In this document: positions 1 through 64,000 of the stretch, piece by piece
How the letters are laid out: each line of letters starts with the position of its first letter
How positions within the stretch are numbered: position 1 is the first letter of the stretch
DNA from: a bacterium
GTDB taxonomy: Bacteria > Patescibacteriota > Minisyncoccia > Phycocordibacterales > Phycocordibacteraceae
DNA length: 64,000 nt
NCBI GenBank assembly: GCA_037200965.1
Contig: JBBCGK010000001.1
Span: 1 to 64,000 of the forward strand
Direction: 5' to 3'
The notes under the pieces: generated by a model
What the model was told of the DNA's origin: nothing
Seen by the model: the letters and a program-made list of their open reading frames with translations, nothing else
Databases searched by the model: none
Made by a program: the position numbers and the translations under genes

Positions 1-606
1 ATGTGGCCCGACCTCACGCTTCCCGAGATACAATCGCTCATCGCGCTCTACGGATACCTTCTCCTGTTTCCCATAACCGTCGTCGAGGGACCGATCGTCG
101 GGGTGATCGCCGGGCTCCTGGTCGCGACGGGGCAGCTCAACTGGTTCTGGGTTTTCCTGGTTCTCTTTGCGGGCGACCTTGCGGGCGACGTCGCGTACTA
201 CGCGCTCGGCCGCTACGGACATGGCCCCCTCATGCGGCGCCTGGCCTCGAAGCTCGGACTCACGGAAGCGCGCATGCGTCCCATCGAAGACGAATTTCGG
301 CGCCACGACGCGAAGCTCATCCTCATCGGGAAAACCCAGGCCCTCGGGTCGGTAATCCTCTATCTTGCGGGCGCGGTGCGCATGCCGCTCGGAAGGTTCC
401 TTTGGTGGAATACGGTCGGCACGATACCGAAAGTCGTGCTCTTTGAAGCCGCGGGCTATTTCTTCGGCGCAAGCCTTACGCAAGCCAGCAGATATCTCGA
501 CTATGCGGGCGTCGCGACGTTCGCACTCGCGCTTATCCTCCTCGGCTCGTATCTGTATTTCAGGAAATACCTCGGTGCACAGATGACGCCAGGCGGGAAA
601 GAATGA
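1..606 (+). CDS. DedA/VTT-domain (SNARE-associated) membrane protein
   Basis: ATG at position 1 (may be 5'-truncated by the window edge). Multi-TM hydrophobic profile with a DedA-like core (GDLAGDVAYYALGRYG). TGA stop at 604-606. Confidence 0.7.
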   Translation: MWPDLTLPEIQSLIALYGYLLLFPITVVEGPIVGVIAGLLVATGQLNWFWVFLVLFAGDLAGDVAYYALGRYGHGPLMRRLASKLGLTEARMRPIEDEFRRHDAKLILIGKTQALGSVILYLAGAVRMPLGRFLWWNTVGTIPKVVLFEAAGYFFGASLTQASRYLDYAGVATFALALILLGSYLYFRKYLGAQMTPGGKE

Positions 607-1309
607 GGCATGAGCGTGACGGGGCGGTGCTTTCCATGTGCGAGAGGAAATAGAAATACTGGGAAATGATCTCGAAGGGAGAAAGGACGGTGAATACGTC
701 GATGACCATGCCCGCTTCGGCCTGAAAGCCCCGGCGCCATCCTATCTTTTCGTACATCCGGACATTAAATACGCTCTCCCAATTGACGACCGTGAGGCGC
801 AGGCCTGCCGCCATGATTTGGCGGTTGATGAACGATTCGCACCCGAAGCGCGGGAGTTTCCGCATTCCCTCGAGGTGTCCGGCGACGAGCGCGCGGGGAA
901 TGACGCGCTCTCCGGATACAAAATCGATGCCGACCATCCGGTATATCCAAAGGCTGTTCGCGCGAAGGCTAAGCGATACGTCGCTTCTGCCCTCAAGCAC
1001 GGGCTTCGCGAGGGCGGAAATGTTCGCGGGCGTCACTCCCGCAAGATCGGCGTCGAGGAGCATGAGCAGTTCTCCCTTCGCCGCTTCGATGCCGAGCGTG
1101 AGCGCATGGGTCTTTCCCTTGTTCTGCGGGTATGAAATGAGCTTCAGCTTGTCGCCGTACGAGGAGAGCAGGGCATGCGTCTCGTCGGTCGACCCGTCGT
1201 TTACGACGATCACTTCTGCAAGGAACGGGTGGTCTATGACCGCGGAGAGGATGGTCCGTATCCGGTGTTCCTCGTTGTATGCGCATATGACGCAGGAGAT
1301 CGTCCGCAT
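560..1309 (-). CDS. family 2 glycosyltransferase
   Basis: Minus-strand ORF. Internal ATG at 1309 gives N-terminus MRTISCVICAYNEE, typical of a GT2 start. Contains the VVNDGSTDET and DAD motifs. The track's upstream start at 1345 is less likely. Confidence 0.75.
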   Translation of the reverse strand: MRTISCVICAYNEEHRIRTILSAVIDHPFLAEVIVVNDGSTDETHALLSSYGDKLKLISYPQNKGKTHALTLGIEAAKGELLMLLDADLAGVTPANISALAKPVLEGRSDVSLSLRANSLWIYRMVGIDFVSGERVIPRALVAGHLEGMRKLPRFGCESFINRQIMAAGLRLTVVNWESVFNVRMYEKIGWRRGFQAEAGMVIDVFTVLSPFEIISQYFYFLSHMESTAPSRSCLILSRLASSVHRGIS

Positions 1310-1406
1310 ATGAAGGATTGTCGCTCCTAAGCGCGTGCGCCGCAAGCGCCCCGGCGTACCGGCAGGTTGAGCGCGGAAACCGCGATCCTGCGAACTTCAG
1401 GTGCGT

Positions 1407-1435
1407 TTGATGACACGAACCACTATCCGTAGTAT
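1407..1435 (+). promoter_or_regulatory. sigma70-like promoter: -35 TTGATG, 17-nt spacer, -10 TAGTAT
   Basis: TTGATG at 1407-1412 and TAGTAT at 1430-1435. Followed by a purine-rich RBS (aaggaaggatag) and the ATG at 1496. Confidence 0.45.
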
Positions 1436-1495
1436 GTTGTTATCCGGGTAATTCCCAAACCCGTTCCTCGCATCAAATTAAGGAAGGATAGCGCA

Positions 1496-2275
1496 ATGTC
1501 AAATCGCAGTCTCCGCCGCATGAGCGAGGGCGATGTCCTCGGCATCATGAATGCGCGTTCCGGACAAATTCGGGACGCTACGGCCGAACAACAGGCGCTC
1601 GAAGAGCGCCGGGTCTTCGCGGATCGTGTTCAGAACAATCTGGGCTACACACCTCTCGCTGCCGCCATCCAGCATGAGAGCATCACCGTTCCGGTGGACG
1701 TGGTTCTGATGAGGACCTTGTGGAATCTCGGAATCCGTCCACTTGATCGCGCATCGGTGCTCAAATATCAGCGGCGCGCGATCAAGGCAATGCACAACGT
1801 CCTCCTTACCTTGTTTGGATGGCCTATGCTCATAGTCGGCTTGATCGGCTCGATCTTGGTCATCAGCAATGGTATGAGCGAGGCGATCGGGAGCCATGAT
1901 TCGACGTTCGCTGCCATGAGGCACGGCGGATGGGTCTGGCCTGCTCTGTTCGGTTTCGGTTTTGCGTTCGTTCTGATCGAGCACAGGATCGTGCCGCGCT
2001 CTGTCTGGCGTGTCTTGAACTTGAAGGATCATTCACGCTTCGGCCTGAATGGCACCGCGCTGTTGCCCCGTGCCGCGCTCGAGATCGCGCTCCAAGTACA
2101 AGAGAAAGTCCCGAGCGCGTTGTTTTTCGTGCATTCTCTCACGCACGAATACGGCTCGTGGCGGATTGTCCCGAGCCCGGACCCGTTCCTTGAAGTTCGG
2201 TTCGGCAGCGAAACGTATTTCGTTGCCGTCTGGGATGAGCCGGGATTTGACGGCCGTTTGGCGGCTGTCGAATAA
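1496..2275 (+). CDS. hypothetical protein with central TM segments
   Basis: 259-aa ORF with its own promoter/RBS upstream and a rho-independent terminator downstream. No recognisable family. Confidence 0.5.
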   Translation: MSNRSLRRMSEGDVLGIMNARSGQIRDATAEQQALEERRVFADRVQNNLGYTPLAAAIQHESITVPVDVVLMRTLWNLGIRPLDRASVLKYQRRAIKAMHNVLLTLFGWPMLIVGLIGSILVISNGMSEAIGSHDSTFAAMRHGGWVWPALFGFGFAFVLIEHRIVPRSVWRVLNLKDHSRFGLNGTALLPRAALEIALQVQEKVPSALFFVHSLTHEYGSWRIVPSPDPFLEVRFGSETYFVAVWDEPGFDGRLAAVE

Positions 2276-2305
2276 CGGGAACGATCATGCGTGCACTCCT
2301 TGAAA

Positions 2306-2336
2306 TGCCCCGGCCTGCAAGTCGGGGCATTTTTTG
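2306..2336 (+). terminator. rho-independent terminator
   Basis: Stem TGCCCCG (2306-2312), 10-nt loop, stem CGGGGCA (2323-2329), then TTTTTTG. Sits directly after the stop of the 1496-2275 gene. Confidence 0.7.
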
Positions 2337-2463
2337 TGTTCGCAGGAAACCCCGCGCGTATCCTTCATCCCCGCAAGCGCGGGGATGAATGCGGAGCGGT
2401 CACGCGCAAGCGCCGCAGAAGGAAACCCCGGGCGCAGCGAAGCGGAGCCCGGGGAGGAGGTCA

Positions 2464-4038
2464 TTAGGTTCGCTCCCGCTTCGGCCGTCTTGTTCGAATC
2501 CTGTTCTTCGGGCTCTCAAGCCCGAGCGCCGCGCGGATGTGGCGCCGCGCAAGCGACGTCTTCGCGAAATCGAGCCATTTCGCGGTCGGATGCGTTGACT
2601 CTCGCTTCAGTATCTCGACGCGGTCGCCGTTCTTGAGCGTGGTATCGAACGACACCATCTTCCCGTTCACCTTCGCCCCCTGCATATGGTCGCCCAGGGT
2701 CGAGTGTATCGCGTACGCGAAGTCGACCGGCGTCGAGTCGATCGGCAGATCGATCACGTCTCCCTTCGGAGTGAAGACGAAGACGCGGTGGCTGAAGAAG
2801 TCTTCCTTGAGGCCCGTGATGAATTCCTTCGATTCGGCGATGGAAGCGTGCGCTCCCGCAAGGTCGGCGAGCCACTTTGGCGGGTCGGCCTTTTTCATTT
2901 CCGGCGCCGCTTCGGGAGGCTTTCTCGAAAAGCGCAGAAGCGACGGCATCATTTCCCGTATCCAGCCGAACGAGAGGCGTTGCGAAGCGTCTTTCGATGC
3001 CTCGGCTCCCAGCTGCTTATACGAGAGGTGCGAGGCGATGCCGTATCTCGCTTTCGCATGCATGTCGCTCGTGCGTATCTGTATCTCGACGATGCCCGCT
3101 TCGGCCGTGAGGACGGTCGTGTGGAGGCTTTGATAGCCGTTGGGCTTCGGAAGGGCGATATAGTCCTTGAATTCTCCCGGGAGCGGCTTCCAGCGTGCGT
3201 GGATGACGCCGAGCGCCGTATAGCAGTCGCTTATGGCGGGGACGATGACGCGCAGCGCGGCGATATCGTTGATTTTCGTGATGTCGTCGCCCTTGCGCGC
3301 GAGCTTCTGATGCAGACTCCAGAGTCCTTTGACGCGTATCTCGGTATGGAAATCCTTGACGCCCTTCCTTGCGAGTTCCTTCTGGAGTTCTTTCTGCACT
3401 TTCGCGAGCCCCACTTCGCTTTCCTTGCGGGCGAGCTTGCGGACTTCGGCGGTGTGCGCGTATGCGTCGGGATCGACATACGGGAACGCGAGGTCCTCAA
3501 GCTCCTTCTTCACGCGCCCCATGCCGAGGCGGTCGGCCAGGGGAGCGTATATCTCGAGCGTCTCGAGCGCGATGCGCTTGCGCTTCTCGTCCGGCACATG
3601 CTCGAGGGTCTGCATGTTGTGATAGCGGTCCGTGAGCTTGATGATGAGCACGCGGATGTCGGAGGAGGTCGCGACCAAAAGGCGCCGGAGGCTTTCGGCG
3701 TGCCGTTCGGCACCGCGGTATTTATGCTTGCCGAGTTTGGTCACGCCCTCGACCAGAAACAGCACTTCCTTGCCGAATTCCTTTTCAACTTCTTCGGGGG
3801 TCGCCCGGGCGTCTTCGATGGCGTCGTGAAGGAGCCCCGCCGCGATCGTTCTCGCGTCCATTCCGGCGGCGGCGAGCATCTTGGCGACAGCCGCGGGATG
3901 TATGAAATACGGCTCTCCCGAATAGCGGGTATGGCCCTCATGCGCTTTGGCAGCGAAGTCGTACGCCTTTTTTACGAACGCGATATTCTCGTCCGACGCA
4001 TTCTGCATTTCTGCCAGGATTTCCTTGACGGGCGTCAT
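2464..4038 (-). CDS. rel: bifunctional (p)ppGpp synthetase/hydrolase, RelA/SpoT family (short form, HD + synthetase + TGS, no ACT)
   Basis: 524-aa protein. HD hydrolase motifs (HDAIEDA), the RelA/SpoT synthetase core (IAALRVIVP...DYIALPKPNGYQSLHTTV) and a TGS-like C-terminus. Confidence 0.9.
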   Translation of the reverse strand: MTPVKEILAEMQNASDENIAFVKKAYDFAAKAHEGHTRYSGEPYFIHPAAVAKMLAAAGMDARTIAAGLLHDAIEDARATPEEVEKEFGKEVLFLVEGVTKLGKHKYRGAERHAESLRRLLVATSSDIRVLIIKLTDRYHNMQTLEHVPDEKRKRIALETLEIYAPLADRLGMGRVKKELEDLAFPYVDPDAYAHTAEVRKLARKESEVGLAKVQKELQKELARKGVKDFHTEIRVKGLWSLHQKLARKGDDITKINDIAALRVIVPAISDCYTALGVIHARWKPLPGEFKDYIALPKPNGYQSLHTTVLTAEAGIVEIQIRTSDMHAKARYGIASHLSYKQLGAEASKDASQRLSFGWIREMMPSLLRFSRKPPEAAPEMKKADPPKWLADLAGAHASIAESKEFITGLKEDFFSHRVFVFTPKGDVIDLPIDSTPVDFAYAIHSTLGDHMQGAKVNGKMVSFDTTLKNGDRVEILKRESTHPTAKWLDFAKTSLARRHIRAALGLESPKNRIRTRRPKRERT

Positions 4039-4092
4039 GCCCTCTATGATACCCCTAGCATCGAGTTAGTAAACTAATACACAACTCCTGCT

Positions 4093-5037
4093 TTATTTGG
4101 ATTCTGCAATAGTCTTTGCAAGACTCGCCTTAAGGCTTTCCGATTCCGGCCACCAAAAAAGCTGCTCAAGATCATGATCGATCGCGTACAATGCCAGACG
4201 TGTGCCTAATTTGTTAAACGAAAAGAGTTCAGGGTAAAATTCTCTATACCACTCCATCAGGTCTGCATAATCTTCCGGCCTGATAAGCGGTTCCGCCGCT
4301 TCGGACGCATATTTCATCGGTTCATTGACCATTCGTTGCACGACATCAAGAACATATTCGGCCGATCGAATATCCGTTCTCTCGAAATCAAGCATGCCAA
4401 CTACCTCCATATCTCGAACGATGAAATTGTCGAAATGCACATCATAGTAGGTCAGTGCCGTCTTGCTTTCATCGAGCACTTGCGCGTTCTCTTCTACATA
4501 TTTTCTTATCTCATGTACAAAGCCAGGCTCAATTCCTCCTTTCATAATGGCTTTGGCCGCATGTTCCTCAATATTCGCCATCATTCTGTTGCGCCATAAT
4601 GCAGTGGTGTCGATGCCGAAGTTCGCTGCGAATTCCTGGTAAGGCGTTTCATTTATTATCCTCAAGTAGGAACATATCTGTTTAACAACAGCCTTTCTTT
4701 CATCAACGGAATATTCATGCCATCGCATATAGAGATTGTCTCCCTTGATTTTTTCATATATGACATACCCTCTGTCGAGCGCTAGCTTATTGGTATCCGA
4801 ATATGCGATGACGGGAACTGGCAGCTTGTTCTGAAAGAGTCCGCAGAGATAAATCTCTTTCTTAAGATATATCTCATCTTCCTCGTCTCGTATTGCCTTG
4901 AAAATATACGTGTCGTCTATGGAATAGACATCATTCGAGAAGCCGACACCGAGCTTGCTGATTTGTTTAGGAACGCCAATCTCTGCTGCAATAAATACTT
5001 CCTTAATTTGATTTTCGCTCAATTTCGGAAGCGTCAT
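4093..5037 (-). CDS. phosphotransferase enzyme family protein (APH/choline-kinase-like small-molecule kinase)
   Basis: 314-aa protein with a kinase-like Brenner motif (VHFDNFIV) and a DFE motif (LDFERTD). Markedly lower GC than its flanks. Starts 2 nt after the topA stop on the same strand. Confidence 0.65.
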   Translation of the reverse strand: MTLPKLSENQIKEVFIAAEIGVPKQISKLGVGFSNDVYSIDDTYIFKAIRDEEDEIYLKKEIYLCGLFQNKLPVPVIAYSDTNKLALDRGYVIYEKIKGDNLYMRWHEYSVDERKAVVKQICSYLRIINETPYQEFAANFGIDTTALWRNRMMANIEEHAAKAIMKGGIEPGFVHEIRKYVEENAQVLDESKTALTYYDVHFDNFIVRDMEVVGMLDFERTDIRSAEYVLDVVQRMVNEPMKYASEAAEPLIRPEDYADLMEWYREFYPELFSFNKLGTRLALYAIDHDLEQLFWWPESESLKASLAKTIAESK

Positions 5038-5039
5038 AA

Positions 5040-7442
5040 CTACTTAAGATATTCAGCAGCTTCCTCTGGCGTAAGCGTCGCGGGATCGATCGAATTCGGA
5101 AGATAGATGCGGCGGAGGCCTTTCTTGAGAAAGACTCCCTGCTTCGATTTGAGGAGCGTAATTATTTTCTTGGTCTTTGGATGGGGGCCGACATCGCGAA
5201 CCTTCTCGACGCCCTTCGGAAGCTGCTTGGCGACCGCGAGAAGCGCGAGCGCCTCGGGAAGCGTGATCGTATACGGGTCGCCTTTCTTGATGGAGCGGAA
5301 TTCTCCCTCCGTGCCGACGTAGGGGCCGAAGCGCCCGGTGTTGGCGAAGACATCCTTCCCGGTTTCCGGGTGTGTCCCAAGCACTCTCGGAAGCGACAGG
5401 TATTTCACCGCATCCGCAAGCGTCACGTTCGCGGGAGAAATGCCCGCCGGGATGCTCGCGCGGCGCACATTGGCTTTCGGCTTCGCTTTGGACTTTCGTT
5501 TGCCCTTCGGCTTCTTCGCAGCTTGTTCCTCCTTCGGTTCCTCTTCGGATACAGTCGCCTCAAGCGGCATCTCGACATACGGCCCGTATTTCCCGGTCTT
5601 TATGTATATCGGAGCTCCGGTTTCGGGGTGCATGCCGATCGGCTCGTCGCCCTTGAGTTCGAGGCCGTCTTCGCCGCGGGCACCGAGGCACTCGGGATAG
5701 CGCTTGCAGCTCATGAAAATACCGCCGCGCCCGAGCTTGAATTCCATCGGGCTTTTGCAGATAGGGCAGGGGAACTCGGAAGGCGCATCGCCAAGCGCCG
5801 TGGCTTTCGGAAGACTGTCTTTCTCATGCACTTCCTTGAGGAAGGGGGTATAGAAATCACGGAGCGTGGGCGCGTATCCGCGCTCCCCGCGCGCGATCTC
5901 GTCAAGCTCGTCCTCCATCTCGGCCGTGAAGGAATCGCTGATGTACTTCGCGAAATGATCCTCGAGCCAGCCGGAGACGACCATGCCGGTCGCGGTCGGC
6001 GTAAGTGTCCGCCCGGTCTTCTCGACATATCCGCGGTCTTGGATGGTCTTCATGATCGACGCGTACGTCGACGGGCGCCCGATGCCGCGCTTCTCGAGTT
6101 CCTTTATGAGTCCGGCCTCCGTATAGCGGTTTGGCGGCTCGGTCTGTTTCTCTTCGGCTTCAAGCGAACGGAGCGTGACCATATCTCCCTGCGAGAGTTT
6201 CGGCAGCTCCACGTCTTCTCCGCGCGCCTTCGTATCGCACGCAAGCCATCCCGGAAAGAGAAGACGGGAGCCGTTCGCCGTGAACTGCGGGATATCCGCA
6301 TCCGCATCCACTTTGATGCTCGTGCGCATGATCTTCGCGGCGGTCATCTGCGACGCGAGCGCGCGGGTGCGGATGAGTTCGTACACTTCTTCTTCGTCTC
6401 CCGTCGCTCCCGCCTTCGCTTTCGCCGCGTCGGTGGGGCGGATGGCTTCGTGCGCTTCCTGGGCGTTCTTGCTCTTCGTCTTATACGCCCGTGCCTCGGC
6501 GTATTCCTTTCCGAACTGCTTTTCGACGACCGAAAGCATGGACGCGACCGCGTCCTTCCCGAGATTCACGGAGTCGGTGCGCATATATGTGATGTGTCCG
6601 GCTTCGTACAGCTTCTGGGCGGCTCGCATAGTGCGCGACGGCGAATAGCCAAGCCGGGTCGAGGCGACCTGCTGGAGAGTCGAAGTGGTGAAAGGCGGGC
6701 GGGGCTGACGCTCTTCCGCGCGTTCCGAAACGTCCGCGATCTTCCAGGCCGCCTTCTTTCCGAGCTCTACGATGCGGCCGGCCTCTTCTTTTGTCTTCGG
6801 CTGTTCGCTTGCCGTTGCGGGGAAGTCGCCTGCTTTCGAGCCGAAGAGCGCATTGAGTACGAAATAGGTTTCGGCAATGAATGCCTTGATCTCGCGCTCG
6901 CGCTCGGCAAGTATGCGAAGCGCCGGGGACTGCACGCGTCCGGCCGAAAGCCCGTACCGCACTTTCTTCCAGATAAGTCCTGAGAGGTCGTACCCCACGA
7001 GGCGGTCGAGCACGCGCCGCGCTTCCTGGGCTGCCCGCAAATGCTGGTCGATCTCGCGGGGGTGGGCGAGCGCTTCCTCGATCGCCGCTTTGGTGATCTC
7101 GTGGAAGACGACACGCCTGGGCTTTTTGAGCCCTACGACCTGCTGGATATGCCAGGCGATCGCCTCGCCTTCGCGGTCCGGGTCGGTTGCGAGGTATATC
7201 TCGTCCGCCTTCGCCGCCTCGCGCTTGATGCGCTCGATCACGTCATGCTTGTCGGGAGAGACGACGTAGCGGGGGAGGAAATCCGCCTCGACATCGACCG
7301 CATCCTTGTTGCTTTTGGGGAGGTCGCGCACATGCCCCACCGACGCGATCACCTCGTATTCCTTGCCCAAATATGCGCCGATGGTGCGCGCCTTCGTGGG
7401 CGATTCGACGATGAGAAGCTTCTTTGCCATTACCCCACTCAT
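5040..7442 (-). CDS. topA: DNA topoisomerase I
   Basis: 800-aa protein. TOPRIM N-terminus (KLLIVESPTKARTI), Topo IA core, C-terminal Zn-ribbon-like cysteine clusters and a Lys-rich tail. Confidence 0.95.
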   Translation of the reverse strand: MSGVMAKKLLIVESPTKARTIGAYLGKEYEVIASVGHVRDLPKSNKDAVDVEADFLPRYVVSPDKHDVIERIKREAAKADEIYLATDPDREGEAIAWHIQQVVGLKKPRRVVFHEITKAAIEEALAHPREIDQHLRAAQEARRVLDRLVGYDLSGLIWKKVRYGLSAGRVQSPALRILAEREREIKAFIAETYFVLNALFGSKAGDFPATASEQPKTKEEAGRIVELGKKAAWKIADVSERAEERQPRPPFTTSTLQQVASTRLGYSPSRTMRAAQKLYEAGHITYMRTDSVNLGKDAVASMLSVVEKQFGKEYAEARAYKTKSKNAQEAHEAIRPTDAAKAKAGATGDEEEVYELIRTRALASQMTAAKIMRTSIKVDADADIPQFTANGSRLLFPGWLACDTKARGEDVELPKLSQGDMVTLRSLEAEEKQTEPPNRYTEAGLIKELEKRGIGRPSTYASIMKTIQDRGYVEKTGRTLTPTATGMVVSGWLEDHFAKYISDSFTAEMEDELDEIARGERGYAPTLRDFYTPFLKEVHEKDSLPKATALGDAPSEFPCPICKSPMEFKLGRGGIFMSCKRYPECLGARGEDGLELKGDEPIGMHPETGAPIYIKTGKYGPYVEMPLEATVSEEEPKEEQAAKKPKGKRKSKAKPKANVRRASIPAGISPANVTLADAVKYLSLPRVLGTHPETGKDVFANTGRFGPYVGTEGEFRSIKKGDPYTITLPEALALLAVAKQLPKGVEKVRDVGPHPKTKKIITLLKSKQGVFLKKGLRRIYLPNSIDPATLTPEEAAEYLK

Positions 7443-7564
7443 ACCGCGACCCTATATATATGGTCAAGCGCGGAAGACAGGGTGAAGGATGGAGCCGCTT
7501 CATAATAATCGCGGTTGAATCATTCTTTATCCGGTTATGAAGCGCCTCTCGCTATGAATATCGG

Positions 7565-7849
7565 ATGCAGCGCTTCGTGTCCGCATATGGGGTCGTAACG
7601 CTTACGGAGGAACGAAAGAAACACATCCTCGCGTTTCATCCTGACGTCACGCGCTGCTTCCCGCATTTTGCTCAAACGCTGGCAGAACCCGAGCTTACCC
7701 TGCCTTCCCGGAGCGACCCATCCGTTCTTATTTGCTACCGATTCCTTCCGCGTCGCAGGAAATATCTCGCAATCGTGCTGAAAGTCGGTCTCGAGCCCTT
7801 CGTACTTACCGCATATCTTGCAAAGAAACCGAAACGAATTATCCTATAA
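7565..7849 (+). CDS. small protein, putative DUF4258-like toxin partner of DUF2283
   Basis: 94-aa ORF starting at ATG. Ends 4 nt before the DUF2283 gene. Family assignment is tentative. Confidence 0.4.
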   Translation: MQRFVSAYGVVTLTEERKKHILAFHPDVTRCFPHFAQTLAEPELTLPSRSDPSVLICYRFLPRRRKYLAIVLKVGLEPFVLTAYLAKKPKRIIL

Positions 7850-7853
7850 CCAT

Positions 7854-8078
7854 ATGATTACGTACTACTACGACAAAGAAGCCGACGTTTTTTACTTCTC
7901 GCAGGGTATCCCGCGGGCATCCGACCAGACCGTGGAAACGGGAGACGACGTTCTGTTGCGCGTGAATCCTCGCACGAAGCGGGTGCGCGGTTTTACTATT
8001 CTCAATGCGTCTAAACATTCCCGGAGCACCCGGATTCATGCATCGCTCCCGTTTTCTTTTACTCCGGCGGTCTCGTAA
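7854..8078 (+). CDS. DUF2283-family protein (putative antitoxin)
   Basis: Internal ATG at 7854 gives MITYYYDKEADVFYFS, the hallmark YDxEADxLYI motif of DUF2283. The track's earlier start overlaps the upstream gene. Confidence 0.6.
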   Translation: MITYYYDKEADVFYFSQGIPRASDQTVETGDDVLLRVNPRTKRVRGFTILNASKHSRSTRIHASLPFSFTPAVS

Positions 8079-8079
8079 C

Positions 8080-8937
8080 TTACATACGGCGCCACTTGCC
8101 GAACTCCTTTTTGAGAACGCCGCGAAGCTCGAGCATTACGAGCGCCGCGAGCGCTTCTTTGGCTTCAAGCCGCAGGGCACGGATGATTTCGTCATGCGCT
8201 GCCGGCTCCTCAAGCAGGTCGTATATTTCCCGCTCCGCGCCCTCGAGTTCCGGCGGCGCTTCGCCTGATTCTTCCCGCGGCTTGAGCCGGAGCGCCTCGA
8301 GGATATGCTTCGGGTCCGACACAAGTTCGGCACCAAGGCGAATGAACAGATGCGAACCGAAGCCGTGGGGTGATCCGATCTCGTGCGGAACGCACAGAAG
8401 CTCACGGTTGTATTCGCCGGCAAGACGGGCAGTGATGAGGGTCCCGGAACGCTCTCCGGCTTCGATAACGAGGACTGCATCAGCGATTCCCGCCATGATG
8501 CGGTTCCTCTTTGGGAATCCCCAACGGGTGGCGCGGGAATCGGGAGGGAATTCGCTCATCAATCCTCCGCCGGCTTCAAGTATCCGCTTCGCAAGACCGC
8601 GGTTAGTTGAAGGATAGAGCACGTCGTCCTCGATCCCGGAACCGGGAATGGCGAGCGTGTGGAGACCCGCGTCAAGCGCGGCTTCGTGCGCTGCCGCGTC
8701 CGTGCCGAGCGCGAGCCCTGAGACAATGGAGACCGGGTATCCGGCGAGGCCTCCTATGAGCGTTTTACATGCCTGCCGTCCGTATCCCGTTATCGCTCGT
8801 GAACCCACGACCGCCAGACATTTGTGGCCCGGCGGCGGGAGTTCTCCCCTAAGCCACAGCCGCCCGGGCGGTCCCGGGATTTCCGAGAGGAGCGGAGGGA
8901 ACTCTTGTCTGTCTAATTCTCGAACAGGCCATTTCAT
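8080..8937 (-). CDS. dprA: DNA processing protein DprA (Smf)
   Basis: Rossmann-like DprA core (AVVGSRAITGYG...SGLALGTDAAAHEAAL...GTLITARLAGEYNRE). Start taken at ATG 8937 (MKWPVRELD). Confidence 0.85.
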   Translation of the reverse strand: MKWPVRELDRQEFPPLLSEIPGPPGRLWLRGELPPPGHKCLAVVGSRAITGYGRQACKTLIGGLAGYPVSIVSGLALGTDAAAHEAALDAGLHTLAIPGSGIEDDVLYPSTNRGLAKRILEAGGGLMSEFPPDSRATRWGFPKRNRIMAGIADAVLVIEAGERSGTLITARLAGEYNRELLCVPHEIGSPHGFGSHLFIRLGAELVSDPKHILEALRLKPREESGEAPPELEGAEREIYDLLEEPAAHDEIIRALRLEAKEALAALVMLELRGVLKKEFGKWRRM

Positions 8938-8999
8938 GCCGCGAACTATGCACGGTGTCTGGTGATGAAAAGATAAAAGTGTCGTATAGTATCGAGACA

Positions 9000-10277
9000 A
9001 TGCTCGACATACATTTCATCCGGGAGAACGCGGACCTCATAAAGGCTGGGGCGCGGAAGAAGCGCATCGCGGTCGATATCGACCGCCTTCTTGCCGTCGA
9101 CGAGGAACGCAAGTCGATCAGGCAGCGGATGGACGAAAAGAAGGCGGAGCAGAACCGCATGAGCAATACCATTGCGCTCGCCCAGGGTCCGGAACGCGCT
9201 GCCCTCATCGAGGGCATGCGGCATGTGAAGGAAGGATTCCAGGAGCTCGAGGAGAAATATAAGACGGTGATGGAAGAATGGCAGAAGCTCATGCTCCTCG
9301 TGCCGAATATCCCCGACATGTCGGTGCCGGAAGGAGAGTCGGACGCGGACAATGCGGAAGTGAAGAAATGGGGGGAGATTCCGCAATTCGGTTTCGAGCC
9401 AAAAGGGCACGTAGAGCTTATGGAAGCGCTTGGGATGGCGGACTTCGAGCGGGGCGCGAAGGTGGCGGGGTTCCGCGGATACTTCCTTAAGGGAGACGGC
9501 GTGCTTCTTGCGAATGCGCTGTCCCAGCTCGCGCTCAAGCATTTCCTCGCGAAAGGCTTCGAGCCGATGATCGTGCCGTCCTTGGTCCGCCGCGAAGCAT
9601 TTATGGGAACCGGGTACCTTCCGCAGGGGGAAGAGGATTTATATAAGACGCAGGATGGGGAATTCCTCGCGGGAACCAGCGAAGTCGCCACGATGTCCTA
9701 TTACATGGACGAGACGCTTGATCTCAAGGATTTCCCGAAAAAGTTTCTTTCATACTCGCCGTGCTTCCGCCGTGAAGCGGGGAGCCACAGCAAGGACACA
9801 AAGGGCCTTTTCCGCGTGCACGAGTTTTTCAAATGGGAACAGGTCGTGCTTTGCGAGGCGTCGCACGCGAAGTCGGTAGAACTCCACGAAGAGTTGACGC
9901 GGAATGCCGAGGAATTCATCGAGCTTCTCGGCATCCCGTACCATACGGTGGTGAACTGCGGAGGGGATCTCGGGCTCGGGCAGGTGAAGAAATACGATAT
10001 TGAGGCGTGGATGCCTTCGCAGGCGCGGTACCGCGAGACGCACTCATCTTCGTATTTCCATGATTTTCAAACACGCCGGCTGAATCTTAAATATAAAAAC
10101 GCGGAGGGCAAGATTGAATTTGCGCATTCGCTCAATAACACTGCGGTCGCGATGCCGCGCATATTTTCGATGCTTATCGAGAACTATCAGCAGGCCGACG
10201 GATCCGTAAAGGTGCCGGATGCGCTTGTTCCCTACATGGGGAAGGAAGTTATAACCCATGGCAGCGGAACGAACTAA
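9000..10277 (+). CDS. serS: seryl-tRNA synthetase
   Basis: N-terminal coiled-coil plus class II aaRS core motifs (FRREAGS, GLGQ...). Start at ATG 9000 (MLDIHFIREN), the typical SerS N-terminus. The GTG at 8955 is rejected. Confidence 0.95.
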   Translation: MLDIHFIRENADLIKAGARKKRIAVDIDRLLAVDEERKSIRQRMDEKKAEQNRMSNTIALAQGPERAALIEGMRHVKEGFQELEEKYKTVMEEWQKLMLLVPNIPDMSVPEGESDADNAEVKKWGEIPQFGFEPKGHVELMEALGMADFERGAKVAGFRGYFLKGDGVLLANALSQLALKHFLAKGFEPMIVPSLVRREAFMGTGYLPQGEEDLYKTQDGEFLAGTSEVATMSYYMDETLDLKDFPKKFLSYSPCFRREAGSHSKDTKGLFRVHEFFKWEQVVLCEASHAKSVELHEELTRNAEEFIELLGIPYHTVVNCGGDLGLGQVKKYDIEAWMPSQARYRETHSSSYFHDFQTRRLNLKYKNAEGKIEFAHSLNNTAVAMPRIFSMLIENYQQADGSVKVPDALVPYMGKEVITHGSGTN

Positions 10278-11088
10278 GGGGGAACGTCTTCGGGCGCGTC
10301 GCCGCGCGCGGCGGCGAATGCTTCGGATACTTGGCGCGATTCTTGCGGCGTTTTGCGTCGCCGCGCTCTTCTATCTCCTATGGCAGCCATACCTGCGCAT
10401 TTCGAACGTGGCTGTAAGCAATGGGGATACCTCGATCGAGGCGATCGTGCGAGAACCGCTTGCGGGAACCGTCTGGGGAATCCTTCCGCGCGATTCGTAC
10501 TTCCTCGTACCGGACGAGACCATACGCAATTCGATACTTGCCGCGCATCCGGAACTCGAAGCCGTTTCCATCTCGCACTCTTCGCTCACGTCCCTTGCGG
10601 TCACGGTAACGGGCAGGGTGCCGCTTGCCCGCTGGTGCGGCATGGCCTATGAGCCTGACCTGCCGCGCTGCTACTTCTTCGATACGACAGGCTTCATATA
10701 CGGCGAGGCGGCGTCTTCGACCATGCGCGCAGGATCTCAACTCCTTTCGACACTTCTTGTCTACGCTCCGCTTGCGGACGAAGCACCGGGCATCGAAGCA
10801 GTCGGGCGGACGCTGCGGAATGCCGGGAAGCTTCCCGCCGCGTTTCAGTTCGCGCGCGACATGGCGAAGCTCGGCGCCATAGCCGAAAGCCTCGCCATCC
10901 GAGGCGACGAGGCCGATCTGCATCTTGAAGGCGGTACTCGCGTCACGTATGTGCTTGGGGACGAAGAGAGGGCGTATGCGCTCGTTTCCTCCGCGGCATC
11001 GGAACTCGATTTTCCTGGCGCTTCTCTCGAGTATGTAGACCTGCGCTTCACCGACAGCGGCAAGGTGTATTTGAAACGGAAGGAGTAG
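10258..11088 (+). CDS. FtsQ/DivIB-like cell division protein (N-terminal TM + POTRA-like)
   Basis: Arg-rich cytoplasmic N-terminus, one TM segment, then an ISNVAVSNGDTS POTRA-like beta region. Overlaps the serS end by 20 nt. Confidence 0.5.
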   Translation: MAAERTKGERLRARRRARRRMLRILGAILAAFCVAALFYLLWQPYLRISNVAVSNGDTSIEAIVREPLAGTVWGILPRDSYFLVPDETIRNSILAAHPELEAVSISHSSLTSLAVTVTGRVPLARWCGMAYEPDLPRCYFFDTTGFIYGEAASSTMRAGSQLLSTLLVYAPLADEAPGIEAVGRTLRNAGKLPAAFQFARDMAKLGAIAESLAIRGDEADLHLEGGTRVTYVLGDEERAYALVSSAASELDFPGASLEYVDLRFTDSGKVYLKRKE

Positions 11089-11106
11089 ATAGTGTAAGGT
11101 GCGGAC

Positions 11107-12099
11107 ATGCACTTTTGGGAGAAACTCAGGAAGCCCTTCTTCGCGCTCGCGCCCATGGCGGACGTGACCGACCCCGCGTACCGGAGGCTTATCGCGCAGA
11201 CCGCCAAGCCCGACGTCATGTGGACGGAATTCGTTTCCGCAGACGGCCTCTACCACACCCGTGAAATAAAGAAGATGTCGGACGCGGAGAATCCGCTCAT
11301 GCGGGACCTGCGGTATACGGAAGCCGAGCGGCCCGTTGTGGCGCAGATATTTTCAAGCTCGCCGGAGCGCATCGCGTACGCTTCGGAGCTTGCGGCCAGG
11401 CTCGGCTTTGACGGCGTCGATATCAACATGGGTTGTCCGGACAAGACTATCGAGAAGCAATGCGCGGGCGCGGCGCTCATGAAGGACCCGGTGCGTGCGA
11501 AGGAACTGGTGCGCGCCGCCAAAGACGGCGTAGCGCGCGCCACTCCGGGCGGCATTCCCGTTTCGGTAAAGACGCGCATCGGATACGACCGGGAAGCGCT
11601 CGATACCTGGCTTCCGGCTCTTCTCGAAACGGAGCCCGCCGCAGTCACTCTCCATCTCCGCACCCGCAAGGAGATGTCGCTCGTGCCCGCGCACTGGGAT
11701 CTTATGCCGCGTGCCGTTGAGATCCGCGACAGCCTCGGCTCCAAAGCCCTAATCATTGGTAACGGGGACGTAAAAAGCATGCAGGATGCGGAAGAGAAGG
11801 TGCGCGCGGGCGGGTGCGACGGCGCGATGCTCGCTCGCGCGATATTCGGAAACCCTTGGCTCTTCTCCGAGCGTAGGCCTGAAGATATCACCTCGGCGGA
11901 AAAGCTCGCGGCGCTCGTGCTCCTTGCCCGCTATTTCGAGGAACTCTCGCCTCCCAAGCACTTCGCGATATTGAAAAAGCATTTCAAGGCGTTTGTTTCG
12001 GGTTTTGACGGTGCCGCGGAGCTTCGGATGAAGCTCATGGAAGCGCAGAATGCGGAGCAAGTGGCAAAAATCATCAGGGAAGCCGGACCGTTTTCATAA
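11107..12099 (+). CDS. dus: tRNA-dihydrouridine synthase
   Basis: LAPMADVTD motif and TIM-barrel Dus core (VDINMGCP, IPVSVKTRIG). Confidence 0.85.
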   Translation: MHFWEKLRKPFFALAPMADVTDPAYRRLIAQTAKPDVMWTEFVSADGLYHTREIKKMSDAENPLMRDLRYTEAERPVVAQIFSSSPERIAYASELAARLGFDGVDINMGCPDKTIEKQCAGAALMKDPVRAKELVRAAKDGVARATPGGIPVSVKTRIGYDREALDTWLPALLETEPAAVTLHLRTRKEMSLVPAHWDLMPRAVEIRDSLGSKALIIGNGDVKSMQDAEEKVRAGGCDGAMLARAIFGNPWLFSERRPEDITSAEKLAALVLLARYFEELSPPKHFAILKKHFKAFVSGFDGAAELRMKLMEAQNAEQVAKIIREAGPFS

Positions 12100-12146
12100 G
12101 AAGGGGTTCGTGGTAGAACGGGTCTAGCGAAATAACGGAGGTGCAT

Positions 12147-12764
12147 ATGAGTTCTTTGGCAACCATGCCGCTTGCGTTCGACTACGAAGAACTGCGACGC
12201 GTACTTCAGACTCCGTCAATGTGGGCGTGCAGCGAACGGATTCTTCGATCGCATTTCAAGCCGGAGGCACGCGGATCAGCCGGGAACTACTATACGCTCC
12301 GGCCGACCAGGGACGAATATATCCTCACGCCAAAAGGCGACGAGATACTGCTTCACCTCGAAAGCGACTACGCGCTCGTCCTTGAATGCGACCTGGTACC
12401 GATCGCCTGCATCGGCTTTACCATGGATATTCTCGACACCCGCGTCCTGCACGTTATCCAGATACAAGGGACCAAGACGGAGCGCGCGGTAGCGTGCGTG
12501 CCTCAAGCGACAGCCCGCTTCAGGGCGAACTTGAACCGCCTGAAATGGGACGATGCGCTTGTCGATGTGCTCCTTGAAGTCGCGCGGCGCCTTGCGGTGG
12601 AGTCCGTGCGCATCCGCCCGGCCGAGATGAATCCCGAGTATAAGCGGGGCATGTGCCCTGATGACTTAAGAAACAGGCAACTGGTCACGCGCTATGACCG
12701 GACCGCGATGCGGCTCGGCTTCATGCTCGACCCGCGGGACGGGTGGTATGCGCGGACACCGTGA
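12147..12764 (+). CDS. hypothetical protein
   Basis: ATG at 12147 is preceded by GGAGG 6 nt upstream. The track start at 12141 is a GTG. No recognisable family. Confidence 0.45.
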   Translation: MSSLATMPLAFDYEELRRVLQTPSMWACSERILRSHFKPEARGSAGNYYTLRPTRDEYILTPKGDEILLHLESDYALVLECDLVPIACIGFTMDILDTRVLHVIQIQGTKTERAVACVPQATARFRANLNRLKWDDALVDVLLEVARRLAVESVRIRPAEMNPEYKRGMCPDDLRNRQLVTRYDRTAMRLGFMLDPRDGWYARTP

Positions 12765-12830
12765 ACTGACCGCCAGGCGCGCAAGCGCCTGGCGGTCGAA
12801 TCTTTCGCCTCCCGGCTGTATACTGCTTCA

Positions 12831-13868
12831 ATGGCGCACCAATCCCTGTACCGCACCTATCGCCCCTCCACCTTTGCCGAAGTCGCCGGGCAGCCGCAGG
12901 TAACGCAGCCGCTTGCGGAAGTCGTTGCCTCCAAAAAAGCGGGGCACGCATACCTCTTCGCCGGTTCCCGAGGCCTCGGGAAGACCAGCGCCGCGCGCAT
13001 TTTCGCACGGGAGCTCGGCGTAACCGAGAAGGACCTGTATGAAGTCGACGCGGCCTCGAACAACAGCGTCGAGGATATCCGCGCGCTTACCGAAGGCGTG
13101 TATACGCTCCCGTTCGAATCTCCCTATAAGGTGTATATCCTCGACGAGGTGCACATGCTCTCGAAGGCGGCATGGAACGCGTTTTTAAAGACGCTCGAGG
13201 AGCCGCCTTCGCACGCGATATTCGTCCTCGCCACGACCGACCTTGAGAAAGTGCCGGAAACCGTCCAGTCGCGCTGCCAGGTGTTCGAGTTCAAAAAGCC
13301 CTCACGGAGGGCGCTTGCCGAAGTGGTCGCGGATGTGGCGAAGAAGGAAGGATATGCGCTTGCGCCGGACGCTTCCGAGCTTGTTGCGCTTCTTGGCGAC
13401 GGCTCGTACCGCGATGCGCTTTCGATACTCCAGAAAGTACTTGCGGGTGCGAGCGGAAAAAAACTTTCGCGAGCTGACGTGGAAGGCGCCACGGGCGCGC
13501 CGAGGGGCGAGCGGGTGCATGAGCTCGTCGCCGCGGTCGCGAAAGGCGATCGGGGAAAGGCTTTAGCCGCTATCTCGCATGTTTCCAAAGACGGCGCCGA
13601 TCTGAAGCTTTTTCTTATGCTTGTGCTCGAGGCGCTGCGGTCCATCCTTCTTATCCGCCACGCGCCCGACCTTCGAAAGGAACTGGAAGCGGAGCTTGGC
13701 GCGGACGAATATGCCACGCTCAAGAAGTATGCGGACGAAAGCGGTTCGAATCTTACCCATACCGTTCTCCTCTCCTTCCTCACCGCTTCCGACCGCATTC
13801 GCTTCGCCCCCGTTCCCGAGCTTCCGCTCGAGCTTGCGGTGCTTGATGCCGTTCCCGAGGGGCGGTAG
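12831..13868 (+). CDS. dnaX: DNA polymerase III subunit gamma/tau (short form)
   Basis: AAA+ clamp-loader motifs (GSRGLGKTS Walker A, ILDEVHML Walker B, SRC motif TVQSRCQVFEF). Confidence 0.9.
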   Translation: MAHQSLYRTYRPSTFAEVAGQPQVTQPLAEVVASKKAGHAYLFAGSRGLGKTSAARIFARELGVTEKDLYEVDAASNNSVEDIRALTEGVYTLPFESPYKVYILDEVHMLSKAAWNAFLKTLEEPPSHAIFVLATTDLEKVPETVQSRCQVFEFKKPSRRALAEVVADVAKKEGYALAPDASELVALLGDGSYRDALSILQKVLAGASGKKLSRADVEGATGAPRGERVHELVAAVAKGDRGKALAAISHVSKDGADLKLFLMLVLEALRSILLIRHAPDLRKELEAELGADEYATLKKYADESGSNLTHTVLLSFLTASDRIRFAPVPELPLELAVLDAVPEGR

Positions 13869-13931
13869 AGTATTCGTCAGAGCCCTTTAGTAGTTTTGTG
13901 CAACATCAGGGCTCGCAATGGGAGAGACTTC

Positions 13932-14255
13932 ATGTCTGCATCAAACAGCACTCAGACCGAATCGCGTTCATTCCTGTCCGAGGCGTTTCGCCTTTTCGCT
14001 TCGGATCGACGGGCAGTCGAGCGTCTTTCGCCCGATCATCTGGAAGTCGTTGCCGCCGCGTCGGCGATGGCCTGCGGGAAAGGTTCGCCTTTCGACGACG
14101 ATGAGCTTCTGCGGGTCCTTCGGGCGGCGGTCCAGGATCGTTCGACGGTCGAACAGCTGAGAGGCAAGCTAAGCGCCATCCTCAACCGGGACGCGGCGCA
14201 GCAGCCGCTTTCGCTTGAGGGCGGAGGCCGGGCGCCTCTTCAAGCGAACGCTTGA
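13932..14255 (+). CDS. hypothetical protein
   Basis: ATG at 13932 (MSASNSTQ...) with GGGAGAG upstream. 107 aa, no family. Confidence 0.3.
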   Translation: MSASNSTQTESRSFLSEAFRLFASDRRAVERLSPDHLEVVAAASAMACGKGSPFDDDELLRVLRAAVQDRSTVEQLRGKLSAILNRDAAQQPLSLEGGGRAPLQANA

Positions 14256-14354
14256 TGGTCTTGTGCGCTATGCGCGCTGTCGGAGATGACTCCGGCGGCG
14301 CGCTCGCTTTTTATTTATGGTTAAATCGATCTTTGATGCTAGTGTATTTCGTAT

Positions 14355-14425
14355 TGGGGGATCGTCTAACGGCAGGACAACAGCCTTTGAAGCTGTGTAT
14401 GAAGGTCCGACTCCTTCTCCCCCAG
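14355..14425 (+). tRNA. tRNA-Gln(TTG)
   Basis: Hand-folded cloverleaf. Acceptor TGGGGGA/TCCCCCA (U1-A72 with G73, Gln-like). U8, A14, G18G19 and A21 present. D-stem GTCT/GGAC. Anticodon stem ACAGC/GCTGT with loop CTTTGAA (U33, anticodon TTG, A37). T-stem GAAGG/CCTTC with loop TCCGACT (C at position 55 is atypical). No encoded CCA. Confidence 0.7.
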
Positions 14426-14467
14426 CAGAAAGAGATTGGGCATATCGTTTATTGCTATACTTTCGCT

Positions 14468-14713
14468 ATGCAAGGACTAGCGTCCGGTACGGTACATAAA
14501 ATGCCTGCGGATTTACGAAATGCCCTGGCCGCTTCCGCTCCCGCGCGGACGCTGTGGAACGATATTACGCCGCTCGCCCGCAACGAATGGATATGCTGGA
14601 TCACGTCCGGCAAGAGGGCGGAAACGAGGAACATCCGCATCAAAAAGGCGCTCTCGAAACTCAAGAGCGGGATGCGAAGGCCTTGTTGCTGGGCGGGGTG
14701 TCCTCATCGTTAG
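14468..14713 (+). CDS. YdeI/OmpD-associated family protein
   Basis: Internal ATG at 14468 (MQGLASGTVHKMPADLRNALAAS...RNEWICWITSGKRAETRNIRIKKAL) matches the YdeI family. The longer track ORF overlaps the tRNA-Gln and is rejected. Confidence 0.6.
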   Translation: MQGLASGTVHKMPADLRNALAASAPARTLWNDITPLARNEWICWITSGKRAETRNIRIKKALSKLKSGMRRPCCWAGCPHR

Positions 14714-14798
14714 CAGTTAAAAACTTCAAGGCGCCCTTTGAAGGAAGGTTCTGCGCGGGGCGTTATCTTGATTACGATACTATTCCGTTTCAACCTGC

Positions 14799-15446
14799 AT
14801 GAGCACCCTCATCTCGTTTTTCTCAACCTATATCTTCCTGCTTTCCGCCAGGGAAGTGCAAAAGCAAATCCTGATCCTAGGCGCGCTTTTCGCGCTCATC
14901 ACTCCCTTTATTGAACACGCAAATCTCGCCGACTGGTGGTCGCCGGTATTCGTCTGGGATACGTTTTTCCATATCGAAGACCTGCTCTTCGGTTTCGGGC
15001 TTACCGGCACGGCCCTTGGCACCTACTTTTGGATTTCAAAGGGCGTTCGCGCGAAGATCGAAAAGCAGGCGGTCTTTCCCCGCGCCTCTAAAGTTGTCCT
15101 GACGATTGCCGCGGCATGCCTTATGTTCGGACCCTTTTATCTTATGCATATTCCGTCGTTCTATACCGAAATCACCTGCATGATCGTGCTCTCCGCATGC
15201 GTATGCGCGAGGGTTCCGAGAATGATTCTTCCGGCCATCGCCACCGGAATCATACTTACGCTTATCGTTTTGCCCGGGTATTTTGTCGCGACGCATTTCC
15301 ATCCCGGATGGATACAGGAGTACTGGAAGCTCGCGGGCTGGCCGGGAGAGCTGTTCCTCGGCGTCCCGATAGGCGAGTATGTTTTCTACCTGCTCTCGGG
15401 GTTGTTCATTCCGGCGTTTGCGGAAGCGTTCTTCGCGAAGAAGTAA
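14799..15446 (+). CDS. polytopic membrane protein (lycopene-cyclase-domain-like)
   Basis: 215-aa ORF with ~6 hydrophobic segments. Functional call is tentative. Confidence 0.45.
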   Translation: MSTLISFFSTYIFLLSAREVQKQILILGALFALITPFIEHANLADWWSPVFVWDTFFHIEDLLFGFGLTGTALGTYFWISKGVRAKIEKQAVFPRASKVVLTIAAACLMFGPFYLMHIPSFYTEITCMIVLSACVCARVPRMILPAIATGIILTLIVLPGYFVATHFHPGWIQEYWKLAGWPGELFLGVPIGEYVFYLLSGLFIPAFAEAFFAKK

Positions 15447-15452
15447 GGCGCC

Positions 15453-16034
15453 TCACTTCGCCTGTCCATTCAATTCCGCAGTCCCTGCGCGCCGGAATAG
15501 CAGGGCCGATCCGATCCATACCAGGACGAAGAAAGTGTTCAAGACGAATACCCCAAAGACGCCGGGAGGCTCAAAAAGGAGGGGCTTCCAGAAAACGAGC
15601 GCGATCACGGGAACCAGGGCCTGGGCAAGGGCCGTTATACCCAGTGCGCGCGCCATTCCGCGGGGCCTAAAGCGTGCGATACAGGCGCTCACGAATCCGA
15701 TCGCGAGCACCGCAAAGTACAGCCCGTTGGGGCTGTCCAAGTCCCCGTCCCCGATGATGCCGACGGCCGCGTTTATCCAGACAAGAAGCACCGCTGTCGC
15801 CACCGCAAGGCCGACCGCCGTTCGATATGCGCCATTGTTCCTCGTTTCCGCTACCAGCTCATAGACAAGGCACGCGCCAAAGAGAAGCGCGCCCATGAAA
15901 ACGAAATCGAAGAAGGTCCAGTGCCAGCCGTCCCCGTCGACTCCGCTGCCAAGAAGCGTCAGCGCAAGCGGTATCGCGAGTATAAGCGCGACGACGGCGG
16001 CCCAGACGATCAGTCTGCCTGCGGTGCTTCGCAT
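15453..16034 (-). CDS. hypothetical integral membrane protein
   Basis: 193-aa, highly hydrophobic. Convergent with the upstream gene. Confidence 0.5.
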   Translation of the reverse strand: MRSTAGRLIVWAAVVALILAIPLALTLLGSGVDGDGWHWTFFDFVFMGALLFGACLVYELVAETRNNGAYRTAVGLAVATAVLLVWINAAVGIIGDGDLDSPNGLYFAVLAIGFVSACIARFRPRGMARALGITALAQALVPVIALVFWKPLLFEPPGVFGVFVLNTFFVLVWIGSALLFRRAGTAELNGQAK

Positions 16035-16120
16035 TGTTTTGTGGCTATGATAACCGCCTCAGGGACAGTGAGGTTTCCGTCTGCAAGTCTCGCTCTCGAG
16101 GTCGTATACTTAGAAGTACG

Positions 16121-16522
16121 ATGGACGCATTTCACGAAACTATTCTCAGAATCGTACGCAGCATCCCGCACGGGAGCGTCGCGAGCTACGGCCAGGTAGC
16201 GGAATATGCGGGCGCACCCAAAGCCACGCGGGAAACCGGATGGGCTATGCACGCCCTTGGCGGGACGCCAGATTTCCCCTGGTGGAGGGTGCTGAGTAGT
16301 GCGGGACGGATCAGCCTCCAGGAAAATTCGGGCACAAGCCCTCAGGCGCAGCAGAAGCTCCTTGAGGACGAGGGCATAGAATTTGCAGCTCCTCTTGCGC
16401 TTGATATCGAGCGCTACCGGTACCGGGCCGATACGACCGCGCTCAAGGCTTTCGGGCTCAGTCCGGAGCGCGCCGGGGCCCTGTCTGAAAAATATCGCGC
16501 GAATCAGTTGCCGCTCCTTTAA
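16121..16522 (+). CDS. alkyltransferase-like protein (ATL; MGMT DNA-binding domain with Trp replacing the active-site Cys)
   Basis: Start at ATG 16121 (MDAFHETILRIVRSIPHGSVASYGQVAEYAG). The motif is PWWRV instead of PCHRV. Confidence 0.7.
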   Translation: MDAFHETILRIVRSIPHGSVASYGQVAEYAGAPKATRETGWAMHALGGTPDFPWWRVLSSAGRISLQENSGTSPQAQQKLLEDEGIEFAAPLALDIERYRYRADTTALKAFGLSPERAGALSEKYRANQLPLL

Positions 16523-16620
16523 TTAATAATTATTCCGTGCGGCTCCTTGTTGCCGGGGGCAACGGGCTTTAGTATGGAAGCATACGCGCCCGCGCTGTTT
16601 ATCCTTTAATTTTACGCACC

Positions 16621-17805
16621 ATGATCCGCCATCGACTTCTTTCCGGCATCGGCCTTCTCGCATTGGTAGGTATGTTCGGTGGCATACACGCGCCAAGCGT
16701 ACACGCCGCGGCACTATGCGTATTCGACCGCGACCTCGAGCTCGGGATAGAAGGAACGGACGTGCGCTGCCTCCAGCAGTATCTCAATAGCGCGGGCTTC
16801 ACCGTCTCCCTAAGCGGCGTCGGGTCTCCCGGCCACGAGACAACTCAGTTCAAGGACCTCACTAAAAAAGCGGTAGCGGCATGGCAGGCGGCAAACGGGA
16901 TCAGCGCGACAGGATATTTCGGTCCGGTTTCGCGCGCGAAGTACCTCAGGCTTGCCGGGGGAGCTCCGTCGGCTCCGGCCGCATCGGGCGACGAGGCCCT
17001 CAAGGCCCAGATCGCGTCCCTTCTCGCGCAGGTGAATGCGCTCAAGACATCCGCCCCGGCTGCCGCAAGCGGCAAGGCGCTTGACGCCCAGAATGCGATC
17101 AAGAAGGCGATAACGATGCTAAAGAACGCGGATGACGAGATAGACGACGCGAGCGGCGATATCGGATACGCGGACAAGGAGCTCGACGACGCGCGTGATT
17201 CCCTCTTCAGTGCGGTTAACTGGTACTTCAAGAACGATTTCGCCCAGGCCGTCACGGATGCGGACAAGGCATACGAGAAGGCGACCGACGCGTTTAAGGA
17301 CGCGGGCGGGGAGACGAGCGAGGACAAGACCGACGACTATATCGACAAGATAAGCGACAAGCTCGACGACGCGCGGGACAAGGTCGATGATTCGGACAGC
17401 TCGAACGTAAAGGAAGCGGACAACGATCTCGACGATGCGGAGGACTATCTCGACAAGGCATACGACGCCTTTGACGACGAGAAATACGACGACGCAAAGA
17501 GCTATGCCGCAAAAGCCCGCGACCTCATAGACGACGCGCTCGACGTCCTTGAAAGCAAGGGGGACAAGAACGATGCGAAGGACGCCATAAGCGACGCGGA
17601 AAACGCGATCGACGACGCGCAGGACGCTATCGACAAGGCCGACGACCGGGGGAAGGACGTGGATGACGCGAACGATATGCTCGATGACGCGAAGGCGAAG
17701 CTCAAGAAGGCGAACAGCGTCTATGATGACAAGGACTACGATAAAGCTGTCGACTACGCAAACGATGCGGAGGATCTTGCGAACGACGCGCAGGACGAGG
17801 TGTAG
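16621..17805 (+). CDS. secreted peptidoglycan-binding-domain protein with long acidic Asp/Ala/Lys-rich repeat region
   Basis: Signal-peptide-like N-terminus. PG_binding_1-like segment (...CLQQYLN...GYFGPVSRAKY). About 250 aa of D-rich low-complexity repeats (DDA, DKA motifs). Confidence 0.65.
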   Translation: MIRHRLLSGIGLLALVGMFGGIHAPSVHAAALCVFDRDLELGIEGTDVRCLQQYLNSAGFTVSLSGVGSPGHETTQFKDLTKKAVAAWQAANGISATGYFGPVSRAKYLRLAGGAPSAPAASGDEALKAQIASLLAQVNALKTSAPAAASGKALDAQNAIKKAITMLKNADDEIDDASGDIGYADKELDDARDSLFSAVNWYFKNDFAQAVTDADKAYEKATDAFKDAGGETSEDKTDDYIDKISDKLDDARDKVDDSDSSNVKEADNDLDDAEDYLDKAYDAFDDEKYDDAKSYAAKARDLIDDALDVLESKGDKNDAKDAISDAENAIDDAQDAIDKADDRGKDVDDANDMLDDAKAKLKKANSVYDDKDYDKAVDYANDAEDLANDAQDEV

Positions 17806-17867
17806 ATACGCTGAACTATAAATGATACGATCAGTGCAGTAACTGAAAAACTGCAAGGAGCCTGAGT

Positions 17868-18068
17868 ATGCCGTTAAACGCAGAGACGCTGGCGAAGATG
17901 CCGCCGGGGCCCTATTCCTGGGCGATAAAGGGAAACTTCCTGTACCTTATAGACGGCACCGGGAAAAAGATCGCCACCCTATTGGGAACATCCGAAACGA
18001 GGAACGCGTTGCTTGACTTCATTATCGCAGCCGAGCGACACAAAGACGCACTTCCGGTGCATGACTAA
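17868..18068 (+). CDS. hypothetical small protein
   Basis: 66-aa ORF with ATG start in an intergenic gap. Confidence 0.3.
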   Translation: MPLNAETLAKMPPGPYSWAIKGNFLYLIDGTGKKIATLLGTSETRNALLDFIIAAERHKDALPVHD

Positions 18069-18111
18069 GTGAGGTTCTGAGTTCAGAGCGGCCCGCGGGC
18101 CGCTCTTTGTC

Positions 18112-18549
18112 ATGGCGGGTTATAGTTTCTTCATGACTATGAGCGAGCGGGAATTCGAACATATCGCGGCGGAGGAGTGGAAGCGCATGCCGGAGCGCTT
18201 TTCCGATAAGGTAGCGAATGTCGCGCTGCTCATCGAGAACGAAGTCGATGCCGAAACGCGCCAGCTCGAAGGCCTGGGGGAAGGCGAAACGCTTCTCGGG
18301 CTCTACCGGGGCATCCCGCTCGTCGAACGCGGGAGCGAATACGGGGTCGGCGTGACGCTTCCCGATACCATCACGCTCTACCGCCTGCCGCTTCTTGAAG
18401 AAGCGCACGAAATGGGCGGGGACTTCCCGGAGGCGGTACGGCGCGCGATACGGGAAACGCTGTGGCATGAAGTAGGCCATTATTTCGGCCTTTCCGAACA
18501 GGGCGTGAACGAGCGGGAAGCCGACGGGACGAACCGGTTCGCTCATTGA
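18112..18549 (+). CDS. zinc metallopeptidase family protein (HExxH)
   Basis: WHEVGHYFG zinc-binding motif. The start may instead be the ATG at 18139. Confidence 0.65.
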   Translation: MAGYSFFMTMSEREFEHIAAEEWKRMPERFSDKVANVALLIENEVDAETRQLEGLGEGETLLGLYRGIPLVERGSEYGVGVTLPDTITLYRLPLLEEAHEMGGDFPEAVRRAIRETLWHEVGHYFGLSEQGVNEREADGTNRFAH

Positions 18550-18583
18550 TTTTTCACCAGGGCCGTGTGCTACCATACGGGGT

Positions 18584-19492
18584 ATGAACAAAACCATTAT
18601 CGCAGTTGTAGCGGTCGTCGTTATTATCCTCATCGGCATCGGTGCCTATTTCTTTACTAAAACCGCCCCCGCCCCGGTGACTTCAGGGGAAACGGCATCG
18701 AGTACGGTACCGGTGCCGGAGGCTACGCAGGGAACGGCGCAAAGCGACGGCAAGACTTCGGTCATCGGCACCTCGGCCGGAGGAAATGCCATCACCGCGT
18801 ACCACTACGGCACGGGAGATGCCGAGCTTCTCTTCGTCGGCGGCATCCACGGCGGCTACGAGTGGAACACCGCTCTTGTCGCCTATCAGCTCATGGACTA
18901 TCTCGACGCGCATCCGGATGCGGTACCGAAGAACGAGAAAGTGACGGTCATCCCCGTCCTGAACCCGGACGGCCTTGAGAAAGTCGTCGGCACCACCGGA
19001 CGCTTCAGCGCTTCCGACGTGCCGTCCTCGCAGGCGGCTACCGTCCCCGGCCGCTTCAACGCCAATACCGTCGATCTCAACCGAAACTTCGACTGCGACT
19101 GGCAGGCCGAAGGCACCTGGCAAAGCACGAAGGTGAGCGGGGGCACGAGCGCTTTCTCCGAGCCCGAGAGCCAGGCGGTCAAGTCATACGTGGAAGCGCA
19201 GAAGCCGATGGCGGTCGTCGTCTGGTACAGCTCGGCGGGCGGCGTGTTCTCCTCGAATTGCCACGGCGGCGTCCTTCCGGAAACCGCAACCCTCACGAAG
19301 CTCTTCGCGGACGCGTCCGGCTATCCGGCTCACGCATCGTTCGATTTCTACGCCATTACGGGCGACATGGTGAACTGGCTCGCGAAGCTCAAAGTCCCGG
19401 CCATAAGCGTGCTTCTCACCAACCATACCGATACGGAATGGGATAAGAACTGGAAGGGCATCAGCGCGGTTCTCAACCACTACGCGGAGTAA
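18584..19492 (+). CDS. M14-family zinc carboxypeptidase, membrane-anchored
   Basis: N-terminal TM. M14 motifs (GGIHGGYEWNT, DLNRNFDC, SAFSEPES). Confidence 0.8.
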   Translation: MNKTIIAVVAVVVIILIGIGAYFFTKTAPAPVTSGETASSTVPVPEATQGTAQSDGKTSVIGTSAGGNAITAYHYGTGDAELLFVGGIHGGYEWNTALVAYQLMDYLDAHPDAVPKNEKVTVIPVLNPDGLEKVVGTTGRFSASDVPSSQAATVPGRFNANTVDLNRNFDCDWQAEGTWQSTKVSGGTSAFSEPESQAVKSYVEAQKPMAVVVWYSSAGGVFSSNCHGGVLPETATLTKLFADASGYPAHASFDFYAITGDMVNWLAKLKVPAISVLLTNHTDTEWDKNWKGISAVLNHYAE

Positions 19493-20373
19493 TGGGAGTT
19501 TCGAGAACCTGTCTCGTCATCGGCATTCTCGTTCTCGCGGTACTTGCCGCGGGGGCATGGATGCTTTTCGGCCGGCACGCAAAAGCGCCGGAACCCGCAC
19601 CGGCAGAGCCCCAGAAGGTTTCGGTTCCTGTTCCTTCTGCGAAAGGTATCGGTTCTTCCGTGGAGGGCCGTTCGATCACGGCCTATAGCTACGGAACGGG
19701 TCCGAAGCACCTGTTGTTCGTCGGCGGCATGCACGGCGGCTATGAGTGGAACAGCGTCCTTCTCGCATACCAGTTCATGGATTATCTTGCCGCGCATCCC
19801 GAAACCGTTCCCGCAAGCCTTACTATCGACGTAATACCGTCGATCAATCCGGACGGGGTCTTTAAGGCGGTCGGCAAGGAAGGCCGCTTTAGCGCCGCCG
19901 ATGCCTCGACCGATTCGAAGGTTCTCGCGTCGGCGCGCTTCAACGCGCACGCCGTCGATCTCAACCGCAACTTCGACTGCAAATGGCAGGCTACGAGCAC
20001 GTGGCAGGGGAGGCCCGTGAGCGCCGGAACGAGCGCCTTCTCGGAGCCCGAGAGCCGGGCGGTCAGGACAGTCGTTACGGAACATCACCCTGCCGCCGTC
20101 GTCTTCTGGCACAGCCAGGCAAATGCCGTCTATGCTTCCGAGTGCACGCAGGGAATCCTTCCCGGCACGCTTGCGAGCATGGACGCGTATGCGCATGCGG
20201 CGGGATATCCGGCGGTCAAAACGTTCGACGCATACCCGATCACCGGGGACGCCGAAGGCTGGCTCGCGTCAATCGGCATTCCCGCGATCACGGTTGAACT
20301 CGCGACCCACGAGACGGTCGAATGGGATCGCAACCTTCTCGGCATACAAGCGCTTATCGATCTCTATAAATAG
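19492..20373 (+). CDS. M14-family zinc carboxypeptidase (paralog of the upstream gene)
   Basis: Same motifs (GGMHGGYEWNS, DLNRNFDC, SAFSEPES). Start coincides with the upstream stop. Tandem duplication. Confidence 0.8.
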   Translation: MGVSRTCLVIGILVLAVLAAGAWMLFGRHAKAPEPAPAEPQKVSVPVPSAKGIGSSVEGRSITAYSYGTGPKHLLFVGGMHGGYEWNSVLLAYQFMDYLAAHPETVPASLTIDVIPSINPDGVFKAVGKEGRFSAADASTDSKVLASARFNAHAVDLNRNFDCKWQATSTWQGRPVSAGTSAFSEPESRAVRTVVTEHHPAAVVFWHSQANAVYASECTQGILPGTLASMDAYAHAAGYPAVKTFDAYPITGDAEGWLASIGIPAITVELATHETVEWDRNLLGIQALIDLYK

Positions 20374-20678
20374 CGGATTGCCGCATGCGGGGCATGCGGG
20401 TATACTGAAGAAGTGAGTTTCCCGGACCCGAGGTTCGGGATTGATTTATCTAGTAACACGAACGACATGGACCCAATCACCACCCCCGACGAGACGGCAG
20501 TACCGATGGCCCCGGCAGAAGCGCCAGCAGATGCCCCGATGGCAGCGCCGGAGGAAACTCCCGCAGCGTAACGGTATTGACCGCAAAATCCCGCCACGTT
20601 TCAGTGGCGGGATTTTGCATTTCGGTGGATAAGCGCGCTTCTCAAGTGCGGGGCAGTGCGGCTATAGTATGTACATCC

Positions 20679-21419
20679 ATGTCGCAGCCTTCACCCTACA
20701 TGTTTCGCGATACGCATCTGGTGCTTGATAACCCGGGCAAGCAGTACGTCTACAAGATCCGCGACCTTGCTCCCGCGGACAAGCCGCGCGAGCGGCTCCT
20801 TTCGGCGGGCCCCGGCGCGCTGACGCTTCCGCAGCTTCTCTCCGTGGTGCTCAATGTCGGAACGGTGCGGGAGGGCGTGCTCGAGATGTCTTCGCGCATC
20901 ATGCAGGAATACGGGGAGAAGAGCCTGGCCGCGAGGAACGACGCGAAACGGCTCTCCGAGGACCTCGACATCCCGCTTATAAAAGCGACCCAGATCGTCG
21001 CGTGCATCGAGATAGGCCGCAGGCTCTTCGAGCGCAACCGGCACGGCCAGAGGGTGGTCCGCACCGCGCGCGACGTGTTCGAGTACGCCGCGAATCTGCG
21101 GCTGCTGCCCAAGGAGCACCTGCGCGGCATCTATCTGAACGCGCACTACAAAGTGATCCACGACGAAGTGGTATCGATCGGCACCGTCGACGCGAACATG
21201 ATCCATCCGCGGGAGGTATTCAAGCCCGCGCTTGAGTATTCCGCGGCCGCGGTCATCCTGGTGCATAACCATCCTTCGGGCGAGACGGCGCCCTCCGAAG
21301 CGGACAAGATCGTGACCGCGCAGCTCGTCGCCGCGGGGAAGCTGCTCGGCGTCCACCTCATCGATCATGTGGTGGTCACGGAGTCCGGCTTCGAAAGCGT
21401 TCCGGCCGATTACGAATAA
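20679..21419 (+). CDS. radC: RadC-like JAB/MPN-domain protein
   Basis: LVHNHPSG JAMM motif with the conserved RadC core. Start taken at ATG 20679. Confidence 0.85.
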   Translation: MSQPSPYMFRDTHLVLDNPGKQYVYKIRDLAPADKPRERLLSAGPGALTLPQLLSVVLNVGTVREGVLEMSSRIMQEYGEKSLAARNDAKRLSEDLDIPLIKATQIVACIEIGRRLFERNRHGQRVVRTARDVFEYAANLRLLPKEHLRGIYLNAHYKVIHDEVVSIGTVDANMIHPREVFKPALEYSAAAVILVHNHPSGETAPSEADKIVTAQLVAAGKLLGVHLIDHVVVTESGFESVPADYE

Positions 21420-21437
21420 TTTCAATTACCTGCCTGT

Positions 21438-21713
21438 ATGACTCCTGCCTGTGAAAGAACCTACGGTATCCCGGGCGTGGCAATCGCCTCGCCGTATTGG
21501 GTGCTCAGGGACGGCAATGCCGCGCTGCCCGCATTCATCATGGAAACGCTGCGGCGCGTGAACGAACGCCTTGAGCAGGCAGCCGCCCTGGAGCAGATAC
21601 TCACGCCCGGGGACGAACAGGGCATCAGGGCGCTTACGGAAAAGCTCTTCGAAGCGAAGCGCGTCTGGCAGGAAACGCTCGAAGGCGAGGTCCTCCACCG
21701 GCTGTCGAAATAA
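21438..21713 (+). CDS. hypothetical protein
   Basis: 91-aa ORF. No family recognised. Confidence 0.35.
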   Translation: MTPACERTYGIPGVAIASPYWVLRDGNAALPAFIMETLRRVNERLEQAAALEQILTPGDEQGIRALTEKLFEAKRVWQETLEGEVLHRLSK

Positions 21714-21759
21714 GCGCCGTACCGCAGCTCCGGATTCTGCGGTTTGCTATACTTTCCGT

Positions 21760-21927
21760 ATGCTCGAACGAAAGACATCGCTTGCCCTCGGCCTCATCCT
21801 TGGCGTGGTCATAGGAGCCCTGGTGCCGAGGCTCTGGGGCGAGGAAGTTCTTTCTTCGTCGTCCCTTCTTTGGGGCGGCATCGGGGCCGTGATCGGCCTC
21901 TATGTGTCGCACCGGTTATCGAACTGA
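21760..21927 (+). CDS. small membrane protein (hypothetical)
   Basis: ATG at 21760 gives a 55-aa peptide with one or two TM helices. Weak evidence. Confidence 0.25.
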   Translation: MLERKTSLALGLILGVVIGALVPRLWGEEVLSSSSLLWGGIGAVIGLYVSHRLSN

Positions 21928-22085
21928 GAGAACTTCCGCGGGCGCGATGCCCGGCGCCGTCTGTCCGTCGCTCCCCGTAACCAGCCACCATACGCCGCCG
22001 AGAGCGACAGCGGCCGCGACAATCCAGAGAATCCATTTTTCGGTCGAAGACATGGCTTCAGTATACCGCGTGCTATGCTTTTTTC

Positions 22086-22292
22086 ATGATTGATCCGGAA
22101 CTCGCGGAGCGCCTTTCGGGGCTCGAGGCCAAAATAGACGCGGCCTATGCCTCGACCGAAAAGACACGCGCGTATCTCTGGTGGAGCGGCGTGATCGCGG
22201 TCGTATTGTTCGTTCTCCCGCTTATCGCTCTCCTCTTCGCCATCCCTTCGTTCATTTCTACGTATCCGGCCGGACTCGAAACCATTCAATAG
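22086..22292 (+). CDS. small membrane protein (hypothetical)
   Basis: 68-aa with a C-terminal TM helix. Confidence 0.3.
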   Translation: MIDPELAERLSGLEAKIDAAYASTEKTRAYLWWSGVIAVVLFVLPLIALLFAIPSFISTYPAGLETIQ

Positions 22293-22866
22293 CGACGGGA
22301 ACGAAGGAAATAACAATGATCCCGATGCTTATCGGAAACAGATACTCTTGCAGTACCGGAAAGGCGCTTCCGAGCGTAAAGCCGACGAGGGTGATTCCTG
22401 CCCCCCAGGCGACGGCACCGGCGACGTTGTAGGTGAAGAAGGTGCGATAGGGCATGCGGCCGATACCCGCGAAAAAAGGCGCGAGGGTGCGCACGACGGG
22501 CACGAACCGTGCGATCACGACGGCCCGTGCCCCGTGCTTCTCGTAGAAGCGTTCCGTCCGCGCCACGTATTCCCGTTTAAAGAGCCACGAATCCGGACGG
22601 TTGAAGAGCATCCGTCCGGCTCTCGCTCCTATCCAATAGCCCACGCTGTCGCCGACGATCGCCGCGCCGACACAGAGGACAACGACCAGCCAGATATGGA
22701 GATAGCCTTCGGCGGAAAGAAGGCCCGCGGCGAAAAGAAGGCTGTCGCCGGGAAGAAAGATGCCAAGCAGGATGCCCGATTCGAAGAACACGATGGCGGT
22801 GAAGCCGAGATACCCGGCGGTTTTGAGAAACGTCACCGGATCGATATGAAGGAGGGCGTCGGACAT
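22258..22866 (-). CDS. DedA/VTT-domain membrane protein (second paralog)
   Basis: Start at ATG 22866 (MSDALLHIDPVTFLK...). DedA motifs (GDSVGYWIGARAG). Confidence 0.75.
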   Translation of the reverse strand: MSDALLHIDPVTFLKTAGYLGFTAIVFFESGILLGIFLPGDSLLFAAGLLSAEGYLHIWLVVVLCVGAAIVGDSVGYWIGARAGRMLFNRPDSWLFKREYVARTERFYEKHGARAVVIARFVPVVRTLAPFFAGIGRMPYRTFFTYNVAGAVAWGAGITLVGFTLGSAFPVLQEYLFPISIGIIVISFVPVAIEWFRVRPDT

Positions 22867-22951
22867 GAAGCAGTAATTATACACACCCTGCCGATTTTTC
22901 GTTCATGGTAGGTTCTAAGTCCGGTGAGTTTTATACGCTAACCAGTAACCT

Positions 22952-23527
22952 ATGCCACATATACAGATAATCCTCGGAAGCACGAGAGAAGGCAGGAACG
23001 GAGAGAAGGTCGCGAAGTGGGTTGCGCGCGAGGCGGCATTGAGAAGCGACTTCACTTCGGAAGTCCTCGATGTTAAGGAATTCAACCTGCCCTTTTTCGA
23101 AGGCGCGGGAAGTCCGGGCATGACGGGCATCATAGCGCCTGAGGCGGCAAAGTGGTCGGAAGCGGTCGCGAAGGGCGACGGTTATATCATCGTCACTCCC
23201 GAATACAACCATGGCTATCCGGCCCCGCTTAAGAACGCGCTCGACCATCTCTATAAGGAATGGAACAACAAGCCGGTGGCGTTCGTAAGCTACGGGGGAG
23301 CCGCGGGCGGCGTACGCGCCGCCGAGCAGCTCCGGCAAGTGGCTGCCGAGCTTCGCATGGCTTCGATACGGGATTCGGTCGTGATTCCCGCGGTATGGGC
23401 CGCCTTTACGAGCGATGGCGAGCCTCTCGAGAAGGAGTCGCTTGCAAAGACGCTCGGGGAAGTGTTCGACCAGCTTGCGATGTGGGCTGACGGTCTCAGG
23501 ACGATGAGAGAAAAGGCGGGAAAGTAG
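22952..23527 (+). CDS. NADPH-dependent FMN reductase (flavodoxin-like fold)
   Basis: IIVTPEYNHGYPAPLKNALD motif, typical of the NADPH-dependent FMN reductase family. Confidence 0.8.
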   Translation: MPHIQIILGSTREGRNGEKVAKWVAREAALRSDFTSEVLDVKEFNLPFFEGAGSPGMTGIIAPEAAKWSEAVAKGDGYIIVTPEYNHGYPAPLKNALDHLYKEWNNKPVAFVSYGGAAGGVRAAEQLRQVAAELRMASIRDSVVIPAVWAAFTSDGEPLEKESLAKTLGEVFDQLAMWADGLRTMREKAGK

Positions 23528-23545
23528 AGTACAGATGAAAAGCTT

Positions 23546-23590
23546 CGGGCGCGGCTTGGATAAGCCGCGCCCGTTTCGTTTCACTTTTGC
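23546..23590. terminator. rho-independent terminator (12-bp GC-rich stem + T-run)
   Basis: CGGGCGCGGCTT (23546-23557), loop GGAT, AAGCCGCGCCCG (23562-23573), then TTTCGTTTCACTTTTG. Serves the convergent genes on both sides. Confidence 0.65.
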
Positions 23591-23946
23591 CGGGCGGCCT
23601 CGATCTTCCATGCCGCGGTCAGCTGGCGGCAGTCTTCGGCATAGGAGACTGGCGGTTTAAGCGACTCCTCGCCGTTCAGACCGAATGAGACGGCCTGGTT
23701 AAGCGGAATATCGATATCGGCGAGTCGGTCGAGGAACGATTTGCCGGTGAGATGCGCGACAACGTCGTTTCCGGGGTCGGCGATATTAAGCGTTCTCGAA
23801 TCTATTCGCGCTCTCCATGCTTTGAATCCTTTGTGATCGAAGTGCGCGGCGCAGTTCGCGACGCGTGCAGGCGGGGGAGTTCTCATTGCGTCGTCTCCGC
23901 AAAGGGTATCTGACGAGAACGATACTCTGCCCGCGCGGAAACGCAA
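23581..23946 (-). CDS. hypothetical protein
   Basis: 121-aa minus-strand ORF. The start may be the internal ATG (MRTPPP...). No family. Confidence 0.35.
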   Translation of the reverse strand: MRFRAGRVSFSSDTLCGDDAMRTPPPARVANCAAHFDHKGFKAWRARIDSRTLNIADPGNDVVAHLTGKSFLDRLADIDIPLNQAVSFGLNGEESLKPPVSYAEDCRQLTAAWKIEAARQK

Positions 23947-23989
23947 ATCGGGAACGTATCCCCGATACGAAGGGAAAGACCATGTTCGA

Positions 23990-26776
23990 ATGCTTTATAC
24001 TGTACTCATCATGGAAGGAATCGCGCAGCCGATACAGACGCCGGAAGAAGAGCTCGCCTATCTTCGGGCGCAAGTGGCGGCAAAGGAAAACGAACTTCGG
24101 GGACTTCGCAGAGAAAGCGCGCCTCCGGTAGCGACGGCCGAGATCGTGCATGAGCGCATCATCCATCATAAAGAAACCCCCGCGGAAGAAGTTCTCGCAC
24201 CGGCGTATCAAATGCCCGAGACCGAAGTCAAGGCGCTCGCGCTCAACCTCGACCCGAAGGACGACGATGCGACCATCACCGAACTCATGCAGATCATAGA
24301 AACGAGAGGCATCAGGAATGCGCTTTCGGTTCTCGAAAAGATGGACAACCCGCATATCGAGGACGATTTCCACAGGTTCCTCGTGCAGTACGTCCTTTCG
24401 GGCATGCAGGTCAAGGGACTCGACGAGAAGGCTCCGACCTGGAAAGCGCTCCATATGACGCTTTACGAAGTCGCGCTTCCGGAGCCCGACGCCAAGGGCG
24501 AAGGGCGGGAGAAGCCGCTTAAGGAACTGGTCTCCGCGATGGAACAGTTCTATGCGGGCATGCTTTCGGTGGGAGAGGCGTACGCCGGGGAGCCGCGCTA
24601 TTTTTCGATGGAGCTCGCGGTTCCCGTCGGTCGCGCCGACCTTCTTTTCTATGTCGCGGTTCCAAACGGCAAGCGCGATCTCTTCGAGAAGCAGCTCCTG
24701 GCGATCTTTCCCCATGCGCATATCGCGCCGCAGCCAAACGATTATAACGTCTTCGCCGAAGACGGAACGTCGCTCGTTTCCGTCGCAAAGCTCTCCGAAA
24801 AGCCCATGCTTCCCCTTAAGGACTACGCTGACTTCGACTACGATCCCCTCAACGGGATATTGAACGCGTTCGCGAAGATCGCCGCGGAAGGCGAGGGGGC
24901 GGCGCTGCAGCTCCTTATCGAGCCCGCAGGAGACCGGTATCTCAAGCACTATCGCAAAGTTCTCGATGCGCTCAGGAAGGGCAAGAAGCGAAGCGAAGCC
25001 TTCTCGCTTCCCGAGACCGCGTTTGGGGAGGTAGCAAAGGAGTTCGGCTCCTTCTTCCTTCCGGGAGGAAAGTCCAGGGACGGGCAAAAGCAGCGGGAGG
25101 CCGAACAGCGGCAGATCGAGGCGAATAAGACCGATATCGAAGCGCTCGAAAAGAAGCTCGGGTCTCCCGTCGTCGAAGCGACGATGCGGCTCGTGGTATC
25201 GGGGACCGACGCGGTACGCGCGGGCCAGGTGCAGGGCGAGCTGGAGTCGGCGTTCAACCAGTTCGGCAATACCAGGGGGAATACGCTCGCGTGGGAGCGG
25301 CCGTCCGGAAGTACGGGCAAGAGAGCGATCCGCGATTTTTCGTTCCGTACCGCCGTCGGTTCCGCGCTTCCTCTTTCGCTTAAGGAGGTGACCACGCTCT
25401 ATCACTTCCCGCCAAACGGCATCAAATCCGCGCCGAGCCTCAAGCAGGCGCGGTTTTCGACCGCCGCCGCGCCGCTCACGCTCTCCGGAGAAGGGACGCA
25501 GATCGGCACCAACACGTTCCGCGGCGTCGAGACGAAGGTGTTTATCGCGGACGAAGACCGCCTCAGGCATCTCTATGCGATCGGGCAGACCGGCGCCGGA
25601 AAGACCGGCCTCCTCCGGACGCTCATCGACCAGGATGTCCGGGCCGGAAAGGGCGTCTGCTTCATCGACCCGCACGGAAACGACATTCTCGAGGTGCTTG
25701 CCGGCGTTCCGCCCGAGCGCTATGAGGACGTCATCTATTTCGACCCGGCGGATACGTCGCGGCCGTTCGGGCTGAATCTTCTCGAATACGATCCGTCGCG
25801 CCCCGAACAGAAGACCTTCATCGTGAACGAGATCCTCGCCATTTTCCGCCGCCTCTATGGCGACGTGCCCGAGTCGATGGGTCCCGCCTTCGAGCAGTAC
25901 TTCAGGAACGCGACGCTTCTCGTCATGGAGGATCCCGCAAGCGGTTCGACCATACTCGATATCCCGCGCGTGCTCGCGAACAAGGCGTTCCGCGACCTGA
26001 AGCTTTCGAGAAGCAATAATCCCGTCGTCAATCAGTTCTGGACCGAGATCGCGACCAAGGCCGAAGGCGAAGCGTCGCTTCAGAACATCGTGCCGTATAT
26101 CACGAACAAGTTCGACGACTTCACCGCGAACGACTTCATGCGCCCGATCGTCGGGCAGCAGCAGTCCTCCTTCCATTTCCGGGAAGTGATCGATAACAAG
26201 AAGATACTCCTCGTGAATCTTTCGAAAGGAAGGCTCGGGGAACGAAACGCGAACCTCATCGGACTCATCGTGGTCGGCAAACTTTTCATGGCCGCGCTCT
26301 CACGGGCCGACAATCCCCGGGCAGAGTACAATCCCTTCTATCTCTATATCGACGAGTTCCAGAACATCACGACCGACTCCATCCCCGGCATCCTTTCCGA
26401 AGCCCGGAAATACAAGCTTTCGCTCACCATGGCGCACCAGTTCCTTTCACAGGTTGACGAGAAGATCCGCGACGCCGTATTCGGGAACGTGGGCAACATG
26501 GCCGTGTTTCGGGTGGGCGAGGAGGATGCCGAGTTCTTCGAGAAGCAGTTCGCGCCGGCGTTCTCCGCGACCGATTTCGTGAACCTCGAAAACCGCAACG
26601 CCTATGTCCGCATTCTCGCAGGGGGGGTACCCCAAAAGCCCTTCAACATAAAGACCCTGAACCTCAAACCGGGGAATCCCGACCAGATAGACGACCTCAG
26701 GCAGTTATCCTCCCTGACATATGGCAGGGACCGTGGTATGGTTGAAGGCATGATTAGAAGCCGGTATATTTCGTAA
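23990..26776 (+). CDS. P-loop NTPase of the TraG/VirD4 (T4CP)/HerA-FtsK superfamily with a ~450-aa unknown N-terminal region
   Basis: 928 aa. Walker A GQTGAGKTG, a DPHGN segment, Walker B YLYIDEFQN, and a C-terminal TMAHQFLSQV...NVGNMAVFRVG motif resembling TraD/TraG C-termini. The long minus-strand ORF 23786-26176 is its antisense shadow. Confidence 0.6.
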   Translation: MLYTVLIMEGIAQPIQTPEEELAYLRAQVAAKENELRGLRRESAPPVATAEIVHERIIHHKETPAEEVLAPAYQMPETEVKALALNLDPKDDDATITELMQIIETRGIRNALSVLEKMDNPHIEDDFHRFLVQYVLSGMQVKGLDEKAPTWKALHMTLYEVALPEPDAKGEGREKPLKELVSAMEQFYAGMLSVGEAYAGEPRYFSMELAVPVGRADLLFYVAVPNGKRDLFEKQLLAIFPHAHIAPQPNDYNVFAEDGTSLVSVAKLSEKPMLPLKDYADFDYDPLNGILNAFAKIAAEGEGAALQLLIEPAGDRYLKHYRKVLDALRKGKKRSEAFSLPETAFGEVAKEFGSFFLPGGKSRDGQKQREAEQRQIEANKTDIEALEKKLGSPVVEATMRLVVSGTDAVRAGQVQGELESAFNQFGNTRGNTLAWERPSGSTGKRAIRDFSFRTAVGSALPLSLKEVTTLYHFPPNGIKSAPSLKQARFSTAAAPLTLSGEGTQIGTNTFRGVETKVFIADEDRLRHLYAIGQTGAGKTGLLRTLIDQDVRAGKGVCFIDPHGNDILEVLAGVPPERYEDVIYFDPADTSRPFGLNLLEYDPSRPEQKTFIVNEILAIFRRLYGDVPESMGPAFEQYFRNATLLVMEDPASGSTILDIPRVLANKAFRDLKLSRSNNPVVNQFWTEIATKAEGEASLQNIVPYITNKFDDFTANDFMRPIVGQQQSSFHFREVIDNKKILLVNLSKGRLGERNANLIGLIVVGKLFMAALSRADNPRAEYNPFYLYIDEFQNITTDSIPGILSEARKYKLSLTMAHQFLSQVDEKIRDAVFGNVGNMAVFRVGEEDAEFFEKQFAPAFSATDFVNLENRNAYVRILAGGVPQKPFNIKTLNLKPGNPDQIDDLRQLSSLTYGRDRGMVEGMIRSRYIS

Positions 26777-26779
26777 TCC

Positions 26780-29095
26780 ATGTCTTCATCAGGCGAAAAT
26801 CCTCCGCGCAGATTTACCGCCAGCAGCTTTAAAGGGACTCCACTTAACGAAGAACCGCAAAACATACAGACAGGGGAACCTGCAGCGTTTTCGCAGGCAG
26901 AGGCACCTGCTGTCGTGAATGCGGGCAAAACAGCTGATGCGCCCAGGCAGGAAATTGAAGCTGCTTTGCGTTTTCGTCTCAAGGAGGGAGATTCTCCGGA
27001 CATAAGAGATTTGCGCAAGGATACCTATGAAGAACTCATGGAACTTGCGGATGATATCCGCGGCTCAGGCAGGGAGCCCGGCGATATGGAGGAGTGGCGG
27101 AAAGCATATCGTGAATACGAGAAATTCAACGACATGTGCGACAAATTCACAAAGGCGAATGACGCCGAGGCTGCGCAAATGGGGCCGAATATGCAAAAGC
27201 AATACGATCTCTTCATACGCAGGACAGACGAAGCCTACGATACTCTGACGAAAGCGAACGTACCGAGCGAAGAAGCGCCAACTCCTGCGGTTACCCAAAT
27301 TCCCGGTTCCCCGGGGCCCGGTAGCAAACCGCTTGGCGATGAAGGATATAAATCCATTCCTCCTGAAAAGAAGGATGAAATCCCTCCGGATACAGCCCCG
27401 GTCGAAGAATCAGATATCGATACCGATAAAGGGGTCGGCGATGATATGGGCAGGGACGAAACTGCCGCTCCCCCGGAAGTAGATCCGGTTATTGAAAGAG
27501 AGAAGCTGAAGGAAAACATCGAAGCGCTTAATGCGGCTGAGGCGGCTCGTTGGAAAGCAGAAAATCCGAGCAAAGAAGAAACTGAGTCTAAGGTACCAGA
27601 GGATTCAGGTACGCATGTTGAAGACCGGCCTGCGCCTGAGAAGAGACCTGAGCCGGGGAGTATGGCTGAACATCTGGCGCAAGTCGGATGGCATCGGGAT
27701 AAGACTTTGGATCGTGAAGCTACCGAGAAGCTCGGTTCGGGTTCCAAGGCTTTTAACTGGTGGAAGCAGAACGCGGAAGATTACAACGGATTCCGTTTCC
27801 GCGATAAGCTCGTGCTTGGCGCGGTCATGACCGTGGTCGGCTTCGGGGCCACTGTCGTCATCGGGCTCCCCGGCGCGGTTGCCGCGGCGTTAGCGCTGCC
27901 CTTCAGGCTTTTTACGAGTTCCGCTACCGGTCTTGGCGCTGGCATAGCTACCGATGCTCTCATCCAGCGCTCCGCATACAAAAAGGATGCGGCAGGCAAG
28001 GGACTTGGGTACCTAACGGGCAATACGCGCAACAGGAAGATTGCGGCGGGGGCGATCGGCACGGCCACTGGCGTCGCCACGTTTTTCCTCGGACAGTGGC
28101 TTTCGGGCGTCGTCGGCAACTGGCTCGGTCATGCTCCCGGTGTTGAGGCCGGGGCCGGTACTCCGAACGTAGAACACCATTTCGATCCGAAAGCAATGAT
28201 CGAGGTTCAAAAGGGACATGGCGCGATCAGCATGATCGAAGACCTTAAGGAACATCTGCGGCACCTTTACGAGCATACCGATCCAAGCAAGATTCCGGCC
28301 GGGGCGAAGGCCGTACTTGGTGCCGATCCGACGAAACTTGCGGAACAGCTGCAGGCATATCAGCCGGGAGAATCTCTCAACAGCCAGCTTATTCCGGAGC
28401 ATGCGCATCTCGGTATCGGCCAAGACGGATCACTTATGTACAGCGCTGACGGTGTCAAGAATCCGCTCACGCTTATCGACGGACAAGGTCATCAGGTGGC
28501 TAGCTGGAATGACCATATGATGCGTCCGGGCGCACACCCGGCCCCTTCAACCGAAGCGCAAGCTTCGCAGCCGGGCGACGCCAGCGCTTCCGATCCGAAC
28601 TCGCTCCAATACAGGGAAATGGAGATGTCGAAAGCTTCGCATGGCGATCTGGTGCCGGACGCAAGGGGTGTCGGCCACCCGGCGTCTGAAATGGGCGGCT
28701 CGGAGCGGCTTGCTGCACATTCGGCACCCGCTCCCGCACTTGAGACAGCGTCTTCCAACCTTACTTCCAATGCGCTCCATACATTGCAGGAGGCAGCCCC
28801 GGGTATGCAGCCTGATCCAACGCTGACGCAGGAAATACTCTCCGCAAATGCGAAAGATATCAACGCGTACCTGTTGCACGACGGACGCGTATCCGTATTC
28901 GGCGGTTCGCCCGCCCTCTACGAGCAGTTCGCGAAGAACTTCGCGGGCGCGATGCGTACCGATGTCGTTTTGCCGGTGAACCAGAACGGTACTATACTAG
29001 ATTATATTATTCACCCCGACGGGACTTCGGAGTTAGTAACGCCGAAGAGTCCGACACCGATTGTCGAACAGCTTGTGATGAAACTGGCTAAGTAG
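26780..29095 (+). CDS. large (771 aa) low-complexity protein with central TM helices; hypothetical
   Basis: Starts 4 nt after the ATPase gene. Pro/Glu/Asp-rich disordered N-terminal half. Two hydrophobic segments around aa 330-440 (LVLGAVMTVVGFGATVVIGLPGAV...). Confidence 0.55.
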   Translation: MSSSGENPPRRFTASSFKGTPLNEEPQNIQTGEPAAFSQAEAPAVVNAGKTADAPRQEIEAALRFRLKEGDSPDIRDLRKDTYEELMELADDIRGSGREPGDMEEWRKAYREYEKFNDMCDKFTKANDAEAAQMGPNMQKQYDLFIRRTDEAYDTLTKANVPSEEAPTPAVTQIPGSPGPGSKPLGDEGYKSIPPEKKDEIPPDTAPVEESDIDTDKGVGDDMGRDETAAPPEVDPVIEREKLKENIEALNAAEAARWKAENPSKEETESKVPEDSGTHVEDRPAPEKRPEPGSMAEHLAQVGWHRDKTLDREATEKLGSGSKAFNWWKQNAEDYNGFRFRDKLVLGAVMTVVGFGATVVIGLPGAVAAALALPFRLFTSSATGLGAGIATDALIQRSAYKKDAAGKGLGYLTGNTRNRKIAAGAIGTATGVATFFLGQWLSGVVGNWLGHAPGVEAGAGTPNVEHHFDPKAMIEVQKGHGAISMIEDLKEHLRHLYEHTDPSKIPAGAKAVLGADPTKLAEQLQAYQPGESLNSQLIPEHAHLGIGQDGSLMYSADGVKNPLTLIDGQGHQVASWNDHMMRPGAHPAPSTEAQASQPGDASASDPNSLQYREMEMSKASHGDLVPDARGVGHPASEMGGSERLAAHSAPAPALETASSNLTSNALHTLQEAAPGMQPDPTLTQEILSANAKDINAYLLHDGRVSVFGGSPALYEQFAKNFAGAMRTDVVLPVNQNGTILDYIIHPDGTSELVTPKSPTPIVEQLVMKLAK

Positions 29096-29115
29096 GCGCT
29101 TTATATCATCCAACC

Positions 29116-29424
29116 ATGCAAGACGAAATCCAGCGCGCGGTTGCAGAAGAGCTTGGCATCGAAGGACTCTCGAGCGCAGAGCAGCAGGAGCTTATAGCGC
29201 AGATGACGGGTATTATGCTCAAAGCGGCGACTTTGGCGCTTCTTGAGAAGCTGCGCGAAGATAAGCGCGATGAGTTCGTTATCATTGCAGAGTCCAAGGA
29301 CGAGGAGGCGCTCCGGACATTCCTTGAAAAGGAACTTCCCGGAAGCGAGGAAATCGTCCGTGCGGCGGTCAGCGAGGAGATCCGCCGCTTTAAGGAATAT
29401 CAAAGCGGAATACCAGCCGCATAA
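29116..29424 (+). CDS. hypothetical protein
   Basis: 102-aa acidic helical ORF. Confidence 0.4.
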   Translation: MQDEIQRAVAEELGIEGLSSAEQQELIAQMTGIMLKAATLALLEKLREDKRDEFVIIAESKDEEALRTFLEKELPGSEEIVRAAVSEEIRRFKEYQSGIPAA

Positions 29425-29435
29425 TTCAACCGATC

Positions 29436-29960
29436 ATGAACACCGTCTCTACCGGCATTGCAGTAGCGCTCGCGCTTGCGATTATGGCGTTCTTCTTCCT
29501 TCCCGGCCCCTTTCCGTTCCATGCGGCAACAATGCCTGCCGAGGACGCTTCCGCAGACCTGCGGCTCGCAACCAGTACCGAAGGGAACCCGTCAGATATA
29601 ACCACTAACCAAAACGTCATGACGAATGCGACAGAACTTCAGATCAGGGATATCGCGGTCGGTACGGGCCCTGCGGTCAAGGCGGGCGATGCTATCACCG
29701 TCAACTATGTCGGCATGCTCGCCGACGGCACGGTATTTGACGCTTCCGCAAACCACAGCGCAGGCGGCGTTCCCTTCACTATCGGTGTCGGGCAGGTCAT
29801 TCCGGGCTGGGACCAAGGCCTTATCGGCATGAAGGTCGGCGGCAAGCGCGAGCTCGTGATACCCGCTTCGCTCGCATACGGCAGTCAGGGCGCGGGAAGC
29901 GCCATTCCGCCAAACGCGACGCTCATCTTCGAGATAGAGCTCTTGAAGATCGGAAACTAA
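29436..29960 (+). CDS. FKBP-type peptidyl-prolyl cis-trans isomerase (membrane-anchored/secreted)
   Basis: N-terminal hydrophobic segment. FKBP core (VNYVGMLADGTVFD...IPGWDQGLIGMKVGGKRELVIPASLAYG). Confidence 0.85.
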   Translation: MNTVSTGIAVALALAIMAFFFLPGPFPFHAATMPAEDASADLRLATSTEGNPSDITTNQNVMTNATELQIRDIAVGTGPAVKAGDAITVNYVGMLADGTVFDASANHSAGGVPFTIGVGQVIPGWDQGLIGMKVGGKRELVIPASLAYGSQGAGSAIPPNATLIFEIELLKIGN

Positions 29961-29967
29961 CCACATA

Positions 29968-31209
29968 GTGGGCGCGATTACTTTCAAGATAGAGGCACGG
30001 GCGCCACATGGCGGTGCCCGTGCCGGCGTTATAACCACCGCGCACGGAGCGATACGGACGCCCGCCTTCGTTCCGGTCGGCACCAAGGCCGATGTGAAGG
30101 GAATCCTCCCGGAGCTTCTCGCACGCGAAGGCGCGCAGGTCGTGCTTGCGAACACCTATCATCTCTATCTCCAGCCGGGCGAGGCGGTCGTCAAGGAGGC
30201 CGGAGGGCTTGCGAAGTTCATGAACTGGCGGGGGCCGACCATGACCGACTCCGGCGGGTTCCAGGTATTCTCGCTTGGCGCTGCGTTTGGCAAGAAGGTA
30301 TCGAAGTTTTCCGGTGCGATTGACGGGGAAATGAGCGAAAAGGAAGATCAGATCGCGGTCTTTGATGACTCCCTCGCTTCCCAGCACGGGCAGCTCGCGA
30401 TCGTCGACGACGAGGGTGTCACCTTCACCTCGCATCTTGACGGGTCGCTCCACCGCTTTACGCCCGAGCGCTCCGTCGAGATCCAGCATGCGCTCGGAGC
30501 CGATATCTTCTTCGCGTTTGACGAGTGCACCGCGCCGACCGAGCCGTATGCATACCAGAAGGAAGCGATGGAGCGTACGCACAGATGGGCGGGGAGAAGT
30601 CTAAAGGCCCATCGGCAGAATATCGGGGCGAACAGGATGCAGGCGATATTCGGCATCGCGCAGGGCGGGCAGTTCGACGACCTGCGGCGTATAAGCGCGC
30701 GGGAGATCGGGGACATGGGCTTCGACGGATTCGGACTTGGCGGTTCCTTCAGCAAGAAGTACGGTGAGCATTCGCTCGAATCAGCGCTCAAGATGCTTTC
30801 CGAAATCCCGCCGGAGATGCCGGTGCACGGACTTGGCGTTGGCGAGCCGGGCGATATCCTTCTTGGTATAGCTCACGGGGTCGATCTTTTCGACTGCGTC
30901 GCCGCTACCCGCATCGGCAGGCACGGGAGCATTTATACGAAACGGGGAGTCCTGCATCTTCGGGGAGAGAAGTTCAGGAATGATTTTTCCGTGCTTGATC
31001 CGGAAACGCCGATGGAATCGACCGCGGGATTCACCCGCGCGTACGTCGGGCACCTGATCCGGTCCGGAGAGACGCTCGGCTCCGTCATTTGCTCGCTTCA
31101 TAACCTTGGTTTCATCCTGCGGCTCGTCGACGGGGCGCGGGAGGCTATTACCAAAGGACATTTTGATGAGTACCGTGCCGCTTTCCTTAGCGGCTACTAC
31201 GGCCGTTAA
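29968..31209 (+). CDS. tgt: queuine tRNA-ribosyltransferase
   Basis: Tgt motifs (TPAFVPVGT, DSGGFQV, FAFDEC, C-terminal zinc ligands CxCxxC...H). Confidence 0.9.
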   Translation: MGAITFKIEARAPHGGARAGVITTAHGAIRTPAFVPVGTKADVKGILPELLAREGAQVVLANTYHLYLQPGEAVVKEAGGLAKFMNWRGPTMTDSGGFQVFSLGAAFGKKVSKFSGAIDGEMSEKEDQIAVFDDSLASQHGQLAIVDDEGVTFTSHLDGSLHRFTPERSVEIQHALGADIFFAFDECTAPTEPYAYQKEAMERTHRWAGRSLKAHRQNIGANRMQAIFGIAQGGQFDDLRRISAREIGDMGFDGFGLGGSFSKKYGEHSLESALKMLSEIPPEMPVHGLGVGEPGDILLGIAHGVDLFDCVAATRIGRHGSIYTKRGVLHLRGEKFRNDFSVLDPETPMESTAGFTRAYVGHLIRSGETLGSVICSLHNLGFILRLVDGAREAITKGHFDEYRAAFLSGYYGR

Positions 31210-31239
31210 ATAGAAAAAGAGCGGCCATGACGGCCGCTC
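31208..31239 (-). terminator. rho-independent terminator (mainly for the minus-strand gene)
   Basis: Stem GAGCGGCC/GGCCGCTC (31219-31226 and 31232-31239) with a 5-nt loop. On the minus strand it is followed by TTTTTCTATTT. Confidence 0.55.
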
Positions 31240-31257
31240 GAGTTTCCAGGCTCACAC

Positions 31258-31602
31258 CTAATTGATTTGTACCGGAGGCATCGGCAAGTGATGTGCTATG
31301 ATCGCTGCCGATCCGCCGCATACCGCGTCCAGGCAATCCTTTTGCCTTCGGGAGAGGTTCGGTCGCCGCGGGAGAACTTCCACCAAAATATCCATCAAGT
31401 CCGTCGTGGCCGGCGTCCCGCGGCCCTTCTTCTTGTCGAGAATCTTTAGCTTGTAGAACTTTCGTAGCGCCTCCCCGGAAAGATTCACTTTCGGTTCGTC
31501 ACCATCCGGCTTCGTCCTGGTCACTACGGCGGCGAGGAATGAAAGAACGCCCTTCATTTCCTTATACCCCGTTACCAGGGTCTCGTATCTCTGTGTATCC
31601 AT
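31258..31602 (-). CDS. hypothetical protein
   Basis: 114-aa ORF. Terminator immediately downstream. Confidence 0.4.
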   Translation of the reverse strand: MDTQRYETLVTGYKEMKGVLSFLAAVVTRTKPDGDEPKVNLSGEALRKFYKLKILDKKKGRGTPATTDLMDILVEVLPRRPNLSRRQKDCLDAVCGGSAAIIAHHLPMPPVQIN

Positions 31603-31670
31603 TTCTTCCTCCTGCGGGTAAGGCCTGCTATAACTATACAGTTGAAATAAGTCCCTGGCAACTGTGCTGG

Positions 31671-32675
31671 TTGAATTCTAGCTTGAAACGCAACAACCCG
31701 TATTGAAAAGCGCATACCCGCAGGTACGCTAGGAGTGTTGAATCACCTAAGCACCAACGGGTATGCATACACACAATACGCGCGACATGCGCGTTTCGCT
31801 AGGCGCGCTCCTGCGCGCTGGTGTGAAGAAAGCTGGGATCGCGCGGCAACTGGGCGTCCACCGCTCGACCATCTCAAGGGAGTTGAAACGGAACGCGAAG
31901 AAGAACGGGCGGTATCACGCCACGCACGCGGACGTGCGTGCGAAGGCACGCCGCATGAAGAGCAAGGAGGCGGGACGCCTCCTTGCAAACAATCAGCAGT
32001 TGGCTGACCTTGTCGAGGCACTCCTTGACCCACTCGTCTCTCCAGAGGTGATCGCACACCTTCTCGACATATCGCACGAGACGATATACGCGTGGCTATA
32101 TCGCACCCGTCCTGATCTGTTGGCTCGTCTGCCGCAGCGAGGAAGGAAGCGCCGCCGATATGGCTCAAAGCGTACGCAGAAACAAGGATGGACCAAGAAC
32201 GTGCGTTCCATTGAGGAGCGCACAGAACCTGGCTGGGAGGGCGATACCGTCAAAGGCGCAGGTCGTGAACGCATCCTCACCCACGTGCACCAGAGCTTGT
32301 ATCTCGTTGCCGACCTAATCCCGAACGGCACGGCAGATGTCGTGCATGCGGTACTGAAGTCGCATCAGAAAGTCACCGGGACCATCACGTACGACCGCGG
32401 GAGCGAGTTCGCACTCTGGCAGTTCATTGAACGTGATACCGATGCCACCGTGTACTTCGCACACGCACACCATCCGTGGGAGCGCGGGAAGAACGAGAAT
32501 ACCAATGGCCGCCTGCGGCGACCATTCCCCAAACGGCTGAACCTGGGTACCATATCCAAAGACGACCTTGCGGACGTGGTGGACCTCATGAACCACACGC
32601 CGCGGAAGTCTCTCTCCTGGCAGACCTCGTGCGTGCGCTTTGGGAAGGCGTGTTGCGTTTCAGATTAGAATTCAA
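31671..32675 (+). mobile_element. IS30-family insertion sequence (~1005 bp) with imperfect 24-bp terminal inverted repeats
   Basis: IR-L TTGAATTCTAGCTTGAAACGCAAC (31671-31694). IR-R reverse complement TTGAATTCTAATCTGAAACGCAAC (32652-32675), 21/24 identical. Flanked by the direct repeat GCTGG (31666-31670 and 32676-32680). Confidence 0.75.
31763..32668 (+). CDS. IS30-family transposase
   Basis: 301 aa. N-terminal HTH (GIARQLGVHRSTISRELKRN) and a DDE catalytic region typical of IS30. The stop lies inside IR-R. Confidence 0.85.
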   Translation: MHTHNTRDMRVSLGALLRAGVKKAGIARQLGVHRSTISRELKRNAKKNGRYHATHADVRAKARRMKSKEAGRLLANNQQLADLVEALLDPLVSPEVIAHLLDISHETIYAWLYRTRPDLLARLPQRGRKRRRYGSKRTQKQGWTKNVRSIEERTEPGWEGDTVKGAGRERILTHVHQSLYLVADLIPNGTADVVHAVLKSHQKVTGTITYDRGSEFALWQFIERDTDATVYFAHAHHPWERGKNENTNGRLRRPFPKRLNLGTISKDDLADVVDLMNHTPRKSLSWQTSCVRFGKACCVSD

Positions 32676-32697
32676 GCTGGTATGAGCCTGCTGAATA

Positions 32698-33697
32698 ACC
32701 CCTAAACGCCAAAAGGCGTCCGGTATTCTGGTTGTGTTGGCAACCTAATACTGAACGCCTCGTGGTATGGAAAAGTGTATACCCACATACGCCCGCTTTC
32801 AATGGATCAATCATCCTCTGGTACGTACCGTTCTCGCTCCTTTCTTCCCGTACGCCGGTACCGGAAGGCGCGGATACGACAAGGTCACGCTCTTCCTCTG
32901 GCTCGCATACAAGCAGCTCCATGGCTGCACGTATCGAGACCTCGAAAGCATGAGCGGCATCGACCAGACCACGTTCGTGAAGTTCAGGGGACGACTCAAG
33001 CAGTCCCGTGGATTTGAACACTTGTTCGGGTGCCTGACGCAGCGCGTGCTTGCGCACCTCCCCGCACTCAACCTCATACTCGACTCCTCTTTCGTCAAGA
33101 CATACTCGGGACACGACGAGGAGGGTTCGGCATATTCCGGACACAAGAAAGCCAACGGGTACAAGACCCACGAAATCATTGATCGGGACACCAGACTTCC
33201 GGTATTTCAAAGCGTCACGCCCGGTGCAGTGGCGGACATCACGGAGGGCAGGCGACTCGTGTCGAGAGCGCCCCCTGATCTTCCGGTCGCTTCGTTTGCC
33301 GCCGACAAGGGATACGACAGCGAGTCGTTCGTCTTTGACCTTGCGCGCAAGTGGAGTATCGAACCGGCGATACCACTCCGACGCATGAAGAAAGACGGCA
33401 ACCGAACGAATTGAACCCTTCGGGGAGCCCGTCGTTCGAGCGATCCTGCCGAATATCGCGCCCGAACCGGCGTCGAGCGACATTTCTCCCGCAAGAAAGG
33501 CGTCTTCAATCTTGGTGAAGAACGCACTCGGCATCTCGAGAATTTTCGAGCCAACGCATACTTCGTATCCGGCCTGCAGATTCTCGAGTGGCTGAGCACA
33601 AATGAAACCGTACCGGCCTAGCGGCTGTATGGGAGGGTTTTTCAGCGGGCTCTGGTATAATGTCCAACTCCAATCCCCCTAAGGGAAAAGTGTATCG
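32698..33697 (+). mobile_element. IS5-family element remnant (boundaries approximate)
   Basis: Transposase pseudogene. Short direct repeats CCCCTAA and GGAAAAGTGTAT occur near both ends (32698/32768 and 33676/33683). No clear inverted repeats found. Confidence 0.35.
32767..33621 (+). pseudogene. IS5/IS1182-family transposase interrupted by an in-frame TGA (33412-33414)
   Basis: ORF 32767-33414 (DDE_Tnp_1-like). It continues in the same frame after the TGA with the typical C-terminus ...AEYRARTGVERHFSRKKGVFNLGEERTRHLENFRANAYFVSGLQILEWL. Other genes here stop at TGA, so this is a nonsense mutation or readthrough. Confidence 0.6.
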
Positions 33698-33736
33698 CGC
33701 CTACGTAATAAACGTGAAATTTGGTAAAATGGAAGA

Positions 33737-35797
33737 ATGACGTTTAAGCTTCACTCCCCGTTTCTTCCCGCGGGCGACCAGCCAAAGGCCATCGAGGCGC
33801 TCACCAAGGGCGTCGAGGAGGGGCTGCGCCATCAGACGCTTCTCGGCGTCACCGGCTCCGGAAAGACATTTACGGTCGCGAACGTGATAAGCAGGATAGG
33901 GAAGCCGACCTTAGTGATGGCGCACAACAAGACGCTCGCTGCGCAGCTCGCCCAGGAGTACCGGGAATTCTTCCCGGAGAACGCGGTCCACTACTTCGTC
34001 TCCTACTATGACTATTACCAGCCCGAAGCCTATATCGCGCACTCGGATACCTATATCGAGAAGGAGGCGCAGATAAACGCGGAGATTGACCGGCTTCGCC
34101 ATGCGGCGACCCAGGCCCTCCTTACAAGAAAGGACGTGATCATCGTCGCTTCCGTCTCCGCTATCTACGGCCTCGGCTCTCCCGAAAACTATGAGAAGGT
34201 GCATGTGAAGCTCCAGAAGGGCGCACCGGAGAACCGCTCCGCGCTCATACGGAAGCTCGTCGGCATCTATTTCGAGCGGACGAACGCCGATCTGCTTCCC
34301 GGGCAGCTCCGGGCCGTCGGAAACGCGGTCGAGTTCATGCCGGTCAACGAGCGCGCGATATACCGGATCACGTTCGACGGCGAAAACACCGGGCATATCG
34401 AGCTTCTCGATCCCGTTTCGCGCGCGAAGACCGGAGAGCCCGATTCCGTGTTCGTCTTCCCTGCCAAGCACTTCGTGACGGACGAGGCGGAGCGTAACCG
34501 GGCAGCGGAAGATATCAGGCTCGAACTTGAGGAACGCCTCGCGCAGCTTAAAAGAGAAGAAAAGCCGCTTGAAGCCGAGCGCCTCAAGCGCCGGACGCTC
34601 CACGATCTCGCGCTTATCCGCGAGATGGGATATACGAGCGGCATCGAGAACTATTCGCGGCATTTTGACGGGCGGGCTCCCGGGGAGCCGCCGCACACGC
34701 TCCTTTCATACTTCCCGCACAAGTCGGACGGCTCTCCCGACTTCCTTACGGTCGTCGATGAGTCGCATGTGACGCTTTCCCAGATCGGCGGCATGTATGC
34801 GGGCGATAAATCCCGCAAAGATACGCTTATCGAGTTCGGCTTCCGGCTTCCTTCCGCACGCGACAACCGTCCGCTCCGGTTCGAGGAGTTCGAGGAGCGT
34901 ACGGGACAGATGATCTATACGTCCGCGACGCCGGGGAAATACGAGCAGGAGCATTCGGTCGCGCCTCTTGGCCAGGTGGTCGAGCAGATCATCCGCCCGA
35001 CGGGCCTTGTCGATCCCGAGCTCATCGTCCGTCCGGTCGTCGAAGGCGAAGGGTACAAGGGCCAGATAGCAGATTTCATCGACGAGTCGGAAAAGGTGAT
35101 CAGGGGAGGCGGGCGCGTGCTCGCGACGACCCTTACCAAGCAGATGGCGGAAGACCTCTCGGCGTTTCTTCGCGAGCGCGGCGTGAAGGCCGAATATCTC
35201 CACTCGGACATAAAGACGATCGACCGCATCACCATCCTCACCGAATTCCGCCAGGGAAAGTTCGATATCCTGGTCGGTGTGAACCTGCTTCGCGAGGGTC
35301 TCGACCTGCCGGAAGTGGAGCTGGTCGGCATCCTTGACGCAGACAAGGAAGGGTTTTTGCGCTCCGAAGTTTCCCTTATACAAACCATCGGGCGCGCGGC
35401 GCGAAACATCCTCGGCCGCGTGATTCTCTATGCGGACGTGATGACCGGCTCGCTTACGCGCGCCATAGGCGAGACGAACCGGCGGCGCGCCATCCAGCTT
35501 GCGTACAACGAAAAGCACGGCATCACGCCGCTTTCAATCAAAAAGGAAATCAGGGACATCGCGGAAAGCATGCGGAGCGAGCACCAGAAGACCGTCGATT
35601 CGCTCCTTACGCTCGATGCCCGGCTTTATAAGGAGGATCCGGAGGGATTCATCAAGGAGAAGCGCAGGCAGATGGCCGACGCGGTCGAGGCGCTTGATTT
35701 CGAGACGGCCGCGATCATCCGCGACGAGATTTACACGCTTGAGGGAGTCGAGAATCCCAACAAAGCGAAACCGAACCGCAGGAGGAGGCGCGGATAG
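33737..35797 (+). CDS. uvrB: excinuclease ABC subunit B
   Basis: 686 aa. Helicase motifs (GVTGSGKT), beta-hairpin region, C-terminal UvrB/UvrC-interaction region (DFETAAIIRDE). Confidence 0.95.
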   Translation: MTFKLHSPFLPAGDQPKAIEALTKGVEEGLRHQTLLGVTGSGKTFTVANVISRIGKPTLVMAHNKTLAAQLAQEYREFFPENAVHYFVSYYDYYQPEAYIAHSDTYIEKEAQINAEIDRLRHAATQALLTRKDVIIVASVSAIYGLGSPENYEKVHVKLQKGAPENRSALIRKLVGIYFERTNADLLPGQLRAVGNAVEFMPVNERAIYRITFDGENTGHIELLDPVSRAKTGEPDSVFVFPAKHFVTDEAERNRAAEDIRLELEERLAQLKREEKPLEAERLKRRTLHDLALIREMGYTSGIENYSRHFDGRAPGEPPHTLLSYFPHKSDGSPDFLTVVDESHVTLSQIGGMYAGDKSRKDTLIEFGFRLPSARDNRPLRFEEFEERTGQMIYTSATPGKYEQEHSVAPLGQVVEQIIRPTGLVDPELIVRPVVEGEGYKGQIADFIDESEKVIRGGGRVLATTLTKQMAEDLSAFLRERGVKAEYLHSDIKTIDRITILTEFRQGKFDILVGVNLLREGLDLPEVELVGILDADKEGFLRSEVSLIQTIGRAARNILGRVILYADVMTGSLTRAIGETNRRRAIQLAYNEKHGITPLSIKKEIRDIAESMRSEHQKTVDSLLTLDARLYKEDPEGFIKEKRRQMADAVEALDFETAAIIRDEIYTLEGVENPNKAKPNRRRRRG

Positions 35798-35813
35798 ATG
35801 CTAGTATTACCGC

Positions 35814-36884
35814 ATGAGCCTTCGTTCGCTCCTGGCGTGCGTATTCGTCTTTCTCGTTGCCGCAGGCGCGGGCCTGCTCTGGTTTTTTAACGCCTCGGTG
35901 CTCGCGCAGCTTCCGGACCCCGTTACCCGCGACTTCGTTCTCGTCGCGGCCGCACTGTTCCTCAGTGCCTTCCTGGTCGTTATCGCGCTTGCCCTCTGGT
36001 TTATCGCCGGACGGCTCGCCCGCCCGCTTCGCCACCTTGCCCATGCGCTTGACGTGTTCGCCGAGCGCGGGGAGCGCGCGCCGCTCACGTCTTCCTCGAT
36101 GAGCCCGCGGGAAGTAAGGGTGCTCGAGCATTCTTTTACCGACCTCGCGGACAAGGTCGAGGCGGCGCACGCGCGCGATGCGCAGGTCTCGCGGGTCAAG
36201 TCCGATTTCATCACGACTGCCGCGCATCAGCTCCGTACCCCGCTCACGGGCATCCGCTGGGCGCTCGAGGCGCTCCAGCAGACGAGCCTCGGCGGGGACC
36301 AAAAGCAGCTTGTCGAGAACGCAACCACCAAGAGCAAGGAGCTTGTCGCCATCGTGAAGACCCTGCTTGACATCTCGTCGATCGAGTCCGGCAAATATAA
36401 CTACAAGGTCGAACGGGTTGATCTCGCGGCCCTCGTCGACGAAGTGGTGCGGGATTTCGCGCAGCTTTCCCTGGAGAAGAAGGTGCCGCTCCTGTATGAA
36501 GGGAGCGGGGAACAGGTGCCCCCGGTCGTCGCCGACCGCGAGCGCATCAAATGGGTCCTTACGAACCTCGTCGAGAATGCGATCCGCTACACTCCCGAAG
36601 GAGGAAGCGTGCGGCTCTTAACCGACGAGGTCCCGGGCCTCGTCCGCATTCTCGTGCGCGATACCGGCATCGGCATTCTTCCAAAGGACCGGGAGAATAT
36701 TTTCGAGCGGTTCTTCAGGGGCGGAAACGCGCTTGCCAAGGAAAACGAGGGCAACGGTCTCGGGCTCTATATCGCGCGCACCATCGCGACCGACCACGGC
36801 GGCGACCTCGCGTTTGAGGAGAACAAGGACGGGCCCGGCACCACCTTTATCTTCTCGCTTCCGATTGCGGAGGCTTCTTCATAG
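35814..36884 (+). CDS. sensor histidine kinase (TM sensor + HisKA + HATPase_c)
   Basis: Two N-terminal TM segments. H-box (AAHQLRTPLT). N, G1 and G2 boxes (NLVENAIRYT, DTGIGI, GNGLGL). Confidence 0.8.
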   Translation: MSLRSLLACVFVFLVAAGAGLLWFFNASVLAQLPDPVTRDFVLVAAALFLSAFLVVIALALWFIAGRLARPLRHLAHALDVFAERGERAPLTSSSMSPREVRVLEHSFTDLADKVEAAHARDAQVSRVKSDFITTAAHQLRTPLTGIRWALEALQQTSLGGDQKQLVENATTKSKELVAIVKTLLDISSIESGKYNYKVERVDLAALVDEVVRDFAQLSLEKKVPLLYEGSGEQVPPVVADRERIKWVLTNLVENAIRYTPEGGSVRLLTDEVPGLVRILVRDTGIGILPKDRENIFERFFRGGNALAKENEGNGLGLYIARTIATDHGGDLAFEENKDGPGTTFIFSLPIAEASS

Positions 36885-36899
36885 GCTATACTGAACGTT

Positions 36900-37277
36900 A
36901 TGGCAGATACCAAGCTCGTGCTCGTCGTCGAAGACGACCCGATCCTCAAGAACCTCCTGGGGCATACCTTCGCGGGCAAATACCAGACGCTCTATGCCTC
37001 CGACGGCAACGAAGCGCTTTCGCTTCTCGCAGAGTACAAGCCTTCGCTCATTCTCCTCGATCTTCTCCTTCCCACCATGGGCGGCTTCGAAGTGCTTGAG
37101 AAAATCCGCGCACGGACCGACGAGCTTAAAGGGACCCCGGTTATCGTCGTTTCGAACCTCGGGCAGGAAAAGGACAAGGAGCGGGCCAGGGAACTCGGTG
37201 CGAACGATTATCTCGTAAAGGCGGAGGTGTCGGTCGAAGAGATCATAGGGAAGGTCGAGGGAGTGCTGGGGAAGTAA
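36900..37277 (+). CDS. single-domain response regulator (CheY-like receiver)
   Basis: 125 aa. Receiver motifs (LVVEDD, LILLDLLLP with the phospho-acceptor Asp, conserved Lys in NDYLVK). Confidence 0.8.
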   Translation: MADTKLVLVVEDDPILKNLLGHTFAGKYQTLYASDGNEALSLLAEYKPSLILLDLLLPTMGGFEVLEKIRARTDELKGTPVIVVSNLGQEKDKERARELGANDYLVKAEVSVEEIIGKVEGVLGK

Positions 37278-37384
37278 ATTTCAAACGCACGACAGGGTGG
37301 GGTACTTGACAACGAATCAAGTCCGTTTATAGTCTGCGCAGGCCACAGCATGTATCGCGCCCCAGGCAAAGAAAGGAGCTCTCC

Positions 37385-37516
37385 CATGAGTCATGACCGG
37401 ATTATCGCACTCTTGGCTATATTTATCTCGGTCGTGAGTATAGCACTCACGTGCTATACCGCCGTGTACGAGTACTGCAGCGAGAATTCCTGTCCATGGA
37501 ATCTGCAGCACAAGTA
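37385..37516 (+). CDS. candidate 43-aa hydrophobic small protein
   Basis: ATG at 37385 preceded by AAAGGAG 6-8 nt upstream. Single TM helix with a Cys-rich tail (CSENSCPW). Below the ORF-track length cutoff. Confidence 0.25.
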
Positions 37517-37635
37517 AATACAGCCCAGTCTGCTTTTCTGACTTCACTGCAGACGAGAGAAAGGTCCGCCTCATCAGCGGACCTTTTATGCTATACTGAT
37601 CCCGTACCTGCCCCGCCTCGGGCGGGGACTCACCT

Positions 37636-40320
37636 ATGGCCACCAACCCAAAAAAGAAGCACGCGCAATTCGAAGGAGCTGACAAGCTCGTGGTGAAAGG
37701 CGCACGCACGCATAACCTCAAGGACATCGACGTGACGATGCCGCGCGGTGCGATGACGGTTATCACGGGCCTCTCGGGCTCCGGAAAGTCCTCGCTCGCT
37801 TTCGATACAATTTTCGCCGAAGGGCAGCGCCGCTATGTGGAAAGCCTTTCCGCCTATGCCCGCCAATTCCTCAACCAGATGCAGAAGCCGGACGTGGACG
37901 AGATAACCGGCCTCTCGCCCGCCATCTCCATAGACCAGAAGAGCCGTTCCAATAACCCGCGTTCGACGGTCGCGACCGTGACCGAAATATACGACTACCT
38001 GCGCGTCCTCTATGCCCGCGCGGGGCAGCCGTACTGCATCCATCACGACGTACCTATCTCGAAGCTTTCCAAGGAGGAGATGATCAAACTTATCCTTTCC
38101 CGCGCCGAAGCGCGCTCGGGATCCGCAAAAGAGGGCAAAGGAAGCGAAGTGCTCGGGGTCGCGGTTGATAAGCGGGCGATCACGATCTATGCGCCCGTCG
38201 TCGTCGGCCGCAAGGGCGAATACTATCAGCTCCTCTACGATCTTCTCGGGAAGGGATACGAGAAGGCGGTGATCGACGGCAAGACGCATTCGCTCCGGGA
38301 AAAGGTGGTGCTCGACCGCAATAAGCGCCACGACGTCGATGCGCTCGTCGACAGCATCTTCCTTACGGAGTTCATGCGAAACGGGACGGCAGCCCGCGAG
38401 CGCCTCTCCGAGGCCCTCGAGCTCGCGCTTAAGGAGAGCGACGGGCTCGTGAAGATAAAACATGCGGACGGGACGATAGAGACGCTTTCCTCGAAGTTCA
38501 TCTGTCCCGAGGACGGCGCGTCCTTCCCCGAGGTCGAGCCGCGCCTCTTCTCGTTCAACAGCCCGTATGGCGCATGTCCGAATTGTAACGGGCTGGGTAC
38601 GGCCTCGCTCTTCTCCGAAGAGCTTTGTCCGGTCTGCGAAGGGAAGCGGCTTCGTCCCGAAGCGCTTCGCGTCTATCTCTCGGGCAGGAAGAATCCGAAG
38701 ATAAACAACGGGCTCGGCATGAATGTCGTCGACTTCACGAACTTTTCGATACGCGAAGCCAAGGAATTCATGGACCACCTCGAGCTTTCCGAGATGCGCA
38801 TGGAGATCGCGCGGCCAATTATCCGCGAGATCACGAGCCGCCTCGAATTCATGTTGAACGTGGGGCTCGACTACCTTACTTTGAACCGCTCCGCGGCAAC
38901 GCTCTCGGGAGGGGAGGCCCAGCGCATCCGCCTGGCTTCCCAGCTTGGTACGGGGCTCGTGGGCGCGCTTTACGTGCTTGACGAACCCACCATCGGCCTT
39001 CACCAGCGAGATAACGACCGGCTTATTTCGACTCTGATATCGCTCAAGGAGCTCGGCAACACCATTCTTGTGGTCGAGCACGACGAAGATACGATCTTCG
39101 CTGCCGACTATATCGTCGATATCGGCCCGGGCGCCGGAGTCCATGGAGGCGACGTGGTCGTCTCCGGCTGGCTCGAGGACCTGCTTACGGCCAAGGACAA
39201 CCCGAGCGGTTCCCTGACCCTCGCCTATCTTCGCGGGGAGAAGGAGGTCGCCGTGCCCGAGGAGCGCCGCACGTCGGAGAAAGGCAAGCTCCAGATACGC
39301 GGGGCGACGCTCCATAATCTCGTGAACCAGAACGTGGACATCCCGCTCGGGAAGCTCGTCTGCATCACGGGAGTGTCCGGTTCCGGAAAGTCGACCTTCC
39401 TGTACGACATCCTTCATAAGAATCTTGCAGCGCGGCAGGCAAAGCGCGAAGCGAAGCTTTCGCATATTTCCTCGATGGCCGGAACCGAATATGTCGGCCG
39501 CACGGTTTTGATCGACCAGTCGCCGATCGGCCGGACGCCAAGAAGCAATCCGGCCACCTATACCGGCGCCTTCACCCATATCCGCGACCTCTTCTCGGCG
39601 ACCTCGGAAGCGAGGGCCAGGGGCTGGAAGCCCGGCCGCTTCTCTTTTAACGTCGCGGGCGGGCGCTGCGAGGCCTGCCAGGGGAACGGCATGATCGCGG
39701 TCGAGATGCACTTCCTTCCTACCGTATACGTCGTCTGCGACGTGTGCGAAGGGAAGCGCTTTATGAAAGAGACGCTTGAAGTGACATTCCGGGGAAAGAA
39801 TATCTACGAAGTCCTCCAGCTCACGGTCGAAGAAGCCGAAAAGTTCTTTAACGATATCCCCGCTATCGCCGACCGACTCGCTTCGCTCAATTCGACGGGG
39901 CTCGAATATCTCACGCTCGGCCAAAGCGCGACCACGCTCTCGGGGGGAGAAGCCCAGCGCGTGAAGATCGCCTCCGAGCTCTACCGGCCGATCACGATGA
40001 AGACCATCTATCTTCTCGACGAGCCCACCGTCGGCCTCCACTATGAAGACGTTCGCAAACTGATTGAAATACTCCAGGAACTCGTCCGGAGGGGGAATAC
40101 GGTGGTCGTGATCGAGCACAATCTCGATGTCATAAAATCCGCAGATTACATCATCGACTTCGGGCCGGAAGGAGGGACGGGAGGGGGGAAAGTGGTGGCG
40201 AAGGGGACGCCGGAGGAAGTCGCGGAGGCGAAGGGCTCGCATACCGGGCACTATCTTGCGAGGCTTCTGGAGAGGCATAGGAAGCAAAAGAAGAAAGACC
40301 AGGGTTCATTCCTAGTCTAA
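37636..40320 (+). CDS. uvrA: excinuclease ABC subunit A
   Basis: 894 aa. Two ABC ATPase modules (GLSGSGKSS and GVSGSGKST), ABC signatures (LSGGEAQR twice) and Zn-finger cysteines. The minus ORF 37630-40287 is its antisense shadow. Confidence 0.95.
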
Positions 40321-40335
40321 TGAAAACTAACGGGC

Positions 40336-40373
40336 GGGGAGGAAGCGTCTGCTTCCTCCCCGTTACCTTTATT
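40336..40373 (+). terminator. rho-independent terminator after uvrA
   Basis: 11-bp stem GGGGAGGAAGC (40336-40346), loop GTCT, stem GCTTCCTCCCC (40351-40361), then GTTACCTTTATTT. Confidence 0.7.
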
Positions 40374-40615
40374 TGAAGGGGCCGTACAGAATGACGTATC
40401 CCAGGCTAAGCAGCCCGAGTATAGTGATAATAGGAGGCGCGAAGATAAGCGTAGCTCCAAATCTTGCACGCTCCTTCTTGTGGCGTAGATCCCTCTCCCT
40501 CTCAGGAGTTACTCCTGGTTTCATGGCACTATCCGGCGTTACCGCCGGCTCCCTATTTCACCCGACGCTTTCGGGCTCCGAAATTTATATACTATAGTAT
40601 GATACAATAGTCAAT

Positions 40616-41875
40616 ATGCAGCGCGAAGACCTGAAAAAATACGAGCTTCCCGACGTCCCCGGCGTCTATCTCTTCACCCGCGGCAAGGGCAGGTCGAAGA
40701 AGATACTCTATGTCGGCAAGGCCTCGTCGCTACGCGACCGCGTACGCTCCTATTTCGACGACGACCTGATCGCGACCAGAGGCCCCAAGCTCGTCGATAT
40801 GATTACGAGGGCCGACGGGCTCATGCACGAACCCACCCCCACGGTTCTCGAGGCGCTCGTCCGCGAGGCTGCCCTCATCCGCCACTATGATCCGCCCGCG
40901 AACACCGAAGGCAAGGACGGCAAGTCCTTCCTCTATGCCGTCATCACGGACGAGGAAACTCCCCGCGTGCTTGCGGTCCGCGGGAAGGATATCGACTTCG
41001 AAAAGCTTGTCGCGAACGGCCAGAAGCTCCGCGAGGCATACGGCCCGTTCCCATCGGGAGCACAACTTCGGGAAGCGCTCCGGCTCATCGGCCGCATCTT
41101 CCCGTTTTTCGATACCGAGCGGCCTGTTACCAGCACGGGGAAGCAGACAAGGGCGAATATCGAATTCAATACGCAGATCGGGCGCTATCCGCGCGGCATG
41201 GACCGCGCGAGCTATCTGCGCTCCATCAGGAACGTCTGCCTCTTCCTTTCGGGACGCGTGAAAACACTCAAGAAGACGCTTGAGAAGGATATGCGGCAGG
41301 CGGCGAAAGAAGAGCGGTTCGAAGATGCGGCCGTGATGCGCGGCCAGCTCTACGCGATCGATCATGTGCAGGATGTCTCGCTCATAAAGCCCGGGACCGA
41401 ATGGGTGCCGGGAACGACGAAAGCGGTCGATTCGGGACCGCGCATCGAAGCGTACGATACGGCGCATATCTCGGGGACGAACGCGATCGGCGTCCTTGTC
41501 GCGGTCGAGGGGGGTCTTCCGATAAAGAAGGACTATCGCACCTTCAAGATACGCACGGCGCGAAACGACGATATCGCCTCGCTTAAGGAAGTGCTCGGAA
41601 GGAGGCTCGGGCACCCCGAGTGGCCGCTTCCGCGGGCGATCGTGGTTGACGGCGGAAAGACGCACAAGAAAGCGGCGGAGGAGCTTTTAAAGGAAGTCGG
41701 AGTCATGATTCCGGTCGTGGCAGTGGTGAAGGACGAGAAGCACCGTCCGCGGGAGGTGCTCGGGGCGCTTCGCGCGGGCATTTCGGAAGCCGATGCGGTG
41801 CTTGCGAATTCCGAAGCGCACCGCTTTTCGCTCAACCGGCACCGGAGAGCGCGTTCCGCCGCGATGCGGAGATAG
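40616..41875 (+). CDS. uvrC: excinuclease ABC subunit C (short form lacking the C-terminal HhH domain)
   Basis: 419 aa. GIY-YIG N-terminus (PGVYLFT...LYVGKA), UvrBC-interaction region (AAVMRGQLYAID), RNase H-like C-terminal endonuclease domain (AYDTAHISGTNAIGVLVAV). Confidence 0.85.
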   Translation: MQREDLKKYELPDVPGVYLFTRGKGRSKKILYVGKASSLRDRVRSYFDDDLIATRGPKLVDMITRADGLMHEPTPTVLEALVREAALIRHYDPPANTEGKDGKSFLYAVITDEETPRVLAVRGKDIDFEKLVANGQKLREAYGPFPSGAQLREALRLIGRIFPFFDTERPVTSTGKQTRANIEFNTQIGRYPRGMDRASYLRSIRNVCLFLSGRVKTLKKTLEKDMRQAAKEERFEDAAVMRGQLYAIDHVQDVSLIKPGTEWVPGTTKAVDSGPRIEAYDTAHISGTNAIGVLVAVEGGLPIKKDYRTFKIRTARNDDIASLKEVLGRRLGHPEWPLPRAIVVDGGKTHKKAAEELLKEVGVMIPVVAVVKDEKHRPREVLGALRAGISEADAVLANSEAHRFSLNRHRRARSAAMRR

Positions 41876-41919
41876 CCCTCGCATCTTTTTGCGGCCCGCA
41901 GCTGCTATACTTTCCCCAT

Positions 41920-42888
41920 ATGCAAGGCACAGTCGTCGGAGTGCTCCGGGGAGGGCCATCAAGGGAGCATCACGTATCCCTTCGCACGGGGCACACGCTC
42001 CTTTCGAGCCTTCCTTCCGCCCGCTTTTCGGTACGCGATATCTATATCGATGTGAAGGGAGTGTGGCATGAACGAGGACGGGCCATTTCTCCCGCGGACG
42101 CGCTTCGTACGCTCGATGTTGCGCTCATAGGGCTCCACGGCGAATACGGAGAGGACGGGGAAGTGCAGCGGCTTCTCGAGCGCGCGGGCGTCCCGTATAC
42201 GGGCTCCGACGCGCTTTCTTCATTCACGGCCATGCACAAGGCGCTTTCCAAGGAGCGCGCGAAAGACATGGGGCTGCGCACTCCCGACTATCGCTATATC
42301 GAGCGGATGGAAGATATCGAGCCTATGGCGAAGGATGCCGTGCGCACGTTCATGCAGCCGGTCGTCATAAAGCCGGTGCGGTGGGGTTCGTCGATCGGCG
42401 TTTCCCTCGCGAGCGGGTATCAGGAGATTCATACGGCCGCGTCCGAGCTCTTCGGTCTCGGGGCCGACGGCGTGCTTATCGAGGAATACATCCGCGGAAC
42501 CGAAGCGACCGCGGGCGTTCTCGAAGGGCTTCGGGGCGAGCCGCTCTATGCGCTTCCTCCGGTCGAGGTCGTTCTCCCGCGCCCCGAAAGGCTCTTTTCG
42601 TTCAATACGAAATACTCCGGGGCGGCGCAGGAAACGGTTCCGGCGCGCTTCTCCAAAGCGGTTAGGGACGCGCTCGGGGACGCGGCCCGCACGGCGCACC
42701 GGGCGCTCGGGCTCCGGCATTATTCCCGCTCCGATTTCATCGTTACGCCCCGCAACATCTACTACCTCGAGACCAATTCGCTTCCCGCGATAGCGGAGGA
42801 ATCGCTCTTCGCGAAGTCGCTCAAGGCGGTCGGGGTTTCGCTTTCGGAGTTCGCGTCGCACCTGGTCGGGCTTGCTCTGAAGCGTTAG
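41920..42888 (+). CDS. ddl: D-alanine--D-alanine ligase
   Basis: 322 aa. ATP-grasp core (FMQPVVIKPVRWGSSIGVS, EEYIRGTEATAGVL). Typical Ddl N-terminus. Confidence 0.9.
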   Translation: MQGTVVGVLRGGPSREHHVSLRTGHTLLSSLPSARFSVRDIYIDVKGVWHERGRAISPADALRTLDVALIGLHGEYGEDGEVQRLLERAGVPYTGSDALSSFTAMHKALSKERAKDMGLRTPDYRYIERMEDIEPMAKDAVRTFMQPVVIKPVRWGSSIGVSLASGYQEIHTAASELFGLGADGVLIEEYIRGTEATAGVLEGLRGEPLYALPPVEVVLPRPERLFSFNTKYSGAAQETVPARFSKAVRDALGDAARTAHRALGLRHYSRSDFIVTPRNIYYLETNSLPAIAEESLFAKSLKAVGVSLSEFASHLVGLALKR

Positions 42889-42908
42889 AAACGGTACAGT
42901 CTTTCGAC

Positions 42909-42984
42909 GGGCCGTTAGCTCAGTTGGTAGAGCACCTCATTTGCAATGAGGGGGTCGCAGGTTCGAATCCTGTACGGTCCACCA
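42909..42984 (+). tRNA. tRNA-Ala(TGC) with encoded CCA
   Basis: Acceptor GGGCCGT/ACGGTCC with G3-U70 (Ala identity). D-arm GCTC-AGTTGGTAGAGC. Anticodon stem CCTCA/TGAGG with loop TTTGCAA (anticodon TGC). T-arm GCAGG-TTCGAAT-CCTGT. Discriminator A then CCA. Confidence 0.9.
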
Positions 42985-44515
42985 AATCTGATTTTTCAGC
43001 AACAACCTGCTGATTTATCTCGTAAATCCAACCTAATTTCGCGGTTCCAAAACCTGTATTTTTATCGTATCTAATTCCTTCGGGAAGGACGAGTTTTTGG
43101 AACCGCTTTTGGGCGTCTACCCCGATGCTGCTCCATGTGCGGGGCAGGTCTGAAATAAACGTGGTAGCGTAGGCTATTGCTGCTTCTATGTCGAGCTTAT
43201 CGAGGTTGTTTTCTCGAATGGTGATTTGCTTTGCGGCAATCTCATTGTCGGTCTTCTCGATAATCTCCTTGCCGAAGTCCTCGCTGACCGTGCCTTTGCG
43301 AATCATCTCTGCGTACTCGAACTTCTTTTGGCGCAGCTCCTCAAGTTCGGTTTGCTGCTGCTTGATAATATCGTCGAGTAATGAGGCATTGCTGCGCCAT
43401 ACTTCTACGACAATCTCGCTGAACAGCGCGAGGAACCCTTGCTTTGGAGTGATAGTGCCAAGCCATGCAAGAAAGTCTGTGTGCATCTTTTCTTGCGAAA
43501 TGTTCTTGGCATACATGGGGCACTGCTTATTGTGGCAATGGTAGTAAGAATAAACGCCGCCGTTGCCGCGCGGATGACTGCCACTCAACCCGATACTGCA
43601 AGCGGCGCAGCGTACGTCCCTTGTGAGCGGGAAATCGGGGTGATTCTTGAGCTTCTTGATGACCTTCGGAACCTTTCCTTTGCGGATAAGCTGTACCTGG
43701 ATAAACTCCTCGGGCGTAATCATCGCCTGGTGCTTACCCTCGACTTCTTTGCCCGTGAACGGATTGAGGATGATGCCCGCATAGAACTTATTGGAAAGAA
43801 TCTCGTCAATCTTCTGCGGATAGATTTTGCGGCCTCGCAGCGTCGTGAGACCCCATTGGTTTGCGAGCTTTGCCAGCTCGACGTTGCCACTCACTTTCTT
43901 CTCAAGACAGGCACGGAAAAGCGCCTGAATTATCGGGAAGCGCTTTGGGTCTGGGTCATCGGCTTCCGTCTTTTTCATGCCGCGCCTCTTGAATTGCTTG
44001 CAGGTATAGCCAAGCGGCGACTTCCAGGGATAGATACCCTGATTTATCTTCTCGCTCATACCATCAGAGCACTGCTGCTTCCTGATAGCGTTCTCATAGT
44101 CCGCTGATGCGGCCGCAACCGTCTCGACTAGTTTCTCAATCGGCTTATTGCCGATAGGTTCGGTAACGGAAAGAAGTGTCGTCCCATAACCGGACAACTT
44201 CTTTCTTATAAAGAAATGGTCTTCTGTGCTGCGAGAAAATCTGTTGACACGAAGCACTAGGAACGCATGAATCTGGCCGTTGTGCTTGCGGCAGAACTCG
44301 ATGGCTCTCAAGAACTCTTTTCGATTATTGAGCGATAGGTCTTTTGCTGATTGCCCTTCCTCTCGGAATACTTCGACGACTTCATAGCTGTTGCGCTCGC
44401 AATACCTCCTGCACTCTGCCTCCTGAAACTCCAAGCTCGTACCGTCAACCTGCTCGTCGGATGAGACGCGCACGTAGATGATTGCTTTTCTTGTTGTGGA
44501 AGTTTTCATGCTCAT
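42920..44515 (-). CDS. large serine recombinase (integrase)
   Basis: 531 aa. N-terminal resolvase catalytic domain (AIIYVRVSSDEQ), recombinase domain, Zn-ribbon (CAACS...CHNKQC) and a coiled-coil. The last ~19 codons (GFEPATPSLQMRCSTN) are read from tRNA-Ala sequence. Confidence 0.8.
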   Translation of the reverse strand: MSMKTSTTRKAIIYVRVSSDEQVDGTSLEFQEAECRRYCERNSYEVVEVFREEGQSAKDLSLNNRKEFLRAIEFCRKHNGQIHAFLVLRVNRFSRSTEDHFFIRKKLSGYGTTLLSVTEPIGNKPIEKLVETVAAASADYENAIRKQQCSDGMSEKINQGIYPWKSPLGYTCKQFKRRGMKKTEADDPDPKRFPIIQALFRACLEKKVSGNVELAKLANQWGLTTLRGRKIYPQKIDEILSNKFYAGIILNPFTGKEVEGKHQAMITPEEFIQVQLIRKGKVPKVIKKLKNHPDFPLTRDVRCAACSIGLSGSHPRGNGGVYSYYHCHNKQCPMYAKNISQEKMHTDFLAWLGTITPKQGFLALFSEIVVEVWRSNASLLDDIIKQQQTELEELRQKKFEYAEMIRKGTVSEDFGKEIIEKTDNEIAAKQITIRENNLDKLDIEAAIAYATTFISDLPRTWSSIGVDAQKRFQKLVLPEGIRYDKNTGFGTAKLGWIYEINQQVVAEKSDLVDRTGFEPATPSLQMRCSTN

Positions 44516-44520
44516 GTGTT

Positions 44521-45417
44521 TTATGTTAGGCGGTTCACTGCATCGCGGAGACCAGCATCGCTGACGTGCAGATAGCGGCTCGTGGTCTCCAGCTTTGAGT
44601 GGCCGAGAAGATTCTTGATAGCAAAGAGGTCAACACCGTTGGTCAAAAGCGAAACACTGAACGTATGACGCAGCGAGTGAACACCTACGTGCTCCTTCTT
44701 GATACCTGCTTTCTTGATGTAGTGCTTGATAAGGTGGTATACGCTGCCGGTGCTCAATCCATTGCCAAGCCGACTGATAAAGAGATATGGCACATCGGTC
44801 TCCGGCCGCTTTTCGAGATGCTTGCGCAATACCTCGACTACCACGCAGTTGAGCGGGATAGTGCGTTCTTTATCTCCCTTACCGCGCACCTTGATGGTGG
44901 GCTGCGCCGAATCAAGACTGACGCTGGTGAGCTTGAGCCCTACCAACTCGGAGAGACGGACACCCGTATTGAGGAATGTGATGACAATGGCGAGGTCGCG
45001 TGCAAGGTAAAACGGTGTTGCGGTGCGCTTTACGGCAGCAATCAGCGCTTCGTATTCTTCTTTGGTCAAATAGCTCGGCTCCTTGTGCGGTAGCTTCGGA
45101 GTCTCAACTTCGGCGGCAGGATTTATCGTAAGAGCATCAAACTGCACCAGGTATTTGAAAAAGGATTTTATTGAGGAGAGCTTGCGGGCGCGGGTTACGG
45201 CGCTGTTCGGCTTCTTGATGCCGTTATGCGTGAGTTCCGAGAGGAAGGCGCGGACATCATCACGCGATACTTTCTTGATATTGCTTTTGCCGCGCGACTC
45301 CAAAAACTCGGTGAACTTTTCCAAGTCAAGTCGATATGCAGCCATCGTACGCACCGATGCGTTTTTGTCGCTGTGAAGGTAATTGATGAATTGTGAGATA
45401 TAATTCTGCATAATCAT
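44521..45417 (-). CDS. tyrosine recombinase (XerC/XerD-like phage integrase family)
   Basis: 298 aa. N-terminal SAM-like domain. Catalytic R...HxxR...Y (HSLRHTF, LGHSKLETTSRYLH). Confidence 0.85.
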   Translation of the reverse strand: MIMQNYISQFINYLHSDKNASVRTMAAYRLDLEKFTEFLESRGKSNIKKVSRDDVRAFLSELTHNGIKKPNSAVTRARKLSSIKSFFKYLVQFDALTINPAAEVETPKLPHKEPSYLTKEEYEALIAAVKRTATPFYLARDLAIVITFLNTGVRLSELVGLKLTSVSLDSAQPTIKVRGKGDKERTIPLNCVVVEVLRKHLEKRPETDVPYLFISRLGNGLSTGSVYHLIKHYIKKAGIKKEHVGVHSLRHTFSVSLLTNGVDLFAIKNLLGHSKLETTSRYLHVSDAGLRDAVNRLT

Positions 45418-45737
45418 TTTTGAGGCGGAAACTGCTCGACAAGAGCTGCGGGCAAGCGTTCGACCAACTCCTTCCGTACCAAAAGCGCATCTTCATCACC
45501 GCGCGAATCAACGCCAAGCGTAATGCTCGTGCCGAAGCAGTGCACGCCACGCTGATTTATGCAGACGAATCCTGCGGCGAGCGCTAATGCTGGCGACTCG
45601 ACCACGCTGCTGTGCAATATTTCACTGTCGAACACGAGAGCTTTCCCTGCGGTAGTGACGACGTACTTCATGGGGATGCGTCCAGCGATGAAGTCCTCCC
45701 ATTCTTTTGTTTTTGATGTGTCGTATTCCATAGTCAT
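45414..45737 (-). CDS. hypothetical protein
   Basis: 107-aa ORF overlapping the tyrosine recombinase start by 4 nt (operon). Confidence 0.4.
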   Translation of the reverse strand: MTMEYDTSKTKEWEDFIAGRIPMKYVVTTAGKALVFDSEILHSSVVESPALALAAGFVCINQRGVHCFGTSITLGVDSRGDEDALLVRKELVERLPAALVEQFPPQK

Positions 45738-46000
45738 TTCTTGGGTAGCTTGCTATCGAGGTACAAGCCGGTGAGTCCTACGAGAGCAATGATGAGCGCC
45801 GCAAGCCATTCTTGGTCGAATCCCGATAGAAGCTCATCGAGATGCAGCCAGAGGAAGACAATCGCTCCGATGATGAACAGTGCTTTGCCCGTGTTCCAAA
45901 CTTCTCGCCAGGTTATCTTCGACCTTGTAGGGATACCGGCATCGGCCGTATTTTCCGCTAGCTTTTGCGTCCGTTTTCCAATGTGATTTTCGTTGCTCAT
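45734..46000 (-). CDS. small membrane protein (hypothetical)
   Basis: 88 aa with two TM helices. 4-nt overlaps on both sides. Confidence 0.4.
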   Translation of the reverse strand: MSNENHIGKRTQKLAENTADAGIPTRSKITWREVWNTGKALFIIGAIVFLWLHLDELLSGFDQEWLAALIIALVGLTGLYLDSKLPKK

Positions 46001-46188
46001 AAAATATTTTTGCTATTGCTGATAAATGCTTCGTACTCCTCACGTCGAATGAGCCATTTATTTCCAATGCGAAAGAAGCCTGGGATTTTTCCGGCTTCAA
46101 TCCATCGAAGTACCGTTGCGCGCGATACGTTCAAATCGGCAGCGACTTCAGATACATTTATCGTTTTACTTTGGATTTCTTCGCTCAT
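45997..46188 (-). CDS. excisionase/MerR-like helix-turn-helix DNA-binding protein
   Basis: 63 aa. HTH (VSEVAADLNVSRATVLRWIEAGKIPGFRIGNKWLI) typical of excisionase-family HTH proteins. First gene of the recombinase operon. Confidence 0.6.
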   Translation of the reverse strand: MSEEIQSKTINVSEVAADLNVSRATVLRWIEAGKIPGFFRIGNKWLIRREEYEAFISNSKNIL

Positions 46189-46593
46189 AACATTTAGTAG
46201 ATATTTACTTCGATACGATGATTCGTTTGTACGTGTTTGTTATCCACTTGACCTGCAACACGCACTTGGTATGATTTACTTGTAGTCGGATGCTGCTATT
46301 TGCATCATTTGAACGGCTGCTAATATCTATTTAGTGCCATTGCCCCGTGAGGGGTCTTTTTCGTTCTAGGCTTTCCATGTTGCTGCTCTGTTTCTTTCCA
46401 CGGGTATGGCACCTCACTTCCTCTCAATGACCTCTGCAAGTGGTGCATGGGTATGCAAGTGTCATAAAGAATGAACTCGCAGGGGTGTCATCTACTCCAT
46501 GCCCGCCGGATTCTGTGAAAACAAAAATCCGGTGGTGGTAGTTGTCGGTTTGTCCCTCGCACTGTGGGCGGGGACACCCTCACCATGTGGAAG

Positions 46594-46857
46594 TTATTTT
46601 GTCGAAACTTCCTTCTTGGGATTCAGGTAGCCCTCGACAATTTCATCAAGCAGCTCTGACATTGCCATTTCTTCTTCTGCTGCTCGCAGCTTCAACTTTT
46701 GTGCGTTTGATACTGACATACGAACTTGCCGTGTAATGCGCTTTTTACGTGCTTGCCAGCCACGCTTCATCGCATTACTCATCTGCTGCTGATAGTGCTG
46801 GTGCATTGCATCCTCTATTTGCTTCGTGAAATCTATTTTTTGTACCTTTGTCGACAT
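46594..46857 (-). CDS. hypothetical protein (possibly ribbon-helix-helix)
   Basis: 87-aa basic/acidic helical ORF in the island. Confidence 0.3.
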   Translation of the reverse strand: MSTKVQKIDFTKQIEDAMHQHYQQQMSNAMKRGWQARKKRITRQVRMSVSNAQKLKLRAAEEEMAMSELLDEIVEGYLNPKKEVSTK

Positions 46858-47177
46858 AGATTAGTTATTACGACTCTTATATCCTTCATCTCCCCGAAGA
46901 TGCCGGAATCTGAAACCTAGTAATGAACTCATAGCATCCGTCCAAACCTTCAATCAGTCGGGCTTTCACCTTCAGCATCGCCTCATCACGGCGACACTTT
47001 CCCGAACGTTTGTCTGACAAGGCTAGACGGCCAGTTATCGTTTGATGTGCAGGTGAAGTCCCCCGTCGCAGAGTCGTCAGGCGGAGCGGGGACTGGTATC
47101 TGCACACCAATCCGATTATTCGGCCGGTTTTTTATCGAGGACTCGCCGACGACCTCGTGCTTTGAGCTTGTAGAGAG

Positions 47178-47390
47178 CTACGCCTGCATTTCGGCTGGCG
47201 CGGGCAGCGTACTCACAAAGGGTGATGGCATTGCCTTGTCCTTTGCAGATACGAGACCTTTCTTTTGCCAACTATCAAATGCGAGATTTGCAGCGATGTA
47301 GAGTTCATCACGGACAGCCTCAACAGCCTCATCGGAGAGGAGGTTTGCTTCGTTGCCTAGAACTTTTTTGCATTGCGCGATGCTCAACAT
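47178..47390 (-). CDS. hypothetical protein
   Basis: 70-aa ORF in the island. Confidence 0.3.
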   Translation of the reverse strand: MLSIAQCKKVLGNEANLLSDEAVEAVRDELYIAANLAFDSWQKKGLVSAKDKAMPSPFVSTLPAPAEMQA

Positions 47391-47678
47391 AAGGGTTGGC
47401 GTCGGCGCGTTGTGAGCAGTTTCTAATTTGTGGAGCTGTTCAAAAGAAAAGACCCGCAGAAGAATCAGAAAACCACTGTGTAAACAGTGTCTTACTAGTT
47501 CCTATGCGGGGCGGAGTTGGTGCCTGGCTATCGAGAAGTCTCGATGTGCTCTGCGGCTAAAAAATTTGCCCTTGCCGTATTAGTTGACGTTGATATGCAA
47601 CGTGCTGACTGGGTACAGTTTAGTGCTGTAGACAATGAGACGCAAGCGTTTTTCAACAATGCTTGTGGAGAGCGACCA

Positions 47679-47709
47679 TGTCAATATGACAGTTTAGTCA
47701 ATTTTGTCA
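47679..47709 (+). promoter_or_regulatory. candidate operator: perfect palindrome TGTCAATATGACA plus a third TGTCA half-site
   Basis: TGTCA-ATA-TGACA at 47679-47691. A further inverted TGTCA sits at 47705-47709. Located ~60-90 bp upstream of the HTH gene that precedes the Type III R-M operon. Confidence 0.4.
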
Positions 47710-47767
47710 TAGTTTGATATACTATGACCATCGGCGTGAGGGATTATTATTAGACCGCCGCTTCAAT

Positions 47768-47968
47768 ATGGCTTCAAAGGACAAAAACTACCTGACGATT
47801 CAAGAAGTCGCCAAAAAATTGGAGGAGCGGCACTTCGACATCACCGAGCGAACGGTGTATCGCTATGTCCAAAAAGGAAAGATACGGGCAATCAAAATCG
47901 GCGGCTGGCGTATCGAGAAAAAAGATTTTGAAAAGTTCCTCGAAGAAAGCTCAAACACCAAGAAATAA
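47768..47968 (+). CDS. excisionase-family HTH DNA-binding protein (candidate controller of the R-M operon)
   Basis: ATG at 47768 (MASKDKNYLTIQEVAKKLE...RTVYRYVQKGKIRAIKIGGWRI). Stop is 4 nt before the mod start. Confidence 0.55.
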   Translation: MASKDKNYLTIQEVAKKLEERHFDITERTVYRYVQKGKIRAIKIGGWRIEKKDFEKFLEESSNTKK

Positions 47969-47972
47969 TTTT

Positions 47973-49769
47973 ATGAAGAACCAGCCAACAAAAGTAAATC
48001 TCGCCTCCGCAAATCTCTCCGAGGAGAAGCTGTTTGAGTTGCGGCGTATCCTTCCCGAAGCGTTCAGCGAAAACAAAATTGACTGGGAGAAGCTCCGCAC
48101 GGTTCTTGGCGACGCGGTGGATGCTCATATCGAGAAGTTCGGCTTTACCTGGGCGGGCAAGGGCAACGCCATCAAGAATGTTTTGATACCGAGCAAGGCC
48201 ACGCTCAACCCCGCTCCCGACGAGAGTGTGATGTTCGACGAGAGCCAGAATCTTTTTATCGAGGGCGACAACCTCGAAGTCTTGAAGCTTTTGCAAAAGG
48301 CGTACTTTGAGAAGGTGAAGATGATTTATATAGACCCGCCGTACAACACCGGCGGCGACTTCGTGTACAAGGACAACTTTACCGCACCGCTTGATAACTA
48401 CCTCCATCAGACCGGCCAGAAGAACGGCAACGGCGAGCATCTCACGACAAACAAGGAAACCAACGGCCGCTTCCACAGCGATTGGCTCTCAATGATGTAT
48501 CCGCGTCTCAAGCTCGCGTGGAATCTTTTGCGCGACGACGGCGTTATCTTCATCAGCATTGATGATAACGAGGTGCATCATCTCCGCATATTGCTAAATG
48601 AAGTGTTTGGCGAAGAAAACTTTATTGGTGAGTTTATCGTCGTACGTGCAGAAGGGGGTGGTTTAGCACATCAGTATGTGAAAGGACATGATTATCTGCT
48701 TGCATACGCAAAGTCTATTACAGACTTTGAACCACTCCGTCGCCCGAAAGATATTAGAGGCAAAATTATTGAGAAAGACGGCAAGGAATACTGGATAGAA
48801 GAAGACTGGCTCCGCCGAGAGTTCGGTAAGTACGGCACTCTCCTATACGAAGACATTGAGGAAGTGAAGGGGGCTAACAAGAAAGCGGAAATTGACGCTG
48901 GTTTGCAGAGCGGAGAGTATCAACTGATAAAGAAAAATGGCGGCCATATTGTTGGTCGACTTCGCCTAATTGAAGAAGATGGCTCCAAGTTCTACAGCAT
49001 CCTCAAACATCTTTCTGCGAGGGGAAACGATGATTTGCAGGAATTGGAAATGGGCAAACTCTTTGACTTTCCAAAGCCGGTATCTTTGCTGCGCGAACTC
49101 ATTTTGGGAGCCACGTTCTTTAGTAAGAATGACGGCGATATTATTCTCGACTTTTTCGCTGGCTCTGGTACCACGGCTCATGCTGTAATGGCACAAAATG
49201 CGGAAGATGGAGGCAATCGAAAGTGGATTGCTGTTCAACTACCGGAGAAGACCGAGAGCGATAGCGAAGCGTTCAAAGCCGGATACAAAACTATTGCCGA
49301 CCTTACTAAAGAACGTATACGCCGCGCCGCAAAGAAGCTAGAAAATACTGATGGCTTCAAAATCTTCAAGCTCGCAGCATCAAACTACCCCGAGAACGCT
49401 TTTGAGTTCGACCCAGATAAAACAGAAGACGAGAACAAAGCCGCCTTCGAGGACTACTTGAAGCACGCAAAGCGCGCCAAGCTTATTGACGACCTAGACG
49501 AGACGAGCGTCATCTACGAAAACATCGTCAAGGAAGGATTCTCGCTCAACTCCAAGATTCAGGAAGGCGTGCCAGGAAACAACAAGGTCTACACCATCAC
49601 CGACGGCGACCGGCAGTTTTCTATCTGCCTCGACCGTTCGATTGATGACACGACCGTAAAGAACATCACGGAGTGGGCTAAAGGAGCGACCTTTATCTGC
49701 TTCGATAATGCGCTCTCTGACAGCCAGAAAGCAAACCTCGGCCTCCACGTGGAGCTGAAAACGATATAA
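47973..49769 (+). CDS. mod: Type III restriction-modification system methyltransferase (Mod, N6-adenine)
   Basis: ATG at 47973 (MKNQPTKVNL). SAM motif and catalytic DPPY (IYIDPPYNTGGDF). Central variable (target-recognition) region. Motif I (FFAGSGTTAHA) after it, as in Mod enzymes. Confidence 0.85.
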   Translation: MKNQPTKVNLASANLSEEKLFELRRILPEAFSENKIDWEKLRTVLGDAVDAHIEKFGFTWAGKGNAIKNVLIPSKATLNPAPDESVMFDESQNLFIEGDNLEVLKLLQKAYFEKVKMIYIDPPYNTGGDFVYKDNFTAPLDNYLHQTGQKNGNGEHLTTNKETNGRFHSDWLSMMYPRLKLAWNLLRDDGVIFISIDDNEVHHLRILLNEVFGEENFIGEFIVVRAEGGGLAHQYVKGHDYLLAYAKSITDFEPLRRPKDIRGKIIEKDGKEYWIEEDWLRREFGKYGTLLYEDIEEVKGANKKAEIDAGLQSGEYQLIKKNGGHIVGRLRLIEEDGSKFYSILKHLSARGNDDLQELEMGKLFDFPKPVSLLRELILGATFFSKNDGDIILDFFAGSGTTAHAVMAQNAEDGGNRKWIAVQLPEKTESDSEAFKAGYKTIADLTKERIRRAAKKLENTDGFKIFKLAASNYPENAFEFDPDKTEDENKAAFEDYLKHAKRAKLIDDLDETSVIYENIVKEGFSLNSKIQEGVPGNNKVYTITDGDRQFSICLDRSIDDTTVKNITEWAKGATFICFDNALSDSQKANLGLHVELKTI

Positions 49770-49771
49770 CT

Positions 49772-52402
49772 ATGAAGTTCAAGTTTGACGCAAACCAAGA
49801 TTTTCAAATAAACGCAGTCAACGCCATCGTTGGCGTCTTTGAAGGTCAGCCGAAGCGTCAAAGTGTGGTAGTAAATGTGCCCGCACTTTCCGTTTCCGGC
49901 TCATTGCCGCTCCAAACTACATACGGCATCTATCCGAACGAGCTGACGCTTTCCGACGAGGAGGTGTTTGCCAACGTCTGGAAGATTCAAGAGCAAAACA
50001 AAATCGGCAATGGCGGCACGGTTGAGGAGTACGACTTTTCTATCGAGATGGAGACGGGTACGGGTAAGACGTATGTGTACCTTCGTACCGTCTTTGAACT
50101 CAACAAGCAATACGGATGGAAGAAGTTTATCGTTCTCGTGCCGTCCGTCGCCATCCGCGAGGGCGTCATCAAGACGCTCCAAATCACCAAAGACCACTTC
50201 GCCGAGCTGTACGACAACGTGCCGTACCGCTTCTACGAGTACCAGTCCAAGAACATCTCGCAGGTGAAGCGCTTTGCGGAATCCAGCAACCTGGAGATTA
50301 TGGTGATGACGGTAGGTGCGTTCAACAAGGACGCGAACGTGCTCTATGCCGCCCGCGACCAGATGCAGGGCGAGCAGCCTATCAGCTACATCCAGCGCAG
50401 CAACCCCGTCCTCATCCTCGACGAGCCGCAGAATATGGAAGGTGAAGCGACGAAGGAGGCGCTCAAGAACTTCAACGCGCTTGCACGCCTGCGATACTCC
50501 GCGACGCATCGCAATCCGTACAACCTCATGTACCAGCTCACGCCGTTCGATGCGTATCAGCTCGGCCTCGTAAAGAAGATTGAGGTGTATTCCGTTACGG
50601 ATGACGACACCGGCATCTCGCGCCCGTCGCTCAACCTCATCTCCGTTGAATCCGGCAAGGCGCTCAAGGCAAAGTTAGAGGCCATCGTGAAAGATGCCGA
50701 CGGCGCATTGAAGCGCAAGAAGCTCACCGTCAAACAGAACGACGACCTCGCGCAGAAGACCGGCAACGACGTATACGCCGGCTATATCGTGGACGAGCTT
50801 GACGCCGATGCGCCAGACCTCGGGCAGATTGGTAGGATTCGCTTTCGCAACAACGTGGAGATTCGCCAGGGTGAAGGCGTAGCAAACAACAACGAGCAAG
50901 TGATGCGCGAGCAGATTGAGCAGACCATCCGCCGCCACTTCGAGAAACGCAACCAGCTCCGCGATATGGGCATCAAGGTGCTCTCCCTCTTTTTCATAGA
51001 CAAGGTAGACAACTACGTTCAATCAGACGGGTTTATCCGCTCTGCGTTCATAGCCGAGTTCAATCGCCTCAAGAAAGACTATGGCGCTGACGGCATGGAC
51101 GTGGATACCGTCCACAAGGGATATTTCGCCAAGCGCGGCGAGGAGTATTTGGAGCGAGAGTCCAGCATCGCCGAGAACCAGGAAGCATACGAGCTGATTA
51201 TGAAGGACAAGGAGCGCCTGCTTTCCTTCGATGAGCCGACGGAGTTCATCTTCTCGCACTCCGCACTCAAGGAAGGATGGGACAACCCAAACATTTTCAA
51301 TATCTGCACCCTGCGCGAGACCGTTTCAGTCATCCGCAAGCGCCAGGAGATTGGCCGAGGTATGCGCCTCTGCGTCAATCAGGACGGAGAGCGTATTTTC
51401 TTGCGCAGCGTCAACCTGCTCTCCGTGATTGCAAACGAGAGCTATACGGAATACGTCTCATCGCTCCAGGGCGAATACGAGGAGGACGGTATCTACAAGT
51501 CTGCGCCGTTGCCGAACAATGCCAAGCGAAAGACCACGGTGAAGCTCAAGAAAGATTTTGATAAGGACACGGACTTTGCTGGTATCTGGGAACGCATCTC
51601 GAAGAAGACCCGCTATGTCGTGCAGGTTGATAGCGAGCGCGTCATCGAAGCGTCCGCAAAGCAGATTGCGAAGCTCCATCTCGCAAAGCCCAAGATGCGC
51701 GTCGAGCGCGCGGGCGTGAACATCGCGGCCGAAGGCATCACCGCAAACATCGTAGGCACCCGTGCCGAGGATTTGAGCCAGACCAAACGCACCATTGACC
51801 CTATCGAACTCATCAAAAACGAGACCAAGCTGACGCGCCACACGGTCGCGGAGATTTTGGCGAAAGCGGACAATACCGACTCCTTCCTCAAGAATCCCGA
51901 ACGCTTCTGCTTCGAGGCAACGCGCATCATCAAGGCCGAGCTGGTGAAGGATTACGTTTCCCAGATTCGCTATGAGGTACTGCCGGAGCAGTATGACCTC
52001 AAGCAGTTCGAGGACATCCCGAGCTACAAGGACGCGACGCACAAGGTGAACAACTCCATCTACGACGCCATCGTGTATGACTCCGACGTGGAGAAGAACT
52101 TTGCCGTCGCCCTCGATGCCGACGAGCGCGTGAAGCTCTTTATCAAGATGCCCAACTGGTTCAAGGTGAACACGCCTATCGGCGGCTACAATCCCGACTG
52201 GGCAATCGTAACGGCCAAGCGAGACCTCCAGGGCAACGAGGAGAAGGAGCGCGTGTATTTCGTGATTGAGACGAAGGGCGACATCTCCAACCTGCGCGAG
52301 AGCGAGGGACAAAAAATTGCTTCCGCGAAGAAGCACTTTGAAGTCATCGAGGTGAACTACAAGGAGGTCGAGAACTACGGGCAATTTGCTGAACAACTAT
52401 GA
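49772..52402 (+). CDS. res: Type III restriction enzyme Res subunit (SF2 helicase + endonuclease)
   Basis: 876 aa. Helicase motif I (ETGTGKTYVY), DEAH-like LILDEPQNM, C-terminal PD-(D/E)xK-like region. Starts 2 nt after mod. Confidence 0.85.
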   Translation: MKFKFDANQDFQINAVNAIVGVFEGQPKRQSVVVNVPALSVSGSLPLQTTYGIYPNELTLSDEEVFANVWKIQEQNKIGNGGTVEEYDFSIEMETGTGKTYVYLRTVFELNKQYGWKKFIVLVPSVAIREGVIKTLQITKDHFAELYDNVPYRFYEYQSKNISQVKRFAESSNLEIMVMTVGAFNKDANVLYAARDQMQGEQPISYIQRSNPVLILDEPQNMEGEATKEALKNFNALARLRYSATHRNPYNLMYQLTPFDAYQLGLVKKIEVYSVTDDDTGISRPSLNLISVESGKALKAKLEAIVKDADGALKRKKLTVKQNDDLAQKTGNDVYAGYIVDELDADAPDLGQIGRIRFRNNVEIRQGEGVANNNEQVMREQIEQTIRRHFEKRNQLRDMGIKVLSLFFIDKVDNYVQSDGFIRSAFIAEFNRLKKDYGADGMDVDTVHKGYFAKRGEEYLERESSIAENQEAYELIMKDKERLLSFDEPTEFIFSHSALKEGWDNPNIFNICTLRETVSVIRKRQEIGRGMRLCVNQDGERIFLRSVNLLSVIANESYTEYVSSLQGEYEEDGIYKSAPLPNNAKRKTTVKLKKDFDKDTDFAGIWERISKKTRYVVQVDSERVIEASAKQIAKLHLAKPKMRVERAGVNIAAEGITANIVGTRAEDLSQTKRTIDPIELIKNETKLTRHTVAEILAKADNTDSFLKNPERFCFEATRIIKAELVKDYVSQIRYEVLPEQYDLKQFEDIPSYKDATHKVNNSIYDAIVYDSDVEKNFAVALDADERVKLFIKMPNWFKVNTPIGGYNPDWAIVTAKRDLQGNEEKERVYFVIETKGDISNLRESEGQKIASAKKHFEVIEVNYKEVENYGQFAEQL

Positions 52403-55400
52403 ACTTCTATGGACTCTTTATCGGGATAGACAGATATGCCTCTCCAAGTATCAACTGGTTGAGTTGTGCAAAGCGTGATGCAGTAGCACTTCATGCGCTC
52501 TTTACTGACACACTTGGCGGCAGCACGAAACTACTTACAGATGAACAAGCCACGCGCCCTACCATTGAAGCGGAGTTTGCAGAACTGGCTAAATGCAAAG
52601 AGGATGACGTGGTAGTCATAACCTTCTCTGGACACGGTACTACTACGCACGAGTTAGTTGTCCATGATGCGGACAGAAGTAATTTGCCAGGCATGTGCAT
52701 CCCGCTTTCAGTTGTAAGCGAGTGGGTTGCAAAAATACCAGCAAAAAAGTTGCTGTTTATCTTGGATTGCTGCTTTTCTGGCGGCATGGGTGCGAAAGCT
52801 CTCCAGGTTGATGTTGTCTCACGTGATATAACTTCAGCCGATGATTTGCTCAAACAACTTTCTGGAGATGGACGGTTGATTTTGACCGCATCGCTTGCCA
52901 CAGAACCTGCTTGGGAGAACCAAAAGCTCGGCCACGGCTTTCTCACATATCATCTGCTGACAGCAATGCAGGGTACCGAAGAAGTGAAAAAGGCAGGTAA
53001 GATTACTGCGTACCGCTTACTTGAATACGTAACGGAAAGAGTGGTAGATGACGCAAAAAAGATTGGTAAAGAGCAACATCCAACTCTCCGCGGCACGATG
53101 GACGGCTCGTTGACGTTTCCTGTATTTACTCCTGGCACGCTATACGCCGCCGCGTTTCCAGAGAGAACAAAAGCAAAAGTTAGTGCAGATATTCAATCGC
53201 TTGAACCCTATGGATTCCCCGAGACCATACTAAAAGCATGGGCGGGTGCGATACCATCGCTCAACCAGTTGCAGATAGACGCTATCAACGACTTCGGGCT
53301 ACTTGATAGTGAGCACTTGGTTGTTTCCGCACCAACATCCTCTGGTAAGACAATGGTTGGTGAACTTGCTGCCATCAGTGGCGCACTGAAACGTCGGAGA
53401 GCACTTTTCTTATTTCCTTTGAAGGCGCTTGTAAATGACAAGCTGCGCCATTTCAATAGCACATACGGTGCGTTTGGTCTGAAAACCATCAAAGCAACTG
53501 GCGAGAGTACAAGCGATGACATGCTCCCTTTGATGCGTGGCCAGTATGATATTTGCTTGATGACGTATGAGAAGTTTTCTGCGCTCGTTCTAGGCTACCC
53601 GCATATCCTTGAGCAAATCGGAACCATTGTAGTTGATGAGGTGCAGATGATTGCCGATGAATCACGTGGAGTGAATCTTGAGTTTATCCTTACACTATTG
53701 AGGATGCGACGTAGAGAAGGAGCTGAACCGCAGCTCATTGCTCTTTCTGCCGTAATTGGTGATACCAACGGACTGGAGCGATGGCTTGGCGGCCGACTGC
53801 TGCGCAGAACAGAGCGTCCCGTGCCACTTGATGAAGGAATTATCAAAGCCGACGGCAGCTTCCGCTATATCGAGTCTGACACTGGAACGGAGAAGACCGA
53901 TACGTCTTATATTATCCCTGAATCACGCAAAGGTTCGAGCCAAGACTTGATTATCCCTCTAGTGCGAAAATTGGTCGGTGAAGGTAAAAGCGTGATTGTA
54001 TTCCGTGAGACACGGGGTGAAGCGCGCGGCTGCGCCCTCTACCTCGCAAGCTCTCTTGGATTGCCGGCCGCACAAGTTGCCCTCGATACATTGCCGAATA
54101 GCGACCCGTCCATCTCATCCAACAAGTTGCGAGAGGCACTTGGAGGCGGTATCGCTTTTCATATATCGGATTTGGATACCGAGGAGCGTCTTGTTGTAGA
54201 GGAACAATTTAGAGCCAGACCTACAGCGCTCAAAGTGATAGCCGCGACCACGACTCTTGCAATGGGAGTGAACACCCCTGCGGAGGCGGTTATCATTGCC
54301 GGTCTCACACATCCAGGAGACCATCCGTATTCAGTTGCAGAGTACAAAAACATCATCGGTCGTGCTGGACGACTTGGCTTCTCGCAGCGTGGCACTTCCT
54401 ACGTTGTCGCAATGAATGGTAGCGATGAACACCACATTTGGAATAGCTACGTTCTTGCATCCCCAGAAGACCTGAACTCCCGCTTTTTGGCAGACCATAC
54501 AGACCCGCGCACATTGATTGTGAGAGTTTTGATAGCTGCTGGTCGTGCGGGTTTGCCAGCACAGCAGATAGTTGAGTTCTTGGAGGAGAGCTTTGGCGTG
54601 TTCCAGCAGAAAGCAATAAACGCTAGCTGGAAATGGGATGAGCAACAGCTTCTGCAAGCTCTCGCTGACTTGAATGCGCACGGATTGGTTGAGAAGGATA
54701 AGGATGATGTATACCACCTCACAGAACTCGGAAAGCTGGCGGGTGTTTCTGGCGTTGAGGTGGAGTCAGTCATTCGAGCTGTGAACGCTTTAAGCGGTCT
54801 GCCGACCACAGACATCAACGACCCTGCACTCATTACGCTCTCGCAAGCAACCGCGGAGCTTGACCAGGTATTATTCCCGATGAATAAGAAAAGCACGCAA
54901 AAAGAACCGCAGGCATGGGCTACTGAAATACGAAATCAAAATGTCCCTACTCAAATAACACAGGAACTTGGGCGCAACACCTCGGATACAACGCAACAAA
55001 CATTGCGCGCTAAAAAAGCAGTAGCAAGTCTACTTTGGATAACTGACCGGCCGCTGAATGAAGTAGAGACAACTATGACACAGTTTGGCGGTGGGCTAGA
55101 TGGTGCCGCTGGTGCAATTCGTGGTGTTGCTGCACGAACGTGTGATGTGCTGCCTACGATTGCTCGCATTGCCGAACTGCTGAATCCTGGTTTTGATTTG
55201 AGCAATCGAGTATCACGACTGTTGATACGGCTTGAGATTGGCGTACCGGCCGCTGGTGTTGAACTCGGCTCTCGCATCGGCAGAATACTTACTCGTGGTG
55301 ATTATCTCAACCTTCTCAAAGCAGGCATCTCTACTGCTGAACAATTTGAGACAGCAGACGAGAAAGTCCTTTTGTCGTGCCTCGGAGACAGCACCGATAA

Positions 55401-55491
55401 ACTTGAACAAGCAAAGCTCGCATTAGAAAACACCTCACAGGAAGAACCTGCTCCGATGATGCCACCGATTTTACCAGCCTATGAAGGATAA
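52399..55491 (+). CDS. fusion protein: N-terminal caspase-like (peptidase C14/CHAT-like) domain + Ski2/Hel308/Lhr-like SF2 helicase + C-terminal helical region
   Basis: 1030 aa. Caspase-like dyad: GIDRY, catalytic His in FSGHG, catalytic Cys in LDCCFSGG. Helicase motifs I APTSSGKT, II VVDEVQMI, III SAV, VI IIGRAGRLG. Overlaps the res stop by 4 nt (ATGA). Confidence 0.7.
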   Translation: MNFYGLFIGIDRYASPSINWLSCAKRDAVALHALFTDTLGGSTKLLTDEQATRPTIEAEFAELAKCKEDDVVVITFSGHGTTTHELVVHDADRSNLPGMCIPLSVVSEWVAKIPAKKLLFILDCCFSGGMGAKALQVDVVSRDITSADDLLKQLSGDGRLILTASLATEPAWENQKLGHGFLTYHLLTAMQGTEEVKKAGKITAYRLLEYVTERVVDDAKKIGKEQHPTLRGTMDGSLTFPVFTPGTLYAAAFPERTKAKVSADIQSLEPYGFPETILKAWAGAIPSLNQLQIDAINDFGLLDSEHLVVSAPTSSGKTMVGELAAISGALKRRRALFLFPLKALVNDKLRHFNSTYGAFGLKTIKATGESTSDDMLPLMRGQYDICLMTYEKFSALVLGYPHILEQIGTIVVDEVQMIADESRGVNLEFILTLLRMRRREGAEPQLIALSAVIGDTNGLERWLGGRLLRRTERPVPLDEGIIKADGSFRYIESDTGTEKTDTSYIIPESRKGSSQDLIIPLVRKLVGEGKSVIVFRETRGEARGCALYLASSLGLPAAQVALDTLPNSDPSISSNKLREALGGGIAFHISDLDTEERLVVEEQFRARPTALKVIAATTTLAMGVNTPAEAVIIAGLTHPGDHPYSVAEYKNIIGRAGRLGFSQRGTSYVVAMNGSDEHHIWNSYVLASPEDLNSRFLADHTDPRTLIVRVLIAAGRAGLPAQQIVEFLEESFGVFQQKAINASWKWDEQQLLQALADLNAHGLVEKDKDDVYHLTELGKLAGVSGVEVESVIRAVNALSGLPTTDINDPALITLSQATAELDQVLFPMNKKSTQKEPQAWATEIRNQNVPTQITQELGRNTSDTTQQTLRAKKAVASLLWITDRPLNEVETTMTQFGGGLDGAAGAIRGVAARTCDVLPTIARIAELLNPGFDLSNRVSRLLIRLEIGVPAAGVELGSRIGRILTRGDYLNLLKAGISTAEQFETADEKVLLSCLGDSTDKLEQAKLALENTSQEEPAPMMPPILPAYEG

Positions 55492-56320
55492 AAATATGAT
55501 GAAAAAACGAACAGCAGTAATACTCATCGTCGTCGCTATCGTGGCAACATACGCTGTCATCATGTGGGCGTATTACGGAGACCCTTCATGGTCTAGCAGC
55601 AGCGACACCGCAAGCAGCACCGAGATACCGGCAGACTGCAACGTGCTCGCGTTCAACCTCAACGGAGAGATAGCAACATACCTGCCGCAAGATAGTATCA
55701 GTGAGACCGATTCCGTCTCATCGGCCGATATTCTCGATGGTCTCAAGCTGGCGAAGGAGAACCCGCAAATAAAGGCGGTGCTGCTTTCGGTTGATTCCGG
55801 CGGCGGGAGCGTCGTAGCCGGTGAGGAGATAGCCAACGGCTTCAAGGCGCTCGGCAAGCCCTCTGCGGCGGTTATCCGCGACCTGGGAGCTTCTGCCGCA
55901 TACTGGGCGGCTACCGGCGCAGGCAGGATATTTGCCTCGAAGGTGTCGGATGTGGGTAGTATCGGCATCACCGCCTCATACCTCGACAATACCGTTGCGA
56001 ACGCAAAGGACGGTCTCACGCCCGTGGCAATCGTCTCTGCGCCGTATAAGAACGAGGGCGACCCCGACTTTCCGCTCACGGCAGCAGGCAAGGCGGACAT
56101 ACTCGCATCTATCAAGAAAGACCATGAGGTTTTCGTGGACGAAGTTGCAGCAAACCGGAAGCTCGACCGCAGCAAGGTAGCAGCGCTTGCAGATGGCCGA
56201 ACGTATGTTGGCACCGACGCCGTGGACAACGGACTGATTGACGGCATCGGCAGCATTCCCGAAGCGACCGACTATCTTACTCAACAGATTGGTGAGTCTG
56301 CGCAGGTGTGCTGGTACTAA
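55481..56320 (+). CDS. SppA/S49-family serine peptidase (signal-peptide-peptidase-like), membrane-anchored
   Basis: 279 aa. N-terminal TM. S49 core with Ser in GASAAYW and downstream Lys. Start overlaps the upstream gene's end by 11 nt. Confidence 0.65.
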   Translation: MKDKNMMKKRTAVILIVVAIVATYAVIMWAYYGDPSWSSSSDTASSTEIPADCNVLAFNLNGEIATYLPQDSISETDSVSSADILDGLKLAKENPQIKAVLLSVDSGGGSVVAGEEIANGFKALGKPSAAVIRDLGASAAYWAATGAGRIFASKVSDVGSIGITASYLDNTVANAKDGLTPVAIVSAPYKNEGDPDFPLTAAGKADILASIKKDHEVFVDEVAANRKLDRSKVAALADGRTYVGTDAVDNGLIDGIGSIPEATDYLTQQIGESAQVCWY

Positions 56321-56972
56321 CCGACGCGCGCAGCATCGTCATATCTTTCTCGCTCATTTTTCCGGCCATCGCCCGATTGAGAATGTTCATCATAAAAGTT
56401 GCCGTCTCGCGCTTGTCGGCGTTTGATTTGATATTCAGAGACTCCTTGCTGTGCGCAGCGCGCATCACATAGTTGAACACGTTTAGCACGTAGTTGCGGC
56501 GCTTCACGATGATGTCATCGTCGTAGCTGCTTTCATCGTCCTGGTCGCGCTTGAGAATATCCATCGCATCGTTGAGCAGCTCGCCTGCAAGGGTGCTCGC
56601 GCCCATCTCTAGCGTCTGCGCATCCGGCACGATGGCGGCATTTTGCTCATCCCGCACCTTGATGATTTGCCGCAGCTCCCGCTGCTCCTGCTTGTAGCCC
56701 TGCTCGGCGAGCAGCTCCGCGTCCCACTTCTTGCGCCACAGGCGATATTGCTTCTCCCAGGGAAAGAAGGTAAACGGGGCGATGGACTTGTTGAAATCGT
56801 TGATGATACGGATGGCGCTGCGGTCTGGTTCCTTGCGGCGCTCGGCCAGGTAGAAGGCGCGGAAGGACGGGAGAAGCTCCCGAAGCTCACCGACCCTCTG
56901 GTATTTGCCGTCAAAGCCCTCGTAGAAGGAGAAGATGGGCTTGGTATCGTTTTGTGGTGTTGATGTGTCCAT
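56277..56972 (-). CDS. hypothetical protein
   Basis: Start taken at the internal ATG 56972 (MDTSTPQND...) to avoid overlapping the recombinase remnant. Acidic helical protein, no family. Confidence 0.4.
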   Translation of the reverse strand: MDTSTPQNDTKPIFSFYEGFDGKYQRVGELRELLPSFRAFYLAERRKEPDRSAIRIINDFNKSIAPFTFFPWEKQYRLWRKKWDAELLAEQGYKQEQRELRQIIKVRDEQNAAIVPDAQTLEMGASTLAGELLNDAMDILKRDQDDESSYDDDIIVKRRNYVLNVFNYVMRAAHSKESLNIKSNADKRETATFMMNILNRAMAGKMSEKDMTMLRASVSTSTPAQTHQSVE

Positions 56973-56988
56973 AGGGGCTATAATGAGG

Positions 56989-58554
56989 CTATATCGCAGC
57001 GTGCTGGGGCTGGAGAATGGCTTGCCACTCCTGCAATCCTTCAAGGACTTGGTTCCAGTTCGCGCGGATGTAGTCCACATCGTCGGAGTTGGTGGTAGCT
57101 AACTCCTCAAACAGCCTGGTTTTACTTAGCTTATTTCCGGTTCTATAACCCTCATTTTTGGCATACTCCAATTTGCGCTCAAAGAGGAAGAAAAAGAGCC
57201 GGTGCTGACCATGCACATCGAACAAATCCCAAGTAGATACGGGGCTTTTTAGCATTCCCATACTCTTATCAAGGGCGGTTCTATAAGGTATTCCTAAGTC
57301 CTTGCTGATGAGGGTCGTGCCCTCCATTTTCTCAAGCTCGCGTGCGCTGTCTTCTATCTGAGCTTCATACGTGCGCACTACAGCCTCAGAATTGGCCTTA
57401 CGCGCCATCTCTGACAGCTCCTTGAGCTTCTTCTTCAACTCCTCCTTTCGCTGCTCCTGAAGGTAATCCTGCCATTCAAATATTCTTGACTCCTGTGCCC
57501 ATATTTTATCGAACACGCTAGAAGCAACACCAGTAACGGCAGGCTTGAGTCGGTTGCGTGCGAGCACCTTCTTGAAATCATCCTCGACATCCTTCTTCCG
57601 AAGGGTCTTGAAGTAGAGCTCACACTTCCTGTTCTGGCAGAAGTAGTATTCGTACTTCTTCTTGCTGCGGCTCGTTGATGGAGCTGCTGAAAGATGGCCA
57701 TCACATAGGGCGCAGGTAATGAGGCCACGCAGTGGGAATTGGTCTGAGGTGTCTTTGCGAGGCTTGGCCTTTGCTTCGTCCTTTCCAAGCCGTGCCTGAA
57801 TGCGAAGGAAGGTGTCAGGTTTAATAAGACCTGTGTGCTGTCCGTCTCTTCGAGACACGCCCCAGGGGAGGTATTCAATGAATCCTGCAAAGAAAGGGTC
57901 TTCAAGCATTCCTGAAACATGGTCTAAGCATCGAACAGGCTCCTTACCAGCCCACATACCTCGCTCCACCATAAAGTTGGCGACATCAATCTTTCTTGGC
58001 AAATTGCCGCTCGCGAATCCTTCAAGAGCAGGCTTGATTACCTCGTAGCCAAGCTTATTCGGCTGCGCAACCTTTCCACGGCCAAGAATGAACACCATGT
58101 CATACCCGCGCTTCTTACTGAATGGCCAGTAGCCTGCGAGCAGCCGAGCTTCCATCTTGTTGATTACCTGTTCCGCGTTCTGCTCACGGTCGAGTTCAGC
58201 CTGCGCTGCGAGTACACGCTCAACGAATCTTCCCGAAGGGGAGTCCTCGAAGTTGAAGTTAAGGCAGAGCGGAATAATGTCGCACTCAGTGAACGCTTCC
58301 ATCAGCGCCATATGAAACTTCAGGTCGCGTGCAAAGCGTTTGAGGTCGTCGAAGACAACAACGAACTTCTTATCGCGGTTTGCACGAACATACGCCAATA
58401 ACTCTCGCATGCTTGGACGGCGCATGAAGTCGCCACCTCCTGTGTACGTGTCTATGAAGGACCGGTCATAGGGTATACCAAGCTCTGTAAGTCGAATCTT
58501 GCATCGCGTCTCCTGACTTGATTGGCCACTGCCATTCAGCTCCTGGCTCGAGTT
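56989..58554 (-). pseudogene. large serine recombinase remnant lacking the N-terminal catalytic region
   Basis: ORF 56989-58425 begins mid-resolvase domain (…RPSMRELLAYVRANRDKKFVVVFDDLKRFARDL). The frame continues upstream to 58554 (…IDTYTGGDF) with no YxRVS catalytic-serine motif, then hits a stop and an AT-rich junction. C-terminal recombinase and Zn-ribbon regions are intact. Confidence 0.6.
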
Positions 58555-58894
58555 TTAAATATTTTAAGGATCTAGACGCCTTTAGAAAATATGCACGGAA
58601 TATTGAAAGCATTGATCGTATTGATAAAGAACTTGAGGATAAAGTAGAAAAAGTAACCAAAGAGATAAAAGCTCGAGTTAAGCAGCAGCATCCTGATATG
58701 TAATTGAATCTTGATATGAATTTTTACGACAAATACATCCTCCCTAAATACCTCAATTGGACGATGAGAAAGAAGGATTTCGCGGTGATGTGATTCACCA
58801 CAATAAACCGTCCAGGGCTGGCACGAAGACGAGCAATCGTCCGAATGCCAGCCCTTTCCCATTTCTGATAGAATATCACTCAACCAACTCCAAT

Positions 58895-59311
58895 ATGACA
58901 ATTGTTGAAAAAGTTAAAGAACTTAACTTGCCGTTCGGACAATACGTCGTTATCGGGAGCGGCCTCTTGGAAGCTCTCGGTATCCGCAAAGCGCAGGATA
59001 TCGATGTTGCCGTCCTGCCCAACCTGTATGACCGGTTGCGCGCGAGCGGGGAATGGGGAGAGGAAGAGAAATACGGCAAGATCTTTCTCGTGCGGGAAGG
59101 CATCGAGATAAGTCCGAAGACTTCCTGGGATGAATACACGACCACTACGGAGGAAGCCATAGCTTCGGCGATGATAATCGACGGCGTTCCCTTTATGAGC
59201 CCTAAGGAGCTTATAAAATTTAAGACGGCTATGGGGCGCGAGCTGGATTTCAGGGATATCGATTTATTGAACGAGTATCTCGAGAAGCATAGGGATCAGG
59301 AGCCTTCATAG
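58895..59311 (+). CDS. nucleotidyltransferase-fold protein (ANT(2'')/Lnu-like small-molecule nucleotidyltransferase candidate)
   Basis: ATG at 58895. YVVIGSGLLEALGIRKAQDIDVAV matches the G[SG]...DxD pol-beta-type nucleotidyltransferase signature. 138 aa. Confidence 0.5.
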   Translation: MTIVEKVKELNLPFGQYVVIGSGLLEALGIRKAQDIDVAVLPNLYDRLRASGEWGEEEKYGKIFLVREGIEISPKTSWDEYTTTTEEAIASAMIIDGVPFMSPKELIKFKTAMGRELDFRDIDLLNEYLEKHRDQEPS

Positions 59312-59384
59312 GCGGTCTTTCTCCGAGGAAGAATATGCGGTAGTATTGCCATAGGCAGCAGCGTATTGTGCCAAGGAGGCGCAC

Positions 59385-59627
59385 ATGACTCGTCAAGAAA
59401 CTTCGGAGGCTGAACATGCTCAAGCAAAGAAGGCGAGACGCGAATTCTATCTATACAGCGTCCTGCCGTGCTTGGCGGTATTTGCTCTCTCAACGCTCTT
59501 CGCGCACGTGAACTTGTTTGGCGGACGCGATCTGTGGGGAGTCCTCTCGGTCCTTTCGGGCGCCCTGGGATTGGCGTGGGCGACGTTTCCGCTTTGGTTT
59601 CGTGCCGCATCAGGCATGAGCCGGTAG
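59385..59627 (+). CDS. small membrane protein (hypothetical)
   Basis: 80 aa with two TM helices. Confidence 0.35.
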   Translation: MTRQETSEAEHAQAKKARREFYLYSVLPCLAVFALSTLFAHVNLFGGRDLWGVLSVLSGALGLAWATFPLWFRAASGMSR

Positions 59628-59682
59628 AAAAGCAGGGCCGTGCGGGATATTCCCCGCACGGCCTATCGCGTTCGAGCTCCAC

Positions 59683-60738
59683 TTATTTCCCCTGCCCGTA
59701 ATACTTCTTCAAAAGCGCCACGTGCTCGGCATAGGTGGCGCTGCAGTGGAAGTCCCCGTACTTGTCGTGGAAATAAAAGAGGCACGGCGTATTCACGGGA
59801 TTGAGCGCCGCAAGCACCGCCGCGACCGAAGGGCTCGCGATCGGCGTCGGAGGAAGGCCCCGATTCGCATACGTGTTGTACGGTGATTTTATGTATTTAT
59901 CCTTCGGCACGACCGTCGGCCACCAGCTATTCGCGGTTTTTGCCTTCGCATACTGGAGCGTGGCGTCGATCTGGAGGTTCATGCCGGTAAAGAGGCGGTT
60001 CCAGATGATGCCCGAGATAAGGCGCATATCGTCGAGCCCGCCGGTCTCGCGCTCGATGAGCGAGGCGATTGTGAGCGCCTGGTCAAGCGGGACGATCTCG
60101 GCGGTCGTTGTGCCGTAGCGGGAGACGATATCCTTGTTGAATTTCTCGTTGACGAGCGCCTGGGCCATGGACGGGGTGGCTGCGGCGTCGACGAGATAGA
60201 TGCCCGGCGCGAAGGATCCTTCGGGGAGCGGGAGATTCGAATATTTTCGCGCGGTCATGAATTCGCTCCGCCCGGCTGCGGTCCATCCGAGCGCCTTCCC
60301 GAAACTTGCAGCCACCTGCTCCTTGCGGAGCCCGGGCGTAATGGTGACGAAGCGGGTATCCGCGGCGGCGATGCTCTGATACCAAGGGGTATCGGAAATC
60401 GCGATAGCAACCGCCTGGAAAAGGTGTTCGAAGATATCCGCCGCGCCTCCCGCAGCGGCTTCGGCCCGGAGCGGGGAATCGGGGTTTTCGAACAAGGCAT
60501 TCACCTGCGCGTTTTCGACGATGCTCTTGCTTCGGGGATTGACCGTAACGGGAAACTGCTCGGGTATCGAAGGCGAGTGCGCCTCTTGCTGCCGTATGGA
60601 AACTTCGAGGATGGAAGGCAGGGACAGCACGATTCCTCCGGCAAGAACGGCTCCGGCCGCGAGAACCACTAAGATCGGCGAGACGTACGGTATCCAGCGG
60701 CCCTTCTTCGGCCGCGCTGCATAGGGGATGAGCTTCAC
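59683..60738 (-). CDS. mltG: endolytic murein transglycosylase MltG (YceG family)
   Basis: N-terminal TM anchor, YceG-like core (FYFHDKYGDFHCSATYAEH C-terminus). Start set at GTG 60738 because the first ATG (60801) overlaps tRNA-Pro. TTG 60756 is an alternative. Confidence 0.75.
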   Translation of the reverse strand: MKLIPYAARPKKGRWIPYVSPILVVLAAGAVLAGGIVLSLPSILEVSIRQQEAHSPSIPEQFPVTVNPRSKSIVENAQVNALFENPDSPLRAEAAAGGAADIFEHLFQAVAIAISDTPWYQSIAAADTRFVTITPGLRKEQVAASFGKALGWTAAGRSEFMTARKYSNLPLPEGSFAPGIYLVDAAATPSMAQALVNEKFNKDIVSRYGTTTAEIVPLDQALTIASLIERETGGLDDMRLISGIIWNRLFTGMNLQIDATLQYAKAKTANSWWPTVVPKDKYIKSPYNTYANRGLPPTPIASPSVAAVLAALNPVNTPCLFYFHDKYGDFHCSATYAEHVALLKKYYGQGK

Positions 60739-60800
60739 GAAGATATTGTAGCGCAAAACGGCCGCACGGGCGGCCGTTTTGCTCGAACAGTTTGCCCCCA

Positions 60801-60871
60801 TCGGGCCGCCGGGAATCGAACCCGGTCTACATCCACCCCATGGACGCGTACTACCGGTATACTACGGCCCG
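60801..60871 (-). tRNA. tRNA-Pro(GGG)
   Basis: Minus-strand cloverleaf. Acceptor CGGGCCG/CGGCCCG. D-arm GTAT-ACCGGTA-GTAC. Anticodon stem CGTCC/GGATG with loop ATGGGGT (anticodon GGG). T-arm CCGGG-TTCGATT-CCCGG. Discriminator A, no CCA. Confidence 0.8.
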
Positions 60872-60896
60872 TTTCGTTCGCTGGTCCTGTGTCCTG

Positions 60897-60967
60897 TCGG
60901 GCCGCCGGGAATCGAACCCGGTCTTTACGCACCCGAAGCGCACGTACTACCGGTATACTACGGCCCG
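60897..60967 (-). tRNA. tRNA-Pro(CGG)
   Basis: Same acceptor, D and T arms as the neighbouring tRNA-Pro. Anticodon stem TGCGC/GCGTA with loop TTCGGGT (anticodon CGG). Confidence 0.8.
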
Positions 60968-60984
60968 ACACGACACACGACCTG

Positions 60985-61057
60985 TGGACCCTAGGGAATT
61001 CGAATCCCTGACCTCGTCAATGCGAATGACGCGCTCTACCAGCTGAGCTAAGGGCCC
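60985..61057 (-). tRNA. tRNA-Ala(CGC)
   Basis: Acceptor GGGCCCT/AGGGTCC with G3-U70. D-arm GCTC-AGCTGGTAGAGC. Anticodon stem CGTCA/TGACG with loop TTCGCAT (anticodon CGC). T-arm AGGGA-TTCGAAT-TCCCT. Confidence 0.8.
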
Positions 61058-61086
61058 GTTCGGAAGAATATAGCACGAGGAACCGG

Positions 61087-61299
61087 CTATTTGGAGTCTT
61101 CTTCCCGCTTCCTGAAGAGGCCATAGAGGCGCTCATAGTATGCGAGGGCTTTCCCTTGGAGAAGAAGGCGCGCGCCGACCATCTCGGCGCCGACGAACAC
61201 GAGCCAGGAGCCGGGCGTGAACGGGGTTACGAGCGCGAGAAGGCCGATGACGATCAGCGCTACCCCGATGATTTTCTTCCATGGCAGGTTCATAGGCAT
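61087..61299 (-). CDS. small membrane protein (hypothetical)
   Basis: 70 aa with two TM helices. Confidence 0.35.
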   Translation of the reverse strand: MPMNLPWKKIIGVALIVIGLLALVTPFTPGSWLVFVGAEMVGARLLLQGKALAYYERLYGLFRKREEDSK

Positions 61300-61348
61300 T
61301 CATCATAGCCTTTTCGAGCTCCCTTTGATATCGTGAGCGGGCAATCGA

Positions 61349-61422
61349 GGGCGATTAGCTCAGTTGGTTAGAGCGTCCGCCTCACACGCGGAAGGTCACA
61401 AGTTCGAGTCTTGTATCGCCCA
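61349..61422 (+). tRNA. tRNA-Val(CAC)
   Basis: Acceptor GGGCGAT/ATCGCCC. D-arm GCTC-AGTTGGTTAGAGC. Anticodon stem TCCGC/GCGGA with loop CTCACAC (anticodon CAC). T-arm ACAAG-TTCGAGT-CTTGT. Discriminator A, no CCA. Confidence 0.8.
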
Positions 61423-61476
61423 CTTTCAACTAAGGCCAGTCAGCATACTGCCCTCATGCGCAGCTACTCGAGGAAG

Positions 61477-61504
61477 TTGACAAACTTTATAGTTTCGATA
61501 TAAA
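61477..61504 (+). promoter_or_regulatory. sigma70-like promoter: -35 TTGACA, 16-nt spacer, -10 TATAAA
   Basis: TTGACA at 61477-61482 and TATAAA at 61499-61504. Followed by AGGAGG and the ATG at 61575. Confidence 0.5.
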
Positions 61505-61574
61505 GTCACCACAACGGACGCATTGAGTCCGTTTGTACATCTCACCCAGCTCGGCTCTAGGAGGGCCTACGGAA

Positions 61575-62192
61575 ATGCTTACCAGCAATCTGTTCTACCG
61601 GACCAAGGAAGGTCGTGGGGGGATTCGCTTCGCGAGCCCTTTCTCCATCCTACTTTCTGGCCTATACACCTGGGTCCCGCTCGCCAGTGCCGTCGGCTAC
61701 TTTCTCGTCGAGAAGGGCCATTTCGGAGCGGATTTCACCATCCTAGCTCCGGCCTCGGTCTGTGTCGGCGATCACCACGCGCTGATGTGCGCTGGGCCCT
61801 TACAGTTCAACACCTTCGTTCTCGCCGAGTTCGTGGCGGCCGGGGTGATGGCTTCCTATATCGTGAAGACGGCGCTGCGGTTCATCGGCAACATCGAATA
61901 TGCGCCGTCGACCCGCAACAACGAGCGGCTCTCGCCGCTGCTGTTCATCGTCCTGGCGATCATCGTCGGAGTCGTGGGCGGAATGAACCAAGCCGTTCCT
62001 TTCGCCGCCGTTTCGGTCGCATCAATCGTGCTGGCGAAAGCTCTGATCAGGCAGCCCATCCTGTATCTCGCGAAGAGCTTGGCCTATCTGAACGTCGCGG
62101 GCGCCAAAGCCTTCCTCGAGATCGTGGATTGGAACACCAATGTGTGGCCGCTGCGGAGCAGCATCGAACCGCAGCTGGAAGAAGTGGGCTGA
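61575..62192 (+). CDS. hypothetical integral membrane protein
   Basis: Start at ATG 61575 (MLTSNLF...) with AGGAGG ~11 nt upstream. About 6 TM segments. The overlapping Arg-rich ORF 61523-62764 in another frame is rejected. Confidence 0.5.
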   Translation: MLTSNLFYRTKEGRGGIRFASPFSILLSGLYTWVPLASAVGYFLVEKGHFGADFTILAPASVCVGDHHALMCAGPLQFNTFVLAEFVAAGVMASYIVKTALRFIGNIEYAPSTRNNERLSPLLFIVLAIIVGVVGGMNQAVPFAAVSVASIVLAKALIRQPILYLAKSLAYLNVAGAKAFLEIVDWNTNVWPLRSSIEPQLEEVG

Positions 62193-62287
62193 CCGCTTCC
62201 TCACAATCTAGTACGCAGCGCCGGAGCCTTTCCGGCGCTGTTCATTTTCCCTGGCGCCCTCTTTTTCTTTCTGCCATACTCGGTCAT

Positions 62288-62764
62288 ATGAGTCCGAAGC
62301 CAAGAAAAGAACCCGAGATATTCGAGCACGTCACGACCTGGATCGGCTCGACGCTTTCCTTTACGCTCCACACACTCGCTTTCCTCTGTGCATTCCTCAT
62401 CGGCCTTTCCGGCATCGCATCCTGGAACACCGTCCTCCTCGTCCTTACGACCGTCGTCTCGCTCGAGGCGATCTATCTTTCCATTTTCATCCAGATGACG
62501 GTAAACCGGCAATCGGAGGAGCTTGCGGAGGTGAGCGAGGACGTCGAGGATATCCAGGAAGACATCGACGAAATCCAGGAGGATATGGATGAAGTCCAGA
62601 AGGATGTGGACGAAATACAAGGAGACATCGGCGAAATCCAGGAAGACGTCGAAGACTTTACCGAAGAAAAGGCTCCCGCACCGGAAGTCGTGACCCTCGA
62701 ACAGCTTACGATCGACGTCCGGCGCGTCCTTGCCGATCTTGAGGCACTAAAGGAAGGGCGATAA
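62288..62764 (+). CDS. DUF1003-like membrane protein with acidic C-terminal repeat (EDIQEDIDEIQED...)
   Basis: ATG at 62288 (MSPKPRKEPEIFEHVTTWIGS...). Two TM helices with the LSLEAIYLSIFIQMTVNRQSEE segment typical of DUF1003. D/E/I/Q repeat tail. Confidence 0.55.
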   Translation: MSPKPRKEPEIFEHVTTWIGSTLSFTLHTLAFLCAFLIGLSGIASWNTVLLVLTTVVSLEAIYLSIFIQMTVNRQSEELAEVSEDVEDIQEDIDEIQEDMDEVQKDVDEIQGDIGEIQEDVEDFTEEKAPAPEVVTLEQLTIDVRRVLADLEALKEGR

Positions 62765-62834
62765 CAGACTGCGTGTCTTTACTTTTAAATTGAGGGTGAT
62801 ATAATAAGGCCAGGCTATTGAGGAGGACATTCCA

Positions 62835-63611
62835 ATGCCAAAACAGGAACTCGTACGGTTTGGCGAGCTGCTAACCCGCGCGCGCGAGAATCAAAAACCG
62901 CGCATGAACCAGACGCAGGCGGCGTCGAGGCTAACTGCTTTGACCGGAAAAACCTTCACTCAGAGCCGGGTGGCTCTGCTTGAAGGCGGGAAGATAACCG
63001 ATCCGAAACCGGAACTCATCCGGGCGCTCGTTACCGTGTATGGAATTCCGTTCCGGGATTTCATCAAGATTCTCGCCGAGGAGAAGTACGGTCTTACGCC
63101 CGGGCAGGCGCAGATCGCCGCGATGTCGAGACTTGACGCCGAAGGCCTTTCCGCATGGATGAAGCAGTTGCCTGACGGGCAATCCGTCTGGTTTACCGCT
63201 CCGCGGCTGCTCCGTTCGGCATACGACTCAGTACTCGCTGGCATCAGCTCCGTTCTCGAGCGGGGCGGCGAGGTCGTCGTCTGGGTCAGTGAGTCCGATT
63301 CGGGCGCGAAAAGCAATACCCACCGCTTCCTGCTCATGCTTCGGTACCGCCATAAATATGACGGGACTGTGCTCCGCACGGCGCTCATCGACGACTTGGA
63401 GGTGGCGCTTCTGACCGACTACGTCATAGCGAACCCGCTTGGCGTTTTGACCGGCACGGGAAACTCGGAGGGGTGGCTCGCGTTTGTGCGGCAGGAAGGT
63501 CTGCTGTGCCTTGAAATGCCCAAGGATATGCTCGAAGAACAAGTGATAAAGACCGAGGCACTGGTCAGGACACGCGCGAAGCCGGTGGATATCTCGCTCA
63601 TACCGAGATAA
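62835..63611 (+). CDS. XRE-type HTH domain protein with uncharacterised C-terminal domain
   Basis: N-terminal HTH (FGELLTRARENQKPRMNQTQAASRL...). 258 aa. Confidence 0.45.
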   Translation: MPKQELVRFGELLTRARENQKPRMNQTQAASRLTALTGKTFTQSRVALLEGGKITDPKPELIRALVTVYGIPFRDFIKILAEEKYGLTPGQAQIAAMSRLDAEGLSAWMKQLPDGQSVWFTAPRLLRSAYDSVLAGISSVLERGGEVVVWVSESDSGAKSNTHRFLLMLRYRHKYDGTVLRTALIDDLEVALLTDYVIANPLGVLTGTGNSEGWLAFVRQEGLLCLEMPKDMLEEQVIKTEALVRTRAKPVDISLIPR

Positions 63612-63738
63612 GCATCAGATCAACTTACCGAAGGGCCCGGAGAAGTCTCCGGGCCCTTTTCTTTATTTACCGCAAACGTAAAGGCGCATTTTACTCTTGA
63701 GACGTTTAAGGAAAGACGATAAGATTTCACCCACACAA

Positions 63739-63811
63739 GGGCCCGTAGCTCACTTGGTAGAGCGCCGCGATGGCATTGCGGAGGTAAGGGGTTCGATCCC
63801 CCTCGGGTCCA
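63739..63811 (+). tRNA. tRNA-Ala(GGC)
   Basis: Acceptor GGGCCCG/CGGGTCC with G3-U70. D-arm GCTC-ACTTGGTAGAGC. Anticodon stem CCGCG/TGCGG with loop ATGGCAT (anticodon GGC). T-arm AGGGG-TTCGATC-CCCCT. Discriminator A, no CCA. Confidence 0.8.
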
Positions 63812-63923
63812 CAAAATTAGGCATCGCTTTACAAGGTCTACCATCTGTCGTACGTTTATCCTGGATTCATTCGAGTCCGCGCATCCTTGCGGATGCCTTG
63901 ACACTATAAAGGGATAATAAGCG

Positions 63924-64000
63924 ATGAAATCGAGAACCATTGAACGGGGCGCCCTGACATCGGGCGACCTGCTTTCGGTGACTGCCGGAGGCCGCAACTA
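63924..64000 (+). CDS. partial CDS (5' end only, runs off the window)
   Basis: ATG at 63924 (MKSRTIERGALTSGDLLSVTAGGRN...), open to the window end. Confidence 0.3.
   Translation, partial: MKSRTIERGALTSGDLLSVTAGGRN

Follow-up and report, generated by a model that had tools for sequence, protein, structure and literature searches.

A bacterial gene family joining a caspase-type protease to a Hel308-type helicase, with a member on an integrative island beside a Type III restriction-modification system

Gene content of the island

The window analyzed here is a stretch of 64,000 nucleotides from a bacterium (GCA_037200965.1, JBBCGK010000001.1:1-64000). Over 43-60 kb its GC content drops from ~0.59 to ~0.50, and recombinase genes lie at both ends of this island. 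The cassette that it carries contains an intact open reading frame (1030 codons followed by TAA) encoding a caspase-helicase of 1030 residues. The relevant features are:

42920-45417, minus strand: serine recombinase (42920-44515) and tyrosine integrase (44521-45417) at the left island end (Pfam)
47768-47968, plus strand: small DNA-binding protein of the HTH_17 type (AlpA/Xis/MerR-like), first gene of the cassette (PF12728, E-value 3.2e-14)
47973-49769, plus strand: Type III restriction-modification (R-M) methyltransferase Mod (PADLOC MTase_III, E-value 2.3e-164; Pfam N6_N4_Mtase)
49772-52402, plus strand: Type III R-M restriction subunit Res (PADLOC REase_III, E-value 2.5e-240; Pfam ResIII and RE_endonuc)
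52399-55491, plus strand: caspase-helicase fusion gene (open reading frame and translation; Pfam C14, DEAD and Helicase_C; AF2 model)
55496-56320, plus strand: membrane-anchored serine peptidase of the S49/SppA type (Peptidase_S49, E-value 2.2e-28; NCBIfam SppA_dom; N-terminal hydrophobic helix)
56277-57080, minus strand: conserved cassette gene, function unassigned, convergent with the operon (homologues in loci L004/L088)
56989-58425, minus strand: second serine recombinase, at the right island end (Resolvase and Zn_ribbon_recom labels)

Both Mod and Res are present, which assigns the upstream pair to Type III R-M. The TGA stop of Res overlaps the ATG of the caspase-helicase (ATGA), pointing to translational coupling, and the S49 gene begins 4 nt past the caspase-helicase stop. 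The order HTH_17-Mod-Res-caspase-helicase-X recurs in the window, in L088 (=L004) and in L089. Position X holds variable cargo: the S49 gene has a 59% identical counterpart in L089, and an unrelated gene takes its place in L088/L004. The convergent gene at 56277-57080, whose product matched no family, has homologues of 66-69% identity at the same position in L004/L088. Integrase homologues are also found in L088/L089, and the HTH_17 gene holds the same position in L084, L088 and L089. In L084, Eco57I-like genes replace the R-M module, even though the caspase-helicase is 90% identical to that of L089.

The overlap with Res and the gene order shared by the window, L088/L004 and L089 could be taken to indicate a dedicated accessory of Type III R-M, acting only with Mod and Res (for example by proteolytic control of Res or by processing of restriction products). 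We consider this highly improbable: Type III R-M normally needs Mod and Res only, the L084 protein trails an unrelated R-M module, and most family members have no adjacent R-M genes at all. Among the genome loci, Mod/Res adjoin the gene only in L004, and the linkage to R-M is restricted to the closest clade.

Architecture of the fusion protein

One chain joins a C14 caspase-type protease to a complete Hel308-type helicase. The AF2 model of the protein has a pLDDT of 87.2 and a pTM of 0.81; an identical protein is encoded by the NCBI MAG GCA_037975565.1 (960-kb contig) and by two further contigs. It is divided as follows:

52399-53148, plus strand: C14 caspase/metacaspase-like protease domain (residues 1-250)
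53149-53268, plus strand: helical linker into the Q-motif region of the helicase (residues 251-290; secondary structure of the model)
53269-54498, plus strand: two RecA-like domains of the SF2 helicase core (residues 291-700; Pfam DEAD and Helicase_C, motifs)
54499-55437, plus strand: winged-helix, ratchet and helix-hairpin-helix-like domains, as in Hel308/Hjm (residues 701-1013; PRK02362, 2zj2, Foldseek)
55438-55488, plus strand: disordered C-terminal tail ending in PILPxYE (residues 1014-1030; pLDDT <50)

All caspase and helicase motifs named in an initial sequence-only reading of this DNA are located where it had placed them. Its proposal of an N-terminal caspase/metacaspase domain is well supported: residues 6-232 match Peptidase_C14 (PF00656) with an E-value of 1.6e-13 and 51.3 bits against a gathering cut-off of 21.4 bits, the match spans positions 5-225 of the 233 profile positions, and the model shows a caspase fold rather than the Rossmann domain that the same reading had considered as an alternative. 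The caspase-hemoglobinase fold, the His-Cys dyad and the Pfam score place the domain in peptidase family C14 (clan CD). The closest relatives of residues 1-285 match up to about residue 282. CHAT proteases were rejected as nearest relative of the N-terminal domain on profile and fold.

The motif GIDRY occupies residues 9-13. FSGHG (residues 76-80) contains the catalytic His79 (nt 52633-52635) and LDCCFSGG (residues 122-129) the catalytic Cys125 (nt 52771-52773); FSGHG and DCCFSGG align to HYSGHG and DSCHSGG of AtMC4. The catalytic cysteine had thus far been assigned to LDCCFSGG as a whole, and this assignment stands but can be refined to the second cysteine of DCC, since Cys125 is the residue that lines up with Cys139 (AtMC4) and Cys213 (TbMCA2). 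Cys125 is moreover invariant, and Cys124 changes to S, T or A in related caspases. Residues 1-250 are predicted to form a catalytically competent cysteine protease of the C14 caspase/metacaspase type (His79/Cys125). Taken alone, its metacaspase-type D-x-C-x-S-G motif suggests cleavage after basic residues. Such specificity would call for an acidic S1 pocket, with one aspartate two residues ahead of the catalytic cysteine and another following the first strand. The candidates D123 (first residue of DxC) and D27 do not vary across the homologues checked; D27, the putative second S1 aspartate, is, however, one residue out of register with the CCND motif of TbMCA2 (HMMER). The loop that follows the catalytic cysteine (residues 128-144) is disordered and bears a conserved arginine, R142, which makes it a candidate processing site resembling the p20/p10 site.

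The helicase part shows Pfam matches above the gathering score to DEAD (residues 291-454, E-value 9.3e-23) and Helicase_C (residues 576-660, E-value 2e-08). The motifs comprise the Q motif (Q292), motif I APTSSGKT (residues 311-318, with GKT at 316-318), motif II DEVQ (413-416), motif III SAV (450-452) and motif VI IIGRAGRLG (652-660, with arginines R655 and R658). Similarity extends far beyond this core: NCBIfam PRK02362 aligns residues 284-1001, the PDB profile of Hjm (2zj2) matches residues 292-999 with an E-value of 7.6e-70, and whole archaeal Hel308/Hjm chains superpose on residues ~270-1010 (Foldseek TMt 0.83-0.87, E-values 1e-41 to 1e-36, alignments of ~750-770 columns). Two RecA domains, a winged helix, a ratchet and a C-terminal HhH-like domain together give the layout of Hel308. 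Both the suggested Ski2/Hel308-type SF2 helicase and the suggested Hel308-like winged-helix/ratchet nature of the C-terminal ~330 residues are borne out by these results. Residues ~270-1010 are accordingly labeled here as a complete Hel308-type SF2 helicase, predicted to be catalytically competent. In the tail, neither P1023 nor Y1028 varies among 97 homologues; the PILPxYE motif is clade-specific.

The NCBIfam equivalog cut-offs for Hel308 are not reached (217 bits against 1200 for NF040935, 272 against 887 for PRK02362), and scores this far below them indicate a Hel308-like protein rather than an orthologue. PADLOC has no model for the whole protein: its HamB, PDC-M23B and SngC models match just the helicase core, and its other hits just the caspase domain. 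The best of these are HamB models (E-value 1.6e-34), which cover the core only, e.g. residues 292-491 or 303-665, and the HamB structure 8vx9 is matched at 1e-29 in the PDB profile search. Nonetheless, the helicase is closer to archaeal Hel308/Hjm and the DNA polymerase theta helicase (239 bits) than to HamB (106 bits).

Distribution of the family

None of the 120 close homologues has lost the His79/Cys125 dyad or any of the helicase motifs Q, I, II, III and VI (conservation was assessed in sets of 25, 97 and 120). The same holds for 39 further, distinct 50%-identity clusters with proteins of ~1000-1057 residues, down to ~32% identity in the caspase domain. Loss of the dyad, which the sequence-only reading had named as a refutation, was seen in no homologue examined. 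That reading had not recognized the fusion architecture, which is neither rare nor unseen: it occurs in at least 217 of the 185,579 species-level genomes (the search patterns make this a minimum), full-length on 17 plasmids and in dozens of 50%-identity clusters, and was counted in two domain surveys, once as 12 of 671 metacaspases with C14 plus helicase (PMC3501461) and once as three cyanobacterial orthocaspases (PMC8283722). The searchable literature yielded no functional study of the C14-helicase family, the architecture being just counted there. Family members are annotated everywhere merely as 'DEAD/DEAH box helicase', so that genome annotation misses the protease half.

Caspase-helicases from CPR, Elusimicrobiota, Omnitrophota, Clostridia, Myxococcota, Planctomycetota, Bacteroidota, Cyanobacteria, Alphaproteobacteria, Actinomycetota and Chloroflexota share 50-79% identity across phyla, which indicates horizontal transfer. 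No full-length copy was found in 50,697 phage genomes, and 2.9 million viral contigs gave a single locus with one; the caspase-helicase is a host-side gene that is rarely viral.

These patterns bear on the idea of a housekeeping helicase for DNA repair or replication restart, i.e. a bacterial equivalent of Hel308 with a regulatory or processing caspase domain and no relation to defence. The greater similarity to archaeal Hel308/Hjm and Pol theta than to HamB fits this idea, as does a class II ribonucleotide reductase gene that adjoins the caspase-helicase in 3-4 rhizobial groups. Given the very patchy distribution, the high identity across phyla, the copies on plasmids, integrative islands and defence islands, and the large distance to the Hel308 equivalog cut-offs, we nevertheless judge it very unlikely.

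Gene neighbourhoods and possible partners

Neighbourhoods were compared over 56 non-redundant loci or locus groups. No conserved gene partner was found in these, and no family of adjacent open reading frames occurs in more than 5 of the 56 groups. The flanks contain defence genes (HEPN-NTase, ApeA, ThiF/E2/ubiquitin-like, XRE with M78, Schlafen, Fic, TIR/ThsB, CHAT, R-M, AbiEii) and mobile-element genes (integrases, resolvases, transposases). A few loci other than the window have ThsB_TIR/TIR_2 genes no more than three genes away, L006 has a PGAP1-like hydrolase upstream, and the L085 copy stands alone with housekeeping genes on both sides. Overall, members have no obligatory gene partner and occupy defence islands, plasmids and integrative elements.

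Some loci associate the gene with CHAT proteases. In L010 (=L011), L012 and L022, to which SAVED-CHAT in the locus is confined, a SAVED-CHAT or CHAT gene, a gene for a ~400-residue protein without assignment and the caspase-helicase form an operon. A (SAVED-)CHAT protease and the ~400-residue protein lie beside the gene in 4 of the 56 groups, suggesting that at least some members are activated by an upstream protease; the ~400-residue gene is also present in L008 and L068, and three further groups have CHAT genes at most three genes downstream. The family might accordingly comprise executioners of a protease cascade, in which cleavage by another protease or a signal-sensing partner switches on the caspase zymogen and the helicase targets or tethers it, or is itself an effector, instead of serving as primary sensor. 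The disordered loop with its conserved arginine, resembling a p20/p10 processing site, and the precedent of PCaspase, which is activated through cleavage by SAVED-CHAT, agree with such a cascade. As a general explanation it seems unlikely, however. The CHAT association is limited to ~4-7 of the 56 locus groups, no cyclase gene was found in the CHAT-bearing loci, some copies stand alone, and neither the window nor its clade has a CHAT or SAVED gene according to Pfam, PADLOC and the island labels. The universal conservation of the helicase ATPase motifs, furthermore, argues for an active motor role.

Comparison with known defence systems

Among the closest known systems is Hachiman, where the Hel308-like sensor helicase HamB frees an effector upon DNA damage (PMC12278908); according to the same paper, bacteria lack Hel308. 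Common to both is the defence setting of a Ski2/Hel308-like SF2 helicase, and the logic proposed below (the helicase senses DNA, after which an effector is released) is the logic shown there. The differences are substantial, though. A caspase domain stands in place of the N-terminal helical bundle with which HamB binds HamA, the effector is a cysteine protease in cis whereas that of Hachiman is a nuclease, and the caspase-helicase, unlike HamB, retains the full Hel308 winged-helix/ratchet/HhH C-terminus. No HamA/DUF1837 label occurs anywhere on the island, where the gene neighbours are Mod, Res and S49. Lacking both the HamA nuclease gene and the HamB N-terminal bundle, the system is not a Hachiman. 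In HamMAB, a protease-bearing Hachiman variant, HamA carries a fused trypsin-like protease, which switches on an MBL nuclease.

Archaeal Hel308/Hjm and the DNA polymerase theta helicase share the five-domain architecture and all SF2 motifs with the caspase-helicase, but at only 20-25% identity; moreover, the latter is bacterial, mobile and equipped with an N-terminal caspase domain.

On the protease side, the Type IV Thoeris caspase and PCaspase are bacterial caspase-like effectors of abortive infection with a C14 fold and a His/Cys dyad, whose broad or Arg-specific cleavage leads to that outcome. They differ in being triggered by a TIR-made small molecule or by SAVED-CHAT cleavage, and none has been described with a helicase fusion. 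Membership of Type IV Thoeris was ruled out (the window operon has no TIR gene), as was that of a SAVED-CHAT/PCaspase cascade for the window and its clade (no SAVED-CHAT gene).

Finally, an N-terminal caspase on a large NTPase sensor is also found in the STAND/Avs caspases (associated with EACC1, MBL nuclease, alpha/beta-hydrolase or Pepco), where the protease licenses death effectors, and in canu (CanABC). Here, by contrast, the sensor is an SF2 helicase and not a STAND NTPase; CanA, for its part, carries an Ig-like fold at its C-terminus and has a nuclease as partner. Among the NCBIfam caspase models the EACC1-associated type matches best (E-value 2.8e-25), yet caspase_w_EACC1 scores 89 bits, below its cut-off of 140. 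No EACC1, MBL, alpha/beta-hydrolase or Pepco effector gene is present in the window, nor is any such effector conserved beside the caspase-helicase. With the score under the cut-off and no cognate effector adjacent, a protease-effector module of this kind was rejected.

Proposed mode of action

We hold with roughly even confidence that the protein is a single-chain defence protein against mobile elements (most likely phages), which shares a small integrative island with Type III R-M. By analogy with these systems it is plausible, as the sequence-only reading had suggested, that the helicase serves as nucleic-acid (DNA) sensor and the protease as effector, as in a Hachiman with its nuclease replaced. 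Such a division of roles would agree with the Hachiman precedent and with the location of the genes in defence islands and mobile elements. The roles of sensor and effector may also be reversed, or both parts may act jointly on DNA-bound proteins.

Modeled on Hachiman HamB and archaeal Hel308, the helicase module would load on abnormal DNA arising during infection, for instance forks, single-stranded 3' tails, or ends left by damage or restriction. ATP-driven translocation or DNA-induced dimerization would then release or assemble the caspase domain. The protease would then cleave after basic residues, possibly processing itself first at the conserved arginine in the disordered loop past the catalytic cysteine. 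Cleavage of host and/or phage proteins would result in growth arrest or aborted infection, as demonstrated for the Type IV Thoeris caspase and PCaspase. In the clade of the window, DNA ends made by restriction might, speculatively, trigger this second line of defence; they are an attractive trigger because the gene is translationally coupled to R-M.

In its most specific form, which we put forward only tentatively, the protein would be a DNA-activated caspase. A Hel308-type motor would read abnormal DNA (3' tails, forks, restriction products) and directly switch on the protease, with no need for adaptors, second messengers or upstream proteases. Within the clade it would act as a backstop behind interchangeable R-M modules when restriction is in progress or failing.

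Alternatively, the helicase could carry the protease along DNA to bound proteins and thereby confine its action locally instead of killing globally. Targets could include end-protecting or terminal proteins of phages, replication proteins, DNA-protein crosslinks, or stalled R-M complexes on DNA. The protease is covalently fused to the DNA-binding motor and confidently modelled as one body with it, which would keep the two together; all helicase motifs are conserved; and the R-M enzymes to which the gene is tightly coupled remain on DNA. We nonetheless find local action along DNA quite unlikely: the R-M linkage is clade-specific, the known bacterial defence caspases are broad or effector-activating proteases, and to our knowledge there is no precedent for a DNA-tracking protease among caspase-fold enzymes.

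Conclusions

Summarizing, the caspase-helicases constitute a widespread, horizontally spread family in defence islands and mobile elements that was previously just counted in domain surveys. Bacterial immunity is known to use both caspase-fold proteases and Hel308/Ski2-like sensor helicases, hitherto in separate systems. If the proposed defence function is correct, the family would enlarge the defence repertoire by a new pairing of sensor and effector and offer a compact system for nucleic-acid-sensing control of a caspase; a DNA-activated caspase in particular would link nucleic-acid sensing directly to caspase activation. It would also mean that a complete Hel308-type helicase, reported to be absent from bacteria, circulates there in a mobile gene. 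The exchange of R-M modules in front of a near-unchanged caspase-helicase provides a natural experiment on the cooperation between first- and second-line defence.

Domain composition and structure of the caspase-helicase

The open reading frame at 52399-55491 (plus strand) is intact and encodes a product of 1030 residues, the caspase-helicase (CH). The sequence-only reading had described it as a caspase-like peptidase fused to a Hel308-type helicase, and all of its motif placements are found back in the translation: GIDRY (residues 9-13), FSGHG (76-80) and LDCCFSGG (122-129) in the protease part, and APTSSGKT (311-318), DEVQ (413-416), SAV (450-452) and IIGRAGRLG (652-660) in the helicase part. 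Profile searches uphold both domain calls, with three Pfam families over threshold.

Pfam families matched by CH (all above the curated threshold)
Residues 6-232, Peptidase_C14, E 1.6e-13
Residues 291-454, DEAD, E 9.3e-23
Residues 576-660, Helicase_C, E 2e-08

NCBIfam models of the Hel308 type align to residues 284-1001 and an 'EACC1-associated' caspase model to residues 6-216, in both cases with scores under the equivalog/subfamily cut-offs. The identical protein is also on record in a bacterial MAG (GCA_037975565.1, on a 960-kb contig) and on two more contigs. Public records label the family merely as helicase, and CH as a whole system is not present in PADLOC v2, where matches are partial.

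An AlphaFold2 model made from 97 homologues (mean pLDDT 87.2, pTM 0.81) is of low confidence only at residues 128-131, 138-144 and 1014-1030. With Foldseek against the PDB, the helicase part aligns over ~750-770 columns with whole archaeal Hel308/Hjm chains (9b15, 2zj8, 2va8 and 2p6r; E about 1e-41 to 1e-40, target TM-score 0.83-0.87), the next matches being the human DNA polymerase theta helicase domain and then Brr2. The CH-family sequence profile matches Hjm 2zj2 over 292-999 with E 7.6e-70, compared with 1.1e-29 for the Hachiman helicase HamB. Because of these whole-chain and profile matches to Hel308/Hjm, the last 330 residues, for which a WH/ratchet region had been guessed, can be assigned to the winged-helix, ratchet and HhH-like domains of a Hel308-type helicase.

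For the N-terminal part we checked the alternative of a generic Rossmann domain, raised in the sequence-only reading against itself, and found a domain of the C14 caspase/metacaspase type proper; a CHAT identity is ruled out. In HMMER alignments to AtMC4 and TbMCA2, His79 and Cys125 fall on catalytic residues, and the nucleophile is the second cysteine of DCC (Cys125). Summarizing, CH is a real fusion in which the active sites of both the C14 protease and the Hel308-type helicase are intact, and we hold the architecture itself to be virtually certain.

Caspases and metacaspases get processed in the p20/p10 linker. The low-confidence loop C-terminal to the catalytic Cys (residues 128-144, window 52780-52830) has an Arg at the R142 position in most family members; it would correspond to the position of this linker and is a candidate site of self- or trans-processing. 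The disordered C-terminal tail (residues 1014-1030, window 55438-55488) ends in PILPxYE, with P1023 and Y1028 invariant in the 97 close homologues; in more distant members of the family the C-terminus is often acidic and rich in proline (for instance LPPPVD). The tail may act in docking or autoinhibition.

Island and operon in the window

CH is contained in a stretch of low GC content (~43-60 kb of the window, about 0.50 against 0.59), an island flanked by two serine recombinases and one tyrosine integrase (42909-45417 and 56989-58425). No att-like direct repeats bounding the island were found. CH is gene four of a plus-strand operon: the Res stop and the CH start share an ATGA overlap, and the S49 peptidase starts 4 nt past the CH stop. 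Scanning the operon for promoters and terminators gave nothing over shuffled background.

Genes of the CH operon
47768-47968, plus strand, HTH_17 gene, first of the operon
47973-49769, plus strand, Type III Mod (PADLOC E 2.3e-164)
49772-52402, plus strand, Type III Res (PADLOC E 2.5e-240)
52399-55491, plus strand, CH
55496-56320, plus strand, membrane-anchored S49/SppA-type serine peptidase, last of the operon

Around the island, the left recombinase ORF runs with its 3' end into a predicted tRNA-Ala (42909-42984), and a tRNA cluster lies to the right (60801-61423: Pro-GGG, Pro-CGG, Ala-CGC and Val-CAC), followed further on by Ala-GGC (63739-63812); the two tRNA-Pro genes are tandem copies, 87% identical. 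Elsewhere in the window, long ORFs occur on both strands at 37630-40320 (885 aa on the minus and 894 aa on the plus strand) and at 23786-26776 (796 aa minus, 928 aa plus). Shadow ORFs are usual in high-GC coding DNA, and each pair likely consists of one real ORF and its shadow.

Among the closest homologues, an integrative cassette with a minus-strand integrase and HTH_17-Mod-Res-CH-X, where X is a variable cargo gene, recurs in three places: the window and two loci of CH homologues in other genomes, L089 and L088 (= L004). Relative to the window, Res is 77-81% and CH 76-79% identical. Slot X is taken by the S49 peptidase in the window, by one 59% identical to it in L089, and in L088 (= L004) by an unrelated protein of 229 aa that has a zinc-ribbon-like N-terminus and carries an RNHVVH (HEPN-like) motif. 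Convergent with the operon lies a gene of unknown function (56277-57080, minus strand) that lacks any Pfam, PADLOC or PHROG match. In L004/L088 a homologue with 66-69% identity occupies the corresponding position, and we therefore regard this gene as a member of the cassette.

The S49 peptidase has an N-terminal TM helix, which suggests that its catalytic domain is extracytoplasmic; its best PHROG match is a head-maturation protease family. Beyond the window it is present only in L089. We reject it as an obligatory partner or substrate of CH, given this helix, the replaced slot in L088/L004 and the lack of an S49 homologue in all 80 genome loci.

In a further locus, L084 (3233-11105), a pair of Eco57I-like Type IIG genes stands behind HTH_17 in place of Mod/Res, yet L084 and L089 (3428-11108) share 90% identity in CH; both operons begin with HTH_17. 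The restriction-modification (R-M) module was swapped ahead of a near-constant CH, and thus the link with R-M is a feature of the clade, without dependence on Type III enzymes. A rival explanation takes CH as an R-M accessory: in the clade of the window CH is indeed tightly coupled to exchangeable R-M systems, but this linkage is a property of the closest clade and not of the CH family.

Distribution and conservation of the family

The 120 best matches listed from 5.8 billion proteins belong to many phyla and are 59-89% identical to CH; nearly all (115/120) measure 1000-1049 aa, and 118 carry C14, DEAD and Helicase_C together. Among 185,579 species (one genome per species) we counted at least 217 CH loci, a lower bound as the search used two strict peptide patterns. 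The best 80 of these 217 loci show 49-79% identity to CH and come from CPR groups, Elusimicrobiota, Omnitrophota, Clostridia, Myxococcota, Planctomycetota, Bacteroidota, Cyanobacteria, Alphaproteobacteria, Verrucomicrobiota, Actinomycetota and Chloroflexota. Because such identities extend across so many phyla, horizontal transfer is the only explanation of the pattern.

Searching 1.84 billion cluster representatives with CH residues 1-285 (HMMER) yielded 111 matches below 1e-30. Among the matches listed, His79, Asp123 and Cys125 are kept in 39 distinct 50%-identity clusters (~1000-1057 aa) and in one of 1199 aa, so the loss of the His/Cys dyad that the sequence-only reading had considered does not occur there; the same clusters keep helicase motifs Q, I, II, III and VI, even at 32-40% identity in the caspase domain. 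Given this retention, both catalytic centres are under purifying selection throughout the deep family.

Full-length copies are carried by 17 plasmids (all annotated just 'DEAD/DEAH box helicase'), by none of 50,697 phage genomes and by 1 of 2.9 million viral contigs. The CH family is deep and mobile, and it belongs to bacteria and their plasmids rather than to phages. Another rival takes CH as a housekeeping repair helicase; the mobility speaks against it.

Neighbours in other genomes

When the Mod, Res, S49, HTH and flanking genes of the window were compared with 83 loci (tblastn), matches appeared in the closest relatives only: among 56 non-redundant locus groups, Mod/Res recur only in L004 and S49 in none. 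All-against-all clustering of flanking ORFs and small plus-strand ORFs gave no family in more than 5 of the 56 groups, the apparent top clusters being one Bradyrhizobiaceae element sampled 17 times. A conserved partner gene is therefore rejected.

Among 112 neighbours upstream and 130 downstream scanned with Pfam, the commonest families are those of defence and mobile elements: XRE-HTH with Peptidase_M78 (4), integrases (4), ThiF, further C14 caspases, CHAT, ThsB_TIR and ResIII (3 each), N6_Mtase and resolvases (2 each), with Fic, Schlafen AlbA_2, REases and AbiEii also common. Individual loci have a HEPN-nucleotidyltransferase, ApeA or an SF1 helicase as neighbour; L090 has a Schlafen-type helicase and Mrr, L087 places CH in a resolvase island, and in L085 CH stands alone between sigma factor and phosphoribosyltransferase genes. 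Given this lone copy and the lack of a conserved neighbour, CH looks self-sufficient: the family has no obligatory partner, and its neighbourhoods consist of defence and mobile-element genes.

In 4 of the 56 groups an XRE-type HTH and a Peptidase_M78 (ImmA/IrrE-like) gene lie as a pair directly upstream of CH (among them L003:8638-9956 and L070:8644-9974). On mobile elements, pairs of this type act as switches that respond to damage.

A recurrent context of three genes combines a SAVED-CHAT or CHAT protease, a protein of ~400-500 aa and CH.

Loci with SAVED-CHAT/CHAT, the ~400-aa protein and CH
L010 (= L011), 5158-11794
L012, 6783-13096 (with a divergent WYL regulator)
L022, 675-7396

The ~400-aa protein, which is also found in L008:13198-14370 and L068:8769-9986, has no Pfam, PADLOC or PHROG match. 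The main rival explanation, CH as executioner in a protease cascade, derives from this context, because it resembles the cascade from SAVED-CHAT to PCaspase (bioRxiv 10.1101/2023.06.23.546230); by analogy, the arrangement may form a cascade of that type. Cyclase genes were not found beside the SAVED-CHAT-containing loci.

L010 and L011 overlap with identical lengths, spacing and phmmer scores for all ORFs compared. Their contigs, which come from sister samples, are nonetheless assigned to MAGs of two phyla (an actinobacterium and a Gemmatimonadetes bacterium), a conflict that is probably a binning artefact.

Discussion

In the searchable literature we found no study on the function of caspase-helicase fusions. 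The architecture is only counted, in two surveys: helicase domains occur in 12 of 671 bacterial metacaspases (PMC3501461), and DEAD with Helicase_C in 3 cyanobacterial orthocaspases (PMC8283722). In Hachiman, the Ski2-like helicase HamB, whose function resembles that of Hel308, detects DNA damage and releases the nuclease HamA; according to the same work, bacteria lack Hel308 (PMC12278908). Protease-nuclease pairs occur in Hachiman and AVAST, and canu is a caspase-nuclease system (PMC12799240). Type IV Thoeris has an Arg-specific caspase-like protease, whose targets include EF-Tu along with other proteins. Membership of CH in Hachiman itself is rejected: HamA is lacking, and the HamB matches are limited to the core.

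We read CH as a sensor helicase joined to a proteolytic effector, an architecture catalogued by surveys but not characterised. Alternatively, with its helicase and protease in one chain, CH might be a DNA-tracking protease. The sensor-effector mechanism we propose tentatively, at close to an even chance or slightly below. The helicase would sense aberrant DNA and control the protease, restriction products being a possible trigger in the R-M cassette; the protease would cleave after basic residues, and this cleavage would lead to growth arrest or abortive infection. That CH serves in defence, by whichever mechanism, we consider quite likely.

Follow-up and report, generated by a model that had tools for sequence, protein, structure and literature searches.

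A membrane-anchored S49 peptidase of the SppA type as recurrent cargo behind restriction-modification operons in Patescibacteria

Why should a membrane-anchored peptidase of the SppA type be encoded at the very end of a restriction-modification (R-M) operon on an integrated island, and does that position reflect a shared function? The question is raised by the window examined here, a stretch of 64,000 nucleotides from a Paceibacterota (Patescibacteria/CPR) genome, in which an earlier note had recognized an S49 peptidase gene behind a caspase-helicase gene and had suggested that it serves the neighbouring module, whether by processing effectors or through a membrane-disrupting, abortive activity.

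The open reading frame is a genuine S49/SppA gene, as judged by its match to Pfam Peptidase_S49 and its SppA-like predicted fold. In its longest form it spans 55481-56320 (+ strand) and encodes 279 aa; however, translation probably begins not at ATG 55481 but at ATG 55496, giving a gene at 55496..56320 (+ strand) for a protein of 274 aa. The later start is favoured because public gene calls also give 274 aa, because the N-termini of homologues align at MMKKR.../MKKK..., and because a Shine-Dalgarno-like AAGGA, read from the sequence at 55484..55488 (+ strand) within the last codons of the upstream gene, is spaced 7 nt from ATG 55496. The 11-nt overlap with the preceding gene that had been described holds only if ATG 55481 is used. 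With the likelier start, the TAA of the caspase-helicase gene (55489-55491) is followed 4 nt later by ATG 55496, and what survives of the proposed translational coupling is a tight juxtaposition in a stop-then-restart arrangement, the overlap itself falling away. From the spacing, S49 is very probably co-transcribed as the last cistron of an HTH_17-Mod-Res-caspase/helicase operon; a promoter/terminator scan of 46800-58700 returned no signal of either kind beyond that of shuffled sequence (10 promoter-like sites against 9.4 expected) and nothing informative near the junction. Comparison of five loci likewise revealed no conserved DNA motif at the cargo/S49 junction other than purine-rich, Shine-Dalgarno-like stretches. 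The gene is under purifying selection, with a dN/dS of ~0.09 relative to a 78%-identical homologue.

The enzyme itself is of an ordinary, recognizable SppA type. Pfam Peptidase_S49 (PF01343) matches residues 122-269 with E=2.2e-28 and 99.6 bits, against a gathering cutoff of 24.9, and a PDB sequence search returned SppA structures at 1.6e-18 to 3.3e-16. The GASAAYW serine region that had been pointed out is present, and its Ser133, the putative catalytic residue (codon 55892..55894, + strand), aligns both with the catalytic Ser147 of Bacillus subtilis SppA and with the catalytic serine of Escherichia coli SppA; Lys185, the putative general base (codon 56048..56050, + strand), aligns with the position of K199A in 3RST, and both residues are invariant across 38 homologues. 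In an AF2 model with a mean pLDDT of 75.6, the fold is closest to B. subtilis SppA, with 4KWB and 3RST as the top Foldseek matches (E about 2e-18 to 1e-16; TM-score 0.74-0.79, normalized to the target). Judged by domain model, Ser/Lys dyad positions and a predicted SppA/ClpP-like alpha/beta fold, the protein belongs to the S49/SppA family and is probably an active protease of the SppA Ser/Lys-dyad type. Its score of 135 bits against the NCBIfam SppA equivalog model TIGR00706 is below the cutoff of 155.45, and it is a family member without certified functional equivalence to any characterized SppA.

Among characterized enzymes, E. coli SppA (protease IV, 67K; 3BEZ/3BF0) is the best PDB match by sequence (E=1.6e-18) and shares the catalytic serine region; however, it is a tandem-domain protein of 618 aa with its dyad split between domains, whereas the window protein has a single domain and scores 104.8 bits against NCBIfam SppA_67K, for which the cutoff is 311. 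The best match by structure is B. subtilis SppA (36K-type; 3RST/4KWB), an envelope protease that protects against lantibiotics and cationic peptides (PMC7568657), which is of a similar size class and has the same single N-terminal anchor, S49 fold and aligned Ser/Lys dyad, although the two proteins are only ~23-24% identical. They differ at the C-terminus, where the window protein is ~35 residues shorter: beyond the aligned core it has only 19 residues and the 4KWB chain ~54. It therefore would appear to be without most of the self-processed peptide that fills the active site of 4KWB. A self-processed C-terminal propeptide of the B. subtilis kind was rejected on the same count, as the chain stops so soon after the core. 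Unlike B. subtilis SppA, the protein ends in an invariant Cys-Trp-Tyr, an ending of the form CW(Y) that is found across the Patescibacterial SppA clade, and it also has an invariant Cys48 (codon 55637..55639, + strand), which may form a disulfide with Cys272 of the terminal CWY (codon 56309-56311, + strand), both cysteines being invariant in alignment A1. The last 20 residues are modelled at a pLDDT of 95-98. Genetic context differs as well, since B. subtilis SppA belongs to a sigma-W stress operon, whereas the window gene follows an R-M operon within a mobile island and has no SppI/YteJ-like neighbour.

The N-terminal transmembrane segment that had been reported is borne out as a single hydrophobic span, at residues ~4-27 (55505..55576, + strand), with a hydropathy peak of 2.67 and an AF2 helix over residues 4-27; KKR stands before it, and after it comes a Ser/Thr-rich linker, modelled with low confidence at residues 29-41. 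An anchor is present at the N-terminus of all S49 relatives that were checked. The positive-inside KKR next to the anchor, the Ser-rich linker and the invariant cysteine pair make it most likely that the protein is oriented N-in/C-out, with its catalytic domain on the outer face of the membrane. Given such a predicted extracytoplasmic active site, direct processing of the cytoplasmic R-M and caspase-helicase proteins is unlikely, which speaks against the suggested role in effector processing. No indication was seen of the other suggested role, membrane disruption or abortive function, and the S49 family is without pore-forming or lytic features.

The anchor also bears on the idea that the gene is a prophage remnant encoding a phage-type head-maturation protease related to S49 and ClpP, which we regard as the least probable of the explanations considered here. 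Lambda gpC-like enzymes belong to the same superfamily and match strongly by profile, the best PHROG hit being phrog_53, 'head maturation protease', at E=8.8e-45, and some relatives, that of locus L140 among them, lie near terminase or Bro-N genes. However, unlike the phage enzymes, the window protein is membrane-anchored, as are all relatives checked, and it is not set among capsid genes, capsid, portal and scaffold genes having been looked for across the island and not found. In addition, the score of 28.8 bits for the head-maturation model NF045542 (Clp_rel_HeadMat) falls below the cutoff of 120. We rejected a phage origin because IMG/VR holds just two full-length copies of the Patescibacterial type, its other viral homologues being at most 36% identical to the window protein and matching only in the core.

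That the gene stands at the end of an R-M/defence operon on an island, as the earlier note had it, agrees with what was found upstream and with the boundaries of the inserted DNA. The island, of ~16.7 kb (42985..59680), is marked by its recombinases, by a GC content of 0.46-0.55 against about 0.59-0.61 in the flanks, and by a break in homology with a close relative, L146, whose UvrB is 90% identical. UvrB matches also place the host in the Paceibacterota. L146 has the order ddl-...-tRNA-Ala-66 bp-yceG with the island absent; homology ends at the tRNA, which in the window is the tRNA-Ala(TGC) identified by ARAGORN at 42909..42984 (+ strand) as the left boundary, and restarts at yceG, position 59681. 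The boundaries were taken from this empty site because no att-type direct repeat of the tRNA-Ala 3' end was found at the right edge, the sole 14-mer repeat lying in another tRNA. On its left side, the island carries a serine recombinase (42920-44515, - strand) and a Tyr integrase (44521-45417, - strand), and small genes are also part of its content. The cargo operon is headed by a small excisionase/AlpA-like regulator, labelled HTH_17 by Pfam in the public call for L006 (47517..47717, + strand), and its position is likewise occupied in L009, L137 and L138. It is followed by the Type III methyltransferase Mod (47865..49769, + strand; PADLOC MTase_III 2.3e-164; Pfam N6_N4_Mtase), which public gene calls begin at about 47973, and by the Type III restriction subunit Res (49772..52402, + strand; PADLOC REase_III 2.5e-240; Pfam ResIII and RE_endonuc). 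Between Res and S49 lies a gene for a 1030-aa fusion of a caspase-like Peptidase_C14 domain with a Hel308-like SF2 helicase (52399..55491, + strand; DEAD/Helicase_C), a member of a cross-phylum family of >1700 and, with a GC3 of 0.46, unlike its neighbours. Mod and Res are complete without S49, which is not a defining Type III subunit. The last 44 nt of S49 are overlapped by a convergent gene, p231 (56277..56972, - strand), the 231-aa right-arm gene of this island family, for which searches of Pfam, PADLOC, NCBIfam and PHROGs gave no matches. Beyond it lies a large serine recombinase (56989..58425, - strand), apparently 5'-truncated, with Resolvase profile matches beginning only at position 48 and an in-frame stop upstream.

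Whether close homologues also follow helicase or R-M genes was the check that the earlier note had proposed, and they do so in 14 of 23 loci of the clade to which the window protein belongs. A 78%-identical homologue begins 1 nt after a Type I HsdR, and a 56%-identical one overlaps HsdR by 4 nt; the order HsdR-S49 occurs in L001, L011, L019 and L055, that of Type III Res-S49 in L018, L077, L061 and L070, and the full Mod-Res-caspase/helicase-S49 order recurs in L056, so that the partners are Type I systems or several kinds of Type III. With R-M profiles that were built from proteins of these same loci, a small and related sample, R-M genes were counted within 5 kb upstream of S49, always on the same strand, in those 14 of 23 non-redundant loci, as against downstream in only 1 of 19 (Fisher p=2e-4), and over the full upstream flank of ~10 kb in 16 of the loci that have at least 3 kb of upstream sequence. 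The corresponding upstream counts were 5 of 22 in the wider Patescibacterial clade and 0 of 12 in non-Patescibacterial outgroups. By guilt by association, in which a majority of loci lie beside defence genes, the window's clade counts as a family associated with defence islands. In a whole-family Pfam test of the largest open reading frame on either side, the upstream excess is modest (ResIII 7 vs 3; HSDR_N 3 vs 0), the effect being concentrated in the window's own clade. Because relatives recur in this way behind other restriction systems, S49 is best regarded as cargo of mobile defence islands and not as a fixed housekeeping gene. A literature search on S49/SppA in connection with defence islands, R-M or phage defence returned nothing relevant, and the linkage to R-M operons appears to be undescribed.

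The same loci bear on whether S49 might be a dedicated partner of the upstream genes, processing or activating the caspase-helicase or an R-M subunit, or acting as an abortive-infection membrane effector that they trigger. The tight coupling to the caspase-helicase gene and the identical gene order in L056 would fit such a role, as would the occurrence in the S49 slot of a weakly HEPN-like gene in L138 and a HEPN_AbiU2-like gene in L136, both being of kinds typical of abortive-infection effectors. However, in three of the four non-window contexts examined (L135, L136/137 and L138) the caspase-helicase is found without S49, L056 being the only one with it; in L138, on the same island and behind a Mod-Res-caspase/helicase operon homologous to that of the window, the slot holds an unrelated gene of 229 aa, the weakly HEPN-like one. 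S49 is also found behind Type I and Type III systems that are unrelated and lack a caspase-helicase. When these observations are set beside the predicted active site, out of reach of cytoplasmic proteins, and a family devoid of pore-forming or lytic features, a dedicated partnership is improbable. More improbable still is that S49 is an element-borne restriction-alleviation protease, degrading a restriction subunit upon entry into a new, unmethylated host. ClpXP degrades the HsdR of E. coli, which is a precedent for alleviation as such; in Type I and Type III operons alike, it is specifically the end with the nuclease subunit to which S49 is linked, and the Type I operon of L001 has a ClpP-like gene embedded in it. 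Against this, the catalytic domain is predicted to be extracytoplasmic, no ATPase partner is available to SppA-type enzymes for the unfolding of cytoplasmic proteins, and no precedent is known.

A more serious contender, though one we hold to be possible rather than probable, is a hitchhiking housekeeping SppA, which would only clear signal peptides, a function that the element supplies, or merely carries, in reduced Patescibacterial genomes. Its position behind R-M operons would then be due to a hotspot for cargo insertion, lying between the arm with HTH_17 and that with S49/p231, and would have no link to defence. The enzyme does resemble an ordinary 36K-type SppA, its C-terminal CW(Y) signature is common to many other Patescibacterial SppAs, PADLOC-DB v2 models gave 0 families at E<=0.01 for it, and no further S49 gene occurs within the 64-kb window. 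Moreover, S49 and p231 remain in place as the cargo upstream of them changes, and homology to L001 at the DNA level does not set in until 55532, within S49, as one would expect of a hotspot flank. Shuffling of partners, which we also count in favour of the explanation preferred below, shows in the proteins too: the window protein is 78-80% identical to a Type I-linked copy and only 54-59% identical to the copy in L056, whose upstream genes nevertheless match those of the window at 80% (Res) and 74% (caspase-helicase). Prophages and satellites of the P2/P4 type have such hotspots, in which conserved arms surround a slot exchanging unrelated defence cassettes. The likeness extends to the arms, with TyrInt...HTH_17 at one end of the slot and c4/p231 at the other, and to the cassettes, which in the Patescibacterial slot include Type I, Type III, caspase-helicase and weakly HEPN-like genes. 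Unlike those hotspots, the present elements reside in a Patescibacterial host and are without recognizable phage structural genes, and we know of no description from P2/P4-like hotspots of a membrane protease recurring at the 3' end of the cargo.

Several observations sit poorly with a housekeeping gene. S49 is replaceable within the same backbone, as L138 and its weakly HEPN-like gene illustrate, and at least three different backbones carry it among their cargo (TyrInt/p231, SerRec/DUF5659 and PrimPol/SerRec). Some loci have defence-type genes on both sides of it; DUF2726, for example, lies downstream in L018 and L060 and is found two genes further on in L008. The close relative described above is missing the entire island. 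The conserved housekeeping synteny that had been named as telling against a link to the upstream genes was looked for and not found. A scan of genome contigs with the single S49 protein as query gave no matches; with alignment-based clade patterns, which are strict, ~35 Patescibacterial species-representative genomes matched, a number that fits an accessory gene.

The explanation that we prefer, and to which we would give about an even chance, is that S49 is a mobile accessory envelope protease, carried as island cargo, co-transcribed with DNA-targeting defence genes and acting independently of those cytoplasmic genes. The single N-terminal helix would tether the protease, its catalytic domain lying at the outer face of the membrane, where an oligomeric, self-compartmentalized enzyme would break down peptides or unfolded stretches at the membrane surface. 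Its substrates might be remnant signal peptides, antimicrobial peptides that act on membranes, or membrane-inserting proteins of incoming phages or elements. Protection at the level of the envelope would in this manner travel with cytoplasmic, DNA-targeting defence while acting apart from it. B. subtilis SppA confers resistance to lantibiotics and cationic peptides and has a minor role in secretion (PMC7568657), and so provides a precedent for an envelope-protective function. On the other side, the linkage to R-M could have arisen from a hotspot for cargo, or because the position is transcriptionally convenient, without any function in common; the neighbouring systems can do without S49, as the unrelated gene in the L138 slot attests; and neither the PADLOC models nor the literature connects S49/SppA with defence; the TIGR00706 score also falls short of its cutoff, and the orientation is read from sequence features. 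A bolder and rather doubtful extension would have the S49 clade be a new, mobile component of envelope immunity, an outward-facing protease that destroys membrane-inserting proteins or peptides, whether these come from incoming phages, competing elements or host-derived antimicrobials. It would then have been selected as the terminal cistron of R-M and other defence operons, forming a two-layer cassette (surface and cytoplasm) in ultra-small episymbiotic bacteria.

The enzyme is ordinary, but its genetics are not: the Patescibacterial S49 clade acts as mobile cargo attached to the 3' ends of many different R-M operons. If the linkage is functional, a membrane-surface protease would join the defence repertoire and offer a handle on how CPR bacteria, which are attached to other cells and for the most part have no CRISPR, protect their envelope. 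If it is not, the locus is a clear case of a gene of the 'housekeeping' type turning accessory and island-borne as genomes are reduced, and S49 still marks a Patescibacterial family of integrative elements whose defence slot is swappable and in which the adjoining arm gene, p231, is kept at 67-74% identity in L001, L011 and L138.

The S49 open reading frame, read from the window at 55481-56320 (+), encodes a protein that belongs to its family by domain, dyad and fold. It matches Peptidase_S49 of Pfam (E=2.2e-28, well over the gathering score), begins with one strongly hydrophobic segment preceded by KKR, and contains a GASAAYW motif. Searches with phmmer against solved SppA structures place the Ser of this motif on the catalytic residue of the E. 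coli and B. subtilis enzymes, and Lys185 on the residue replaced in 3RST, the K199A structure; both residues are invariant in 38 homologues. In an AlphaFold2 model built from the homologue alignment (mean pLDDT 75.6), residues 4-27 form a TM helix and 29-41 a disordered linker, while the C-terminus is well predicted; among solved structures the model most closely resembles B. subtilis SppA (4KWB/3RST, E about 1e-17 to 2e-18). Alignments and model together show a predicted single-pass anchor, a putatively complete Ser/Lys dyad and an SppA-type fold. Given the domain match, the anchor, the aligned dyad and the structural matches, the earlier note was right to describe a membrane-anchored S49 peptidase with a GASAAYW Ser region. 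The protein misses the NCBI SppA equivalog cutoff (135 vs 155 bits) and is under purifying selection, with a dN/dS of ~0.09 between the window and locus L001 at a dS near saturation; the enzyme itself is ordinary. Since public gene calls give 274 aa, homologue N-termini line up at MMKKR/MKKK and an AAGGA motif stands 7 nt before ATG 55496, translation most likely starts at that codon, 4 nt past the upstream stop, rather than 11 nt within the preceding gene as first read; the two genes remain tightly coupled all the same.

Upstream of S49, all on the + strand and with gaps of -4 to +4 nt, lie an operon's genes for an HTH_17 regulator, a Type III methyltransferase (Mod) and a Type III restriction subunit (Res), followed by a 1030-aa fusion of Peptidase_C14 and a Hel308-like helicase, the caspase-helicase (52399-55491, +). 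The GC3 of the caspase-helicase gene (0.46) is sharply apart from that of the adjacent Res gene (0.76). Convergent with S49, with 3' ends overlapping by 44 nt, is the gene for a conserved 231-aa protein, p231 (56277-56972, -), which has no match in Pfam, NCBIfam, PHROGs or PADLOC and is 67-74% identical in the related loci L001, L011 and L138 (dN/dS 0.06-0.12). Beyond p231, the Resolvase profile is matched from position 48 onwards only by a serine recombinase gene (56989-58425, -) whose 5' part is probably missing, along with the strand that bears the catalytic Ser; the island could therefore be immobile at this end. An in-frame stop codon and then AT-rich DNA occupy 58426-58760, upstream of this gene.

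The S49 block is situated in a low-GC stretch bounded on the left by tRNA-Ala(TGC), a second serine recombinase and a tyrosine integrase. The host flanks hold uvrB, a histidine kinase, uvrA, uvrC and ddl on one side and yceG with tRNAs on the other, and the nearest relatives of UvrB (82-90% identity) are labelled Paceibacterota, Parcubacteria or Patescibacteria. Because L146, from a close relative (UvrB 90% identical), keeps this backbone with only 66 bp from tRNA-Ala to yceG, and its nucleotide homology to the window ends at 42982 and restarts at 59681, the ~16.7 kb between these points, S49 included, is an insertion. The tRNA-Ala(TGC) at window 42909-42984 is inverted relative to L146 13738-13811, which is on the yceG strand 66 bp away, and a 206-aa SAM-methyltransferase gene between ddl and tRNA-Ala in L146 is absent from the window, which suggests repeated rearrangement or insertion at the tRNA.

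Homologues of S49, nearly all from Patescibacteria MAGs and metagenomes, do repeatedly sit behind helicase or restriction-modification (R-M) genes, a point that the earlier note had put forward for checking. The closest distinct homologue (L001/L002, 78-80% identical) starts 1 nt past hsdR of a Type I operon ordered hsdM, ClpP-like gene, hsdS, 268-aa gene, hsdR, and that of L011 (56% identical) overlaps by 4 nt the hsdR of a related Type I operon. In L056, Mod (55%), Res (80%) and caspase-helicase (74%) precede an S49 only 54-59% identical to that of the window. S49 directly follows Type III-like Mod and Res pairs that represent three or more additional Res clusters (one in L018 and L077, the others in L061 and in L070), and further Type I HsdR genes in L019 and L055. 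The ClpP-family gene (181 aa; L001 1645-2190, also L002; PF00574, E=2.2e-17) means that the L001 operon encodes two distinct proteases of the ClpP superfamily; in L011 this slot is taken by a DUF4145 gene, and the 268-aa gene is conserved in both operons, each time between hsdS and hsdR. A second recurrent neighbour is DUF2726 (restriction-endonuclease-like), directly downstream of S49 in L018 (10885-11295) and L060 (1205-1621) and two genes further downstream in L008 (8856-9398).

The linkage was counted after ORFs had been called in 134 loci and clustered, with R-M and recombinase genes labelled by profiles made from those clusters. In the clade of the window's protein (C-terminus ...CWY), R-M genes lie within 5 kb upstream in 14/23 loci, all on the S49 strand, and downstream in 1/19 (Fisher p=2e-4); the wider Patescibacterial clade has 5/22 upstream and 3/25 downstream, and archaeal and other outgroups 0/12 on either side. 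A cruder, independent test took the Pfam content of the largest flanking ORF in all 44 loci with long flanks and goes in the same direction more weakly (ResIII 7 upstream vs 3 downstream, HSDR_N 3 vs 0). Across 135 loci no family besides S49 occurs in more than 20, the largest being the Mod methyltransferase, and thus no conserved housekeeping synteny was found. The context of the archaeal-labelled copies looks housekeeping-like, in contrast to the Patescibacterial clade: L042, L043, L046 and L047 (labelled Methanosarcinales) share the order ~167-aa gene, S49, ~105-aa gene, ribonucleotide reductase, with no R-M neighbours. The main rival explanation, a housekeeping SppA hitchhiking beside a cargo hotspot, is possible but doubtful. 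The 64-kb window contains no further S49 homologue. S49 is unmatched by PADLOC models, and full-text searches found no literature tying S49 or SppA to R-M systems or defence islands. The polarised, recurrent linkage of S49 to varied R-M operons carried by mobile elements of Patescibacteria, based on genomic context in roughly two dozen related loci, appears to be undescribed, and in an otherwise ordinary enzyme it is moderately interesting.

Common to the window, L001, L011 and L138 are arms comprising a tyrosine integrase (53-70% identical), a 70-aa gene, HTH_17, p231 and, in the loci other than the window, the ~60-aa gene c4, whereas the genes between the arms differ; DNA homology between the window and L001 starts at 55532, within S49. 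Locus L138 keeps this right arm and a Mod-Res-caspase/helicase operon 77-79% identical to that of the window, with an unrelated 229-aa protein in the S49 slot (10129-10818) whose HEPN_RiboL-PSP match is weak (E=0.012, under cutoff). S49 also occurs as cargo on another backbone of serine recombinase, DUF5659 and HTH_17 (L008-L010) and on PrimPol/serine-recombinase elements. The caspase-helicase, a very large cross-phylum family, also occurs without S49, as in L136/137, where the serine recombinase/DUF5659/HTH_17 backbone carries it with a HEPN_AbiU2-like gene. Replaced in L138, present on several backbones and missing beside some copies of the caspase-helicase, S49 is optional, mobile cargo, neither a core gene of the element nor a dedicated partner of the caspase-helicase.

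The 229-aa protein has CxxC...CxxC and RNHVVH motifs. The caspase-helicase, also met in loci L135-L139, has >1700 matches, with full-length identity of 59% or more in the 120 best listed and with the labels Elusimicrobiota, Omnitrophica, Proteobacteria, Acidobacteriota and Patescibacteria; it stands alone after HTH_17 on the serine-recombinase/DUF5659 element, followed by the HEPN_AbiU2-like gene, or elsewhere behind Type III R-M. S49 or its substitute is usually followed by members of two families of small helical proteins, c4 (~60 aa) and c19 (~75 aa) (L001 8253-8592; L011 10809-10997; L056 10809-11166; L138 10823-10978). The c4 family is present, too, in the left arms of the elements at L008 and L136, and in L140 near a terminase gene. 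Pfam matches neither family, and the window lacks both. In L140-L142 (= L075), an S49 (P0034, 57% identical) found on dozens of 10-50-kb contigs is flanked by a UvrD-like helicase block on one side and by PKD-domain, Terminase_6C and DNA-methylase genes on the other; this membrane-anchored S49 may be carried by a prophage or phage-like element of Patescibacteria.

As in known SppAs, the predicted orientation is N-in/C-out, judging from KKR as a positive-inside signal, a linker rich in Ser and Thr, and two invariant cysteines, Cys48 and the C-terminal Cys272. The active site would then sit outside the cytoplasm. S49 is therefore unlikely to act directly on Mod, Res or the caspase-helicase, and restriction alleviation becomes as unlikely as the effector processing proposed in the earlier note. 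A protease that alleviates restriction is accordingly a very improbable reading. A dedicated partner of the upstream module or an abortive-infection effector is improbable, given the predicted extracytoplasmic active site and the optional nature of S49; the suggested membrane-disruption or abortive role is not supported, and the idea of a non-housekeeping, module-linked S49 is supported as a genomic association, but its proposed mechanisms are not. With moderate confidence we prefer the reading that S49 protects or maintains the envelope and is mobilised and expressed together with DNA-targeting defence in the cytoplasm, because B. subtilis SppA is minor in secretion and protective against lantibiotics and a cationic peptide (PMC7568657). 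Unlike that enzyme, to which it is only ~24% identical, the window's S49 has a conserved Cys...CWY signature and a mobile, R-M-linked context, lacks an SppI-like neighbour and appears to leave no room for the self-processed peptide at the C-terminus. Least probable of all is a phage head protease, as IMG/VR contains only two full-length copies of Patescibacterial type, its remaining viral S49s being distantly related head proteases.
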